A stretch of 32,000 nt of DNA from the NCBI RefSeq assembly GCF_005503145.1, contig NZ_SCNV01000033.1:1-32000 (forward strand). Reading direction: 5' to 3'. The position numbers were made by a program, and so were the translations under genes. The DNA comes from Burkholderia sp. 4M9327F10 (GTDB taxonomy: Bacteria > Pseudomonadota > Gammaproteobacteria > Burkholderiales > Burkholderiaceae). How positions within the stretch are numbered: position 1 is the first letter of the stretch; each line of letters begins with the position of its first letter. Of the stretch, positions 1 through 32,000 are shown one piece after another. The notes under the pieces are model-generated. The model was not told the DNA's origin, searched no databases, and worked only from the letters and a program-made list of their open reading frames with translations.

Positions 1-417
1 GCGTATGCCGAGTCGCTGCGCGAGCAGGCCGCGCGTCTTGGCGTCGGCGAGCGGCTGCAGTTCGCCGGCTTTCGCGACGACATGCCGGCGTGGATGAAGG
101 CGGTGGACGTGATTCTGCATACGTCGACCGAGCCGGAGCCGTTCGGGCGGGTGATCATCGAAGGGATGGCCGCGGGCCGGCCGGTGATCGCCGCCGCGGC
201 CGGCGGGGTGAAGGAAATCGTCCGGCATCGCAAGAACGGCTGGCTGGTGCCGCCCGGCAATGTCGAGGCGCTTACCGAGGCCATCGATATGTTGCGGACC
301 ACGCCCGCGCTTGCACAACAACTCGCCAGCGCCGCGCTGATCGATGTCGAACAGCACTTCTGCGTCGACGCCTATCTCGAGCGGATGAAACAGGCCATTG
401 CCGGCAGCGTCCGCTGA
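1..417 (+). CDS. Glycosyltransferase family 4 (GT-B fold), C-terminal fragment; the gene starts upstream of the window
   Basis: Frame 1 is open from base 1 (AYAESLREQAARLGV...) to the TGA at 415-417. It carries the GT4 C-terminal donor-binding signature EPFGRVIIEGMAAGRPVIAAAAGGVKEIV...NGWLVPPGN. Confidence 0.85.
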   Translation, partial: AYAESLREQAARLGVGERLQFAGFRDDMPAWMKAVDVILHTSTEPEPFGRVIIEGMAAGRPVIAAAAGGVKEIVRHRKNGWLVPPGNVEALTEAIDMLRTTPALAQQLASAALIDVEQHFCVDAYLERMKQAIAGSVR

Positions 418-593
418 CACGCCCGGTGAGCGGCAACTGCGGGTGCTAACCCGGATCAACCAGGATCAACCGATCTCAGCCCATATGGCCCGATGACCGC
501 CACATGGGCCAGTGTTCGGCATCGAACGATGCGGCGGGTCTGCTTCGCCTAGCATGCGCTGAGGCGGCCACACCTTTGTGCCGCACGGAGACC

Positions 594-1754
594 ATGATGA
601 GCTTGCCTGGATTGCCGCGTGCCACGACGCGCTGGATCGTACTCCTGTGCGTCTACACGCTGGTCGCCAGTGCGTCGTTTTGCGGCTTCTTTGCGAAGTA
701 CGCGCTACGCGACGACTCGACCAACGACGCCATGATCCTGATGCTGGACGGCACAGCGGATCGTCCTTACGTCTACCGCCAGTTGCTGCCCACGGCCGCC
801 AATCTCCTCGACCGCGCACTCCCGGACAGCGTCAAGGCGCGTTTCATCGGTCATCTGCAAGAGGACTATCCGAAGCACAACTGGCTCGCCAATACCTTTG
901 CGCGGGCCACCGACGCCGCCAGGCCGCAATACGCGCTGCGCTATTACCTGGTGTACGGCATGGTGTTCATGGCGTTGCTGGGCGCCATGCTGATGCTGCG
1001 CCTGCTTTGCCTGCAACTGGTCGGCAATGAAGTGGCGGCGACGCTCGCGCCGCTCGTGTTCGCGCTCGCAGTGCCGGCGGGCAACTTCTGGGATTTTCCC
1101 GAACTGTGCTTCATGACGCTCGCCGTCTGGGTCGCTGTGCGCGGGCGGCTGCTGTGGCTGATTCCGCTCACGCTCGCCGCTACCCTCAACAAGGAGTCTT
1201 TCCTGTTTTATCTGCTCGCGCTGTATCCGTTCGTGGCAGCGCGCGTAGCACGATCGCGGGCGATCGCGTATCTCGGCGTGTGCATGGCGCTTGCGGCTGC
1301 GGTCAACTTTGCGACCAAGCTTCACTATGCCGGCAACCCCGGCGATCTCGCGCAGTTCCACCTTTGGGACAACCTGCGCTTCCTGGCCGATCCGCGTAAC
1401 TACCTGCGCGGCGAATACACCTACGGAATCCTCTTGCCGAAGGGCTTCAATATCCTGCTGCTGTTTCTGGCGTTCGTGGTGGTGCGAGCCGGCTGGCCCG
1501 CCTTGCCGCCGGCCGCACGGCAGCATGCGCTGATTGTGTGTGCGATCAATATTCCGCTCTATCTGCTGTTCGGTTACGGCGACGAAATTCGCGCACTGAG
1601 CATGGTGGATGTCAGCGCAGCACTGCTGGTTTGCGGAGGACTCGCAGCTTATGTGTCGCGGGCGCTGGCGCCGGCGAGCGCACCGGTACCGGCGCGTCAG
1701 GCCGCGCCCAAGACACACAGTCAAGCCGCGCTGGATCTGACTACCGGCCCTTGA
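594..1754 (+). CDS. Polytopic inner-membrane protein of unknown function; candidate GT-C-like or polymerase-like EPS protein
   Basis: The ORF spans 504-1754. The tandem ATGs at 594/597 follow a GGAG and open directly into a hydrophobic N-terminus (WIVLLCVYTLVASASFCGFF). The first loop is acidic (RDDSTNDAMILMLDGTADRPYVY). The rest is many hydrophobic segments with no soluble domain. GC3 is high throughout. The start is uncertain. Confidence 0.6.
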   Translation: MMSLPGLPRATTRWIVLLCVYTLVASASFCGFFAKYALRDDSTNDAMILMLDGTADRPYVYRQLLPTAANLLDRALPDSVKARFIGHLQEDYPKHNWLANTFARATDAARPQYALRYYLVYGMVFMALLGAMLMLRLLCLQLVGNEVAATLAPLVFALAVPAGNFWDFPELCFMTLAVWVAVRGRLLWLIPLTLAATLNKESFLFYLLALYPFVAARVARSRAIAYLGVCMALAAAVNFATKLHYAGNPGDLAQFHLWDNLRFLADPRNYLRGEYTYGILLPKGFNILLLFLAFVVVRAGWPALPPAARQHALIVCAINIPLYLLFGYGDEIRALSMVDVSAALLVCGGLAAYVSRALAPASAPVPARQAAPKTHSQAALDLTTGP

Positions 1755-1819
1755 GGTCCGCCAATGCGATCCCCGCACGTCGCGCCGTGCTCCGGTTTCG
1801 CTAAACGTAGAGGTGCGCA

Positions 1820-3022
1820 TTGAACATCCCCAATCGCCGCTGGGCAGCCGGGCCACGCCTGATAACCGGCGTTTGCGCCGTCATGCTGCTCGTTTATCTC
1901 GTCAGCGTGGCGAGTCACGATTTCTTCTGGGACCTGTCGGTCTATGAGCGGGCGCTACGCGATCTGAGGCAAGGCCTCGACCCATACCGCGGCGATGCCG
2001 GCCTGCCGTTCGTCTACCATCCTCTGGTGCTCGACGCGCTCGCCTGGCTGAACCGGCTCGTCTCCCTGCGGTTTGCGCTAGTGGTGCTGTATCTGCTCAG
2101 CTTCGGCTGGTTTTGCCGCGAAGTCCTGCTCTGGCTGCGCACCAACGCGCAGTGGATGCCGCCCCAGGCCATGCACGCGTCCGGTTCGGCTGGAGTGTGG
2201 CGCGGTGTGTCGTCGCTGCTGGCCGCCGCGGTGTTCGGCGGGGTCGGTGTCACGGCGGTCCTGTCCGGCAATCTCACGACCTTCATGCATCTCACGCTGA
2301 TTGCGGCATTCCTGATGGGACAACGCAAGGGTGGCCGGCTCGCGAGCTACGCACTGGTTGCGCTCGTGCTGGTGCTTGCGCTCATCAAGCCGTATTTCCT
2401 GCTGTATCTGTTGATCCCGCCGCTGCTCGCCGACGGCAAGCGCGTGGAGTGGGTGAGGGCAGCCGCCGGGCTGGCGCTATTCGCCATGATATGGCTGCTG
2501 CTTGCGCATGCCGATCCGCAGCGTTACGCGGCCTTCATGGCGGCGCTCAACGAGGAGGCGCTCGGCAAGAGCGATTACGGTTATTCGTTCTTCGCGACCT
2601 TCATGCGTATCGTTCACAACCACTGGCTCGCGCTCGCATTGCACGTGATCGCCTCCGCGCTGCTGCTCGGGCTGGCCATGTTGCTGTTCGTCAGAAAGGC
2701 CCGCGTGCAGCGCGCATCGGGGGCGGCGTTCTTCCTGCTCTACATGGTGTTGACGCTCGCCAATCCGCGCATGAAGGAATACGATTTTTTCCCGGCCCTC
2801 GTGTGCTTTTTTATCTTTCTCCAAACCATCCCGGTGCGCGCCGGACTGATCGTACTGACCGGCCTGTGCATCTCGTGGATTCCGCTGCTGATCGGCGCCA
2901 TGCGGGCGGCCGGTGTCGCGTTCCCGGCTCTTTCGGGGGCGTCGAACACCTGGCAGATCGTCGGCCTGGCGGCAGCCACGCTGACTCTCGCGCTGACCCT
3001 GCTGAAACCGCGCGTCCCGTAA
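1820..3022 (+). CDS. Polytopic membrane protein resembling DUF2029/GT87-type (GT-C fold) polyprenyl-phosphate-sugar-dependent glycosyltransferases
   Basis: TTG start at 1820 with GAGG 6 nt upstream. After TM1 the loop HDFFWDLSVYERALRDLRQGLDPYRGDAGLPFVYHPL fits the D..Y....G..PY....F.Y.P pattern I associate with DUF2029. Ten or more hydrophobic segments by eye. Confidence 0.6.
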   Translation: MNIPNRRWAAGPRLITGVCAVMLLVYLVSVASHDFFWDLSVYERALRDLRQGLDPYRGDAGLPFVYHPLVLDALAWLNRLVSLRFALVVLYLLSFGWFCREVLLWLRTNAQWMPPQAMHASGSAGVWRGVSSLLAAAVFGGVGVTAVLSGNLTTFMHLTLIAAFLMGQRKGGRLASYALVALVLVLALIKPYFLLYLLIPPLLADGKRVEWVRAAAGLALFAMIWLLLAHADPQRYAAFMAALNEEALGKSDYGYSFFATFMRIVHNHWLALALHVIASALLLGLAMLLFVRKARVQRASGAAFFLLYMVLTLANPRMKEYDFFPALVCFFIFLQTIPVRAGLIVLTGLCISWIPLLIGAMRAAGVAFPALSGASNTWQIVGLAAATLTLALTLLKPRVP

Positions 3023-3048
3023 GCTGCCAGCCCGCCCGCAAGCCATCC

Positions 3049-5460
3049 TCAAACGTGGTGATCCGCACCCGGATCGCCCGACGTGTACGAATACGCGTAA
3101 GCGTAGTCATACGTGCCGTAGCGGCCGTTACGCTTCACCTGCATGGCGTTCATCACGCCGCCGATCACATGGGCGCGCGCCCGATGCAGCTTCTTTAGCG
3201 CGGCGCCAATGTGGCGCTCCGTATGCGCCCCGGCGCGCATCACCAGCACGGTTGCACCGGCGAGGTTGGCGATGATCGCGGCATCGGCAACCGCGAGCAG
3301 CGGCGGCGTGTCGACGATCACCAGATCGAACTGCTCCGAGAAGCGCTGCAGTATTTCGGCGAAGCGGCTCGAGGTGAGGATCTCGGACGGGTTCGGCGGA
3401 TAGGCGCCGGCCGCGATGAAGTGCAGCCCGTTGACGCCGGTCTCGCGCGCCGCCATTTTCAGGTCTACCTGGCCGGTCAGCAATTCGGTCAACCCGCCAT
3501 TGGGCGAGCGTCCGAAATACTGCGCGAGGCGGCCGCGGCGCAAGTCGGCGTCGATCAGCAGCACGCGCTTGCCCGACTCCGCGAACAGCGCGGCGAGATT
3601 CGCGCACAGAAAGCTCTTGCCGTCGGCCGGGGCCGGACTCGTGAAGGCGACGATGCGGTTGCTGGCTTCGATCAGGCCGAACTGCAGCGTGGCGCGCAGG
3701 CCGCGCAGCCCCTCCACCGAGCGGTCGAACGGATGCGTCTTGGCAAGCAGGGAGCGGCGCGCCACGTGGGCGCCGTGCGGCATCGGCATTACCGGCGCTG
3801 CCGGCTCCTGGGCCGTGACCGGCGCGGCGGAGCGGGCGGCACGCGAGCGGATCAGGCGCGCGAGACCCGAGGGCAGCGCGGGCATCAGCGACGGCGAGCG
3901 CAGGTTGGCTGTACGCGTGCCGTTCGGCAGCGCCGGCCGGCGGCTGCTGGCGATCAGTTGATCGCCGCGCCATTGTTCCGCACTGATCGGGATGGAGCCG
4001 AAGATCGGCAGGCGGAAGCGCCGTTCGACCATGTCCGGATCGGCCACGCCGGCGAAGAAGGTGCGCCGGCAGAAGGCAAATCCGACGCCTGCGATGATGC
4101 CCAGCACCGCGCCCGCGGAAACGATCAGCGGTACTTTCGGGCTCATCGGATCGGCGGGCACCAGCGCCTTGTCGACGATATGCACGTTCCCGATCGTGCC
4201 GGCCCGGGTAATCGACAGCTCCTGGGTCTTGTTGAGCAGCGCCACATAGATCTCTTCGGCAACCTTGGCATCGCGTTGCAGCGAAACGGCTTCGCGTTCC
4301 GAGCCCGGCAGGGTCTTGAAACGGTCTTCGAAACGGGCCTTTTCTGCGGTGAGGGCGGCCAGTTGCGAGTCGACCGACTGCACCTCGGGGCTATCCAGCG
4401 TGAAGCGCTGCAGCAACTGGGCGCGCGCAATGCGCAGTCCGGCGATCTGCTTTTCGTACTCCAGCCCGCCTTGCAGGAACACGGAGGATTCCTGGGTCGG
4501 CTGGAACGAACCGACGCGTTCCTGATACTCGGAGAGCGCCGTTTCGGCGCTTTTCAGTTCGGCGCGCAGGTGCGGCAGCTCGCCGTTGAGGAAGGTCAGC
4601 ATCTTGCTGGCTTCCTCCTGGGCCCGCTCAGTGCGCTGGCGCAGATACGAGTCCGCCACGGCATTGGTGATCGCGGTGATGAACTTCGGATCGACGCCCA
4701 TGTACGACAGTTGCACGACGCCGGTGTCGCGGCCTTTTTCGGCGACCTGCAGGCCGCCGGCAAGGCTCATGACGGCATCCAGCTGGTTGGCGCGCGTCAC
4801 GAAGAACTCGGTGCCGGGCCGCGCCACCAGTTGCGTGACCTTCAACGACACGCCGTTGTCTTCGGCGAGCTTGCCGGCGGTGCCGGTGAGCAGCACCTGC
4901 TGCTGCGGATCGAGCAGCTCGTAGCGGCCGTCGCCGAGCGCGCGCAGGGTGAGGGTGACGCCTTCGAGCGATTTCGGCACGTTCACCGAATCGACGTTGA
5001 ACTGCTCGCCGCCCCATGCATACGAACGCATGCCGAACCATGCCGGCAGCGGGCGTCCAGGATGCGCGAACAGCGCCGACAGTTTGCCGAGATACGGCAT
5101 CACGTTGGGCCCGGCGCTGAAGTTCAGCTTGAACTGCTCGACCACCGGCTCGACCACCGCGCGGCTCTTCATAATTTCGATTTCGGCATCGGTATGCAGG
5201 CTGTTGCCCGCAGCCGAAAGCGAACTGAGCGCCGCCACGCTGGAGGAGTTCGGCGACGTCGATTCCACCTGCAGCAACGCGTCGGCCGAGTAGATCCGCG
5301 TGGCGGTGTGGGCATAGATCACGGCGGCGAGAAACACGCCGCCCGCGATGCCCACCACCCACCAGATCTGTTCGATCACCATGCGCAACAGATCGCGCAT
5401 TACCTCGTCTTCGTCGTTGCCGGGCGCAGGCGAGAATTCAGGCATGTCATAGGTACTCAT
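3049..5460 (-). CDS. wzc: Polysaccharide co-polymerase / BY tyrosine autokinase (Wzc/EpsB/BceF-like)
   Basis: 803 aa. TM1 is WWVVGIAGGVFLAAVIYA, followed by a long periplasmic coiled-coil region and TM2 (LIVSAGAVLGIIAGVGFAF). The C-terminal kinase has Walker A SPAPADGKS, Walker A' LLIDADLRRG, Walker B DLVIVDTPP, and a terminal Tyr cluster YGTYDYAYAYSYTSG. Confidence 0.92.
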   Translation of the reverse strand: MSTYDMPEFSPAPGNDEDEVMRDLLRMVIEQIWWVVGIAGGVFLAAVIYAHTATRIYSADALLQVESTSPNSSSVAALSSLSAAGNSLHTDAEIEIMKSRAVVEPVVEQFKLNFSAGPNVMPYLGKLSALFAHPGRPLPAWFGMRSYAWGGEQFNVDSVNVPKSLEGVTLTLRALGDGRYELLDPQQQVLLTGTAGKLAEDNGVSLKVTQLVARPGTEFFVTRANQLDAVMSLAGGLQVAEKGRDTGVVQLSYMGVDPKFITAITNAVADSYLRQRTERAQEEASKMLTFLNGELPHLRAELKSAETALSEYQERVGSFQPTQESSVFLQGGLEYEKQIAGLRIARAQLLQRFTLDSPEVQSVDSQLAALTAEKARFEDRFKTLPGSEREAVSLQRDAKVAEEIYVALLNKTQELSITRAGTIGNVHIVDKALVPADPMSPKVPLIVSAGAVLGIIAGVGFAFCRRTFFAGVADPDMVERRFRLPIFGSIPISAEQWRGDQLIASSRRPALPNGTRTANLRSPSLMPALPSGLARLIRSRAARSAAPVTAQEPAAPVMPMPHGAHVARRSLLAKTHPFDRSVEGLRGLRATLQFGLIEASNRIVAFTSPAPADGKSFLCANLAALFAESGKRVLLIDADLRRGRLAQYFGRSPNGGLTELLTGQVDLKMAARETGVNGLHFIAAGAYPPNPSEILTSSRFAEILQRFSEQFDLVIVDTPPLLAVADAAIIANLAGATVLVMRAGAHTERHIGAALKKLHRARAHVIGGVMNAMQVKRNGRYGTYDYAYAYSYTSGDPGADHHV

Positions 5461-5485
5461 GTTATTGGTCTCTCGCTAGCCGGCG

Positions 5486-6745
5486 TTAAGGTGCAAGTTG
5501 CTTGGTGAAGAACAGCGTTTGCAGCGATGGTGTGATCAGGTCGAGCAGGCGGTTAAAGCGCGCGGAGTTGGCGATCTGCACATAGATCACGTCGCGCGGC
5601 TGCAACTGGAACTGCGTCATCAGCATCAACGCGTCCACCTGCGTCATGTCGAGGCGGAACACGTCGGGCTTCGACAGTGCGGTCTTTACCGTGCCGTTCG
5701 GTCCCGGCTCGGGATTGACGCCGCGAATCACATAGATGACGTGCGGGTTCGCCGTATGGCTGTCGATGCTGCCGGCGCTCGTGAGCGCATCGGCGAGCGT
5801 GAGCTTGCCGCGGTTCATGGGCACGATCGACGGCTTCGAGATTTCGCCGAGCACGAATACGCGGCTATTGGTGCGGTCAGGCACATCGATGATGTCGCCG
5901 TCCTGCAGCACCACGTTTTGCCTGACGTTGCCGTCGTCGAGGATGGACGCCACGTCGATCTGATAGCGCTTGCCGTCGCGGGTGATGCCGACGTTCTGCA
6001 GATCGGCGTCCTGGGGGGCGCCGCCGGCGCGGTTGAGCGCGTCGATGATCGTCAGCGGCACGTCGGTGATGGCCTGCGCCTGAGGCGTGCGCACATCGCC
6101 GAGCACCTGGACCTGCTTGCTGTTGAAGCCGGTCACGCGCACGTCGAGCTGAGGGCCGCGGATCGTTTTGGCGAGCCCCGCGGTGAGCCGCTCCTGCACC
6201 TGCTGGGCGGTCAGGCCGGCCACCTTGATGCGGCCGACCCGCGGGAAAAATACGGTGCCGTTGGCGGCCACGCGCAGCGTCAGGCCGCCGGGCTCGCCGC
6301 CGCCGGTGGCGGCTGGGCTGGTCGAAGGCGTGGCGGCAAGCGATGAGCCGCCCGCGGCCGCACCCGCGCCCGCGCTTGGCAGCGTGGGCAAGGGCGGCAC
6401 GCCGCCGGCGGCACTGCCGCCCTGGGAGGTGAGCTCAGGATGGTCCCAGACGATCACTTGCAACTGGTCACCCGGGCCGATCCGGTATTCGTACTGCGTG
6501 CGCGTCTGGGGCGACAGGCAGGTGAGCGGGCAAGCCGCTGCCGGGGTAGTCTGCAGCGAGACGTGGCTGAAGTAGCCCGCGTCGATCGGTTGCACCTGCA
6601 CCATATCGGCGGGAGTCGGCTTTTGCGCCACCTGGGGATCCTGCAGATTGCTGTTGTCGAGGAACGCGCCCGGCGTAAACGAACACGCCGAACACAGACC
6701 CAACGACAGTGCAGCCAACCCCGTCAAAATCGTTCTGGATATCAT
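5486..6745 (-). CDS. wza: Outer-membrane polysaccharide export lipoprotein (Wza/BceE-like)
   Basis: ATG at 6745 with GAGGGA 8 nt upstream. The signal peptide ends ...LSLGLCSAC. Poly_export motif YRIGPGDQLQVIVWDHPEL. SLBB-like repeats are present (GTVFFPRVGRIKVAGLT, VQVLGDVRTPQ, RVFVLGEISKPS). Sits 25 nt upstream of wzc. Confidence 0.9.
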   Translation of the reverse strand: MISRTILTGLAALSLGLCSACSFTPGAFLDNSNLQDPQVAQKPTPADMVQVQPIDAGYFSHVSLQTTPAAACPLTCLSPQTRTQYEYRIGPGDQLQVIVWDHPELTSQGGSAAGGVPPLPTLPSAGAGAAAGGSSLAATPSTSPAATGGGEPGGLTLRVAANGTVFFPRVGRIKVAGLTAQQVQERLTAGLAKTIRGPQLDVRVTGFNSKQVQVLGDVRTPQAQAITDVPLTIIDALNRAGGAPQDADLQNVGITRDGKRYQIDVASILDDGNVRQNVVLQDGDIIDVPDRTNSRVFVLGEISKPSIVPMNRGKLTLADALTSAGSIDSHTANPHVIYVIRGVNPEPGPNGTVKTALSKPDVFRLDMTQVDALMLMTQFQLQPRDVIYVQIANSARFNRLLDLITPSLQTLFFTKQLAP

Positions 6746-6785
6746 GGTTATGGTCCCTCGCGTTACATGTTGCGCTGTAGCGCGC

Positions 6786-7730
6786 CTAGCGTTTTGCTTC
6801 TTGCCAGGCTCCGCGCAGCGCGCGTATGCCGATCCACCATTTGCGCAAGGCGAGCGCCGGTCCGGCTCCCCCGATGGCGAGGGTCAGCGCGCGGGCCAGC
6901 CCCGGATCCGCGCGCGTACCGATCAGCGTTGCATAGACGACGAACGCGCACCGCCCCGGCAGGGACAGGTGATCGCGCATGATGAGCCGCAAATTGAACG
7001 ACGCGTTATAGAAGGCGGCATGGTTGAAAATGAAACGCTGATCTTCGTCGCTGCGCGGCGCCGGATAGTGCTCGACGAGGATCGACGGGTCGTAGATCAG
7101 TTCCCATGCGCGCTGCCTCACATCGAGGCTGAACTGCATTTCGCAATGCACCTGCGCACCGGTCCCGCGCAGTCTTTCGTCAAAGCGCAGCCCTTCGACT
7201 GCCGTGCGCCTGAAGGCCATGTTGACGCCCTTCAGGACATGCACCGGACGCGGCTCGCCGCAGCCGATGTGATGATTGCCGATGGCGCGCCCATACCAGC
7301 GCACGAGGCCGACACGGCGCATCGCGCCGGCAAGCACCGTGCCTTTCTCATGCACGATGTCGCGCCCGCCGATGCCGCCGGCCTCGGGATGCCGCTCGAA
7401 GCCGTCGACGAGGCGCCGGGTCCAGTCGGGGTGCGGCGCCGCATCGTCGTCGGTGAAACCGATCAGCTCGCCCCCGGCGGCCTGCAGGCCGCGGTTGTAC
7501 GCCGCCACCACGCCTGGCTCGCCAACCAGCGCGACGCGCAGCGCGTCGCTGCCGGGACGCCGCAGCCGCTCGCGCAGCAAGGCCTGGGTCGCGGCATCGT
7601 CGGCACGCGCGACGACGATCACTTCGTCGGCCGGGCGCAACTGCGCCTCGAGCGCCGCGAGGCAGCGCGCGAGGTCGGCCGGCCGGCGATAGGTCGGCAC
7701 GATTACGGACAGGCGTTGCGCCCCATTCAC
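6786..7730 (-). CDS. Glycosyltransferase family 2
   Basis: Motifs: LSVIVPTYRRPADLARCLAAL (GT-A N-terminus), VIVVARADD, and FTDDDAAPHPDW (DxD). The longest ORF starts at a TTG at 7772, which overlaps the upstream gene by 23 nt. I prefer the GTG at 7730, which has GGGAG 7 nt upstream. The start is uncertain. Confidence 0.8.
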   Translation of the reverse strand: MNGAQRLSVIVPTYRRPADLARCLAALEAQLRPADEVIVVARADDAATQALLRERLRRPGSDALRVALVGEPGVVAAYNRGLQAAGGELIGFTDDDAAPHPDWTRRLVDGFERHPEAGGIGGRDIVHEKGTVLAGAMRRVGLVRWYGRAIGNHHIGCGEPRPVHVLKGVNMAFRRTAVEGLRFDERLRGTGAQVHCEMQFSLDVRQRAWELIYDPSILVEHYPAPRSDEDQRFIFNHAAFYNASFNLRLIMRDHLSLPGRCAFVVYATLIGTRADPGLARALTLAIGGAGPALALRKWWIGIRALRGAWQEAKR

Positions 7731-7749
7731 CGTAGCACTCCCGTAGGAC

Positions 7750-9153
7750 TCAATATGCGTTGCGGCCGACAAAGCCTTTCACCAAGGTGATCAACACGAT
7801 CTTGATGTCGAACCAGAACGACCAGTTGTGGATATAGAAGAGGTCGAACTTGACGCGCGCCTCCATCTTTTCGACCTTGTGTGTAGCGCCGCGGTAGCCG
7901 TTCACCTGGGCCCAGCCGGTAATGCCCGGCTTGATGCGGTAGCGGTGCATGTAGCCGTACACCAGATCCTTGTAGAGATCGTCGTGCTCGAGCGCATGCG
8001 GGCGCGGTCCCACCACCGACATTTGCCCCATCAGCACGTTGTAGAACTGCGGCAGCTCGTCGAGACTCGTGCGGCGCAGGAAGGCGCCGATCTTCGTCAC
8101 CCGCGCATCGCCCTGGGTCGCCTGGGTGAGCTGGCCGCCGTGTTCCGCATGCACGGTCATCGAGCGAAACTTGTAGATGTTGAAGGTGTGTCCGTCGATG
8201 CCCTTGCGCTTTTGCGCGAAGAACACGGGCCCGCGCGTGGTCGCCTTGATGGCGATGGCGATCGCCACAAATAGCGGCGTCAGCGCCAGCAGCGCTGCGA
8301 GTGCGAACAGGCGGTCGAACACCAGCTTTGGCCACATCTGGGGTGGCGAGATCGGCGTGCCGGTCAGGTTGATGGTCGTGAGACCCATGATGTCGACCAG
8401 CGAATGGCCGAACAGGGTCATGCTGCGCGTATCCGGTATGAAGCGCAGGTTGACGAAATCGTGCTGGAACGTGCGTGTGAAGCGGTAGATGGTGCGCTCT
8501 TCCGAGAGCGGCAGCGCGAGCCACACTTCGTTGATCTGCTCGGCGCGCACCTTGGCGGCGAACGCGTTCAGATCGTTCAGTACCGGCAGGCGGCTCATGC
8601 GCTCACCGGCCTCATGCGGCTCGCCGTCTTCGCCCGGCTCGAACTGGGTCGTGTCGAACACGCACACCGGCTTGAAGCCGGCTTGCGGCACCTGTTCGAG
8701 ATGCGCGAGCAGCATGCGTGCGAAGCCGGGCGAGCCGACCACGGCGACGCTGCGGTAGTTCAGGCCGCGCCGCCGCGCGAGGCGCAGCAGCAGATGGGCG
8801 GCGAGTTTGGTGGCGACGATCAGCACGCCGGAGATCAGCGTCGAATAGCCAAACCACAGGCGCGACATCGCATCCATGCGGTGCAGCGTGAACACCAGCA
8901 GCAGGCCTGTCACCACCACGAAGAACCAGCCTGCGCAGACGCGAGCGAGCATCTCGGGCAGCGACTTGCCGCGCCAGGTCTCGTAGATGCCGAAGACCGG
9001 GAACAGCAGCAGCACCAGCACGCAGTTGAACGCGATCAGGAGCCGCTCGGTATCCGCGAGTGCGCTTGCGGTGTCGAAGCGCATCCAGTGAGCGAGCAGG
9101 GCGCCCGCAATCACGAACAACGCGTCGAGGCAGCGCGCAATATTCCGCAGCAT
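7750..9153 (-). CDS. Priming polyprenyl-phosphate hexose-1-phosphate transferase (WcaJ/WbaP/BceB-type large PGT)
   Basis: 467 aa. N-terminal TM bundle, a central Rossmann-like region (YRSVAVVGSPGFA), and a C-terminal bacterial sugar-transferase domain: KLVFDRLFALAALLALTPLFVAIAIAIK...GPVFFAQKRKGIDGHTFNIYKFRSM...DELPQFYNVLMGQMSVVGPRP. Confidence 0.92.
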   Translation of the reverse strand: MLRNIARCLDALFVIAGALLAHWMRFDTASALADTERLLIAFNCVLVLLLFPVFGIYETWRGKSLPEMLARVCAGWFFVVVTGLLLVFTLHRMDAMSRLWFGYSTLISGVLIVATKLAAHLLLRLARRRGLNYRSVAVVGSPGFARMLLAHLEQVPQAGFKPVCVFDTTQFEPGEDGEPHEAGERMSRLPVLNDLNAFAAKVRAEQINEVWLALPLSEERTIYRFTRTFQHDFVNLRFIPDTRSMTLFGHSLVDIMGLTTINLTGTPISPPQMWPKLVFDRLFALAALLALTPLFVAIAIAIKATTRGPVFFAQKRKGIDGHTFNIYKFRSMTVHAEHGGQLTQATQGDARVTKIGAFLRRTSLDELPQFYNVLMGQMSVVGPRPHALEHDDLYKDLVYGYMHRYRIKPGITGWAQVNGYRGATHKVEKMEARVKFDLFYIHNWSFWFDIKIVLITLVKGFVGRNAY

Positions 9154-9182
9154 GGTGTCAGTACCCTGGAGGCCGGCGTGGT

Positions 9183-9917
9183 TCAGCTAACGGCTTCGGC
9201 CTGATGCAGCCGCGGCAGCAAGCGGTCGAATTCACGCTTGACGAGGCCGTAGCACTCGCATGCACGCGCTTCCAGACCCTCGCGGTCAAGCACCTTGATG
9301 TGGCCGCGGCTGTGATGGATCAGGCCTTCGTCGTGCAGCTTGCCGGCCGCTTCCGTGATGCCCTCGCGGCGCACCCCGAGCATGTCGGCGATCAGTTGCT
9401 GCGTGACGGTCAGCTCGTTCGAGGCGACCCGGTCCACTTCGATCAGCAGCCACCGGCACAGTTGCTTGTTGAGCGAGTGATGGCGGTTGCACGCGGCGGT
9501 CTGGGCGACCTGGGTGAGCAGTGCGTGCATGTACAGCATCATCAGGCGGCGCAGCAGGTCGGAGCGCAGGAACTGCTGCTTCAGGCACTGCGAGGTCATG
9601 CGGTAGGCGAAGCCGGCGCTTTGCACCTGCACGCGGTTCGGCATGGTTTCGCCGCCGGTCAGGACCGGCACGCCGGTCATGCCCTCGCGGCCGACTGCGG
9701 CGATCTCGACCGAGCTGCCGTCTTCCATCGTCGACAGCATGGAGATAATCGCGGTGGTCGGAAAGTAGACGTGATGGATGCGTTGTCCGGAGTCGCACAG
9801 GAGCTGTTCGGTGCGCAGATGGACGAGTTCGAGATGAGGGGCGAGTGCTTGCCACTCATGCGATGGCAGTGCGCCGAGCAAATGATTGCCGTGCAGATCG
9901 GATTGGAGCGTTAACAT
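9183..9917 (-). CDS. Crp/Fnr-family transcriptional regulator (cNMP-binding-like domain plus C-terminal HTH)
   Basis: ATG at 9917 with GAGGA 6 nt upstream; the longer GTG start at 9932 is less likely. Beta-roll region HHVYFPTTAIISMLSTMEDGSSVEIAAVGREGMTGV. HTH region TQQLIADMLGVRREGITEAAGKLHDEGLI. There is no N-terminal Cys cluster, so it is not an Fe-S FNR. It is the first gene of the export operon. Confidence 0.88.
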   Translation of the reverse strand: MLTLQSDLHGNHLLGALPSHEWQALAPHLELVHLRTEQLLCDSGQRIHHVYFPTTAIISMLSTMEDGSSVEIAAVGREGMTGVPVLTGGETMPNRVQVQSAGFAYRMTSQCLKQQFLRSDLLRRLMMLYMHALLTQVAQTAACNRHHSLNKQLCRWLLIEVDRVASNELTVTQQLIADMLGVRREGITEAAGKLHDEGLIHHSRGHIKVLDREGLEARACECYGLVKREFDRLLPRLHQAEAVS

Positions 9918-10419
9918 GATCGGTCCTCGCACGAAGCCGCTGATGCGGCTCGTTGGTCTTTTTACCCGTCGCTGCGTCCCTTGTGTATGCCGCCTGGCGA
10001 GCGGCTATGGACAAGCAGTGCGGGCCCCGTATGGCCTTTTTGCGCCGTCGGTTGTAGGGGTTGTTGGCGTCGGCGCCAGTGCTGCGCTTCTCACTTAGCG
10101 AGGACTGTGCCAAGGCGGTCGAAAGCAAGCACTGGTGCGGCGCAGCGAAGTATGGGATGGCGCGTTACGAGGCAAAACATGCATTTTTGTTTCATTTCTG
10201 CACGACGCCACATGGCTGCCCGGCGTTCCACACGGGCCACGCGAATTAATGCAAGTTATTGATCGGATGGGGTTAACCGCCGTTGACAGAGATTTTGGAT
10301 GAGGTATTTGCGGTTTGAAACGCAAGCTGTATAGCCGCTTGGCGCGCGTGTCCGGGATGACTCAGATTTGATTCATATGTGTTCAACAGGTTAGGTGGGC
10401 TGGCGCACGGAACAGCTTT

Positions 10420-10433
10420 TTGACAACTGTCAA
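10420..10433. promoter_or_regulatory. Perfect Crp/Fnr-type palindrome TTGAC-AACT-GTCAA (TTGA-N6-TCAA core)
   Basis: Read directly: TTGACAACTGTCAA at 10420-10433, with flanking T/A runs that partly extend the dyad. It is the only such box I found in the window's intergenic regions. Confidence 0.45.
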
Positions 10434-10437
10434 AGCG

Positions 10438-10471
10438 GCTTGCGAGGCGTACAGGAAGCGCCTGGGCAAGC
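10438..10471 (-). terminator. Candidate stem-loop downstream of the GH2 gene
   Basis: GCTTGCGAGGCG (10438-10449) pairs with CGCCT..GCAAGC (10459-10471), giving 5+6 bp with an internal mismatch. On the - strand it is followed only by a short TTT. Confidence 0.3.
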
Positions 10472-10522
10472 AGGCGGAAGTGCCGGACGTTGGGCGCGTG
10501 ACGGGGAAACGGCGGGTGGGGT

Positions 10523-13228
10523 TTAGCCGTAGAAGACCGGCATGCTGTGGTTGATCGCGCGGACTTCGCCGGCGGGTGCAGTGCGCTTTTCGTCGACGCT
10601 CATCGGTAGCAACGCGATCGTGCGCGACTCGCCGGGCGGCAGATGAAACCAGTTGTCGGCCGCGCGATAGTGCAGATCTGCAACGTTCACAAAACGCGAA
10701 AAGCGCTGTGCTTCGATCACCAGTTGCCAGCCATCGCAAGTGGCTTCGAGCGTCGCGCTGAGACCGGTGTCGCCGCGTTCGGCAACCCGCCGCTCCGGCA
10801 GATGAAAGGCCTGCGAACGAATCTGGCCGCTGCCCGCATCGCGCAGCGTGGCAATCGTCACATCGTGGGCCCGCGGGCCGAAACGATACGCATAAGTGAA
10901 ATCGAAGAACTGGCCGAGCACGTCCGCCGCGGCGAGGCGCCGGGTGCTGCGCGGGGCGAGTTCGAGCGCGATGGTTGCTGTTGCAACCTTTACGGCGCCG
11001 TCACGCAGACAGACCAGTTCAAGTTGCACAGGCAAGCTTTCGGCGGTCTCGTTGATGAGGTGCAGATCGAGGCCGTTGAGGCCCTCGTCGGTGATGACCA
11101 CCTGCACCGGGCGCCATGCCTGCGCGAGGGCGTGCCATGCGCTCTTGGGACGGCCGCTCGAGTCGACGATGCCCCAGCCGGCCCCGGGGCGCAGATCCTG
11201 AAACTGCCAGACCAGCCCGCCGCCGCACGGCGATCCGGCGCGGCGCCATTCGGCGAATACGTCCGTCATCAGCTCGGCCACCACGGCGCGCGAAAGCTCC
11301 AGGTAGCGCGGCGGATCTTCGTAACGCAGGCGGGCGGGATCGACGCCGTAGAGCGTGCTCAGGTAGTGTTCGCGGACGTCGTCGAAGTCCCAGCCGGCGC
11401 CCGGATCGCGCGGCACGGCGGCCTTCCAGCGCGGGTCGTGAACATGACTGGTACCAAGGTCGCGATGCAGCGAGGCGTCGTCCGGTACGTTGGCGAAGGC
11501 GAGGCATTCCGCCGCGAAGCGGACTTCGGCGCGCCGCACGTCGTCGAGCGGGCGCTGATAGGCGCCGACGCCGTAATAGTGGGTGATGCCGGTGCGGGTC
11601 GAAAACGGCCAGGCGCCGCCGCCCGGCGAATGGCTCACATAGTGAACATCCGGCCGCTCCTCGGCGGCGAGGGCCGGCAGGCATTCCGTGAAAAGTGGTT
11701 GTGCACGCATCGAAGGCGGCAGGCCGAGCATTGCCGCCTGCTGATCGATTTCGCTGCCGCCGCATAGCACGGCAAGCGCGGCAAAGCGGCGGGTGCGCGC
11801 GAGAAACTGGTGGGCCTCGCGGCGCACCGAGTCGATAAACGCCGCGTCGTTCGGGTAGTCGAAATTCGCAAAAGCGAAATCCTGCCAGATAAGGATTCCG
11901 TAGCGGTCGGCGAGCGCATAGAAGCGATCCGCTTCGTACACCATGGTGCCGCCCACGCGCAGCATGTTCAGGCCGGCATCGCGCGCGAGGGCAAATGCGT
12001 GTTCGAGCTGCTGCGCGGTGCCGGCGAGCGTGACGAGATCGGCGCTGGTCCAGCAGGCGCCGCGGCAGAACACGCGCACGCCGTTCACGCGCAAGGCGAA
12101 ACCTTCGCCGTCCGCGCCGCGGTCGACCTCGATGCTTCTGAAGCCCACCTCGCCGAGTTCAAAGCGTTCGCCGTCCAGTTCGAGGCAGACAGAATGTAGT
12201 GTGGGCGCGCCATGGGTATGCGGCCACCAGCGCTCGGCATGTGGCACACGCAGCTCGCCCGTGAGCGTGTAAGCATCGCTCCACACAAGAGCAGACGAAT
12301 GAAGCGTGCCGCAATGCAAGGTGGCTGGGGTTGCCGGGGTTGCAGTCACGTCTGCGCCATCCGGCACGGCGCCGCTCTGCGGGTGAAGGAAACGCAGCGT
12401 CAGCGACACGACGCCGTCGTCGCCGTCCACGCGGCTCGCGAGGTCGACCCGGTCGAAGGCCGCTGGGGCGTCGCCGAGCAGCTCGATCGGGCGCCACGGC
12501 CCGACCGCCTGGAGTGGCGGGCACCAGCCGGGCATGTGTCCGAGCAGGGTGGTGCGGACGTTGCGCAAGCCCGGCGGCGAGACGAGGCGAGGGCGCCAGC
12601 GGGCCCGCGAGCGGCGCGCGGCGAGCAGCGGCGCGAGCGAGCGGAAGCATAGGGCGAGCGTGGCCGTGCCGTTCAGTTCGAAGTCGAGATCGTGGGCGAC
12701 GAACATCGAATCCGAATCCAGCCGCTTGACGCCGTCGAGCCACACCTCGGAGAGGGTCGCGAGACCGTGCAGACGCAAGCGTTGCGGACCGTGCCCGGTG
12801 AGCGTGAGCCGGTACCAGTGATCGTCGAAGGCAAACGCCGGCGGATGGTCCGCATCGAGCCGGCCCGCGGCCCGCCACGCGGCGGCGACCGTTCCCGGCA
12901 CCTGAGCGGCGAGCCAGCCGTCGGCGGGCCAGTCGGCAGGCGACGCGCACGCGTCCGGGGACGTGCTCAGGCATTGCCAGCCGAGCTCGAGGGGACGCGG
13001 CCAGACCGTAGCCGCGGGGAGCGCGGACTCGCAGGCGCACACGGACTCGCACGCGGATTCGCACACGAGCGCACCCTGTGCCGCCGTTTCGCGCACCCGT
13101 TCAGGCGGGCTGATGGGCAAGGCGCGCACAGGGAGTCCGGTTGGTTGACGTATCAGAACGCGAGCGCGGCGAGCGGCGGCAAGGTCTCGTCGTACGCGCG
13201 CTCCAGCACGTCGAAGCAGTCGCTGCAC
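10523..13228 (-). CDS. Glycoside hydrolase family 2 (beta-mannosidase-like)
   Basis: Matches GH2 beta-mannosidase-type architecture: LELGWQC...GTVAAAW, VFCRGACWTSADL, MLRVGGTMVYEADRFYALADRYGILIWQDFAFANFDYP. The candidate acid/base region is LCGGSE and the candidate nucleophile region is FAAECLAFANVP. No obvious signal peptide. The start is uncertain: the ATG at 13228 overlaps the DUF1839 gene by 76 nt, and in-frame GTGs at 13129, 13096, 13066 and 13042 are alternatives. Confidence 0.85.
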   Translation of the reverse strand: MQRLLRRAGARVRRDLAAARRARVLIRQPTGLPVRALPISPPERVRETAAQGALVCESACESVCACESALPAATVWPRPLELGWQCLSTSPDACASPADWPADGWLAAQVPGTVAAAWRAAGRLDADHPPAFAFDDHWYRLTLTGHGPQRLRLHGLATLSEVWLDGVKRLDSDSMFVAHDLDFELNGTATLALCFRSLAPLLAARRSRARWRPRLVSPPGLRNVRTTLLGHMPGWCPPLQAVGPWRPIELLGDAPAAFDRVDLASRVDGDDGVVSLTLRFLHPQSGAVPDGADVTATPATPATLHCGTLHSSALVWSDAYTLTGELRVPHAERWWPHTHGAPTLHSVCLELDGERFELGEVGFRSIEVDRGADGEGFALRVNGVRVFCRGACWTSADLVTLAGTAQQLEHAFALARDAGLNMLRVGGTMVYEADRFYALADRYGILIWQDFAFANFDYPNDAAFIDSVRREAHQFLARTRRFAALAVLCGGSEIDQQAAMLGLPPSMRAQPLFTECLPALAAEERPDVHYVSHSPGGGAWPFSTRTGITHYYGVGAYQRPLDDVRRAEVRFAAECLAFANVPDDASLHRDLGTSHVHDPRWKAAVPRDPGAGWDFDDVREHYLSTLYGVDPARLRYEDPPRYLELSRAVVAELMTDVFAEWRRAGSPCGGGLVWQFQDLRPGAGWGIVDSSGRPKSAWHALAQAWRPVQVVITDEGLNGLDLHLINETAESLPVQLELVCLRDGAVKVATATIALELAPRSTRRLAAADVLGQFFDFTYAYRFGPRAHDVTIATLRDAGSGQIRSQAFHLPERRVAERGDTGLSATLEATCDGWQLVIEAQRFSRFVNVADLHYRAADNWFHLPPGESRTIALLPMSVDEKRTAPAGEVRAINHSMPVFYG
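13021..13075. repeat. Imperfect tandem 12-nt repeat (..GGAYTCGCA..), about 4 copies
   Basis: GGACTCGCA at 13025-13033 and 13043-13051, GGATTCGCA at 13055-13063, and a degenerate copy at 13066-13073. In the GH2 frame it encodes CESACESVCACES. Confidence 0.7.
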
Positions 13229-14169
13229 AGGTCGTGCCGCCCGCGTGCCATGGCCCGCACGAGACGGAACTGCATCACCATCGACTCCGAGGCGATCTTC
13301 TGCGCCGCGGCCGGAATCTGTGCGGGAATCTCAAAGCCTTGCACGGACAGCCACACCAGGTACTTCGAGAGAAACTCGAAGTTCGCGCCCAGTTGCCGCA
13401 TCAGGTTGAAGGAGTACAGATGGAAGAAGCCCTCGCCGCGTTCAAGCAGGGTCTCGAGCTGCTGCGGAAACTCGGCGCGCCACTGCGTGATCGGATTGCG
13501 CAGCGGGCGTCGGGCCAGATGGGTGCATAGCAGCTCCGCCGACGCCTCGGCGAGCGCGGTGCCTTGCAGCGCCGGGCGCACCTGTTTGGCGAACTCCACG
13601 TAGGGAAACAGCAGATCGGCCTGCCCCGTGAACTTCGGGAGCTTGCGAAACACGCCCTGGTAGTCTTCACCGTCCAGCACGTGATAGCCGGTGTTGTGGA
13701 AGTAGCCGAGACGCCGCGCGACGGGATCGATAAAGTCGATGCCGACCGTGGTTTTCGGATGCTCGCGGCGGTACGAGGTGGCGCGCGTGTTCGGCAGGTA
13801 GTAGCCGTCCACCTCGACCAGCACCGTATGGCCGCGCAGCGTTTGCGCCAGCACCCGCTCTTCCAGCGAATCGTAGATCGCCAGCTCCTGCACCTGGGTG
13901 CCGTAGAGCCGTTCGAGATCCTCGAGCGGGAATTTGAAGAACGTGAACTGGTCGCCCTCGAAGTCCTGCGTCGCGGTGAACGCGAAGGCGGCGCGCGGAT
14001 CGAGCCCGAAGCCGTGCAGCAGTTCGATCCACAGGTCCACGTAGCAGTTGGTCTCCTGCCAGACCCGGTCGCCCTGGTGCAGCGCATGCGGCACGTGGGA
14101 GCGCATCGGGCTGGCGGGGCCGGGTGCGCGAAGGGTGCCGTTGAGCGAGGTCGTCAGCGGGGGCGTCAT
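13153..14169 (-). CDS. DUF1839-like protein of unknown function
   Basis: Its ATG (14169-14167) overlaps the ligase TGA (14168-14166) as ATGA. The sequence HALHQGDRVWQETNCYVDLWIELLHGFGLDPRAAFAFT...DQFTFFKFPLEDLERLYG...VEVDGYYLP matches my memory of the DUF1839 family, but this needs HMM confirmation. An alternative start is the Met at 14106. Confidence 0.75.
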   Translation of the reverse strand: MTPPLTTSLNGTLRAPGPASPMRSHVPHALHQGDRVWQETNCYVDLWIELLHGFGLDPRAAFAFTATQDFEGDQFTFFKFPLEDLERLYGTQVQELAIYDSLEERVLAQTLRGHTVLVEVDGYYLPNTRATSYRREHPKTTVGIDFIDPVARRLGYFHNTGYHVLDGEDYQGVFRKLPKFTGQADLLFPYVEFAKQVRPALQGTALAEASAELLCTHLARRPLRNPITQWRAEFPQQLETLLERGEGFFHLYSFNLMRQLGANFEFLSKYLVWLSVQGFEIPAQIPAAAQKIASESMVMQFRLVRAMARGRHDLCSDCFDVLERAYDETLPPLAALAF

Positions 14170-15209
14170 GCGGCGCCTCCTGCGAGGCCCTGAGCGACGC
14201 GTGCCCTGGTATCGCCCCACAGCAGCGCCCGCACGTCGTCCGGCCAGACGTTGACGTCGAGACCGTGATGGCGGAACAGCGCGAGCGTGATGCGTTCCAT
14301 GCCGAAGCCGACGCAGCCGGTATGTGCGACCGAGCCATCTGCGCATTCGATCTTCCAGATCGCGCCGAAGTGATCCATGTGATAGTTGAACGACAGGCAG
14401 GCAGTCTTGCCGTCGGCGTTGGCGACCGGGATCAGCAACTCGAACTTGAGTGCCTGGGCGCGCTGGCTATCCGCGACGATCTTGCCGCCGCGGCCGAAGA
14501 ACGGGTCGTTGGCGAGGTCGACGTCGACCGGCAACTGCAGCATCGTCACGAGCGCCGAGCCGCGCTCGATCCACATCTGCCGGAACGCCATCACCTGTTC
14601 GGCATTGCCGAGGCGCACATATTCGCGCTGGCGGAACATCTGCATGCGCGCCGGATCGAGCGAGGGTTCGTGGCGAAAGCAATACGACAGCACGTCGATC
14701 GTGCGGCCTTCGGCGGGCAGCGGGCCGCGCCGCGCCATCACCGGATAGATCGGGTAGCAGGCGGCCGGCGTCAGCACCACCCGGGTGGGTTGCTGCTGCG
14801 CCATCCATGCGTCGCTGCGCTCGTCGTCGCGCTCGCTCATCGCATCGTCGAGCGCGCGCAACAGGCGCTGGTGGCCCATGTCGTTGCCGCAGAACGAATG
14901 GATCGTGCCGGCGAGGTTGGGAAAGCTCTTCAGGTATTCGCTGTCCTCGAAGTCGGTGCGGCGCATCGCGGGCGGAAAGCGCAGCACTTCCGGCTGCTGG
15001 TCGGCGCCCAGATGGGTGATGGCCACATTCAGGCGCTCGACCACGTCTTCGAACACCTGGCTGCGGCCGTACAGGCCGTTTTCGCCGGTATCGATCAGGA
15101 TGCCCTTCGCCAGCAGTTCATCGCGAAAGCCCGGCGCGGCGTTGCTCCCGGAGTCGGCTTGTGCTGCCTGCGCGGCGGCAAGGGCGGCGGTGTCGGTCAT
15201 CGTGTTCAT
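14166..15209 (-). CDS. Amino acid:[carrier protein] ligase, a truncated class II (methanogenic-type SerRS-like) aminoacyl-tRNA-synthetase homolog without a tRNA-binding domain
   Basis: 347 aa. Class II motif 2 is SYCFRHEPSLDPARMQMFRQREYVRLG and motif 3 is GCVGFGMERITLALFRH. Cys151, Glu181 and Cys299 sit where methanogenic-type SerRS places its Zn ligands. It is too short to carry the SerRS N-terminal coiled-coil tRNA-binding arm. Confidence 0.85.
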   Translation of the reverse strand: MNTMTDTAALAAAQAAQADSGSNAAPGFRDELLAKGILIDTGENGLYGRSQVFEDVVERLNVAITHLGADQQPEVLRFPPAMRRTDFEDSEYLKSFPNLAGTIHSFCGNDMGHQRLLRALDDAMSERDDERSDAWMAQQQPTRVVLTPAACYPIYPVMARRGPLPAEGRTIDVLSYCFRHEPSLDPARMQMFRQREYVRLGNAEQVMAFRQMWIERGSALVTMLQLPVDVDLANDPFFGRGGKIVADSQRAQALKFELLIPVANADGKTACLSFNYHMDHFGAIWKIECADGSVAHTGCVGFGMERITLALFRHHGLDVNVWPDDVRALLWGDTRARVAQGLAGGAA

Positions 15210-15210
15210 G

Positions 15211-16515
15211 TCAGGCTCTCCCCGGTGCGCCCGGACGCTGCGCGAGCAACAGGCTCGCGGTGTTTTGCGCGATGCGGTCGTTGTTGATCATCAGCGGGGC
15301 CGAGTACAGGTCGCGCAGATGCCGCCCCACGCTGTACTCGGTGCCGTTCTTGTAGCCGGCCATGCCGCAGATCATCAGGACTTCGTGGACCACCTGCAGG
15401 GCGGTGGTGGAAATGCTGGTCTTCAGCGTGTTCATGTCGGAGGCGAAGCCAAGCAGCGCGGACAGCGGCACATCGGCCTGGCACGCGCCCAGTTTGGCGT
15501 GGTGCGCGGCGCGGGCGGCGTCGAGCGCGATGGCAAGGCGCGCCTGCATCATCTGCAGCAGGCCCACGGCCTCGGCCAGGCGCAAGCCTGCCGGTGGCAC
15601 CGAGCCGGGTTTGGCACGCGCCTGGGCGCGGAAAAACGCCTTGGCGCGGTTCACCGCGTCGGTGGCGATGCCGGTCCAGACGGCGGCCCACAGCGTGTGC
15701 GAGACCGGCAGCATGGTCTGGTCGGCGATCTCGGCAAACGGCGTCGGCAGGATCTGTTCGGCACGGCCCGTCGCGACGAGACGAAAGCCTTCGCTGCAGG
15801 TGCCGCGCATGCCCATCGAATCCCAGCCGCCGCGTTTTTCCAGGGTGGTCTCGTCGCGCAGTGCGACGATCATTACCTGGTCGGCTGCGGCGGACTCGGC
15901 AGTGCGCCGCGCGGTGACGAGAATGCCATCGGCCTGGGCGCCGTACGAAATGGTGGGCGCCAGTTTTTCGATGCGCAGACGCTCAGCGTCGATTTCGACC
16001 GAGCACGCGCTGGTACGCATATTGCCGCCGATCGTTTCCTCCGAGGTCGCGGAGGCGAGCAGCCATTGCTTGTCGACCAGCTCCGCGAGCAGCGCGCAGT
16101 GCCACGGCGAGGCGCTGCCATGCGCTTCGATGCAGGCGACCTGGATCTGATGCATCGCATACACCATCGCAGTCGAGGCGCAGCCTTGCGCGAGGATTTC
16201 GCAGATGGCGGCCACATCGGCGAGCGGCAGTCCGGCGCCGCCGAAGGCCGCCGGCACCAGTGCGGAGAGCAGCCGTTCGCGGCGCAACGCGTCGAAGGCT
16301 TCGGTGGGAAAGCGTGCGTCGCGATCCACGGCGTCCGCATGTTGCGCGGCGATCTGGGCGACGCGCTGGGCGGCGGCGCGCCAGCCGGCTTCCGGCTCGA
16401 CCGCGGATAACGGCGTCGGCGCCGAGGCCGGCGCGGACGTCGCAGGAGCGGCCGCGGCGGTTTCAGCGCGTGCACCGTCGAGCGCGACGGTGTCATGCAG
16501 CAGGGGCGCGTTCAT
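15211..16515 (-). CDS. Acyl-CoA dehydrogenase-family flavoprotein (probably acting on a carrier-protein-bound substrate)
   Basis: 434 aa. ACAD N, middle and C domains are recognisable: FPTEAFDALRRERLLSALVP, SEETIGGNMRTS, GWDSMGMRGTCSEGF, ICGMAGYKNGTEYSVGRHLRDL. Its stop lies 1 nt before the ligase ATG, and its ATG overlaps the ACP stop as ATGA at 16512-16515. It has an Ala/Pro-rich N-terminal extension of about 45 aa. Confidence 0.88.
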   Translation of the reverse strand: MNAPLLHDTVALDGARAETAAAAPATSAPASAPTPLSAVEPEAGWRAAAQRVAQIAAQHADAVDRDARFPTEAFDALRRERLLSALVPAAFGGAGLPLADVAAICEILAQGCASTAMVYAMHQIQVACIEAHGSASPWHCALLAELVDKQWLLASATSEETIGGNMRTSACSVEIDAERLRIEKLAPTISYGAQADGILVTARRTAESAAADQVMIVALRDETTLEKRGGWDSMGMRGTCSEGFRLVATGRAEQILPTPFAEIADQTMLPVSHTLWAAVWTGIATDAVNRAKAFFRAQARAKPGSVPPAGLRLAEAVGLLQMMQARLAIALDAARAAHHAKLGACQADVPLSALLGFASDMNTLKTSISTTALQVVHEVLMICGMAGYKNGTEYSVGRHLRDLYSAPLMINNDRIAQNTASLLLAQRPGAPGRA

Positions 16516-16763
16516 GCCGCCGCCTTTGCCTGTTGGAGTTCGGTCACCGCGGCAGCAAGCGAATCGATGCTCGAAAAGAGCCGGCGCGTGAGCATGCGGT
16601 CGGGAATCTCGATGTCGAATTCGTCTTCGATCGCCAGCATCAGATGCACGGTTGCGAGCGACGAGAGGCCTGCTGCGTAGAGATCGGCGTCATCCGCGAG
16701 GGTCTCGGGCGCAACGTCGAGACGTGCGGACTCGGAAAGAATGCGTCGCAATGCTGTTTTCAT
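16512..16763 (-). CDS. Acyl/aminoacyl carrier protein (phosphopantetheine-binding)
   Basis: 83 aa. DADLYAAGLSSLATVHLMLAIEDEF is a PP-attachment-site-like motif (GLSSL in place of G-x-DS-L). The protein is acidic and helical-looking. GAGGG lies 11 nt upstream of the ATG at 16763. Confidence 0.85.
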   Translation of the reverse strand: MKTALRRILSESARLDVAPETLADDADLYAAGLSSLATVHLMLAIEDEFDIEIPDRMLTRRLFSSIDSLAAAVTELQQAKAAA

Positions 16764-17020
16764 GGGAAGGCGCCCCCTCGGAATGATGTCGCTAAGCCGC
16801 TTCTGGTTGGAGTCGTCGCGCCGTCGAGGCCGCGGCGGTCGCGTTGCCGGTTGCTGCGAGCCCTGCAGGTTCGGACAGTCGGTGCCGGCTGACCGTATTT
16901 AACTAATCGCGACGCAGCATCGTCGGTGCGCTTCCGCACGGAGATTCAAGGGTCGGTAGCGGTAACGTGCAGTCATGGCGGCGGGCATGCCCCGTCGAGT
17001 GAATCGCTAGGGGAAACCTG
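16764..17020. promoter_or_regulatory. Divergent intergenic region between the carrier-protein cassette (-) and the GNAT/wzy/GT operon (+)
   Basis: 257 bp with no ORF and an AT-richer patch, CGTATTTAACTAATCG, near 16893-16908. It must hold promoters for both divergent units; the elements were not resolved. Confidence 0.5.
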
Positions 17021-17554
17021 ATGAACTGGAAAACGCTCGAATTCGAGCAGTTCACGGCGCGCGAGCTGTATCTGGTCATGCGTGCGCGGAGTGCGGTGTT
17101 CATAGTCGAACAGTCCCATGTGTGCCTCGATGCCGATGGGCACGACGAGCAGGCATTGCACGTTTTCGCGGTGGAAGACATGTCCCGGCCGATGCCGGTG
17201 ATGGCGTACGCGCGGATTCAGCCAGGCGACCTGGAGGACCCGGAGGTGGTGATCGACAAGGTGCTGACGAGTCCCGCGCGGCGCGGCGACGGTACGGCGG
17301 AAATGCTGATCGAGCGGGTACTGCAGGCGATTGCCGAGCGCTGGGCCGGGCGTCTCGTGCGGGTGACCGCGCCGGTCAGCCTGCGCGGCTTCTATGAACA
17401 GTTCGGCTTTCGCAAGACCGAAGGACCGTTTCTCGAACATGGCGTGCCGTTCATCGGCCTGACCTGCCAGATGCGGGGTACGCGCAGCGGGTTCGGCAGT
17501 TGGCGCCGCGAGCGCAGTGCGGCGCCGGTCGCCAGCACATTCGAGCTGCTTTAA
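17021..17554 (+). CDS. elaA: GNAT-family N-acetyltransferase, ElaA-like
   Basis: AGGGGA lies 7 nt upstream of the ATG. WKTLEFEQFTARELYLVMRARSAVFIVEQSHVCLDADGHDEQALHVF...VMAYARI...FYEQFGFRKTEGPFLEHGVPFIGL aligns along its whole length with my recollection of E. coli ElaA. Confidence 0.8.
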   Translation: MNWKTLEFEQFTARELYLVMRARSAVFIVEQSHVCLDADGHDEQALHVFAVEDMSRPMPVMAYARIQPGDLEDPEVVIDKVLTSPARRGDGTAEMLIERVLQAIAERWAGRLVRVTAPVSLRGFYEQFGFRKTEGPFLEHGVPFIGLTCQMRGTRSGFGSWRRERSAAPVASTFELL

Positions 17555-17577
17555 GGGCTCACAATCAAGGGCTCCCA

Positions 17578-19092
17578 ATGATCCATGCTTCGGGTTTGCC
17601 GTTACCACGCGCCGCGCGGGATGCCGGCGCGCGGCGCTCGGCGGGGCGCCTCGCTGGGCCGGTGGCGCTGCCGGTCGGCATGTTCGTGGTCACGCTGTTG
17701 CTGATCGTCGCGCACCAGGGCAAGGTGCTGGAGCTCTCGTTCTCCGTGATGTCGACCGTGATCGCCTTTTATCTGTACCGGCGCTATCCCGCTCATTACC
17801 TCGGTTTCGTCTGCTGGCTCTACTTTCTGACGCCCGAGGTGCGGCGTTTCGCGGATTTTTTCAACGGCGCGTTTAATCCGAAGAGTCCGGTGATGCTCGC
17901 GCCGCTGCTGGCCGCGGCGATTTCAGGGCTCTCGGTGCTCGCGCACCATCGCATGCTGGGCCAGCGCCGCGCGTTGCCGCTCATGCTGATGCTGGTCGCA
18001 ATTTTCTATGGGTTTGTGATCGGCCTCGTGCGGGTCGGTCTCGCGCCGGCGGCATACACGCTGGTCAACTGGATCCTGCCGGTCTCGATGGGAGTGCATC
18101 TGATCGCGACCTGGCAGGAGTATCCGGTCTATCACCGGGTACTCCTGAAGACCTTTGTCTATGGCACGTTCGTGCTGGGCGCCTATGGCATCTATCAGTT
18201 CATTTCACCGCCGCCGTGGACTGTGTTCTGGATGGTGGGCTCGAACATGGGCACTTCGGAGGGCACGCCGGTGCCGTTCGGCCTGCGTATTTCCAGCACG
18301 ATGAACTCGGCCGGTCCGTTCGCCATCACGATTATGGCCGGCCTGCTGATGTCGCTGGCCGCACGCGGCAAGACGCGCCTCGCCTCGGTTGCAGTGGGCG
18401 TGCCGGCGCTGATGTTCACCTCGGTGCGCACGGCCTGGGGCGGCATGGTGATCGGTCTCATTTATCCGCTTGCGATGCTGGACGGAAAAAGCCGTTTGCG
18501 CCTGCTTGCCGGCGTGATCTGCCTGGTGGGGCTCTGCATGCCGTTGACGATGATCGATGCGGTCTCCGGACGCCTGATGACGCGTCTCGAATCGATCACA
18601 AACCTGAACCAGGACAACAGCTATCAGGCGCGCTCGGTCTTCTACACGAACTTCGTCTCGATCGCCTTGACCGATATTGCCGGGCAGGGAATCGGCTCAG
18701 TCGGCCTCGGCGCCAAGCTCGCCGACGACCCGAGCCAGGTCAGCGGCTCGATCGACAGCGGCATCGTCGAAGTGTGCATCGTGATGGGGTGGCCGGGTAC
18801 CTTGCTGTATGGCACGGGAGTGTTCGTACTGATCTGGCGTGCGTTTATCGCGAGCCTTGCGCAGTCGAAGGACCGCTTCGCGATTTCCGGCGTCGGCGTC
18901 GCGCTTTCCATCTTTGCCATGATGGTCATGTCGAATACCCTGCAGGGCGAGCCGGGCATGGTGTTTGTAATCGGCGTGCTGATGCCCGTAATCGGCGTGC
19001 GTTATGCGCGGCAAAAGCGGGACGGCTTGCTGCCGCCGGCTGCCTCTGCGGCCACCGTTGGCGTTGCGGTTCCGGTACGGGTGCGGCCATGA
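17578..19092 (+). CDS. wzy: O-antigen ligase/polymerase-family membrane protein (Wzy-like EPS polymerase)
   Basis: ATG at 17578 inside ORF 17500-19092. About 10-12 TM segments. A Wzy_C-like loop is present (SSTMNSAGPFAITIMAGLL...FTSVRTAWGGMVIGL). Lies 23 nt after the GNAT gene. Confidence 0.8.
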   Translation: MIHASGLPLPRAARDAGARRSAGRLAGPVALPVGMFVVTLLLIVAHQGKVLELSFSVMSTVIAFYLYRRYPAHYLGFVCWLYFLTPEVRRFADFFNGAFNPKSPVMLAPLLAAAISGLSVLAHHRMLGQRRALPLMLMLVAIFYGFVIGLVRVGLAPAAYTLVNWILPVSMGVHLIATWQEYPVYHRVLLKTFVYGTFVLGAYGIYQFISPPPWTVFWMVGSNMGTSEGTPVPFGLRISSTMNSAGPFAITIMAGLLMSLAARGKTRLASVAVGVPALMFTSVRTAWGGMVIGLIYPLAMLDGKSRLRLLAGVICLVGLCMPLTMIDAVSGRLMTRLESITNLNQDNSYQARSVFYTNFVSIALTDIAGQGIGSVGLGAKLADDPSQVSGSIDSGIVEVCIVMGWPGTLLYGTGVFVLIWRAFIASLAQSKDRFAISGVGVALSIFAMMVMSNTLQGEPGMVFVIGVLMPVIGVRYARQKRDGLLPPAASAATVGVAVPVRVRP

Positions 19093-20282
19093 GGGGTGAG
19101 GCGCTGCGTGTGCTGATCGTCACACATGTGGTCCGCAACAACGACGGGCAGGGACGGGTGAATTACGAAGTGGCGCGAGCGGCGCTTGCCGCCGGCCATC
19201 ACGTGACGATCGTGGCGTCGGAGATGGCTCGCGATCTGCTTGCCTGTCCGCGTCTGCGTTTTGTCGAGATCGCGGAGAGTGCGCTGCCCACCCGGCTTGC
19301 CAAGTATCAGATATTCGCACTACGTAGCGGTGCGTGGATCAGGGCGCACCGCGCCGAGTTCGATGTAGTGCATGTAAACGGTTTTATCGCGTGGGCCAGG
19401 GCCGATGTCAACACCGTGCACTTCGTGCATGACGGCTGGTACCGCTGCGGCTTCTATCCGTTTCGCGTGGCGGGCGGGTGGTATCCGGCTTATCAGGTCG
19501 CCTATACGCGGCTCAATGCGCTGTGCGAGAAGTGGGCGTTTCGCCACTCGCGCGTCGTGGTGCCGGTGTCGCAGAAGGTCGGCGCGGAAGTGCGCGCGCT
19601 CGGCATCGATGCAGGCACCATGCAGGTGATCCATAACGGTGTCGACGCGGACGAGTTTGCGCCGGGGGTGGCGACGCGTGAGGCGTTCGGTCTGCCGGCT
19701 GAGCCGTTCATGTTGCTGTTTGCCGGCGATCTGCGGGTATCGCGCAAGAACCTCGATGCGGTGTTGCATGCGCTCGTTTCGACGCCGCCTCATGTCCATC
19801 TCGCGGTAGCCGGGATTTTGCGCAACAGCCCTTACCCGGCGCTTGCCGCGACGCTCGGCGTCGGTGCGCGGGTCCATTTTCTCGACCTTGTGCAGGATAT
19901 GCCTCGCCTGATGCGTTCTGTCGATGCGTTTGTGTTTCCTTCGCGCTATGAGGCGATGAGTCTCGTGATGCTCGAGGCCCTGGCGGCGGCGCTGCCTGTC
20001 GTGACGGTAGCGACTGCGGGCGGCGCGGAAGTGATCGATAGCCGCTGTGGCGTAGTGCTCGATAGCCCCGAAGACATCGCGGGTCTCGCGCAGGCGATAG
20101 TTCATCTTGCACAGCACCCCATGGAGGCGCGCGCGATGGGCGCTGCCGCGCGCGAGCTGGCGCAGTCGCTCACATGGCAGAGCATGGCGGCGCGTTATCT
20201 GTCGCTCTACGAAGACCTCGCCAGCAGGCGCGCCAGTTCCGGCGCGCGTCTGTCCGGCGCTGCCGTGTCGGCCAAATCATGA
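19089..20282 (+). CDS. Glycosyltransferase family 4
   Basis: Its ATG overlaps the wzy TGA as ATGA at 19089-19092. N-terminus LRVLIVTHVVRNNDGQGRVNYEVARAALAAGHHV. C-terminal signature FVFPSRYEAMSLVMLEALAAALPVVTVATAGGAEVI. Confidence 0.9.
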   Translation: MRGEALRVLIVTHVVRNNDGQGRVNYEVARAALAAGHHVTIVASEMARDLLACPRLRFVEIAESALPTRLAKYQIFALRSGAWIRAHRAEFDVVHVNGFIAWARADVNTVHFVHDGWYRCGFYPFRVAGGWYPAYQVAYTRLNALCEKWAFRHSRVVVPVSQKVGAEVRALGIDAGTMQVIHNGVDADEFAPGVATREAFGLPAEPFMLLFAGDLRVSRKNLDAVLHALVSTPPHVHLAVAGILRNSPYPALAATLGVGARVHFLDLVQDMPRLMRSVDAFVFPSRYEAMSLVMLEALAAALPVVTVATAGGAEVIDSRCGVVLDSPEDIAGLAQAIVHLAQHPMEARAMGAAARELAQSLTWQSMAARYLSLYEDLASRRASSGARLSGAAVSAKS

Positions 20283-21457
20283 GCGCGCGTATCGATTCGT
20301 TGCAGATCGGGATGCACTGGTTCCGCGAGCGGCCTGGTGGGCTCGATCGCGTCTTCATGGCGCTGATCGAGTCTCTACCGACCCAGGGCGTCGATGTACG
20401 CGGGCTCGTCGCCGGTAGCCCGAAGGTGTTCGCTGAGTCGAGCGGGGTGATCCAGACCTTCGCCAGTGCGCAGCAATCGCTGGGTGTGCGGCTGTGGCAT
20501 GCGCGGATGCACTCGCAGAAGCTCAAGCGCGTCCGCGCCCCCGATATCGTCGCCAGCCATTTCGCGCTGTATGCCGCGCCGACGCTGGGGGTGTTCCCCG
20601 GGGTGCCCAAGGTGGTCCATTTTCATGGACCCTGGGCCGACGAGACCTCGCTTGACGGACGCCGGCGGGCCTCGCGGGCGGTGCGCCGCGCGATCGAGTG
20701 GGCGGTGTATCGCGGCGCGGCGCGCCATATCGTGCTCTCACGTGCGTTCGGGCGGATTCTGCACGAGCAGTATGGCGTGCACGAGGAGTCGATCCGCGTC
20801 GTGCCTGGGTGTGTCGACGTGGCGTGCTTCGATATCGGCGTGACGAAGCAGCAGGCGCGCGCCGCGCTCGGCCTGCCCAATGACCGGCCGCAACTGTTCT
20901 GTATCCGCAGACTGGTGTCGCGCATGGGGCTCGAAGATCTGATCGACGCCATGTTCCTCGTCAAGCAGGCCGTGCCGGATGTGCTGCTGACGATTGCCGG
21001 CAAGGGGCCGCTCGAAGCCGCGTTGCGTGGGAGGATCGCGGCGCGCGGCCTGACCGAGCACGTCAAGCTCGCCGGCTTCGTCACCGATGCGGCGTTGCCG
21101 CTCTGGTATCGCAGCGCTGACGTGACGGTGGTGCCGACGGTGGCGCTGGAAGGCTTCGGCCTCACCACGGCGGAGTCGCTCGCCACCGGCACGCCAGTGC
21201 TGGTGACACCGGTGGGCGGATTGCCCGAGGCGGTGGCGCCATTGTCGGAACACCTCGTGCTGCCTTCGGTGGGCTTTCACGCAATTGGCACCGGCATTGT
21301 GGATGCGCTGCTCGGCGAGCGCCCCTTACCCGATGCGCAGGAATGCCGCGCCTATGCTCAGGCGCGTTTCGATTATCCGGTGATCGCCGCGCAAGTCGCC
21401 GATGTGTATCGCGAAGCACTCGGCGAGCGTCGCACGGCTGCTTACGTCGCAGCCTGA
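20279..21457 (+). CDS. Glycosyltransferase family 4
   Basis: ATGA overlap with the upstream GT at 20279-20282. Signature VVPTVALEGFGLTTAESLATGTPVLVTPVGGLPEAV. Confidence 0.88.
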   Translation: MSARIDSLQIGMHWFRERPGGLDRVFMALIESLPTQGVDVRGLVAGSPKVFAESSGVIQTFASAQQSLGVRLWHARMHSQKLKRVRAPDIVASHFALYAAPTLGVFPGVPKVVHFHGPWADETSLDGRRRASRAVRRAIEWAVYRGAARHIVLSRAFGRILHEQYGVHEESIRVVPGCVDVACFDIGVTKQQARAALGLPNDRPQLFCIRRLVSRMGLEDLIDAMFLVKQAVPDVLLTIAGKGPLEAALRGRIAARGLTEHVKLAGFVTDAALPLWYRSADVTVVPTVALEGFGLTTAESLATGTPVLVTPVGGLPEAVAPLSEHLVLPSVGFHAIGTGIVDALLGERPLPDAQECRAYAQARFDYPVIAAQVADVYREALGERRTAAYVAA

Positions 21458-21501
21458 GCGGCCGCCTGCGTTGTGCGTCTCTTCGAACTGCGGGCGGCCG
21501 C
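21458..21501 (+). terminator. GC-rich stem-loop directly after the stop codon; a possible attenuator or partial terminator
   Basis: GCGGCCGCC (21458-21466) pairs with GGCGGCCGC (21493-21501): 9 bp perfect with a 26-nt loop. No U-tract follows. Confidence 0.3.
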
Positions 21502-21642
21502 ACAGACGCGTTGCGCTGCAGCGTCGACTATCGGACTGCTGGCCATGGCGCGGCGGTGAGGCTGTCCGCGTTGCGCCTGCAGCCCGGCTGGGACCCCGCC
21601 ATTACCTTGCTATGAACCATTAACGACTGGACTGAGCTTTCC

Positions 21643-22761
21643 ATGAGAATCATCCATCTGGCGAATCATATTCAGCTCGTTGGCAACGGCATCGTTAACA
21701 TGATGATTGACCTGGCCTGCATGCAGGCTCAGGCCGGTCACGATGTGGTGGTGGCGTCCTCGGGGGGGGAATTCGAAACACTGCTGGCGCGCCACGGCGT
21801 GCGCCATGTGCACCTCGCCCAGTCACGCGATCCGTGGCGCGCGCCAGCCATGCTGCTGGGATTCCGGCGGCTCGTGCAACGCTTCGACCCCGACGTCGTG
21901 CATGCTCATATGTTGACCGGCACGCTGCTGGCGCGCTTCAGCGTGCTGCGCCGCCGCTATCTGCTGGTGGCGACGCTCCACAACGAATTTCCGAAGACCG
22001 CCTCGCTGATGCGTTTCGCCGATCGCGTGGTAGCGGTGAGCGAAGCGGTGGCGGAGTCGATGAGGTTGCGCGGCGTACCGGCCGAGCGCCTTTCGGTGGT
22101 GCGCAACGGCACGGTCGGCACGCCGCGTCGGGCCGGCATGCCACTGCCGCCTTCGCCGCACCTGCAGCGGCCTTCGATCACCACGGTCGCCGGCATGTAT
22201 CAACGCAAGGGCATTCAGGATCTGCTGCGGGCGTTTGCGCGCCTGCGCCCGCGCTTTCCGCAGGCGACGTTGTACCTGGTCGGCAACGGTCCTGACCGTG
22301 CCATGATGGAAGCGCTCGCGCAGGAACTGGGGCTGCAAGGGCACGCGCACTTTGCGGGATTCGTCGGCAACCCCGCCGCATATCTGGCTGAGACCGACAT
22401 CTTCGTGCTGCCTTCGCACAAGGAAGCCGGCGGTCTCGTGCTGTGCGAAGCGCGCGAGGCGGGTTGTGCCGTGGTCGCGACCCGGGTGGACGGCAATCCG
22501 GAGATGGTTGGCGGTGAGCAGGCTGCACTGCTGGTTCCGCCTGCGGACCCCGACGCGCTTGCAGACGCAATCGGCCGCCTGCTTGACGATGCCGTGTTGC
22601 GGGCCGATCTCGCGGCGCGCGGCCAGCACAGCCTTGACGATTTTTCGGTGCAGCGGGTGTGCGAGGCGTATCTGCAACTCTACGATCGCGCGCTTGGCGA
22701 ATATCCCCGCCCGCAGCCGGCACGGGTGCGGGCCACCGAGTCGCACCGCGGGATGCTCTGA
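21643..22761 (+). CDS. Glycosyltransferase family 4
   Basis: MRIIHLANHIQLVGNGIVNMMIDLACMQAQAGHDVVV, then FVLPSHKEAGGLVLCEAREAGCAVVATRVDGNPEMV. It follows a 185-bp gap. Confidence 0.9.
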   Translation: MRIIHLANHIQLVGNGIVNMMIDLACMQAQAGHDVVVASSGGEFETLLARHGVRHVHLAQSRDPWRAPAMLLGFRRLVQRFDPDVVHAHMLTGTLLARFSVLRRRYLLVATLHNEFPKTASLMRFADRVVAVSEAVAESMRLRGVPAERLSVVRNGTVGTPRRAGMPLPPSPHLQRPSITTVAGMYQRKGIQDLLRAFARLRPRFPQATLYLVGNGPDRAMMEALAQELGLQGHAHFAGFVGNPAAYLAETDIFVLPSHKEAGGLVLCEAREAGCAVVATRVDGNPEMVGGEQAALLVPPADPDALADAIGRLLDDAVLRADLAARGQHSLDDFSVQRVCEAYLQLYDRALGEYPRPQPARVRATESHRGML

Positions 22762-23711
22762 TGGACGGCACGCTACTTCAGCCGCGACAGGCACAGGAGC
22801 AGCAATCGCCGCGAGCGCAGCCGCAGTTCGCCGTCTGCGTGACGACGATGAATCGCACCGGGGCGCTCGCGGCTTGCCTCGACAACCTGCTGCGCTGCGA
22901 TCCTCCGCCGGCCGCGATCGTGGTCAGCGACGATTCACCCGATGCGGCAGCACGCGCCGCGAACCGGGCCATTGTAGCGGCGCGGCCCGGCGCGGTGTAT
23001 CTCGCCGGACCGTGCCGCGGTGTTTGCGCGAACCGCAACAACGCGGTTCGCTACTGCCTTGCGAATGCGCCGCACTGCAGCCACGTCTCTTTCGTCGATG
23101 ACGATATCCAGGTCAGCAGCGATTTTTTTGCGGTGGCGCGTGCGAACGTCGAGCGCCTGCGCAGGGGGCCGCGCGACACGGCAATCCTGACGGGCGGCGC
23201 ATCGAGTGGGCCGAACCTTTATGAATGCCGGCCGGTGCGCCTGTCTTTCAGAGGGTATTTCATGGAAGGCGGCGAGCCGCAGTGCATCAACCTGCATGCT
23301 TCGGTGTTTCCGCTGGCGCTGTTCGGTCACGACATGTTTGATGAAAACATTTTCTTCGGCAGCGAAGACGCCGAATTGACGTTGCGCGCACTGCGGCGCG
23401 ACTACAGGATCGAGCTGGTGCCTGCGTTGCGCGCCCGCGACACCATGCCCGGCGGCGGCGTATTGCACACGATCAAAGCCTCGCAGGCCGCAGGCGGCCT
23501 GACACGTTATCAGGTCAACTGCGAGGCTGCACGCCTCTATATCGGCGTCAAGCGCTATAGCGTGATCGAGCCGAGCCTGCTCAGGTGCGCGGCATTCGTG
23601 TCGATCTATTTCGGCCATCTGACGTTGTATCTCGCGCGCCGCCACGCGCTGTCCCAGCTCGTACCTATCGTCAGGATGTCGAACGTCTGGCGGGCGCGTA
23701 GCGCCCGCTGA
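22761..23711 (+). CDS. Glycosyltransferase family 2
   Basis: The ATG at 22761 shares one base with the upstream TGA (TGATG). Motifs: FAVCVTTMNRTGALAACLDNLL, AIVVSDDSPD, and SFVDDDIQV (DxD). Confidence 0.85.
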   Translation: MDGTLLQPRQAQEQQSPRAQPQFAVCVTTMNRTGALAACLDNLLRCDPPPAAIVVSDDSPDAAARAANRAIVAARPGAVYLAGPCRGVCANRNNAVRYCLANAPHCSHVSFVDDDIQVSSDFFAVARANVERLRRGPRDTAILTGGASSGPNLYECRPVRLSFRGYFMEGGEPQCINLHASVFPLALFGHDMFDENIFFGSEDAELTLRALRRDYRIELVPALRARDTMPGGGVLHTIKASQAAGGLTRYQVNCEAARLYIGVKRYSVIEPSLLRCAAFVSIYFGHLTLYLARRHALSQLVPIVRMSNVWRARSAR

Positions 23712-23774
23712 AAGACAGACTACAACACAGGGGCATGGAGGAGATCACGTAACGCATTCTCCAGGAGCAAGAAC

Positions 23775-25004
23775 ATGGGATGGAAAGGTTCGATTTTTGA
23801 AGTGCCGGTCTGGGCGCTCGGCCGCCTGCTGCGCTCCGGTCGCGATCCGGCGCGCCAACCGCCGCATGAGATTCTGGTGCTGCGCCCCAACGACTTCGGC
23901 GATCTGCTGACGACCACGCCGATCTTCGAGGCGTTGCGCCGCCGCTTTCCCGCGAGCCGGATCATCGCCGGCGTTGGCAGCTGGGGGCGCGCGATTGTCG
24001 AAAACAATCCTTATGTCGACGAGATTGTCGAAGTCGACGCGCCGTGGAACAACAAGTTCGTGGCGGACCAGTCGTGGCGCAATGTGTTTCGCTATATCTG
24101 GGGGGCTGCCCAGGTCGAGGGGTTACGCAAGCGTGGCGGCTTCGACGTGGGCATCGATGTGCTGGGCAGTCACGTGGGCGCGTTGCTGATGATGCGGCTC
24201 CGTGTGCGCTACCGGGTTGGCGTGCGTGGCTATCGCGGCGGCTGGAGCGCCTGCGACCAGTACATCCGTTTCTCGCCGCAGGTGCATGTCGCACGGGCTG
24301 CGCTCGCCCAGGCCGAACTGCTTGGCGCAAGCGAGCTTCCCGAGGCGCGTCCGCAGCTTTACCTCACGGCGGCGGAACGTGCCGAGGCCTGCCAGATCTG
24401 GCGCGCGGGTGCGCACCCGGAACGTCCGCCGCTGCGCCTGCTGGTTGGCTGTGCAGCGGGGCACAGCGTCAAGACCTGGTCGAGCAACGCGCTCGGTGCG
24501 GCGCTCGGCGAGCTGGCGCGGGTCTGCGTCGAGCGGCAGCTGGATGTGGTGATCGTCGGGGGCCCGGCTGATCAGGTCCGCGCCAAAGAGGTGATTGCCG
24601 CGAGCGGGGCGGCGGCCAGGATTCGTTCGCTGGCGGGCCAGATCTCGCTGCGCGGCACCTTCGCGCTGACCGAGCAGGCGGACGTGGTGCTGACCAATCC
24701 GTCGATGCTGCTGCACGTGGCGGCGGCCTTTCGCCGTCCGACCGTCGCCGTGCTCGGCGGAACCTTCGCCGATGCCGCCGCGCACGATGCCGTGTGGGGC
24801 TATCCGCCTCCTTATATGAGCGTGGCGCCGTCGCAGCCTGCGCCGGGCGAGGAGCGCGGCAAGCGTGGCACGCAGGCGCAAGGCGGCTCCAGCTGGCCAT
24901 CGGTCGATCAGGTCGTGCAGGCCGTGTTGGCGGCGGCCCGTTGCGGGGCGGACAATGAGGCGTTCGCTCGAGAAGCCAGCCTGTCGGTATCGGGACTCGG
25001 CTGA
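23775..25004 (+). CDS. Glycosyltransferase family 9 (heptosyltransferase-like)
   Basis: AGGAG lies 8 nt upstream. ILVLRPNDFGDLLTTTPIFEALRRRFPASRIIAGVGSWGRAIVENNPYVDEIV is the typical GT9 N-terminus. Also LLVGCAAGHSVKTWS, VIVGGPADQ and LTNPSMLLHVAAAFRRPTVAVLG. Confidence 0.85.
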   Translation: MGWKGSIFEVPVWALGRLLRSGRDPARQPPHEILVLRPNDFGDLLTTTPIFEALRRRFPASRIIAGVGSWGRAIVENNPYVDEIVEVDAPWNNKFVADQSWRNVFRYIWGAAQVEGLRKRGGFDVGIDVLGSHVGALLMMRLRVRYRVGVRGYRGGWSACDQYIRFSPQVHVARAALAQAELLGASELPEARPQLYLTAAERAEACQIWRAGAHPERPPLRLLVGCAAGHSVKTWSSNALGAALGELARVCVERQLDVVIVGGPADQVRAKEVIAASGAAARIRSLAGQISLRGTFALTEQADVVLTNPSMLLHVAAAFRRPTVAVLGGTFADAAAHDAVWGYPPPYMSVAPSQPAPGEERGKRGTQAQGGSSWPSVDQVVQAVLAAARCGADNEAFAREASLSVSGLG

Positions 25005-25030
25005 ACAGTGCTTCGCCTGGTACGGATGGC

Positions 25031-25074
25031 GAGGCCCGCGCAACGAGCCGGCGCGGTGTGCCGGCGCGGGCCTC
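25031..25074. terminator. Strong GC-rich hairpin between the convergent GT9 and wzx genes
   Basis: GAGGCCCGCGC (25031-25041) pairs perfectly with GCGCGGGCCTC (25064-25074), and additional inner pairing is possible. A T-rich tract (TTATTT) follows on the + strand only. Confidence 0.6.
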
Positions 25075-25104
25075 AGTTAGTCCTTATTTAGCCTTTGCTC
25101 GGCT

Positions 25105-25137
25105 CTCAGTTTGCCCTCAATTCGCCCTCAGTTCGCC
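25105..25137. repeat. Three tandem 11-nt repeats: CTCAGTTTGCC / CTCAATTCGCC / CTCAGTTCGCC
   Basis: Read directly. A related copy, CTCAGTTAGTCC, lies at 25072-25083. The wzx stop codon (25128-25130) is inside the third unit. Confidence 0.8.
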
Positions 25138-26588
25138 TGCAGCGAGACCCGCGTCCAGAGCTTGTGCAGCAGTTCTCGCAACGCGCGCGACCGGTATAGC
25201 GACCAGCCCAGGTTGGCGCCGGCGAGCGCGAGTCCGGCAGCCACGATCAGCGGCAGCCCGCTGAGGTTGGCTGCCAGCATTAGCGCGGCCAGCAGGAACG
25301 CCAGGTGCGCGAGCATGTTGCCGAGAATGACCCGCACGTGAACACGCGCAAAGTAGAGATAGGCACCATAGTCGAACAAGGCTTTTGCCACCACGATGGC
25401 GCCGGCGCCCACCACGCCGAAGGCGTGCGTGGCGAACCAGAGCGCGGCGACGAACACCGGCAGTTGCAGCCAGCTCACCCGCGCGACGTAGGCCGGATTG
25501 GCCTGGGCCTGAATCAGGATGCCGAGAATCCCCGACTGGCCGGCTAGCCACACTCCCAGCACGAGAACGCGTCCAACCGGCGCCGAGGCGGCGGCAAGCG
25601 GTGCGCCGAGCCATAGCGTGAGAAACGGACCGAGTGCGAACAGGGCGACGATCATGCAGGGCGTGAACGCGCCGTTGAGAAAGGCGAGCGAATCGCGTGC
25701 AAGGGCATCGGCCTCGTTGCGCGAGGCGGCCGACAGGCGCGGAAACAGCGAGCGCAGCATCGCGCTCGGCAGCATGTTCAGCCGTTGCACGAGGTTTTGC
25801 GGCGTCGCGTAGTAGGTCACGAAGCGCGCCCCAAGGATCGCGCCGACCAGCACACGGTCGAGCGAGCCGGCAATCGCTCCGGCGCCCGAAAACAGCAGCA
25901 TCCACTTGCCATAGCCGAACAGCTCGCCGATGACCTTGCGCTCGGGCTTGCGAACCCGTTTGATGCCGAGGGCGCGAAACGTCGCGACGCCGAGCATCAC
26001 GCCGGCGATGAGGCGCGCGCACACCGCAGCGGGAATCACGACTGCGAGCGAGGCAGAGAAGCAATAGATCGCGGCGAGCGGCAGAAGCTGGAACAGCATC
26101 GTACCGAGCGTCTGGTTGGTGTTGTAGCTGGCAAAGCGCTCGACCGCCGTAATCGCGCCGGCGAATACCCAGGTGACGTTGGCAAGCGGCACGGCAATCG
26201 CAATCCATGGCAAGGCAGCCATCACTTCGCGCTGGAAGGCGGGCTCAATATGCACGCCGTAGGCCATGTAAAAGTACGCGCCGAAATAGACGAGTACGCC
26301 GCCCACGATGCCGGTGGCGAGATTGAGAAAGCACGCCCCCCAGAAAATCCGCTCGACCGAATCGTCCCCGGCGTCGCGCACCTTGGCGATCTGGTTTTCG
26401 GTGGCGAGGCTCGTGCCCAGATCGAGCAGGCTGAAATAGCCGATCAGCGCCCACACCAGGTTGATCACGCCGTAACGCTCCACCCCCAGCAGGTGGATGT
26501 AGGCCGGCACGGTCGCGAGCGAGACGAGGGTCGGCGCGATCAGCCCTGCGAAGTTGATGACGATATTCTTGAGAAGGGTCTTTTCCAT
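25128..26588 (-). CDS. wzx: MOP-family polysaccharide flippase (Wzx)
   Basis: The ATG at 26588 lies 1 nt after the upstream gene's stop. MEKTLLKNIVINFAGLIAPTLVSLATVPAYIHLLGVERYGVINLVWALIGYFSLLDLG is a typical Polysacc_synt N-terminus. About 12-14 TM segments. Confidence 0.88.
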   Translation of the reverse strand: MEKTLLKNIVINFAGLIAPTLVSLATVPAYIHLLGVERYGVINLVWALIGYFSLLDLGTSLATENQIAKVRDAGDDSVERIFWGACFLNLATGIVGGVLVYFGAYFYMAYGVHIEPAFQREVMAALPWIAIAVPLANVTWVFAGAITAVERFASYNTNQTLGTMLFQLLPLAAIYCFSASLAVVIPAAVCARLIAGVMLGVATFRALGIKRVRKPERKVIGELFGYGKWMLLFSGAGAIAGSLDRVLVGAILGARFVTYYATPQNLVQRLNMLPSAMLRSLFPRLSAASRNEADALARDSLAFLNGAFTPCMIVALFALGPFLTLWLGAPLAAASAPVGRVLVLGVWLAGQSGILGILIQAQANPAYVARVSWLQLPVFVAALWFATHAFGVVGAGAIVVAKALFDYGAYLYFARVHVRVILGNMLAHLAFLLAALMLAANLSGLPLIVAAGLALAGANLGWSLYRSRALRELLHKLWTRVSLQAN

Positions 26589-26589
26589 G

Positions 26590-28749
26590 TCACAGCAGGC
26601 CGGCAATGTCGTGCTCGAACAGGATGGCTCCCTGGGCGCTCACATGGTTGTCGTCTTCGTAGAGCGGCACGCCGTTCAGCACCGCGAGGCAGGTTGGGCC
26701 GTTGCAAAGCACGCGCATCGGATCGAGGATCTTCACGCCCGGCGTGTTCGCCTCGCGCGCGACGACGGCGCGATTGAACGCTTCGAGCGCGTGGGTCTCG
26801 GCCGCGGCCGGTTCGACGAGAGCGGGGTGGGTATACGCCCTCGGCAGCAAATAGCCCTTTAAGACCGGTGGATTCTGCACGATCACCACGCGCGGCGTAC
26901 TCTTCAGCAGCGCTGCGACGGTCGCCGGAAGCTGACTCGCGAGCGCGGCGCGCGAGCTGGCCTGGGTGGCGTCGCTGCTTGCATCGGTGGTCACGAAGTG
27001 GGTCGCCTTCTGCAATTGGCCGTCGCTGATCCAGCCGTCGCTATAGAGGCTCCAGCGCGCCACGAGGAACACCGCCGCCGGCTTCAGTTCGTGTATCGAG
27101 GCGACGATCGGCTCGGCGAGCCCGAGTCGCGCGCAGAATTCCCCGCTTTCCGCACCGTCGCTGCGGCGGGTGGCGAGCAGAGGCGGGCACCCGGGATGCG
27201 AGAACAGCATCAGCCGCAGGTGATGCTCGTAAGCGATTTTCGCAAACACCGGCAGCCAGGCGCCCGCATGCGAATCGCCCCAGACCACCAGCGGCGCTCC
27301 GCCGGCACTCGCGTTGTAGGCCTTGCAGAAAGTGTCGGCCTGCCGCGACGCGAGATGGCAAGGCTCGCCAATGTATCGATCACGGATCGAAGCGTCGAGC
27401 GCGGCCTGCGTGATGCCGGGGTTGTGCGCGACGGCGCGCGACGGCAGACCGTCGCGGTAATACAGGCTCGCCCCGAGCCCCGCGAGGGCGGCCAGTAGCG
27501 CGCACAAGGCGGGGATTTTCAGCGTGTCGTTTTTCCACCGGCGCAGCGGACGCTCGATCAACGTATAGGTCAGCGTGGCGAGTATCACGCTCGCCAGCAG
27601 CAACACTAGCTTGGTTCCGTTCGAGACGATGCCGGGGTCTACGATATTGGCGAATGACAACAGCGGCCAGTGCCACAGATAGAGCGGGTAGCTGATCAGG
27701 CCAATCGCGATGGCGAGGCGGTTGCCCAGCAGATGGCGGTTGAGCCATGCATGGGGCCCGGCGCCGATGATCAGAAACGCGCCGAGCGTAGGCAGCAGCG
27801 CGCGCCAGCCCGGGAATACATCGTTCTTGTCGAACAGCAGGAGCGCCGCGCCGATCAGTACGGCGCCGGCGACTGACCAGAGATTGCCGTGCCGGGGCAG
27901 ATAGTGCTGTTTGTGGAGGACGAGATAGGCGAGCGTGCCGCCGATCATCAGTTCCCAGACACGCGAGAACGGTGAATAAAACGCGGCGGTGGGATCGGCG
28001 TGAGCCGTCAGCAGGTTCACGGCAAACGAGGCCGCACCGATGATGCCCGTGAGCGCCAGAAAGCCCAGCCGCCGTTTCCACGCGAAGCCGACCAGCACGG
28101 GCCAGAAAATATAAAACTGCTCCTCGATACCGAGCGACCATAAATGCAGCAGCGGCTTGGTGGCGGCGGTGTTGTCGAAATAGCCGGATTCGCGCCACAG
28201 CGCGAGGTTCGCGATGAAGGTGGCGCCGGTGAAGACATGCTTGCCCAGTTGCTGATACTCGGTCGGCATCAGCGCGCCCCAGCCGAACACGAGGCAGGTG
28301 CCGAGCACCAGCGCGAGGGCCGGGAAAATCCGCTTGATACGCCGTGCGTAGAACAGGGCGTAGCTGAATTGACCTGCTTCCAGGCTTTCGAAAATGATCG
28401 AGCTGATCAGAAAGCCGGAGATCACAAAGAACAGATCGACGCCCACATAGCCGCCCGGTACGAGCGCAGGAAACGCGTGAAATCCCAGCACCGAGAGGAC
28501 CGCGACGGCGCGCAGGCCATCGACGTCGGGCCGGTATCCGGGGGCAGGCAGCGCAGGCAGTTGCATCGAGGCGCCCGTAGCGCCCGCGGCGAACGCGGCA
28601 TTGGCCGCGGGCGCGGGGCAGTCGGCGGCGGTGTCGCGCAAGCGTGCCGTGGCGGAGGAGGAGACGGCCGCGTGCCGGCCCTCGGCATTCGCGGACGATG
28701 CGCTGAGGTCCATCGACGGCAACGAAGCGCCCTTGCTTTTGAATAGCAT
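26590..28749 (-). CDS. Acyltransferase-3 membrane domain fused to a periplasmic SGNH domain (OafA/YrhL-like O-acetyltransferase)
   Basis: AT3 N-terminus YRPDVDGLRAVAVLSVLGFHAF...VDLFFVISGFLIS. SGNH block I VVWGDSHAGAW and block V YEDDNHVSAQGA. I place the start at the ATG at 28749, because the region downstream of it has high GC3. The ATG at 28566 is an alternative. Confidence 0.88.
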   Translation of the reverse strand: MLFKSKGASLPSMDLSASSANAEGRHAAVSSSATARLRDTAADCPAPAANAAFAAGATGASMQLPALPAPGYRPDVDGLRAVAVLSVLGFHAFPALVPGGYVGVDLFFVISGFLISSIIFESLEAGQFSYALFYARRIKRIFPALALVLGTCLVFGWGALMPTEYQQLGKHVFTGATFIANLALWRESGYFDNTAATKPLLHLWSLGIEEQFYIFWPVLVGFAWKRRLGFLALTGIIGAASFAVNLLTAHADPTAAFYSPFSRVWELMIGGTLAYLVLHKQHYLPRHGNLWSVAGAVLIGAALLLFDKNDVFPGWRALLPTLGAFLIIGAGPHAWLNRHLLGNRLAIAIGLISYPLYLWHWPLLSFANIVDPGIVSNGTKLVLLLASVILATLTYTLIERPLRRWKNDTLKIPALCALLAALAGLGASLYYRDGLPSRAVAHNPGITQAALDASIRDRYIGEPCHLASRQADTFCKAYNASAGGAPLVVWGDSHAGAWLPVFAKIAYEHHLRLMLFSHPGCPPLLATRRSDGAESGEFCARLGLAEPIVASIHELKPAAVFLVARWSLYSDGWISDGQLQKATHFVTTDASSDATQASSRAALASQLPATVAALLKSTPRVVIVQNPPVLKGYLLPRAYTHPALVEPAAAETHALEAFNRAVVAREANTPGVKILDPMRVLCNGPTCLAVLNGVPLYEDDNHVSAQGAILFEHDIAGLL

Positions 28750-29047
28750 GTCGGACTCGTGCTGTGCTGCTCTTGGGTCGCTGGTGTGCGTGAGGCACGG
28801 GCAGGCGCTCGCACAACCACGGGCTGGGTGATGGTCCCGATTGTGCAACGCGGCTGCCGTGCACAGTGTGGGCGGCCGTACAGATAGGCCGAGCCGCGTT
28901 TGATGTAATTCCGACAAATACCTGACAGACCCGATTTCGTACTCGCACATTCGCAGAGGCGAACTGCGGCGACGCCGATCCGACCGCGCCATGGACTCTC
29001 GTTCCCAGGCGCCTCGATCCGGTTACGCTCTCGCACAAGGACACAAA
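28750..29047. promoter_or_regulatory. Divergent intergenic region between the acyltransferase/wzx unit (-) and the hydrolase/methyltransferase unit (+)
   Basis: 298 bp with no credible ORF. Contains the inverted repeat TGTGCA-N12-TGCACA at 28842-28865. Confidence 0.45.
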
Positions 29048-30925
29048 ATGAAACCTGTCGTCTTCGACGGCTGTGTTGGCTGGCTTCATCCAGCCGAGGG
29101 GCAACATGGGGTGGTCCTGTGCAATCCGTTCGGCTATGACGCGCTTTGCACCCACCGCGGCTGGCGAGCGCTCGCGGAACGTCTCGCGGCAGCGGGCCTG
29201 CCGGTCTTGCGCTTCGACTATCCGGGCAGCGGCGACTCGCTCGGAGATGAAGAGGAGCCGGGCCGGGTGGCGGCGTGGCTCGACAGCATCGGCGCGGCGA
29301 TGCGCTTTCTGAGGCAGTCGGCCGGGGTGACCCGGGTGTCGCTATGCGGCTTGCGCCTGGGCGGCACGCTGGCGGCGCTCGCGGCGCAGCGTTCGGGTGA
29401 GGTGGACGCTCTGGTGCTGCTCTCGCCGGCGCTCTCGGGTAAGAACTATCTGCGCGAATTGCGGGCGCATCGGCAGAGCTGGCTGAGCACGCCTGCGGGT
29501 ATGAACGCCGAGCCGATTGCGGATTCTGCCGCGTATGTCGAAGCGTTCGGTTTTGGCCTGCATGGCGAGGACATTGCGCAACTTGGCTCGGTCGATCTAC
29601 GTGCGGACACTACCGCTCCTGCGCGCCGCGTGCTGATGCTCGCGGCGAACGATCAGAGCCGCGCCGCGGCACTGGTGGCGCACTACCGCGCGAACGGGGT
29701 ACAGGTCGAACAGCAAGGGTTCGACGAGGCCGACCGGTTTCTGCTCGAGGCCCTGTACAGCGAAGAGCCGGTACAGGCCTTTGCCGCGCTCACGCAGTGG
29801 CTGGCTGAGACGCCTGCGCCTGAGGCGGGCGCTGTTGCCGCAGTTCATGGCGATGCTTGTGCCGATGAATCGTCCACGGGGTCTTCCACCGAGTCTTCCA
29901 CTTTAAGGCTCGCAAGCGAACACGCGGTCGAACGTCCGATTGTCTTCGGCGCTTACTTCGGCATCTACTGTCAACCCGATGTCCCTTGCGAGGGGGCGCC
30001 TGCCGTGTTGTTCCTGAATACCGGTGCGAGCCACCATATCGGTGACGGACGGATCTTTGTGCTGTTCGCGCGCCGTCTCGCGGCGCAGGGGATCGCTTCG
30101 CTGCGCATGGACCTGGGCGGTCTCGGCGACAGCACGCCGCTCGCCCAGGCGGTGACGCTCGACACCATCTATTCGCAAGCCTCGTGTGCTGATGCGATGG
30201 CCGGCGCCGACTGGCTGGCCAGCAGCGGACACGAACGCATCGTCACCTTTGGGGTGTGCGGCGGCGCGTTTAACGGCCTGCATGCATGCGCGAATCATCC
30301 ACGTATCGCGGGCTGCTTCGGCGTGAACCTGCAGAAGTTCATCTGGGATGGCGCGGCGCGTACGCCGGGCACCGCAGGCCTCGCATCGAACCGTGTATTG
30401 CGGCGCTCGGCCATGAGTCTTGCCAAGTGGCTGCAGGTGTTGCGCGGCGAGTCGTCGCTATGGCGCGTGATACGCGGTCTCGCGCAACGGCTCGGCCGCA
30501 GCCTGTTCGTGCGCGCAGCCGATCTGCTCGAAGCAGGGCTCGGAATTTCCATTGCACCGAACGAGGCGAAACGTCTCTTGCAGCGCATCGATGCGAAGGG
30601 GGCGCAAGTGCGGCTCGTATTCGGCGAGTACGACCTTGGGCTCGACGAACTGAAGATCGAGTTCGGCGCGCAGTTGCGCGGGCTGCGCCGTTTTTCGCAG
30701 GTGCGCGCCACGACCTTGCCGAAGCTCGATCACGCGCTGTTCACGCGCGCGGCGCGCGAGGCGGCGATGACCGACGCGCAGCAGTGGCTATTCGAGTGCC
30801 TTGTCGCGGCGCCGGCGCCGCACGGCGAAGTGCCGCATCCGGCGCCGCTCAGTGTGGCGGTTTGCGCGGCCGTGCCGGATGGATCGGCTCTGTGTGCTGC
30901 CGGTCTCGATCAGGCGCGTCAATGA
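29048..30925 (+). CDS. Fusion of two alpha/beta-hydrolase-fold domains
   Basis: AAGGA lies 7 nt upstream of the ATG. N-half: GVVLCNPFGYDAL...LPVLRFDYPGSGDS...SLCGLRLGGTLAA. A Ser/Thr-rich linker (DESSTGSSTESST) follows. C-half: PAVLFLNTGASHHIGDGRIFV...LRMDLGGLGDS...VTFGVCGGAFNG...LPKLDHALF. Confidence 0.8.
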   Translation: MKPVVFDGCVGWLHPAEGQHGVVLCNPFGYDALCTHRGWRALAERLAAAGLPVLRFDYPGSGDSLGDEEEPGRVAAWLDSIGAAMRFLRQSAGVTRVSLCGLRLGGTLAALAAQRSGEVDALVLLSPALSGKNYLRELRAHRQSWLSTPAGMNAEPIADSAAYVEAFGFGLHGEDIAQLGSVDLRADTTAPARRVLMLAANDQSRAAALVAHYRANGVQVEQQGFDEADRFLLEALYSEEPVQAFAALTQWLAETPAPEAGAVAAVHGDACADESSTGSSTESSTLRLASEHAVERPIVFGAYFGIYCQPDVPCEGAPAVLFLNTGASHHIGDGRIFVLFARRLAAQGIASLRMDLGGLGDSTPLAQAVTLDTIYSQASCADAMAGADWLASSGHERIVTFGVCGGAFNGLHACANHPRIAGCFGVNLQKFIWDGAARTPGTAGLASNRVLRRSAMSLAKWLQVLRGESSLWRVIRGLAQRLGRSLFVRAADLLEAGLGISIAPNEAKRLLQRIDAKGAQVRLVFGEYDLGLDELKIEFGAQLRGLRRFSQVRATTLPKLDHALFTRAAREAAMTDAQQWLFECLVAAPAPHGEVPHPAPLSVAVCAAVPDGSALCAAGLDQARQ

Positions 30926-31761
30926 CCATGCCGGCGCCACTGCACCGGATTTACCAGCGTGCGTGGCAGTCGCATATCGCCTCGCGCGACTTCACGATCG
31001 AAAAGACCTGGATCGACCTTGGGCTCGCTGCGGCCTTCGATTGGGTAGCCGGCGAGTGCAGCGGGCAGCCTGTGCTTGAAATCGGTGTAGGCGCGGGACT
31101 CACCGTGCCGTTGATGACGCGGATCTCCGCCGACTACACCGGGATCGACTATTCGCCGCGCATGCTCGACGAGGCGCGGCAGCGCTTCCCGGGCCTCGAT
31201 CTGCGGCTGATGGATGCGCGCGACATGGCGGGGCTGGAGTCGGATCACTACGCGCTCGCGGCGTTCTGCTGGAACGGCATCGATTGTGTCAGCTACGAGG
31301 ACCGCCAGCGCGTGCTGGAGCAGATGTACCGGGTGACGCGGCCCGGCGGCCTCGTGCTGTTCTCGAGCCACAATCGCGACGGTCCGGCGTTTCGCGAAAG
31401 CATCTGGCAACTGCGGCCGCGTTTCTCGCGCAATCCCTTGCGCCTCGGCTGGCGCCTCGTGCGCATGCTGCGGCTGTTTCCGCCGGCGGCCTATCACTGC
31501 CTGCGGCATCTGCGCTGCCGCCGCGACTACGAGGGCTATTCGGTCAAGGCTGCTGCCGCCCATTTCTTTCGCATCATGATCGTCTATACGACACTGCCGG
31601 AGCAGCGGCGGCAACTGGCATCGTTCGGATTCCAGATTGATGCGGTGTTCGGCAGCGGCGACGGCAAGCGTATCTACGCCGAGACCAGGACGAGCGACGC
31701 ATGGTGGTTTTACTTTATTGCCCGCAAGCCGGTGCATCACTTTATTCTGGCGGACAAATGA
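30922..31761 (+). CDS. Class I SAM-dependent methyltransferase
   Basis: ATGA overlap with the hydrolase stop at 30922-30925. Motif I is VLEIGVGAGLTVPLM, followed by IDYSPRMLDEARQRF, LMDARDM and RPGGLVLFSSHN. Confidence 0.85.
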   Translation: MTMPAPLHRIYQRAWQSHIASRDFTIEKTWIDLGLAAAFDWVAGECSGQPVLEIGVGAGLTVPLMTRISADYTGIDYSPRMLDEARQRFPGLDLRLMDARDMAGLESDHYALAAFCWNGIDCVSYEDRQRVLEQMYRVTRPGGLVLFSSHNRDGPAFRESIWQLRPRFSRNPLRLGWRLVRMLRLFPPAAYHCLRHLRCRRDYEGYSVKAAAAHFFRIMIVYTTLPEQRRQLASFGFQIDAVFGSGDGKRIYAETRTSDAWWFYFIARKPVHHFILADK

Positions 31762-32000
31762 ACGGCGAGCGGGACGACAGCATTCGCAACGTGGAGATGA
31801 TGCGCGGCATCGCAGCGATGGTGGTCGCATATTTTCACTGCCGCGTGATTGCGTGGGTGGGAATCCGGCATTACTCGGATATGCCGCACGTCGCGCTGTC
31901 GCTCGATTCCGTGCTGGCCTATCTGACGATTCCAATGGTGTGGGGGGCGATCGGCGTGCCGGTCTTCTTCGTGATCAGCGGCTATTGCATCCACCGTGGC
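31758..32000 (+). CDS. Acyltransferase family 3 (membrane O-acyltransferase), N-terminal fragment running off the window
   Basis: Not in the ORF track because it has no stop. The ATG at 31758 overlaps the methyltransferase TGA as ATGA. My translation: MNGERDDSIRNVEMMRGIAAMVVAYFHCRVIAWVG...GAIGVPVFFVISGYCIHRG. It has the typical AT3 signatures R-G-I-A-A..V...H and VxxFFxxSG. Confidence 0.8.
   Translation, partial: MNGERDDSIRNVEMMRGIAAMVVAYFHCRVIAWVGIRHYSDMPHVALSLDSVLAYLTIPMVWGAIGVPVFFVISGYCIHRG

Follow-up and report, generated by a model that had tools for sequence, protein, structure and literature searches.

We consider it somewhat probable that a unit of five to six genes, encoding a carrier protein, an ACAD-fold flavoenzyme, a ligase derived from an aminoacyl-tRNA synthetase, a DUF1839 protein, a GH2-like glycosidase and, 12 kb away, the tandem α/β-hydrolase abH2, acts as a cytoplasmic module supplying an amino-acid-derived acyl group for a c-di-GMP-regulated biofilm exopolysaccharide of the Bep/Bec type. 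The stretch of Burkholderia sp. 4M9327F10 DNA analysed (the window) comprises 32,000 nucleotides, and its features are collected in Table 1. The positions of the open reading frames bore out a preliminary description of this DNA, which had placed four tightly packed genes here: stop and start share ATGA between the carrier and flavoenzyme genes (16515-16512) and between the ligase and DUF1839 genes (14169-14166), and the flavoenzyme stop TGA (15213-15211) lies 1 nt from the ligase ATG at 15209. Its four protein identities were likewise borne out by profile searches (Pfam, NCBIfam), but in treating the four genes as the whole unit it had overlooked abH2 and the GH2-like gene, which begins 23 nt past the DUF1839 stop, so that the operon extends beyond 13153. 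The order carrier-flavoenzyme-ligase-DUF1839-GH2 is retained in approximately 72 of 80 species, covering β- and α-proteobacteria, myxobacteria and Steroidobacter. As this order has been in print since 2023 (PMC10318531, supplement) and the names becF-K were given in 2017 in the biofilm polysaccharide cluster of B. pseudomallei (PMC5507470), the earlier claim that no such route had been described was too strong.

Table 1. Features of the polysaccharide locus and their positions in the window
Feature	Position	Strand	Remarks
Wzc	3049-5460	minus	Pfam, gene calls
Wza	5486-6745	minus	Pfam, gene calls
GT2	6786-7730	minus	Pfam, gene calls
Bac_transf priming transferase	7750-9153	minus	Pfam, gene calls
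Crp/Fnr-family regulator	9183-9932	minus	HTH_Crp_2, cNMP_binding; probable BerA (Bcam1349) orthologue
GH2 β-mannosidase-like protein, 868 aa	10523-13129	minus	operon gene five; PDB β-mannosidases 5n6u, 2je8 at 1e-40
Core cassette (carrier, flavoprotein, ligase, DUF1839)	13153-16763	minus	four open reading frames
DUF1839 protein, 338 aa	13153-14169	minus	PF08893, 438 bits; predicted carrier-protein-dependent transacylase
Amino acid:[carrier protein] ligase, 347 aa	14166-15209	minus	truncated methanogen-type SerRS catalytic core
ACAD-fold flavoprotein, 434 aa	15211-16515	minus	lacks MCAD/SCAD-type catalytic glutamate
Aminoacyl carrier protein, 83 aa	16512-16763	minus	Atu2571 orthologue
Divergent intergenic region, 257 bp	16764-17020		between carrier and GNAT genes; regulatory role presumed
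GNAT acetyltransferase	17021-17554	plus	Pfam Acetyltransf_10/7/1; divergent from cassette; Bcam1341/bepL-like
Wzy	17578-19092	plus	Pfam, gene calls
GT4	19104-20282	plus	Pfam, gene calls
GT4	20279-21457	plus	Pfam, gene calls
GT4	21643-22761	plus	Pfam, gene calls
GT2	22761-23711	plus	Pfam, gene calls
GT9	23775-25004	plus	Pfam, gene calls
Wzx	25128-26588	minus	Pfam, gene calls
AT3-SGNH acyltransferase	26590-28992	minus	Pfam, gene calls
Tandem α/β-hydrolase abH2, 644 aa	28991-30925	plus	BecK family; family HMM 1e-202

The carrier matched PF00550 (2e-10) and the NCBIfam equivalog PRK07081 (128 bits, cut-off 72). In the PDB it matched 2jq4 (Atu2571; 1.6e-18) and, at 1.5e-18, the carrier chain of 4h2w, and its GLSSLA motif contains the phosphopantetheine serine. 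The ligase scored 531 bits with the equivalog NF005479 (cut-off 357), matched the Bll0957 structures 3mey (5e-84) and 4h2w (7e-86), and shares approximately 55% identity with the solved Bll0957, zinc and ATP residues being conserved. Residues C151, E181 and C299 are invariant across 51 diverse homologues, as are R179 of motif 2 and R306 of motif 3, and the sole similarity to type-2 SerRS spans SerRS residues 311-505, the catalytic core, with the N-terminal tRNA arm absent from the 347-aa protein. These findings uphold the earlier observation of SerRS-like motifs 2 and 3, a Cys/Glu/Cys set and a missing tRNA arm, together with the reading drawn from it; by sequence comparison the protein is an orthologue of Bll0957, an amino acid:carrier-protein ligase of SerRS descent that works without tRNA, and its cognate carrier is encoded alongside it. 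Some source annotations label homologues 'seryl-tRNA synthetase', but the idea of an ordinary or auxiliary synthetase among unrelated fatty-acid metabolism genes is already refuted by SerRS models reaching 61 bits where 611 is required and 39 where 490 is, by the lack of a tRNA-binding arm and by orthologues solved in complex with carrier proteins. The gene adjoining bll0957, bll0958, encodes an acyl-CoA dehydrogenase, and so the characterised enzymes stem from the same gene order as the cassette. In the first step of the proposed route the Zn-dependent ligase would adenylate a small amino acid (glycine or alanine being the likeliest) and thioesterify it to the phosphopantetheine arm of the carrier, chemistry which has been shown for orthologues and which we infer here.

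The flavoenzyme gene keeps its syntenic place in 77 of 80 loci, and its product matched Acyl-CoA_dh_N (9e-13), with the C-terminal domain match falling under the cut-off. Profile searching against the PDB returned SCAD (5e-23), DnmZ (1.5e-22), ORF36 (8e-22) and AnaB (4e-11), and alignment to SCAD 7p98 placed Ile/Asn at the position of the catalytic glutamate. The earlier suggestion that a flavin oxidises the loaded amino acid was not supported; the protein lacks this canonical residue. Lacking the usual ACAD base, the protein may be an aminoacyl-ACP dehydrogenase, oxidase or N-oxygenase, and in a second step it might conceivably dehydrogenate, oxidise or N-oxygenate the tethered amino acid.

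For the DUF1839 protein, whose start differs among annotations (14169 in some, 14106 in others), the AF2 model (pLDDT 81, pTM 0.81) is that of a papain-fold enzyme, and its best Foldseek matches among solved structures were AziU2/U3 (2e-7), then CtaG (1e-6) and CcbD (1e-4), at TM 0.5-0.58. Of 74 copies, 71 retain C42 and all retain H158, with CtaG-like spacing, the cysteine being missing only beside a second copy or in a decayed locus without the ligase. To our knowledge the known relatives of this fold are all amide makers and none forms esters, which was counted against ester-forming tailoring. CtaG makes amide bonds from carrier-protein thioesters and CcbD acylates an amino sugar with a carrier-bound prolyl group, while AziU2/U3 are described as functionally unrelated despite the common fold (PMC12865890). 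As the DUF1839 model resembles in fold both CtaG and CcbD, which move carrier-bound acyl groups onto amines, a structural rationale is now available for its predicted role as the transfer enzyme. In a third step, suggested by the modelled fold and the conserved Cys/His pair, Cys42 would receive the acyl group and hand it on to a nucleophilic group of an acceptor containing a sugar, likely a lipid-linked repeat unit at the cytoplasmic face.

The two genes added to the unit also carry conserved residues. The GH2-like gene is syntenic in approximately 72 of 80 loci, no signal peptide was found in its 868-aa product, and each of 72 orthologues retains E460 as putative acid/base and E541 as putative nucleophile. 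In abH2, Arg occupies the nucleophile position of the N-terminal half, and the C-terminal half holds an invariant G-x-C-x-G motif plus a D-H pair (C423, D580 and H581 in 31 of 31 members); among 80 proteobacterial loci, 33 have abH2 no more than 10 kb from the ligase. This Cys-type hydrolase may transfer the acyl group in addition to, or in place of, DUF1839, and in a fourth step the cytoplasmic GH2-like candidate, with its catalytic glutamates intact, would process a β-glycoside that is the substrate or product of the module chemistry. A β-mannosidase-like enzyme in the cytoplasm has no ready place in polysaccharide tailoring, which was counted against this route. The same intact GH2 residues, the relation of abH2 to esterase/aminopeptidase-like families and the α-galactosidase, GH1 enzyme and M20 deacylases neighbouring the module in Azospirillum, where the six genes form a self-contained operon, would suit glycan remodelling or recycling, in which GH2 and hydrolases degrade an oligosaccharide bearing aminoacyl or other substituents in the cytoplasm and ligase and carrier salvage the amino acid set free. 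We regard such salvage as very improbable, as loading a carrier at the expense of ATP is typical of biosynthesis, the module has no conserved uptake transporter alongside it, and actinobacterial versions lack GH2 and lie amid glycosyltransferases and flippases.

Polysaccharide genes flank the cassette on both sides as had been reported, with Wzc, Wza, GT2 and Bac_transf on one side and Wzy, three GT4, GT2, GT9 and Wzx on the other. The gene immediately divergent from it is, however, the GNAT gene and not wzy, as had been thought. Neither a sigma-70 promoter consensus nor an inverted repeat was found in the 257-bp region between the two, and the shared divergent promoter suggested earlier is therefore only putative. 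The GNAT gene, present in 23 of 80 loci and exclusively in Burkholderiaceae, possibly has an accessory role; Bcam1341 is annotated as COG2153 (PMC3584217). The Crp/Fnr regulator shares 49-50% identity with the Crp gene that adjoins Bac_transf in B. cepacia complex loci, and BerA function is described in PMC3584217.

Linkage to glycan genes recurs across genomes. Approximately 41 of 80 proteobacterial loci, representing no fewer than eight architectures, have two or more polysaccharide-assembly families within 10 kb, and in the four actinomycetotal clusters inspected (Tsukamurella, Mycolicibacterium, Rhodococcus, Segniliparus) ligase, carrier and abH2 are all embedded among glycan genes (a priming transferase, GT4s and Wzx/Wzy, or GH16 and GT2). 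With approximately half of the 80 loci linked, the possibility that such cassettes never accompany glycan loci is set aside. Counted against polysaccharide tailoring are the approximately 28 of 80 proteobacterial loci in whose 10-kb surroundings no glycan gene could be recognised, the self-contained Azospirillum operon and a Priestia plasmid, on which carrier, flavoenzyme and ligase are accompanied instead by an ATP-grasp ligase, a thioesterase, an alanine permease and an alanine racemase. The module might instead make a separate small molecule (an amino-acid-derived glycoside, signal or antimetabolite), the polymer being unmodified and co-located only via the c-di-GMP/BerA biofilm regulon, to which we give a low but appreciable probability. 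Such a product would fit the five or six genes standing alone in about a third of loci, the resemblance of the Priestia version, with its transporter, to a small peptide pathway, and the service of CtaG, CcbD, AziU2/U3 and the named CtaG homologues AsbE and BtrH (PMC12865890) in small-molecule pathways. Against it, genes of the module are repeatedly embedded in glycosyltransferase operons, in two phyla whose architectures are unrelated, and the proteobacterial module has no exporter and no further peptide- or polyketide-building enzymes.

Genetic data from B. pseudomallei, where the counterparts are becF-K within the becA-R biofilm cluster (locus L087), also speak against a separate small molecule, because insertions in these genes gave smooth, low-biofilm phenotypes like those of polysaccharide assembly genes (PMC5507470). 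Biofilm-deficient transposon mutants were recovered for all bec genes bar becF, becM and becO; the insertion becG::T24, in the flavoenzyme gene, gave smooth colonies, and an insertion in becF, the carrier gene, was absent among the biofilm-screen mutants (PMC5507470). This absence, and the polar effects that operon insertions can have, were counted against tailoring. Together with the recurrent linkage, the bec mutants argue for a functional tie between cassette and polysaccharide locus, as first proposed, and the association is not coincidental.

In B. cenocepacia, berB and berA flank the cassette, which is next to bepA-L, and the related Bep polymer of strain H111, [3)-α-Gal-(1-3)-α-Glc-(1-3)-α-Gal-(1-3)-α-Man-(1-]n, has no amino sugar and no reported amino-acid substituent (PMC7084887), which also counts in favour of a separate small molecule. 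Without an amino sugar, the linkage in Bep would need to be a base-labile ester. Extraction of Bep used 0.3 M NaOH and its analysis NaOD (PMC7084887), conditions that would strip esters, so that the unsubstituted structure is not decisive against tailoring. Of the earlier proposal of a polysaccharide substituent, the recurrent glycan linkage and the DUF1839 fold thus speak in favour, and the bare Bep structure and the third of loci free of glycan genes against. The unsubstituted repeat unit, together with the priming transferase Bac_transf being the most constant neighbour (directly adjacent in Cupriavidus and in actinobacterial clusters), would also suit transfer to another envelope glycoconjugate or a lipid carrier or primer, such as lipid A, LPS core, a glycolipid or a reducing-end anchor, rather than to the secreted repeat unit. 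This would work like AlmEFG, which places glycine onto Vibrio lipid A via a carrier protein. We hold it to be unlikely, since no LpxL/AlmG-like lipid A/LPS acyltransferase or MBOAT genes were found in the window and bep mutants, although not cassette mutants, had unchanged LPS profiles (Fazli et al.).

Supply of an acyl group to the exopolysaccharide would be of an established kind, as carrier-protein-dependent aminoacylation of envelope glycopolymers is known from DltABCD and AlmEFG. The module is thus plausibly a new polysaccharide-tailoring route built of known parts, and its recurrent link to sugar-polymer synthesis makes the purpose of this ligase family testable.

Open reading frame calling bore out the four minus-strand genes running from 16763 to 13153, as well as the tight junctions that the preliminary description had reported between them (ATGA at 16515-16512, TGA plus one base plus ATG at 15213-15207 and ATGA at 14169-14166), and profile searches gave the four identities claimed for the products: a carrier, a protein with an ACAD N-terminal domain, a ligase and a DUF1839 protein. 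The 83-residue product is a phosphopantetheine-binding carrier (PF00550; 128 bits against a cut-off of 72 for the NCBIfam equivalog PRK07081), and the 347-residue product scores 531 bits with NCBIfam NF005479 (cut-off 357; residues 11-332, profile positions 5-317 of 318). A canonical seryl-tRNA synthetase (SerRS) was rejected for the latter, as it falls below both SerRS cut-offs (NF002120, 60.6 versus 611 bits; TIGR00415, 38.7 versus 489.55 bits) and is instead an amino acid:carrier-protein ligase; the type-2 SerRS (518-527 residues) resembles it in SerRS residues ~311-505 alone, with the N-terminal tRNA-binding domain absent. Across 51 homologues (32-56% identity), C151, R179, E181, C299 and R306 are invariant and align with the same motifs of Bradyrhizobium Bll0957, a protein of solved structure that is ~55% identical to the ligase (E 5e-84). 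From published structures we take C151, E181 and C299 to be the Zn ligands, and the alignment assigns R179 and R306 as the class II motif 2 and 3 arginines. The carrier gene, two genes upstream of the ligase gene, encodes an orthologue of Agrobacterium Atu2571 (E 1.6e-18) and of the carrier chain crystallised with ligase (PDB 4h2w, E about 1.5e-18).

Work by Mocibob et al. in 2010 and 2013 reportedly showed that the ligases of the Bll0957 (own carrier) and Atu2573/Atu2571 systems charge carrier proteins; structures of these systems are PDB 3mey, 4h2s-4h2y and 2jq4, and the fate of the aminoacyl-carrier protein was reportedly left open. The family model, the Zn-ligand and class II motif residues, the orthologous carrier and the ACAD gene between the carrier and ligase genes are all common to those systems and the locus studied here, and the ligase itself shows no difference from Bll0957 and Atu2573, being a new member of the family. 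By sequence, the ligase and carrier are ordinary members of a known family with a predicted aminoacylation activity. Characterised ligases prefer Gly or Ala, and Gly or Ala is expected here by analogy because those orthologues use them; the alanine genes of a Priestia cluster (below) point likewise. No demonstration of a role for the charged carrier was found in the searchable literature. Under microaerobic conditions, bll0957 (ligase) and bll0958 (ACAD) are both upregulated ~3-fold in the phaR mutant of Bradyrhizobium diazoefficiens (table in PMC10888616), a possible clue to how the module is regulated in rhizobia.

For the 434-residue flavoenzyme, a true acyl-CoA dehydrogenase was rejected, since only one of the three ACAD domains, the N-terminal one, passes its Pfam cut-off (C-terminal domain 18.9 against 22.4 bits, middle domain not reported) and the catalytic glutamate base is missing, Ile/Asn being aligned at the catalytic-Glu (Y-E/T-G-T) position of the short-chain ACAD (SCAD) 7p98. 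When its family profile was compared with the PDB, true short-chain ACADs were found at 5e-23 and 1e-21, the amino-sugar N-oxygenases DnmZ, ORF36 and KijD3 at 1.5e-22, 8e-22 and 4e-20, and the prolyl-ACP dehydrogenase AnaB at 4e-11. This comparison gives no decision between dehydrogenase and N-oxygenase, with SCAD, butyryl-CoA dehydrogenase and the ACAD-fold N-oxygenases scoring alike. The fold is common to AnaB, RedW/PigA and ZmaI, which act on carrier-tethered amino acids and whose genes, like that of the flavoenzyme, lie beside genes for a carrier and its loader, but similarity to all of these ACAD-fold enzymes is low and the flavoenzyme lacks the canonical ACAD Glu. The chemistry on a tethered amino acid may be dehydrogenation, oxidation or N-oxygenation. 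The zwittermicin aminomalonyl-ACP pathway (ZmaJ/H/G/I) was rejected, as the window's proteins include neither an adenylation domain nor a 3-hydroxyacyl-CoA dehydrogenase; the ZmaG/FkbK-type partner dehydrogenase of the ZmaI system is absent here.

The fourth product, of 338 residues, is a DUF1839 protein (PF08893, 438 bits, profile positions 3-312 of 313), and its AlphaFold model (pLDDT 81, pTM 0.81) has an N-terminal α/β domain followed by a helical bundle. The best Foldseek matches in the PDB were AziU2/U3 (2e-7), CtaG (1e-6) and CcbD (1e-4), with 8gs1, 7wuw, 9quz and 7yn2 matched over the whole length (TM 0.50-0.58, ~335-385 columns), and phytochelatin synthase and other papain-fold enzymes ranked next. 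CtaG is a papain-like ligase that joins carrier-protein-bound substrates through amide bonds; grouped with it are AsbE and BtrH, whose acyl donors are carrier-bound. CcbD acylates an amino sugar on the way to lincosamides, and AziU2/U3 are structurally similar to CtaG but functionally unrelated (PMC12865890, 2026). Ozhelvaci and Steczkiewicz 2023 (PMC10318531) class DUF1839 as papain-like, guessing at fatty-acid/phospholipid processing or, alternatively, glycan processing ‘in an acyl-CoA-dependent manner’, and propose a different catalytic arrangement, C-(T/S)-H. The structural assignment to the CtaG/CcbD class, which follows from the predicted model, appears to be new here.

Within the 80 proteobacterial loci described below, Cys42, at the start of the first long helix, was present in 71 of 74 DUF1839 copies, and His158 in all 74, with several acidic residues also invariant; the two are 116 residues apart, against 117 in CtaG (Cys11-His128), a distance in sequence rather than in model geometry. 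In the three exceptions, all of them in-cassette copies from Cupriavidus and Ralstonia, Arg replaces the Cys, and each has a second, Cys-bearing copy nearby. The presumed catalytic Cys is lacking in 7 of 36 metagenomic homologues, and on the Caballeronia sp. NK8 chromosome (locus L096) ‘EGVAP’ replaces ‘ETNCY’ in a DUF1839 gene standing alone between GNAT/GT4 and Crp/Bac_transf genes, from which the carrier, flavoenzyme, ligase and GH2 genes are gone. Loss of the Cys from an intact cassette was rejected: the residue is kept wherever the cassette is intact, because the Cys-less forms are second-copy cases or a decayed locus.

L096 looks like a decayed locus of the Paraburkholderia type, and a plasmid of the same NK8 strain encodes an intact ligase. 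In the Cupriavidus and Ralstonia loci L033, L041 and L043, the second DUF1839 gene lies a few kb off on the opposite strand, and the two copies may form a catalytic/non-catalytic pair like the AziU2/AziU3 heterodimer.

With CtaG (closthioamide), CcbD (celesticetin/lincosamide), BtrH (butirosin) and AsbE (petrobactin), the modelled DUF1839 protein shares a papain-like plus helical domain, an N-terminal helix-start Cys with a His ~116 residues on, and a gene beside those for a carrier protein and a loading enzyme, although sequence similarity is undetectable. Here an aaRS homologue would load the donor, a task that falls in those systems to an adenylation domain, ATP-grasp or CoA-ligase type enzyme; instead of an amine, the acceptor may be a hydroxyl, and the setting is primary envelope/biofilm biology rather than an antibiotic pathway. 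On the strength of the model, DUF1839 is a natural candidate for taking the aminoacyl group off the carrier.

The four genes of the cassette are real, but the unit is larger than the four-gene one originally proposed: a GH2 gene directly follows, and a tandem α/β-hydrolase (abH2) is a recurrent sixth partner. The GH2 gene begins 23 nt past the DUF1839 stop and encodes a protein that has no signal peptide and matches PDB β-mannosidases (E 1e-40), with E460 (GGSE) and E541 (AEC), the counterparts of the β-mannosidase acid/base and nucleophile in the alignment, present in all 72 orthologues. When 80 species-level loci were retrieved with a ligase alignment of 13 sequences and the window's proteins mapped on to them, the order carrier-flavoenzyme-ligase-DUF1839-GH2 was found in ~72, from Paraburkholderia, Caballeronia, Burkholderia, Cupriavidus, Ralstonia, Mycetohabitans, Azospirillum, Methylobacterium, Rhizobium, Brucella, Roseibium, Mesorhizobium, myxobacterial MAGs and Steroidobacter. 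Matches to two short ligase patterns had come from at least 594 GTDB species. Clustering of the neighbouring genes identified abH2 (~600 residues), which 33 of the 80 loci carry no more than 10 kb from the ligase, mostly straight after GH2; the window's copy (family HMM E 1e-202) lies at the outermost end of the polysaccharide locus. Arg takes the nucleophile position in the N-terminal half of the protein, and the C-terminal half has an invariant G-x-C-x-G with an Asp-His pair, the Cys nucleophile in this fold recalling dienelactone hydrolase and PHA synthase. Membership of GH2 and abH2 in the unit, as judged from gene neighbourhoods, appears to be new here. The abH2 family (~530-660 residues), which occurs with ligase and carrier in both proteobacteria and actinobacteria, seems to be uncharacterised.

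Features of the window and of compared ligase/DUF1839 loci (L numbers)
Feature	Locus	Coordinates	Strand	Remarks
Two ORFs beyond wzc	Window	504-3022	+	416 and 400 aa
Crp-family (BerA-like) gene	Window	9183-9932		~50% identical to the berA-position gene of B. cenocepacia
Sigma-54-type -24/-12 match	Window	10097-10112	-	TGGCACAGTCCTCGCT; 1 mismatch; ~165 nt upstream of Crp/BerA-like gene
GH2	Window	10523-13129	-	β-mannosidase-like
DUF1839	Window	13153-14169	-	
Ligase	Window	14166-15209	-	
Flavoenzyme	Window	15211-16515	-	
Carrier	Window	16512-16763	-	
AT3-SGNH fusion	Window	26590-28992	-	800 aa; polysaccharide O-acyltransferase type; flanks abH2
abH2	Window	28991-30925	+	
Class I methyltransferase	Window	about 30286-31761	+	Flanks abH2
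DUF1839, in-cassette Arg copy and second, Cys-bearing copy	L033	10937-11923 and 15797-16687		
DUF1839, as in L033	L041, L043			
DUF1839, Cys-less	L096	8001-9023		Caballeronia sp. NK8 chromosome
abH2	L087	14573-16549		B. pseudomallei
abH2	L089	14305-15900		
abH2	L093	6268-7956		
abH2	L094	10992-12764		Rhodococcus
abH2	L095	18054-19769		
Module followed by GH16 and GT2	L094	12761-20948		Rhodococcus
Trio in alanine context	L088	7139-15686		Priestia megaterium plasmid

That the cassette lies among polysaccharide genes by more than chance, as its placement had suggested, was upheld by a proteobacterial survey, a second phylum and bec genetics, which all agree. When the 80 proteobacterial loci were scanned with profiles made from the assembly genes of the window itself, ~41 had, within 10 kb, two or more of the glycan-assembly families GT4, GT2, Bac_transf, Wza, Wzc, Wzx, Wzy, ManC and AT3, and ~28 had none. 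Lone ‘Wzc’ matches (L059, L064, L065 and L083) were left out of these counts because the Wzc profile also matches ParA-type plasmid partition ATPases. The positive loci show at least eight arrangements, for example those of the Paraburkholderia/Caballeronia, B. cepacia complex, Cupriavidus/Ralstonia, Methylobacterium, Roseibium/Stappia/Breoghania, Methylovirgula, Rhizobium/Pseudaminobacter and Lichenicola types. Weighing against the link, the six genes stand alone as a tight operon in Azospirillum, and five of them stand alone in Caballeronia grimmiae.

On a Tsukamurella plasmid, ligase and carrier lie among a polyprenyl glycosylphosphotransferase, a phosphopantetheinyl transferase, four glycosyltransferases and a flippase, and a 531-residue ‘hypothetical protein’ there is an abH2 member with G-V-C-S-G kept. 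Three more Mycobacteriales contexts (Mycolicibacterium fortuitum, Rhodococcus and Segniliparus) likewise have the ligase in glycan clusters. All inspected actinobacterial contexts have abH2 with the Cys motif and none has DUF1839 or GH2, the flavoenzyme being found in Rhodococcus only. Ligase, carrier and abH2 are thus the constant trio, because the actinobacterial clusters keep these without DUF1839 or GH2, and this link to glycan clusters across phyla, drawn from gene content, appears to be new here. In Rhodococcus, carrier, flavoenzyme, ligase and abH2 are followed by three Pfam-less proteins, a GH16 and a GT2, such that a different glycosidase family holds the place of the proteobacterial GH2.

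In a Firmicute version, on a Priestia megaterium plasmid, the carrier/flavoenzyme/ligase trio is preceded by acpS and followed by a DMT transporter, an L-amino-acid-ligase-like ATP-grasp protein, a type II thioesterase, an AlaP alanine permease and an alanine racemase, with a D-Ala-D-Ala ligase upstream. This cluster looks like a small alanine-derived peptide pathway. The alanine context indicates that aminoacyl-carrier supply is modular and not restricted to glycans.

The genes also lie in biofilm exopolysaccharide clusters. By our own mapping, for which locus L087 of B. pseudomallei and two locus tags printed in PMC5507470 were used, becF would encode the carrier, becG the flavoenzyme, becH the ligase, becI DUF1839, becJ GH2 and becK abH2. 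According to that paper, biofilm-deficient transposon mutants arose in every bec gene bar becF, becM and becO, and becG::T24 formed smooth colonies (PMC5507470). A carrier (becF) insertion is thus missing from the screen, and polar effects of the insertions are possible. In B. cenocepacia, the cassette occupies the gap between berB (Bcam1342) and berA (Bcam1349), beside bepA-L. According to PMC5507470 and PMC3584217, becA-R and bepA-L/berA/berB have Wza, Wzc, Bac_transf, a BerA-like Crp regulator, GNAT, GT4s and the cassette in common with the window. The window, part of a Paraburkholderia-like metagenome-assembled genome, differs in its glycosyltransferase complement (three GT4, two GT2, one GT9), an AT3-SGNH acyltransferase and the position of abH2, which is separated from the cassette by 12 kb; nor was a BerB-like sigma-54 activator seen there.

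The claim that no such route had been described is too strong: the conserved neighbourhood is noted in the supplement to Ozhelvaci and Steczkiewicz 2023 (PMC10318531), and the bec genes had been listed earlier, without interpretation, in PMC5507470.

Evidence against a substituent comes from the Bep polysaccharide of B. cenocepacia H111, described as a plain α-1,3-linked Gal-Glc-Gal-Man polymer in which amino sugar and substituent are absent; its extraction took 3 h in 0.3 M NaOH, and NaOD was the solvent for its analysis (PMC7084887). Ester groups would be lost in this treatment. For Bep, the published structure excludes an amide on an amino sugar but not an ester. The point that published Bep chemistry could not reveal a labile ester appears to be new here.

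Around the cassette, the promoter scan gave no sigma-70 match, the palindrome scan no inverted repeat in the divergent region, and terminator-like matches around the cassette were at shuffle level. Sigma-54-like matches in the window were not above chance (16 found, 17.5 expected), and one of them lies upstream of the Crp/BerA-like gene; berA of B. cenocepacia is RpoN/BerB-dependent. As the AT3-SGNH fusion and the methyltransferase flank abH2, the polymer is probably also O-acylated and/or methylated by conventional routes. Neither the two plus-strand ORFs beyond wzc nor the minus-strand ORF overlapping them has a Pfam match.

Taken together, these data suggest a four-step mechanism. The ligase would charge the carrier with a small amino acid, as shown for orthologues, and the flavoenzyme may then alter the tethered amino acid. 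DUF1839 and/or abH2, as Cys-His enzymes, would take the acyl group as a thioester and hand it on to an acceptor that contains sugar while a c-di-GMP-regulated biofilm polysaccharide is being assembled in the cytoplasm, with GH2 acting on a β-glycoside linked to the transfer step. We consider this mechanism as a whole the most likely one, if only by slightly better than an even chance. A broader proposal is more tentative and in our judgement doubtful: that ligase, carrier and abH2 form the core of a cross-phylum glycan aminoacylation system, to which proteobacteria add the flavoenzyme, DUF1839 and GH2, and which places base-labile esters (glycyl, alanyl or oxidised aminoacyl) on exopolysaccharides of the Bep/Bec type, giving the ligases their first physiological role. 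Such esters would have been overlooked so far, alkali having been used both to extract and to analyse the polymers.

DltABCD attaches D-alanine to teichoic acids, and AlmEFG attaches glycine to Vibrio lipid A. The logic proposed here is the same, in that an ATP-dependent ligase charges a small dedicated carrier with Ala or Gly and an envelope glycopolymer or glycolipid is then decorated, and the locus reveals no new principle. Of the likeness drawn to DltA/DltC and ZmaJ/H/I in the preliminary description, this Dlt-type logic is shared, but the defining Dlt and Zma proteins are missing. A Dlt system itself was rejected, as the ligase is of aaRS type, MBOAT and DltD proteins are absent among the window's proteins, and the carrier scores 29 bits as DltC against a cut-off of 68. 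The ligase has a class II aaRS core rather than the ANL-superfamily fold of Dlt and Alm; MBOAT (DltB), DltD and LpxL-type transferases are absent from the window, where the candidate transferases are instead Cys-dependent papain-fold and α/β-hydrolase-fold proteins, and all components appear to be cytoplasmic.

Polysaccharide synthesis is the role suggested by this locus and its relatives, which put forward DUF1839 and abH2 as candidate transfer enzymes. The genes lie in the Bep and Bec clusters of B. cenocepacia and B. pseudomallei, pathogens with good genetic tools, and a role open since 2010 has thus become experimentally answerable. Without a substituent, the module would be a self-contained pathway that shares no more than its regulation with biofilm genes. 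Should a labile amino-acid ester be present, this would be a third route of envelope-polymer aminoacylation after Dlt and Alm, the published polysaccharide structure would be revised, and the insolubility, charge or immune properties of the biofilm matrix could be explained.

Follow-up and report, generated by a model that had tools for sequence, protein, structure and literature searches.

Amino acid:[carrier protein] ligases reportedly charge carrier proteins, according to work from 2010, and the homologues characterised by Mocibob et al. 2010 are said to use Gly or Ala; the fate of the charged carrier protein is, to our knowledge, not established, and a literature search gave no answer. The window analyzed here (the whole 32,000-nucleotide stretch of Burkholderia DNA) contains such a ligase close to a carrier protein gene, and raises the question of which enzyme takes the loaded group off the carrier. 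A preliminary description of this DNA had pointed to the DUF1839 gene, as a candidate Cys-dependent transferase resembling BtrH. We find this interpretation partly supported: based on its predicted structure and gene neighborhood, the DUF1839 protein is probably (roughly 0.6) a cytoplasmic carrier-protein-dependent (thiotemplated) transacylase, built like CtaG, CcbD/LmbD, BtrH and AsbE, which would most likely move an amino-acid-derived group from the small carrier protein to a sugar-type molecule. The fold, residue Cys42 and the linkage to the loader favor this reading, whereas a permuted triad and a rival off-loader candidate of the alpha/beta-hydrolase type weigh against it.

Examination of the reading frame confirmed the described ORF and its DUF1839 identity, with the 338-aa translation matching the Pfam profile PF08893 at E 2.2e-131 (438.2 bits, cut-off 22.5) over residues 23-334, or profile positions 3-312/313, which places the protein in this family. 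No second family was found in Pfam at E <= 10 or in NCBIfam. The coupling to the ligase gene also held: an ATGA at 14166-14169 combines the DUF1839 start codon (ATG, 14169-14167) with the TGA that ends the upstream ligase gene, and a GGAGG is found shortly 5' of the start codon. A longer ORF, reaching up to 14346, is a mere in-frame 5' extension within the ligase gene. With neither a signal peptide nor a hydrophobic N-terminus found in its sequence, the protein is predicted to be cytoplasmic.

Features of the DUF1839 locus, with coordinates in the window and the basis of each assignment
Feature	Coordinates	Strand	Basis
GH2 beta-mannosidase-like protein, 3'-most gene of the cassette	10523..13129	-	E 1.5e-40 to beta-mannosidase 5n6u
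DUF1839 gene, 338 aa, candidate carrier-protein-dependent transacylase	13153..14169	-	PF08893, AF2 model, Foldseek
Predicted C-terminal helical bundle, residues ~203-334	13168..13563	-	AF2 model
Predicted N-terminal papain-like alpha/beta domain, residues ~25-200	13570..14097	-	AF2 secondary structure, Foldseek
His158 codon (YFH158N), third (Asp/Asn) triad position	13696..13698	-	conserved 91/93, end of strand 153-158
Thr140 codon, at canonical papain His position	13750..13752	-	T/S in 92/93 homologues
Asn127 codon	13789..13791	-	Asp in 91/93 homologues
Cys42 codon TGC, proposed acyl-accepting nucleophile	14044..14046	-	first residue of helix 42-53
Amino acid:[carrier protein] ligase (SerRS-like), putative loader	14166..15209	-	NF005479, E 6e-160, 531 bits, cut-off 357
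ACAD-fold flavoenzyme, putative modifier	15211..16515	-	profile matches and solved relatives
Carrier protein, 83 aa, GLSS phosphopantetheine-attachment motif	16512..16763	-	NF005480, E 8.5e-38
Tandem alpha/beta-hydrolase protein, rival or additional off-loader candidate	28991..30925	+	homologue of post-GH2 gene

The DUF1839 gene had been singled out as the only remaining gene coupled to loader, carrier and modifier. This did not hold, as a GH2 gene (10523-13129; start codon uncertain between 13129 GTG, 13120 TTG and 13228 GTG) lies directly 3' of it and belongs to the cassette at 15/15 sampled loci. All five genes were found together at each of these sampled loci, in the order ACP, ACAD-like, ligase, DUF1839, GH2 at 14 of them and rearranged in the remaining one (L067). 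Across a sample of 401 genomes the ligase adjoins the DUF1839 gene in 16/16 DUF1839-positive genomes, and at the loci examined the two are adjacent wherever the Cys is present, in line with the claim that the family is tied to an aminoacyl-carrier loader. The CtaG-like/CcbD-like transacylases are likewise coupled in their genomes to a carrier protein and the enzyme that loads it. The nearest solved relatives of the flavoenzyme, all weak, are short-chain ACAD, DszC, and KijD3, DnmZ and ORF36; the latter three are amino-sugar N-oxygenases.

Some gene calls around this linkage were set aside. A ligase-DUF1839 fusion (P0256, containing a frameshift-like stretch) and a DUF1839-GH2 fusion (P0243) are metagenomic gene calls and were not counted as evidence. 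The ORFs 3' of the ligase in three DUF1839-less genomes (L030, L031 and L034) showed no Pfam match and no similarity to DUF1839, and are probably not genes.

The structure of the DUF1839 protein was predicted by AF2 with high scores (pLDDT 93.8, pTM 0.90). The model has the two-domain build of the CtaG-like/CcbD-like transacylases, a papain-like N-terminal domain followed by a helical C-terminal one, and the conserved Cys42 opens the core helix (42-53), as does the catalytic Cys of that class; a papain-like core with the nucleophile at a helix N-terminus also places the protein in clan CA. In Foldseek searches with this model, the only full-length matches in the PDB (327-369 columns, TM 0.57-0.64) were AziU3/U2, CtaG and CcbD, whereas phytochelatin synthase, a C39-like peptidase, cathepsins and calpains matched the N-terminal domain only, all with E of at least 0.03. 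A papain-like fold had previously been assigned to DUF1839 (PMC10318531, JBC 2023). The model thus supports placing DUF1839 in the bipartite papain-like plus helical-bundle group of BtrH, AsbE, CtaG and CcbD, and the likeness to BtrH holds at this level. A BtrH_N (PF14399) match was absent from a Pfam scan to E <= 10.

Sequence searches against solved structures, with the single protein or with a 93-sequence profile, retrieved just designed coiled coils and noise. Profile-profile alignment by hhalign gave a probability of 17.8% (E 0.0014) for DUF1839 against the BtrH family, and 3% (E 0.015) against DUF6005, a family with AsbE-like context that is annotated "petrobactin synthase", is often fused to a carrier domain and was described as a remote homologue of DUF1839 (PMC10318531); both alignments are long and in sensible register. 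Since a control between accepted relatives, DUF6005 (AsbE-like) against BtrH-like proteins, scored equally weakly (21%, E 0.001), the test has low power and these low probabilities are not evidence against homology.

The N-terminal motif highlighted in the preliminary description, WQETNCYVDLWIELLH, spans residues 37-52, and its Cys42, whose TGC codon is indeed read on the minus strand at 14044-14046, is kept in 89/93 diverse homologues (96%; the remainder are three Ser and one Gly). The His-containing segment YFHNTGYH (residues 156-163) stood in part: H158 is conserved in 91/93 homologues, but the position of the second His, H163, varies (H 29, F 28, Y 24). Two further residues had not been mentioned, namely H137 (conserved in 91/93) and T140, which starts strand 139-148 of the model and onto which His115 of the BtrH family falls in the hhalign register. 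The expected canonical Cys-His pair is absent: Cys42 sits at the papain nucleophile position, Thr140 takes the place of the canonical His, and the hhalign register gives no canonical Cys-His-Asp/Glu triad. The active site is predicted from the alignments to be Cys42-Thr140-His158 instead, in agreement with the C(T/S)H site, with Thr at the His position and His at the third position, reported for DUF1839 (PMC10318531). The Asn at position 127 also occurs in some 50 closely related Paraburkholderia proteins.

Because a Thr occupies the canonical His position, activation of Cys42 is hypothetical, which weighs against the transacylase reading. The missing His also bears on whether the protein could simply be a papain-like cysteine peptidase that cleaves proteins or peptides. 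The papain-like N-terminal domain (Foldseek; PMC10318531) is what such a peptidase would have, but we hold this to be highly improbable: apart from the missing His, peptidase structures match weakly and partially (E of at least 0.25), the protein is predicted to be cytoplasmic with its start coupled to that of the loader, and at the loci examined the carrier-protein system is never missing when the DUF1839 Cys is present.

Hydrolysis would be another use of such a site. As in a type-II thioesterase, water could resolve a Cys42 acyl-enzyme to release a free, possibly oxidized, amino-acid product, with no acceptor being acylated. The papain-like fold is primarily hydrolytic, as the cathepsin, calpain and C39-like matches to the N-terminal domain recall, no acceptor has been identified for DUF1839, and two ligase-only genomes encode an Abhydrolase_3 esterase-type protein after the ligase. 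The full-length structural relatives with known acyl chemistry, however, are all transferases (PMC12865890, PMC12945683), and the large enclosed two-domain build together with the strict GH2 linkage argue for a second substrate, making simple hydrolysis distinctly unlikely.

Comparative evidence also comes from relatives that have lost the Cys. In the seven Cys-less relatives examined, a count that leaves out the four non-Cys representatives of the 93-sequence alignment (A1), Cys42 is replaced by A, G, S or R, and in 7/7 neither a ligase nor an ACAD-like gene lies adjacent; a congeneric relative that has the Cys retains the whole cassette. Conservation of Cys42 is high among diverse homologues, although an orphan clade has lost the residue and yet remains under strong purifying selection (omega 0.08-0.14). 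Since these orphans are maintained by selection, the DUF1839 fold must have some Cys-independent use. One genome (G364) carries an in-cassette DUF1839 copy without the Cys, Thr140 and Asp127. Both the selection on the orphans and this copy weigh against the transacylase reading.

These observations bear on a further possibility, namely that DUF1839 does not off-load the carrier at all, but performs another reaction on the tethered substrate, as AziU3/U2 does, or serves as a Cys-independent binding or scaffold subunit, with the transfer to a glycan being performed by GH2 or by the tandem alpha/beta-hydrolase. Selection on the Cys-less orphans, the permuted triad and the identity of the best Foldseek match (AziU3/U2, not a transacylase) are all consistent with this. 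The hydrolase also speaks for it: it follows GH2 in 10/15 other cassettes, carries a G-x-C-x-G nucleophile elbow in its second domain and, in one family, forms a fusion with a Wzx-like domain, and a homologue lies in the window at 28991-30925 (31-34% identity to the post-GH2 proteins, E 4e-66 and 8e-65). However, it is absent from 5/15 cassettes and from a Rhizobium plasmid locus as annotated. Moreover, Cys42 is 96% conserved at examined loci with the ligase, yet replaced in every examined ligase-less relative, and as the Cys is kept with the ligase and replaced without it, its irrelevance to a carrier-linked step is hard to credit. We therefore consider it unlikely that off-loading is done elsewhere.

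Under the transacylase reading, the SerRS-like ligase would charge the phosphopantetheine arm of the 83-aa carrier with a small amino acid, and the tethered aminoacyl group may then be modified by the ACAD-fold flavoenzyme. The carrier would dock on the helical domain of DUF1839, at a basic face where the homologue alignment shows a stripe of K/R297, K/R302, the invariant R305 and K/R311; by analogy with the docking helix of CcbD (Arg312/316/324; PMC12945683), this stripe may be a carrier-docking surface. Thioester exchange would place the acyl group on Cys42, and an acceptor nucleophile, activated via the Thr140/His158 pair, would attack this acyl-enzyme in a ping-pong reaction. The likeliest acceptor would be a sugar or glycan that is processed jointly with the always-linked GH2 protein; in this window it would probably be a unit of the Wzx/Wzy exopolysaccharide whose genes surround the cassette. 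An exopolysaccharide acceptor would not be general, since the Rhizobium plasmid has the five cassette genes with no polysaccharide genes listed nearby.

The idea that DUF1839 off-loads a carrier is not new, as it was predicted in print in 2010, when a note added in proof proposed Atu2574-like proteins as enzymes forming an amide to a cell-surface sugar (Biology Direct 2010, PMC2922099). The neighborhood given there (carrier protein, redox enzyme, SerRS paralogue, conserved unknown ORF, glycosidase and polysaccharide genes) is that of the DUF1839 cassette, and from the gene order we infer that Atu2574 is a DUF1839 gene. PMC10318531 reported the papain-like fold together with the C(T/S)H site and the gene neighborhood. 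Neither paper links the family to the solved CtaG, CcbD and AziU structures or describes the loss of the Cys with the cassette, and these two elements appear to be new; the value of our analysis is thus added structural and comparative support, not discovery. An off-loader with a defined nucleophile, in a glycosidase and polysaccharide context, makes the fate of the charged carrier experimentally addressable. A permuted Cys-Thr-His site would, moreover, add to the catalytic repertoire known for protease-like ligases, a group that attracts interest for amide-bond engineering.

Among known systems, Cys-dependent ping-pong transfer of carrier-bound acyl groups has been proven for CtaG and CcbD (PMC7183216, PMC12865890, PMC12945683). 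CtaG of closthioamide (PDB 9quz, 9qvj and others) matches the model with E 2e-7 to 1e-6 and TM up to 0.64, and its class (AsbE, BtrH, MllDE) shares with DUF1839 the papain-like N-domain, the helical C-domain, the N-terminal Cys at a helix start and, as proposed for DUF1839, carrier-protein-bound donors (PMC7183216, PMC12865890), but has a canonical Cys-His-Asp triad that DUF1839 lacks. In CcbD/LmbD (PDB 7yn1, 7yn2, 9dkr, 9dks; full-length E 6e-6 to 8e-5, TM up to 0.62), the catalytic Cys of CcbD takes the aminoacyl group from the carrier protein and passes it to a sugar amine, and Arg residues of the C-terminal helices dock the carrier (PMC12945683), analogous to the conserved basic stripe in DUF1839. 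However, the CcbD triad is Cys-His-Glu, sequence identity is 11-16%, and it is an NRPS-type adenylation system, rather than a SerRS-like ligase, that loads the donor. The best match, azinomycin aziridine-forming AziU3/U2 (PDB 7wuw, 8gs1; E 4e-8, TM 0.58-0.59), resembles CtaG structurally but is functionally unrelated and not a transacylase (PMC12865890), showing that the fold lends itself to chemistry beyond acyl transfer.

A broader, tentative and on balance rather unlikely possibility is that the five-gene module forms a third, mechanistically distinct system for carrier-protein-dependent aminoacylation of cell-surface glycans after Dlt and AlmEFG, in which the permuted DUF1839 site would attach a Gly- or Ala-derived, possibly N-oxidized, group to a lipid-linked or nucleotide-linked sugar. 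The Cys-less orphans would then have branched off as a derived, non-thiotemplated lineage with its own function, and the amino acid:carrier-protein ligases of 2010 would gain a biological role. DltABCD and AlmEFG perform carrier-protein-dependent aminoacylation of teichoic acid and lipid A, following the logic of loader, small carrier protein, transferase and cell-envelope glycoconjugate proposed here for the DUF1839 cassette. Their loaders, however, are adenylation-domain enzymes, and their transferases are of the MBOAT (DltB) or lipid A acyltransferase type (AlmG), not papain-like.

Translation of the DUF1839 gene reproduced the ORF, the Cys42 codon and the positions of the YFHNTGYH segment, and the coordinates and motifs that the preliminary description had assigned to this gene are therefore correct. 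The start codon shares bases with the TGA of the upstream gene (ATGA), and a GGAGG lies immediately upstream of it. A 397-aa ORF reaching up to 14346 was rejected, being merely an in-frame extension of DUF1839 into the upstream gene. The Pfam DUF1839 match covers residues 23-334 (E 2.2e-131), with WQETNCYVDLWIELLH at residues 37-52 and YFHNTGYH at residues 156-163. No hydrophobic segment occurs at its N-terminus, and a cytoplasmic location is therefore assumed. The genome of Burkholderia sp. 4M9327F10 contains one copy each of DUF1839 and the ligase, and the nearest DUF1839 relatives are Paraburkholderia proteins (85-89% identity).

Three genes upstream on the same strand encode a carrier protein, an ACAD-fold flavoenzyme and the ligase that presumably loads the carrier. 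DUF1839 had been described as the only remaining coupled gene; a GH2 gene lies directly downstream, so that this claim does not hold. The two Glu-containing motifs of the GH2 protein, GGSE and AEC, appear to be kept in the alignment to 5n6u. Its start codon is ambiguous; in relatives, GH2 begins a few bases past the DUF1839 stop. The cassette lies within a Wzx/Wzy-type exopolysaccharide locus encoding Wzc, Wza, GT2, a WcaJ-type priming transferase, a Crp-like regulator, GNAT, a Wzy-like protein, several GT4s, GT9, Wzx, an AT3-SGNH acyltransferase, a tandem alpha/beta-hydrolase and a methyltransferase.

Coordinates of the features discussed, in the window or in comparison loci (L numbers)
Feature	Location	Strand	Remarks
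DUF1839 gene	window 13153-14169	-	338 aa; ATG 14169-14167, ATGA 14166-14169
Cys42 codon	window 14046-14044	-	TGC
Asn127 codon	window 13789-13791	-	
Ligase	window 14166-15209	-	NF005479
ACAD-fold flavoenzyme	window 15211-16515	-	
Carrier protein	window 16512-16763	-	83 aa; NF005480, E 8.5e-38; GLSS attachment motif
GH2, beta-mannosidase-like	window 10523-13129	-	E 1.5e-40 to 5n6u; in-frame starts GTG 13228 (overlaps DUF1839 end), GTG 13129, TTG 13120
Tandem alpha/beta-hydrolase, full-length homologue	window 28991-30925	+	31-34% identity; E 4e-66 and 8e-65
Tandem alpha/beta-hydrolase	L065 12958-14688		
Tandem alpha/beta-hydrolase	L054 14386-17697		
Plasmid cassette (L090)	NZ_CP018235.1 155752-161566		Rhizobium leguminosarum
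Post-ligase gene, DUF1839-less genome	L035 2435-3451		
Post-ligase gene, DUF1839-less genome	L036 509-1498		
Post-ligase gene, DUF1839-less genome	L038 2413-3723		
Post-ligase gene, DUF1839-less genome	L039 171-1487		
Post-ligase gene, DUF1839-less genome	L037 2923-3834		
Orphan DUF1839	L068 8001-9023		
Orphan DUF1839	L087 5001-6047		
Orphan DUF1839	L088 5001-6026		
Orphan DUF1839	L071 7001-7993		
Orphan DUF1839	L086 5001-5993		
Orphan DUF1839	L072 7001-8038		
DUF1839, degenerate cassette copy (G364)	L053 9477-10397		
DUF1839, second copy (G364)	L003 127-1077		2.5-kb contig

Neither sequence nor profile searches matched DUF1839 to a solved structure, and Pfam BtrH_N gave no match at E <= 10. 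An alignment of 93 diverse full-length homologues (32-54% identity) served as input to AlphaFold2, which returned a confident model (pLDDT 93.8, pTM 0.90). In this model Cys42 begins a helix (residues 42-53), as the papain nucleophile characteristically does; Thr140 begins one strand (139-148), His158 ends another (153-158), and residues 203-334 form a helical bundle. A Foldseek search of the PDB gave 19 matches at E <= 0.001, all whole-chain and from three proteins only: AziU3/U2 (E 4e-8, TM-score 0.58-0.59), CtaG (E 2e-7 to 1e-6, TM-score up to 0.64) and CcbD (E 6e-6 to 8e-5, TM-score up to 0.62). The subsequent matches (E >= 0.03) cover the N-domain only and are to phytochelatin synthase, a C39-like peptidase, cathepsins and calpains; the papain-like resemblance proposed from motifs is thus seen in the predicted fold. 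CtaG has been proven to act as a carrier-protein-dependent transacylase and forms a covalent acyl-Cys intermediate (PMC7183216, PMC12865890); in CcbD and LmbD the carrier-bound aminoacyl group is loaded on a catalytic Cys and then handed to a thiooctose sugar at its amine (PMC12945683). AsbE, BtrH and MllDE have been placed in the structural class of CtaG, and AziU2/U3 share its fold with an unrelated function (PMC12865890).

Conservation across the 93 sequences was high at Cys42 (89 Cys, 3 Ser, 1 Gly), Asp45 (90/93), Asp121 (92/93), Asp127 (91/93), His137 (91/93), Thr/Ser140 (92/93) and His158 (91/93), and His163 was variable. The window protein has Asn127 in place of Asp, as do about 50 close Paraburkholderia relatives with the full motif set. 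If residue 127 orients the His, replacement by Asn would be acceptable, because papain itself has Asn as its His-orienting residue.

Aligned by hhalign to 13 BtrH_N-family proteins taken from genomes, the DUF1839 alignment gave E 0.0014 over 275 columns at a probability of 17.8%, in a register that sets the invariant BtrH-family His (FNAH) on Thr140 of H137-x-K-T140-T. With Thr140 at the His position, His158 would fill the place of the triad Asp, judging by strand topology. This mapping agrees with the C(T/S)H site given for DUF1839 in PMC10318531. Five DUF6005 proteins aligned at 3% probability (E 0.015), Cys on Cys; their 'petrobactin synthase' annotation and frequent fusion to a carrier domain fit AsbE/MllDE. 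All these alignments are shallow, and since a control between accepted relatives, DUF6005 and the BtrH family, was equally weak (21%, E 0.001), the test is low in power.

DUF1839 was present in 16 of 401 sampled Pseudomonadota genomes, and in every one of the 16 a ligase above the curated cut-off immediately adjoined it. Of 15 loci fetched (14-20 kb each), 14 preserve the order ACP, ACAD, ligase, DUF1839, GH2, and the other (L067) has the same five genes in a different arrangement. By product names, the same five also occur on a conjugative Rhizobium leguminosarum plasmid, between transposase and thioredoxin genes; the PLSDB gene table, which is incomplete, lists no polysaccharide genes nearby. 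The five-gene module appears to be self-contained and mobile. In another eight genomes the ligase occurs but DUF1839 does not. There the gene after the ACAD-ligase pair encodes an esterase-type Abhydrolase_3 protein in 2, a Cys/Met-type PLP enzyme in 2 and a class IV aminotransferase in 1, and in 3 no gene could be identified; the enzymes found suggest that the charged carrier may meet other fates. Two metagenomic proteins appear to be fusions, one of ligase and DUF1839 (P0256, whose ligase part matches the ligase of the window with 43% identity across 242 residues) and one of DUF1839 and the GH2 N-domain (P0243); both may be gene-call artefacts, and P0256 has a frameshift-like stretch.

Cys42 is lost together with the loader. 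At this position 117 close homologues (>= 60% identity) have Cys (85), Ala (19), Gly (8), Ser (4) or Arg (1), with Asp45, Asp121, His137 and Thr140 invariant and His158 kept in 115. None of the seven Cys-less genes looked up adjoins a ligase or ACAD-like gene. Three Caballeronia-type orphan loci have none of the carrier, ACAD, ligase and GH2 genes; two Paraburkholderia ones have lost ACAD, ligase and GH2 but retain the carrier gene, which is joined to DUF1839 either directly or by way of a 34-codon remnant; another has only a 33-codon remnant upstream, and for one, on a short contig, the upstream part holds no ligase. This orphan clade (Caballeronia, Paraburkholderia) has Cys42 replaced by Ala, Gly, Ser or Arg and shares a syntenic site (GNAT, DUF1839, Crp, WcaJ). 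Cys is present in one Caballeronia protein with a complete cassette and in 14 of the 15 genome loci. The exception, genome G364, has a degenerate cassette copy (C42R, D127Q, KTT to RAC, hence no Thr140) and a second copy in which the motifs around the Cys, Asp127, Thr140 and His158 are all preserved. Because the lineages are related and share the site, the seven cases represent a few events rather than seven independent ones; differing deletion end-points and four different replacement residues argue for more than one. The three Caballeronia orphans are not decaying and are under strong purifying selection (Nei-Gojobori omega 0.08-0.14 at dS 0.5-0.6). Our reading of these sequences is that Cys42 would be required for one task in particular, the carrier-thioester step, and that some use independent of the Cys persists in the remainder of the protein.

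GH2 is the universal partner of DUF1839 in the 15 loci, and a tandem alpha/beta-hydrolase directly follows it in 10 of them, across Pseudomonadota; in one family this hydrolase and a Wzx-like flippase domain form a single fused protein, with a GT4 before it. The window also has a full-length homologue. The hydrolase is a serious rival to DUF1839 for delivery to the glycan, or a candidate for a second step. Its nucleophile elbows read G-L-R-L-G (no Ser) in the first domain and G-x-C-x-G (Cys) in the second. As for the group transferred, the closest solved relatives of the ACAD-fold enzyme include the monooxygenase DszC and three amino-sugar N-oxygenases (KijD3, DnmZ, ORF36) alongside a short-chain ACAD (all with weak E-values, 1e-7 to 1e-12). 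The enzyme may be an oxygenase instead of a dehydrogenase, and because N-oxygenases are among its relatives the group may be an oxidised aminoacyl.

The off-loading idea is a rediscovery of a published prediction. A 2010 note added in proof set out the cassette neighbourhood and predicted that a tightly linked unknown ORF (e.g. Atu2574) makes an amide bond to a cell-surface sugar amino group, the aminoacyl group being modified by the redox enzyme (PMC2922099). In 2023 DUF1839 was classed as papain-like with the same neighbours, and a fatty-acid or phospholipid role, or an acyl-CoA-dependent glycan role, was suggested (PMC10318531); our literature search found DUF1839 named in no other paper. 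To this the present analysis adds that DUF1839 resembles solved carrier-dependent enzymes over its whole chain and, with a control for calibration, that Thr140 maps to the His position; it also adds figures for the linkage, the pattern of Cys loss and the association with the alpha/beta-hydrolase.

The proposal is supported in part. The fold, the conservation of Cys42 and the linkage to the loader favour off-loading by DUF1839; the canonical Cys-His part of the proposal was not borne out. We put at roughly 60% the probability that DUF1839 performs Cys42-dependent, carrier-protein-dependent acyl transfer. The protein belongs to the DUF1839 family and most likely acts as the CtaG/BtrH enzymes do; it is not filed as a canonical member of that class because a Cys-His-Asp triad was looked for and not found. 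CcbD docks its carrier protein through Arg residues on the C-terminal helices (PMC12945683); the helical domain of DUF1839 contains Arg305, its only invariant residue, and conserved basic positions 297, 302 and 311, which by analogy might do the same. The CtaG/BtrH class has the canonical triad, whereas DUF1839 would have Thr140 at the His position.

Follow-up and report, generated by a model that had tools for sequence, protein, structure and literature searches.

The window, by which we mean the whole 32,000-nt stretch of DNA that was analysed, contains on its plus strand, at 29048-30925, a gene encoding a fused hydrolase of 625 aa. The longest frame that contains it runs from 28991 to 30925. 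The ATG at 29048 is the start supported by sequence, since an AAGGA ribosome-binding site lies upstream and the homologues all begin at the same methionine. The ORF is genuine, and its GC content by codon position (0.72/0.52/0.75) is coding-like. The following features were located in and immediately before the gene.

29037-29041, plus strand: AAGGA ribosome-binding site, 6 nt 5' of the ATG at 29048
29048-29815, plus strand: N-lobe, residues 1-256, hydr2_PEP-like (TIGR03101 match, Pfam Hydrolase_4 and Abhydrolase_1, AlphaFold2 topology)
29120-29122, plus strand: codon of Cys25, end of strand 3, at the oxyanion-hole 'HG' position (alignments)
29354-29356, plus strand: CGC codon of Arg103, in the N-lobe nucleophile elbow G-L-R-L-G (sequence, alignments)
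29816-29902, plus strand: disordered Ser/Thr/Ala-rich linker, residues 257-285 (low pLDDT, gappy alignment columns)
29903-30817, plus strand: C-lobe, residues 286-590, hydr1_PEP-like (TIGR03100 match, AlphaFold2 topology)
30257-30259, plus strand: TGC codon of Cys404, putative nucleophile, in the elbow G-V-C-G-G-A (alignments)
30632-30634, plus strand: codon of Asp529, acid after strand 7 (alignments, AlphaFold2 topology)
30731-30733, plus strand: codon of His562, base after strand 8, in the motif L-D-H (alignments, AlphaFold2 topology)

An AlphaFold2 model of the protein (mean pLDDT 88.2, pTM 0.89) contains two full alpha/beta-hydrolase lobes, spanning residues 1-253 and 286-586, which confirms the proposal in the initial annotation of two such halves joined by a Ser/Thr-rich linker; pLDDT falls below 50 at linker residues 271-280, and the length of the linker differs among the aligned homologues. 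Given the pTM of 0.89, the packing of the two lobes appears to be fixed. A helical cap covers approximately residues 430-518 of the C-lobe. Neither a signal peptide nor a hydrophobic or membrane segment was predicted in the fused hydrolase, consistent with the use of a cytoplasmic carrier protein, and the enzyme is predicted to be soluble and cytoplasmic.

In the model, C404 occupies the strand-5/helix-C elbow of the C-lobe, with D529 past strand 7 and H562 past strand 8, the canonical places of the catalytic triad, and the alignments agree; the Cys-His site that had been read in this half, with its Cys codon in G-V-C-G-G, is therefore borne out. A standard Ser-Asp-His triad hidden elsewhere was found in neither half, whether in the alignments or in the model. 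Residues G101, R103, G105, G402, C404, G406, D529, D561 and H562 do not vary among 119 close homologues. All 81 genome-derived relatives share R103, C404 and the elbow glycines, and also D529, D561 and H562 barring a gap in one row. Across 141 cluster representatives at 32-51% identity, C404 is kept in 137 (with Ser in 3), D529 in 132 and H562 in 140. Judged from these alignments, the conservation of the active-site residues in the fused family is far beyond chance.

The N-lobe carries R103 at its own strand-5/helix-C elbow, as the initial annotation had stated for G-L-R-L-G, and this residue is kept in 131 of the 141 cluster representatives. Cys25 is conserved in 136/141 representatives and in all 81 genome-derived relatives. 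The catalytic Ser and His positions of this lobe hold neither Ser nor His. An Arg had also been noted at the terminal His position, and of this observation the lack of His is conserved while the Arg itself is not: the R230 column is variable, with R or K in Burkholderiaceae and A, E or D further away, and is without His throughout. The description of the N-half as degenerate does not hold. The Arg elbow is a hallmark shared with genuine hydr2_PEP proteins, and among the 81 genome-derived relatives invariant residues are as numerous in this lobe as in the C-lobe, which rules out a decayed domain. Genuine hydr2 and hydr1 proteins of exosortase systems have the Arg and Cys elbows too, so the N-lobe is conserved rather than decayed.

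TIGR03101 and TIGR03100, the exosortase A system-associated hydrolases 2 and 1 and both hypothetical equivalogs, were the models against which the initial annotation had suggested checking the two halves. The N-lobe matched TIGR03101 over residues 14-138 (86.4 bits, E 2.2e-24) and the C-lobe matched TIGR03100 over residues 320-581 (100.1 bits, E 1.3e-28; 61 bits in the genome-wide search), both below the curated cut-offs of 202.75 and 168.45 bits. Genuine members were collected as 12 hydr2_PEP sequences (11 split proteins and the N-half of the fusion L014) and 11 hydr1_PEP sequences (10 split proteins and the C-half of L014). The Arg elbow (G/A)-x-R-x-G is present in all 12 of the former, and Cys, Asp and His in all 11 of the latter, where C404, D529 and H562 align with the motifs W-G-L-C-D-A/G, S-G-x-D and (N/D)-H-T-F-S. 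The order hydr2 then hydr1 is shared as well: it forms one polypeptide here, genuine pairs adjoin in L003-L013, and the fusion occurs naturally among genuine members in L014 (621 aa). A carrier protein and an adenylating loader are associated in both systems, although the loader here is a SerRS-like amino acid:[carrier protein] ligase and there a TIGR03098 acyl-CoA ligase. The fused family also differs from genuine hydr2_PEP in its invariant Cys25, a position occupied by Pro in the latter, and the C-terminal (E/D)-P-F-W-x-T-Q-E motif is missing from the N-lobe, which has D-E-A-D-R-F-L-L-E-A-L-Y-S and an insertion instead. In a profile search, the fused proteins (E < 1e-90) were set apart from the split pairs (E 1e-20 to 1e-39). 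The genome that contains the window is 100% complete and gave no match to exosortase (PF09721), so an exosortase context does not apply. Since both HMM scores are below cut-off and the genome lacks an exosortase, the sequence evidence makes the fused hydrolase a sister subfamily of TIGR03100/TIGR03101 and not an equivalog member.

The likeness to PHA synthases (PhaC) and dienelactone hydrolases (DLH) that had been drawn from the lipase-box motif stands at the level of the motif and is absent at the level of the family. The fused hydrolase had no Pfam or NCBIfam match to PhaC models and none to Pfam Thioesterase (PF00975) at E <= 1, and the DLH model (PF01738) reached 14.6 bits against a gathering cut-off of 21, over N-lobe residues 74-124 only, which exclude the Cys nucleophile. 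With no significant family match, membership of the PhaC, DLH or thioesterase families was ruled out; the Cys nucleophile also departs from the Ser expected of a thioesterase. Relatives in the PDB retrieved by Foldseek and profile searches were lipases and esterases of a generic, single-domain Ser type, plus the thioesterase DcsB; no two-lobed relative was found there by these searches.

The genes around the fused hydrolase that are relevant to its function are as follows.

10523-13228, minus strand: GH2-like protein with a sugar-binding N-domain and an Ig domain (annotation)
13153-14346, minus strand: DUF1839 protein, papain-like fold (PF08893, E 3.8e-131)
14166-15209, minus strand: amino acid:[acyl-carrier-protein] ligase, SerRS-like, tRNA-independent, the loader (NF005479, 531 bits vs cut-off 357)
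15211-16515, minus strand: ACAD-fold flavoenzyme (annotation; co-operonic in L096)
16512-16763, minus strand: carrier protein (PP-binding), 83 aa, presumed donor (annotation)
17021-17554, plus strand: ElaA-like GNAT, counterpart of Bcam1341 (annotation, locus comparison)
26590-28992, minus strand: AT3-SGNH O-acyltransferase, divergent from the hydrolase (annotation)
30922-31761, plus strand: SAM-dependent methyltransferase, ATGA overlap with the hydrolase at 30922-30925

The listed DUF1839 ORF probably starts too far upstream. The methyltransferase is translationally coupled to the fused hydrolase through the ATGA overlap. The locus encodes Wza, Wzc, the AT3 protein beside a TIGR03100-type protein, Wzx, GT4 glycosyltransferases, the ElaA-like GNAT and a CRP-type regulator. 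This gene set and its order match the bep cluster (PMC3584217, Table 2) and a Burkholderia arboris replicon (L095) whose genes we annotated by tblastn, the comparison with B. cenocepacia being made through the published table. The bep cluster of B. cenocepacia comprises Bcam1330-1341 and includes the TIGR03100-annotated Bcam1334 (PMC3584217); it and the B. pseudomallei bec cluster are the same kind of locus around a TIGR03100-type protein. By its gene content and order, the locus is a form of the Burkholderia Bep/Bec biofilm-polysaccharide locus found in Paraburkholderia. The fused hydrolase and the Burkholderia protein are no more than about 37% identical (37% for the B. arboris homologue, which has the same arrangement, with the carrier-protein cassette between the GNAT and the regulator), and the limits of bep as published leave out this cassette. 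The position of the AT3-SGNH gene reflects Bep-type synteny (Bcam1333/1334); it adjoins the hydrolase in 1/80 loci, and its candidacy as a conserved, DltB-like partner was rejected.

The linkage between the fused hydrolase and the carrier protein was examined in 80 related loci, collected by a search seeded with an 11-sequence alignment. A carrier-protein homologue lies within 10 kb of the hydrolase in 45 of these loci and directly upstream in about 27, and a homologue of the methyltransferase adjoins the hydrolase or the carrier protein in 31. In Alphaproteobacteria, a co-directional six-gene operon encodes the carrier protein, the ACAD-fold protein, the amino acid:[ACP] ligase, DUF1839, the GH2-like protein and the hydrolase; in Azospirillum brasilense (L096, RefSeq annotation) the last two genes overlap by 4 bp, and the same order recurs in L087, L090, L093 and L094. 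In every compact operon, the gene of the GH2-like protein separates DUF1839 from the hydrolase. Among 301 sampled genomes of the host's order, the ligase scored above cut-off in 10, and the full-length fused protein (E < 1e-90) was found in 9, all among these 10. Eight of the nine genomes have the hydrolase on the ligase's contig, 3.6-21 kb away, and in the single ligase-bearing genome without the hydrolase the ligase is 3 kb from a contig end. The genetic link with the carrier-protein cassette that had been anticipated is thus strong, and the fused hydrolase is tightly tied to the cassette of carrier protein, ACAD-fold protein, ligase, DUF1839 and GH2-like protein.

A sister clade of 27 proteins (SH-aLRT 100) has each member directly behind a carrier protein, and in 25 of the 27 loci an AMP-ligase precedes the carrier. 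The other two, L075 and L076, were counted in this clade because a carrier protein adjoins, and have the bio operon upstream and no AMP-ligase. No DUF1839 gene was found near the hydrolases of this clade in the loci examined. In this clade no candidate for the off-loading step other than the hydrolase is present. Three NRPS proteins, each from a different genome, have an Arg-elbow hydr2-like domain fused immediately behind their carrier (T) domain, where a release domain would stand, and are followed by a separate hydr1-like protein with G-L-C-S-G-A.

Based on these data, the fused hydrolase is most likely an acyl or aminoacyl transferase, a cytoplasmic two-lobed enzyme that off-loads the carrier protein, and we give this reading a probability of roughly 0.55. 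It probably removes an amino-acyl group from the carrier during biofilm-polysaccharide synthesis, a role drawn from the gene's travelling with the carrier protein and its loading enzyme. In the proposed mechanism, the ligase would charge the 83-aa carrier protein with a small amino acid at its phosphopantetheine arm, and the ACAD-like flavoenzyme, a probable modifier of the carrier-bound group, possibly together with the coupled methyltransferase, would alter the bound group. Cys404, activated by His562 and Asp529, would then attack the carrier thioester to form a thioester acyl-enzyme, and the C-lobe would hand the group to an acceptor, the likeliest being a hydroxyl of the lipid-linked Bep-type repeat unit before its flipping by Wzx. 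The N-lobe may be an obligatory non-nucleophilic partner, with Arg103 in the place of the serine beside the invariant Cys25 in its pocket, and is probably the docking site for the carrier protein, for the phosphate of its phosphopantetheine or for an anionic acceptor.

Bll0957 and Atu2573 are amino acid:[carrier protein] ligase systems according to Mocibob et al. (2010, 2013), as related in PMC9437257. The window's loader is a full-scoring member of this family, and the fused hydrolase and this loader are found together in a nearly one-to-one relation. Searches of the open-access literature found no follow-up on the downstream fate of a carrier loaded by these ligases, and only annotation for TIGR03100/03101, Bcam1334 or the ligases. 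The co-occurrence suggests the fused hydrolase as a candidate for the missing step after ligase loading. The published Bep structure of B. cenocepacia has neutral hexoses only and no substituent (PMC7084887). The material had undergone extraction with 0.3 M NaOH and analysis in NaOD, which would remove esters. More tentatively, the fused hydrolase could be the missing transferase of a tRNA-independent carrier-protein pathway that attaches a small, possibly modified amino acid to Bep-type EPS through an ester, a substituent that would have been missed through the alkali, and the hydr2/hydr1 pair could be a widespread two-lobed module for release of carrier-bound groups onto glycans or lipids.

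Transfer was weighed against hydrolysis, in which the enzyme would free the (modified) amino acid or acyl product, or clear a mis-loaded carrier like a type II thioesterase, with DUF1839 as the true transferase. A papain-like fold and a Cys-(Thr/Ser)-His triad are described for DUF1839 (PMC10318531), and because this predicted site belongs to the same cassette, DUF1839 is a second possible off-loader, which makes a hydrolytic or editing role possible for the fused hydrolase. An alpha/beta-hydrolase fold beside a carrier protein, the place of the pair in the NRPS release slot in three genomes and the esterases, lipases and DcsB as nearest PDB folds are all compatible with a thioesterase. However, the nucleophile of ordinary type I and II thioesterases is Ser, whereas Cys favours longer-lived acyl-enzymes and transfer, and the nucleophile is Cys in 137/141 representatives. 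The lack of a Pfam Thioesterase match, the conserved second lobe, which a simple editing enzyme does not need, and the AMP-ligase clade, in which the transferase would be missing for want of a nearby DUF1839, further argue against hydrolysis. We therefore regard it as unlikely, though it is the alternative that fits best.

Transfer onto a membrane lipid or another non-polysaccharide acceptor, as a tRNA-independent counterpart of MprF-type lipid aminoacylation for which the position in an EPS locus is secondary, is suggested by 14-15 Paraburkholderia loci in which MprF-like and VirJ/AcvB-like genes immediately precede the AMP-ligase/carrier/fused-hydrolase module of the sister clade. The six-gene operon of Azospirillum is also outside any polysaccharide locus, so the acceptor need not be EPS. 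In contrast, the copies in the window, in B. arboris and in the other Bep-type loci of Paraburkholderia are all inside Wza/Wzc/Wzx/Wzy polysaccharide loci, and in compact operons the gene before the hydrolase is always that of the GH2-like sugar-binding protein. An acceptor of this kind is accordingly held to be improbable. Slightly less credible is a PhaC-like condensing enzyme whose lobes mimic the PHA-synthase dimer and join carrier-bound units into an oligo-ester or oligo-amide. At the motif level, the G-x-C-x-G box, Asp and His are arranged as in PhaC, and the second invariant thiol, Cys25, beside Arg103 could allow a two-site relay, but PhaC models gave no match, the PDB relatives are generic single-domain esterases only, genuine hydr2_PEP has Pro at position 25 and a polymer product is otherwise unsupported. 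Least credible, to the point of being hardly tenable, is the quality-control or polymer-processing hydrolase that Fazli et al. (PMC3584217) proposed for Bcam1334, with AlgL, PelA and PslG as analogues, to which the adjoining AT3-SGNH gene lends some support, given that the protein lacks an export signal or membrane segment, that its constant partners across the 80 loci are the carrier protein and loader with AT3 in 1/80, and that the gene also occurs in operons without polysaccharide genes.

The transferase reading has its closest logical parallel in the Dlt pathway of teichoic-acid D-alanylation, which comprises the DltA ligase, the DltC carrier protein and DltB/DltD for transfer. Both run from an adenylating loader through a small carrier protein to an ester on a cell-surface polymer, the ester step being a proposal here. 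The proteins themselves are not related: here a class II aaRS homologue does the loading, and the putative transfer component is a cytoplasmic Cys/Arg double alpha/beta-hydrolase where Dlt has an MBOAT membrane protein. SyrC/CmaE-type aminoacyl shuttles, PhaC and dienelactone hydrolase are Cys-dependent enzymes of the alpha/beta-hydrolase fold and share Cys-His-Asp on this fold with the C-lobe, SyrC/CmaE being compared by description only and PhaC and DLH showing no family-level similarity. The SyrC/CmaE shuttles take an aminoacyl group from a carrier-protein thioester, like the step proposed for the fused hydrolase. We know of no requirement for a second, Arg-bearing lobe in SyrC/CmaE, PhaC or DLH.

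Exosortase-associated hydrolases 1 and 2 have had the status of a hypothetical family from the time they were defined, and one gene of the Burkholderia Bep/Bec locus is still just a 'predicted hydrolase'. A single hypothesis would join these two with the fate of the carrier loaded by ligases described in 2010. If it is true, the fused hydrolase would represent a new class of enzyme for the decoration of surface polymers, the amino acid:[carrier protein] ligases would gain a long-sought physiological role, and the structure of Bep would merit re-examination under non-alkaline conditions. Two non-pathogenic hosts amenable to genetics carry the module, Paraburkholderia xenovorans LB400 (orthologue L044) and A. 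brasilense.

The frame encoding the fused hydrolase is open over 28991-30925 (+), with a ribosome-binding site (AAGGA, 29037-29041, +) preceding a start at 29048 that is the first Met in every homologue aligned, and its GC by codon position (0.72/0.52/0.75) is typical of coding sequence in a window of 65% GC. A simple hydropathy scan of the 625-residue product revealed no signal peptide or hydrophobic segment. Pfam returned generic alpha/beta-hydrolase families, chiefly within the first 230 residues, and NCBIfam matched residues 14-138 to TIGR03101 (hydr2_PEP, 86.4 bits vs a cut-off of 202.75) and residues 320-581 to TIGR03100 (hydr1_PEP, 100.1 bits vs a cut-off of 168.45). These are the exosortase A system-associated hydrolase families that the initial annotation had named, matched here below their cut-offs. 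The AlphaFold2 model built from 119 homologues (mean pLDDT 88.2, pTM 0.89) has one complete lobe at residues 1-253 and another at 286-586, with a disordered Ser/Thr-rich linker between them, in agreement with the two hydrolase halves first read from the sequence. The lobes appear to pack in a defined manner, since this pTM is high for a two-domain chain. In the model, R103 and C404 occupy the strand-5/helix-C elbows of the N-lobe and C-lobe, respectively, with D529 after strand 7 and H562 after strand 8 of the C-lobe. From these positions the C-lobe is predicted to carry a canonical Cys-Asp-His triad, as expected of the Cys-nucleophile domain initially proposed. The N-lobe has neither a nucleophile nor a His; the suggestion that Arg replaces its terminal His holds for the missing His, but the R230 column is variable. 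Foldseek and profile searches of the PDB found no solved structure akin to the two-lobed protein.

Residues G101, R103, G105, G402, C404, G406, D529, D561 and H562 were invariant in the 119 close homologues. Among 141 more distant full-length representatives (32-51% identity), R103 was retained in 131, C404 in 137 (Ser in 3), D529 in 132 and H562 in 140. The 81 genome-derived proteins were also invariant at H14, C25, R55, D57 and E137 of the N-lobe and at R335 and D355 of the C-lobe, while R136, R353 and N427 each deviated in one sequence only. By this conservation, selection on the N-lobe is as strong as on the C-lobe, and the degenerate N-domain of the initial annotation was rejected on these grounds, R103 and C25 being among the invariant residues. 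Cys25 (window 29120-29122) occupies the N-lobe oxyanion-hole position, where the fold brings it beside Arg103. All 81 fused proteins have this residue, and its invariance is a new feature of the fused hydrolases.

A TIGR03101 search of 300 genomes of the class yielded twelve loci above cut-off, which were fetched. These provided 12 genuine hydr2_PEP sequences (11 split proteins and the N-half of L014, a 621-aa hydr2-hydr1 fusion) and 11 genuine hydr1_PEP sequences (10 adjacent proteins and the C-half of L014). All 12 of the former have (G/A)-x-R-x-G at the elbow and the 11 latter have W-G-L-C-D-A/G, S-G-x-D and (N/D)-H-T-F-S, so Arg and Cys elbows are hallmarks of the pair. By its motifs, the fused protein is a diverged relative of this pair, a known but uncharacterised kind of protein. 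It differs in falling short of both cut-offs, in missing the (E/D)-P-F-W motif of hydr2_PEP and in having Cys25 where hydr2_PEP has Pro. Its own genome (100% complete) contains no exosortase and no second copy of the fused hydrolase. When a fused-family profile was run on a 301-genome sample of the order, full-length fused proteins scored E < 1e-90 and split pairs 1e-20 to 1e-39; two intermediate matches (1e-61 and 1e-52) spanned the full length with an internal stop. Judged from sequence, the fused form is a distinct, new subfamily. An 810-aa protein elsewhere (L100:1014-3446) combines an alpha/beta-hydrolase domain, weakly matching TIGR03101, with a C-terminal OsmC domain.

The genes of the window make up a polysaccharide locus of the Wzx/Wzy type:

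3049-5460 (-), Wzc
5486-6745 (-), Wza
7750-9153 (-), WcaJ-type priming transferase
9183-9932 (-), CRP-family regulator
10523-13228 (-), GH2-like protein
13153-14346 (-), DUF1839
14166-15209 (-), amino acid:[ACP] ligase (531 bits vs a cut-off of 357)
15211-16515 (-), ACAD-fold protein
16512-16763 (-), 83-aa PP-binding carrier protein
17021-17554 (+), ElaA-like GNAT
17500-19092 (+), Wzy-like protein
20174-25004 (+), glycosyltransferases
25128-26606 (-), Wzx
26590-28992 (-), AT3-SGNH acyltransferase

The best NCBIfam match of the ACAD-fold protein, a weak one, is an acyl-CoA dehydrogenase family (Rv1679/FadE16). Because its next matches include ACAD-fold flavin monooxygenases (SfnB, DszC, HsaA, HpaB-like), its reaction on the carrier-bound group may be an oxygenation and not a dehydrogenation.

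In the Burkholderia cenocepacia bep cluster (Bcam1330-1341), Bcam1334, a 'hypothetical protein, TIGR03100', adjoins the AT3 acyltransferase Bcam1333 and was guessed by the authors to act like AlgL, PelA or PslG (PMC3584217). We found no functional study of Bcam1334 or the hydr2/hydr1 pair in the literature. Burkholderia arboris has a 37%-identical homologue of the fused hydrolase in a Bcam1333/Bcam1334-type arrangement. In this species, GH2-like, DUF1839, ligase, ACAD and carrier-protein genes (L095:23592-33676) are flanked by the Bcam1341-like GNAT on one side and the BerA-like CRP-type regulator on the other, hence just outside the cluster as the literature delimits it, and those limits probably omit five functionally linked genes. 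The homologous bec cluster of B. pseudomallei is said to span BCAM1334-1350; one of its genes, becG, has an 'acyl-CoA dehydrogenase domain', and colonies of its transposon mutant are smooth (PMC5507470). The occurrence of the fused hydrolase in Bep-type loci without an exosortase is new.

A carrier-protein homologue lay within 10 kb of the hydrolase in 45 of 80 loci examined, directly upstream in about 27, although such linkage counts overstate independence, the gene context of relatives being partly inherited from common ancestors. In Azospirillum, Reyranellaceae and Acetobacteraceae, carrier, ACAD, ligase, DUF1839, GH2-like and hydrolase genes form one co-directional block. RefSeq annotates exactly these six genes in Azospirillum brasilense (L096:4155-11800, on a chromid), the last two sharing 4 bp, and no polysaccharide genes around them; the neighbours include an OsmC gene, genes annotated 'tail fiber protein', a GNAT and a DUF4347 protein of very large size. 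Across the 301 genomes sampled, ligase scores exceeded the cut-off in 10, 9 of which held all the full-length fused proteins, on the same contig in 8/9 (3.6-21 kb apart); in the tenth the contig ends 3 kb from the ligase. About 50 other genomes had split pairs without any ligase above cut-off. That the fused hydrolase and the cassette of the SerRS-like ligase occur together almost one-to-one is new and, with the carrier counts, supports the cassette link initially suspected.

Other loaders also accompany the pair. A further clade (SH-aLRT 100) comprises 27 fused proteins in which a carrier protein precedes the hydrolase, with an AMP-ligase before the carrier in 25/27. Three genomes encode an Arg-elbow hydr2-like domain immediately behind, and fused to, the T domain of an NRPS protein (C-A-T or A-T; L097:3455-7411, L098:4239-8936, L099:1943-4561) that has no thioesterase domain, and a separate G-L-C-S-G-A hydr1-like protein comes next. 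In Paraburkholderia caffeinilytica (L084:3645-11809) and at 13-14 similar loci, genes for an MprF-like aminoacyl-phosphatidylglycerol synthase and for a VirJ/AcvB-like hydrolase stand immediately upstream of a sister module of AMP-ligase, carrier protein and fused double hydrolase; this arrangement hints at a link to membrane-lipid aminoacylation.

The constant set is loader, carrier protein and Arg-lobe/Cys-lobe pair, the last occupying in some contexts the release-domain slot. Off-loading of the carrier by the pair is the most economical reading. Cys404, assisted by His562 and Asp529, would accept the group from the carrier thioester and hand it to an acceptor, and the Arg-lobe would serve as docking site for the carrier, for its phosphopantetheine or for an anionic acceptor. 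Since all components look cytoplasmic, the likely acceptor here would be the lipid-linked repeat unit that has yet to be flipped. No substituents appear in the published Bep structure, which is compatible with such transfer because the 0.3 M NaOH extraction and NMR in NaOD (PMC7084887) would hydrolyse esters. We found no open-access study of the downstream fate of amino acid:[carrier protein] ligase products. As the main rival reading, the pair would act by hydrolysis, in release or editing, and DUF1839, a papain-like protein (PMC10318531), would be the real transferase; the AMP-ligase-clade loci contain no DUF1839. A lipid acceptor instead of a glycan, PhaC-like condensation and polymer processing are weaker alternatives.

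The hydrolase gene ends in an ATGA (30922-30925) at which its stop codon and the start codon of a SAM-methyltransferase gene (30922-31761) overlap. Depending on the locus, homologues of this methyltransferase adjoin either the hydrolase or the carrier protein (L024, L027, L033, L034, L036, L037), and the enzyme in the window may act on the carrier-bound group.
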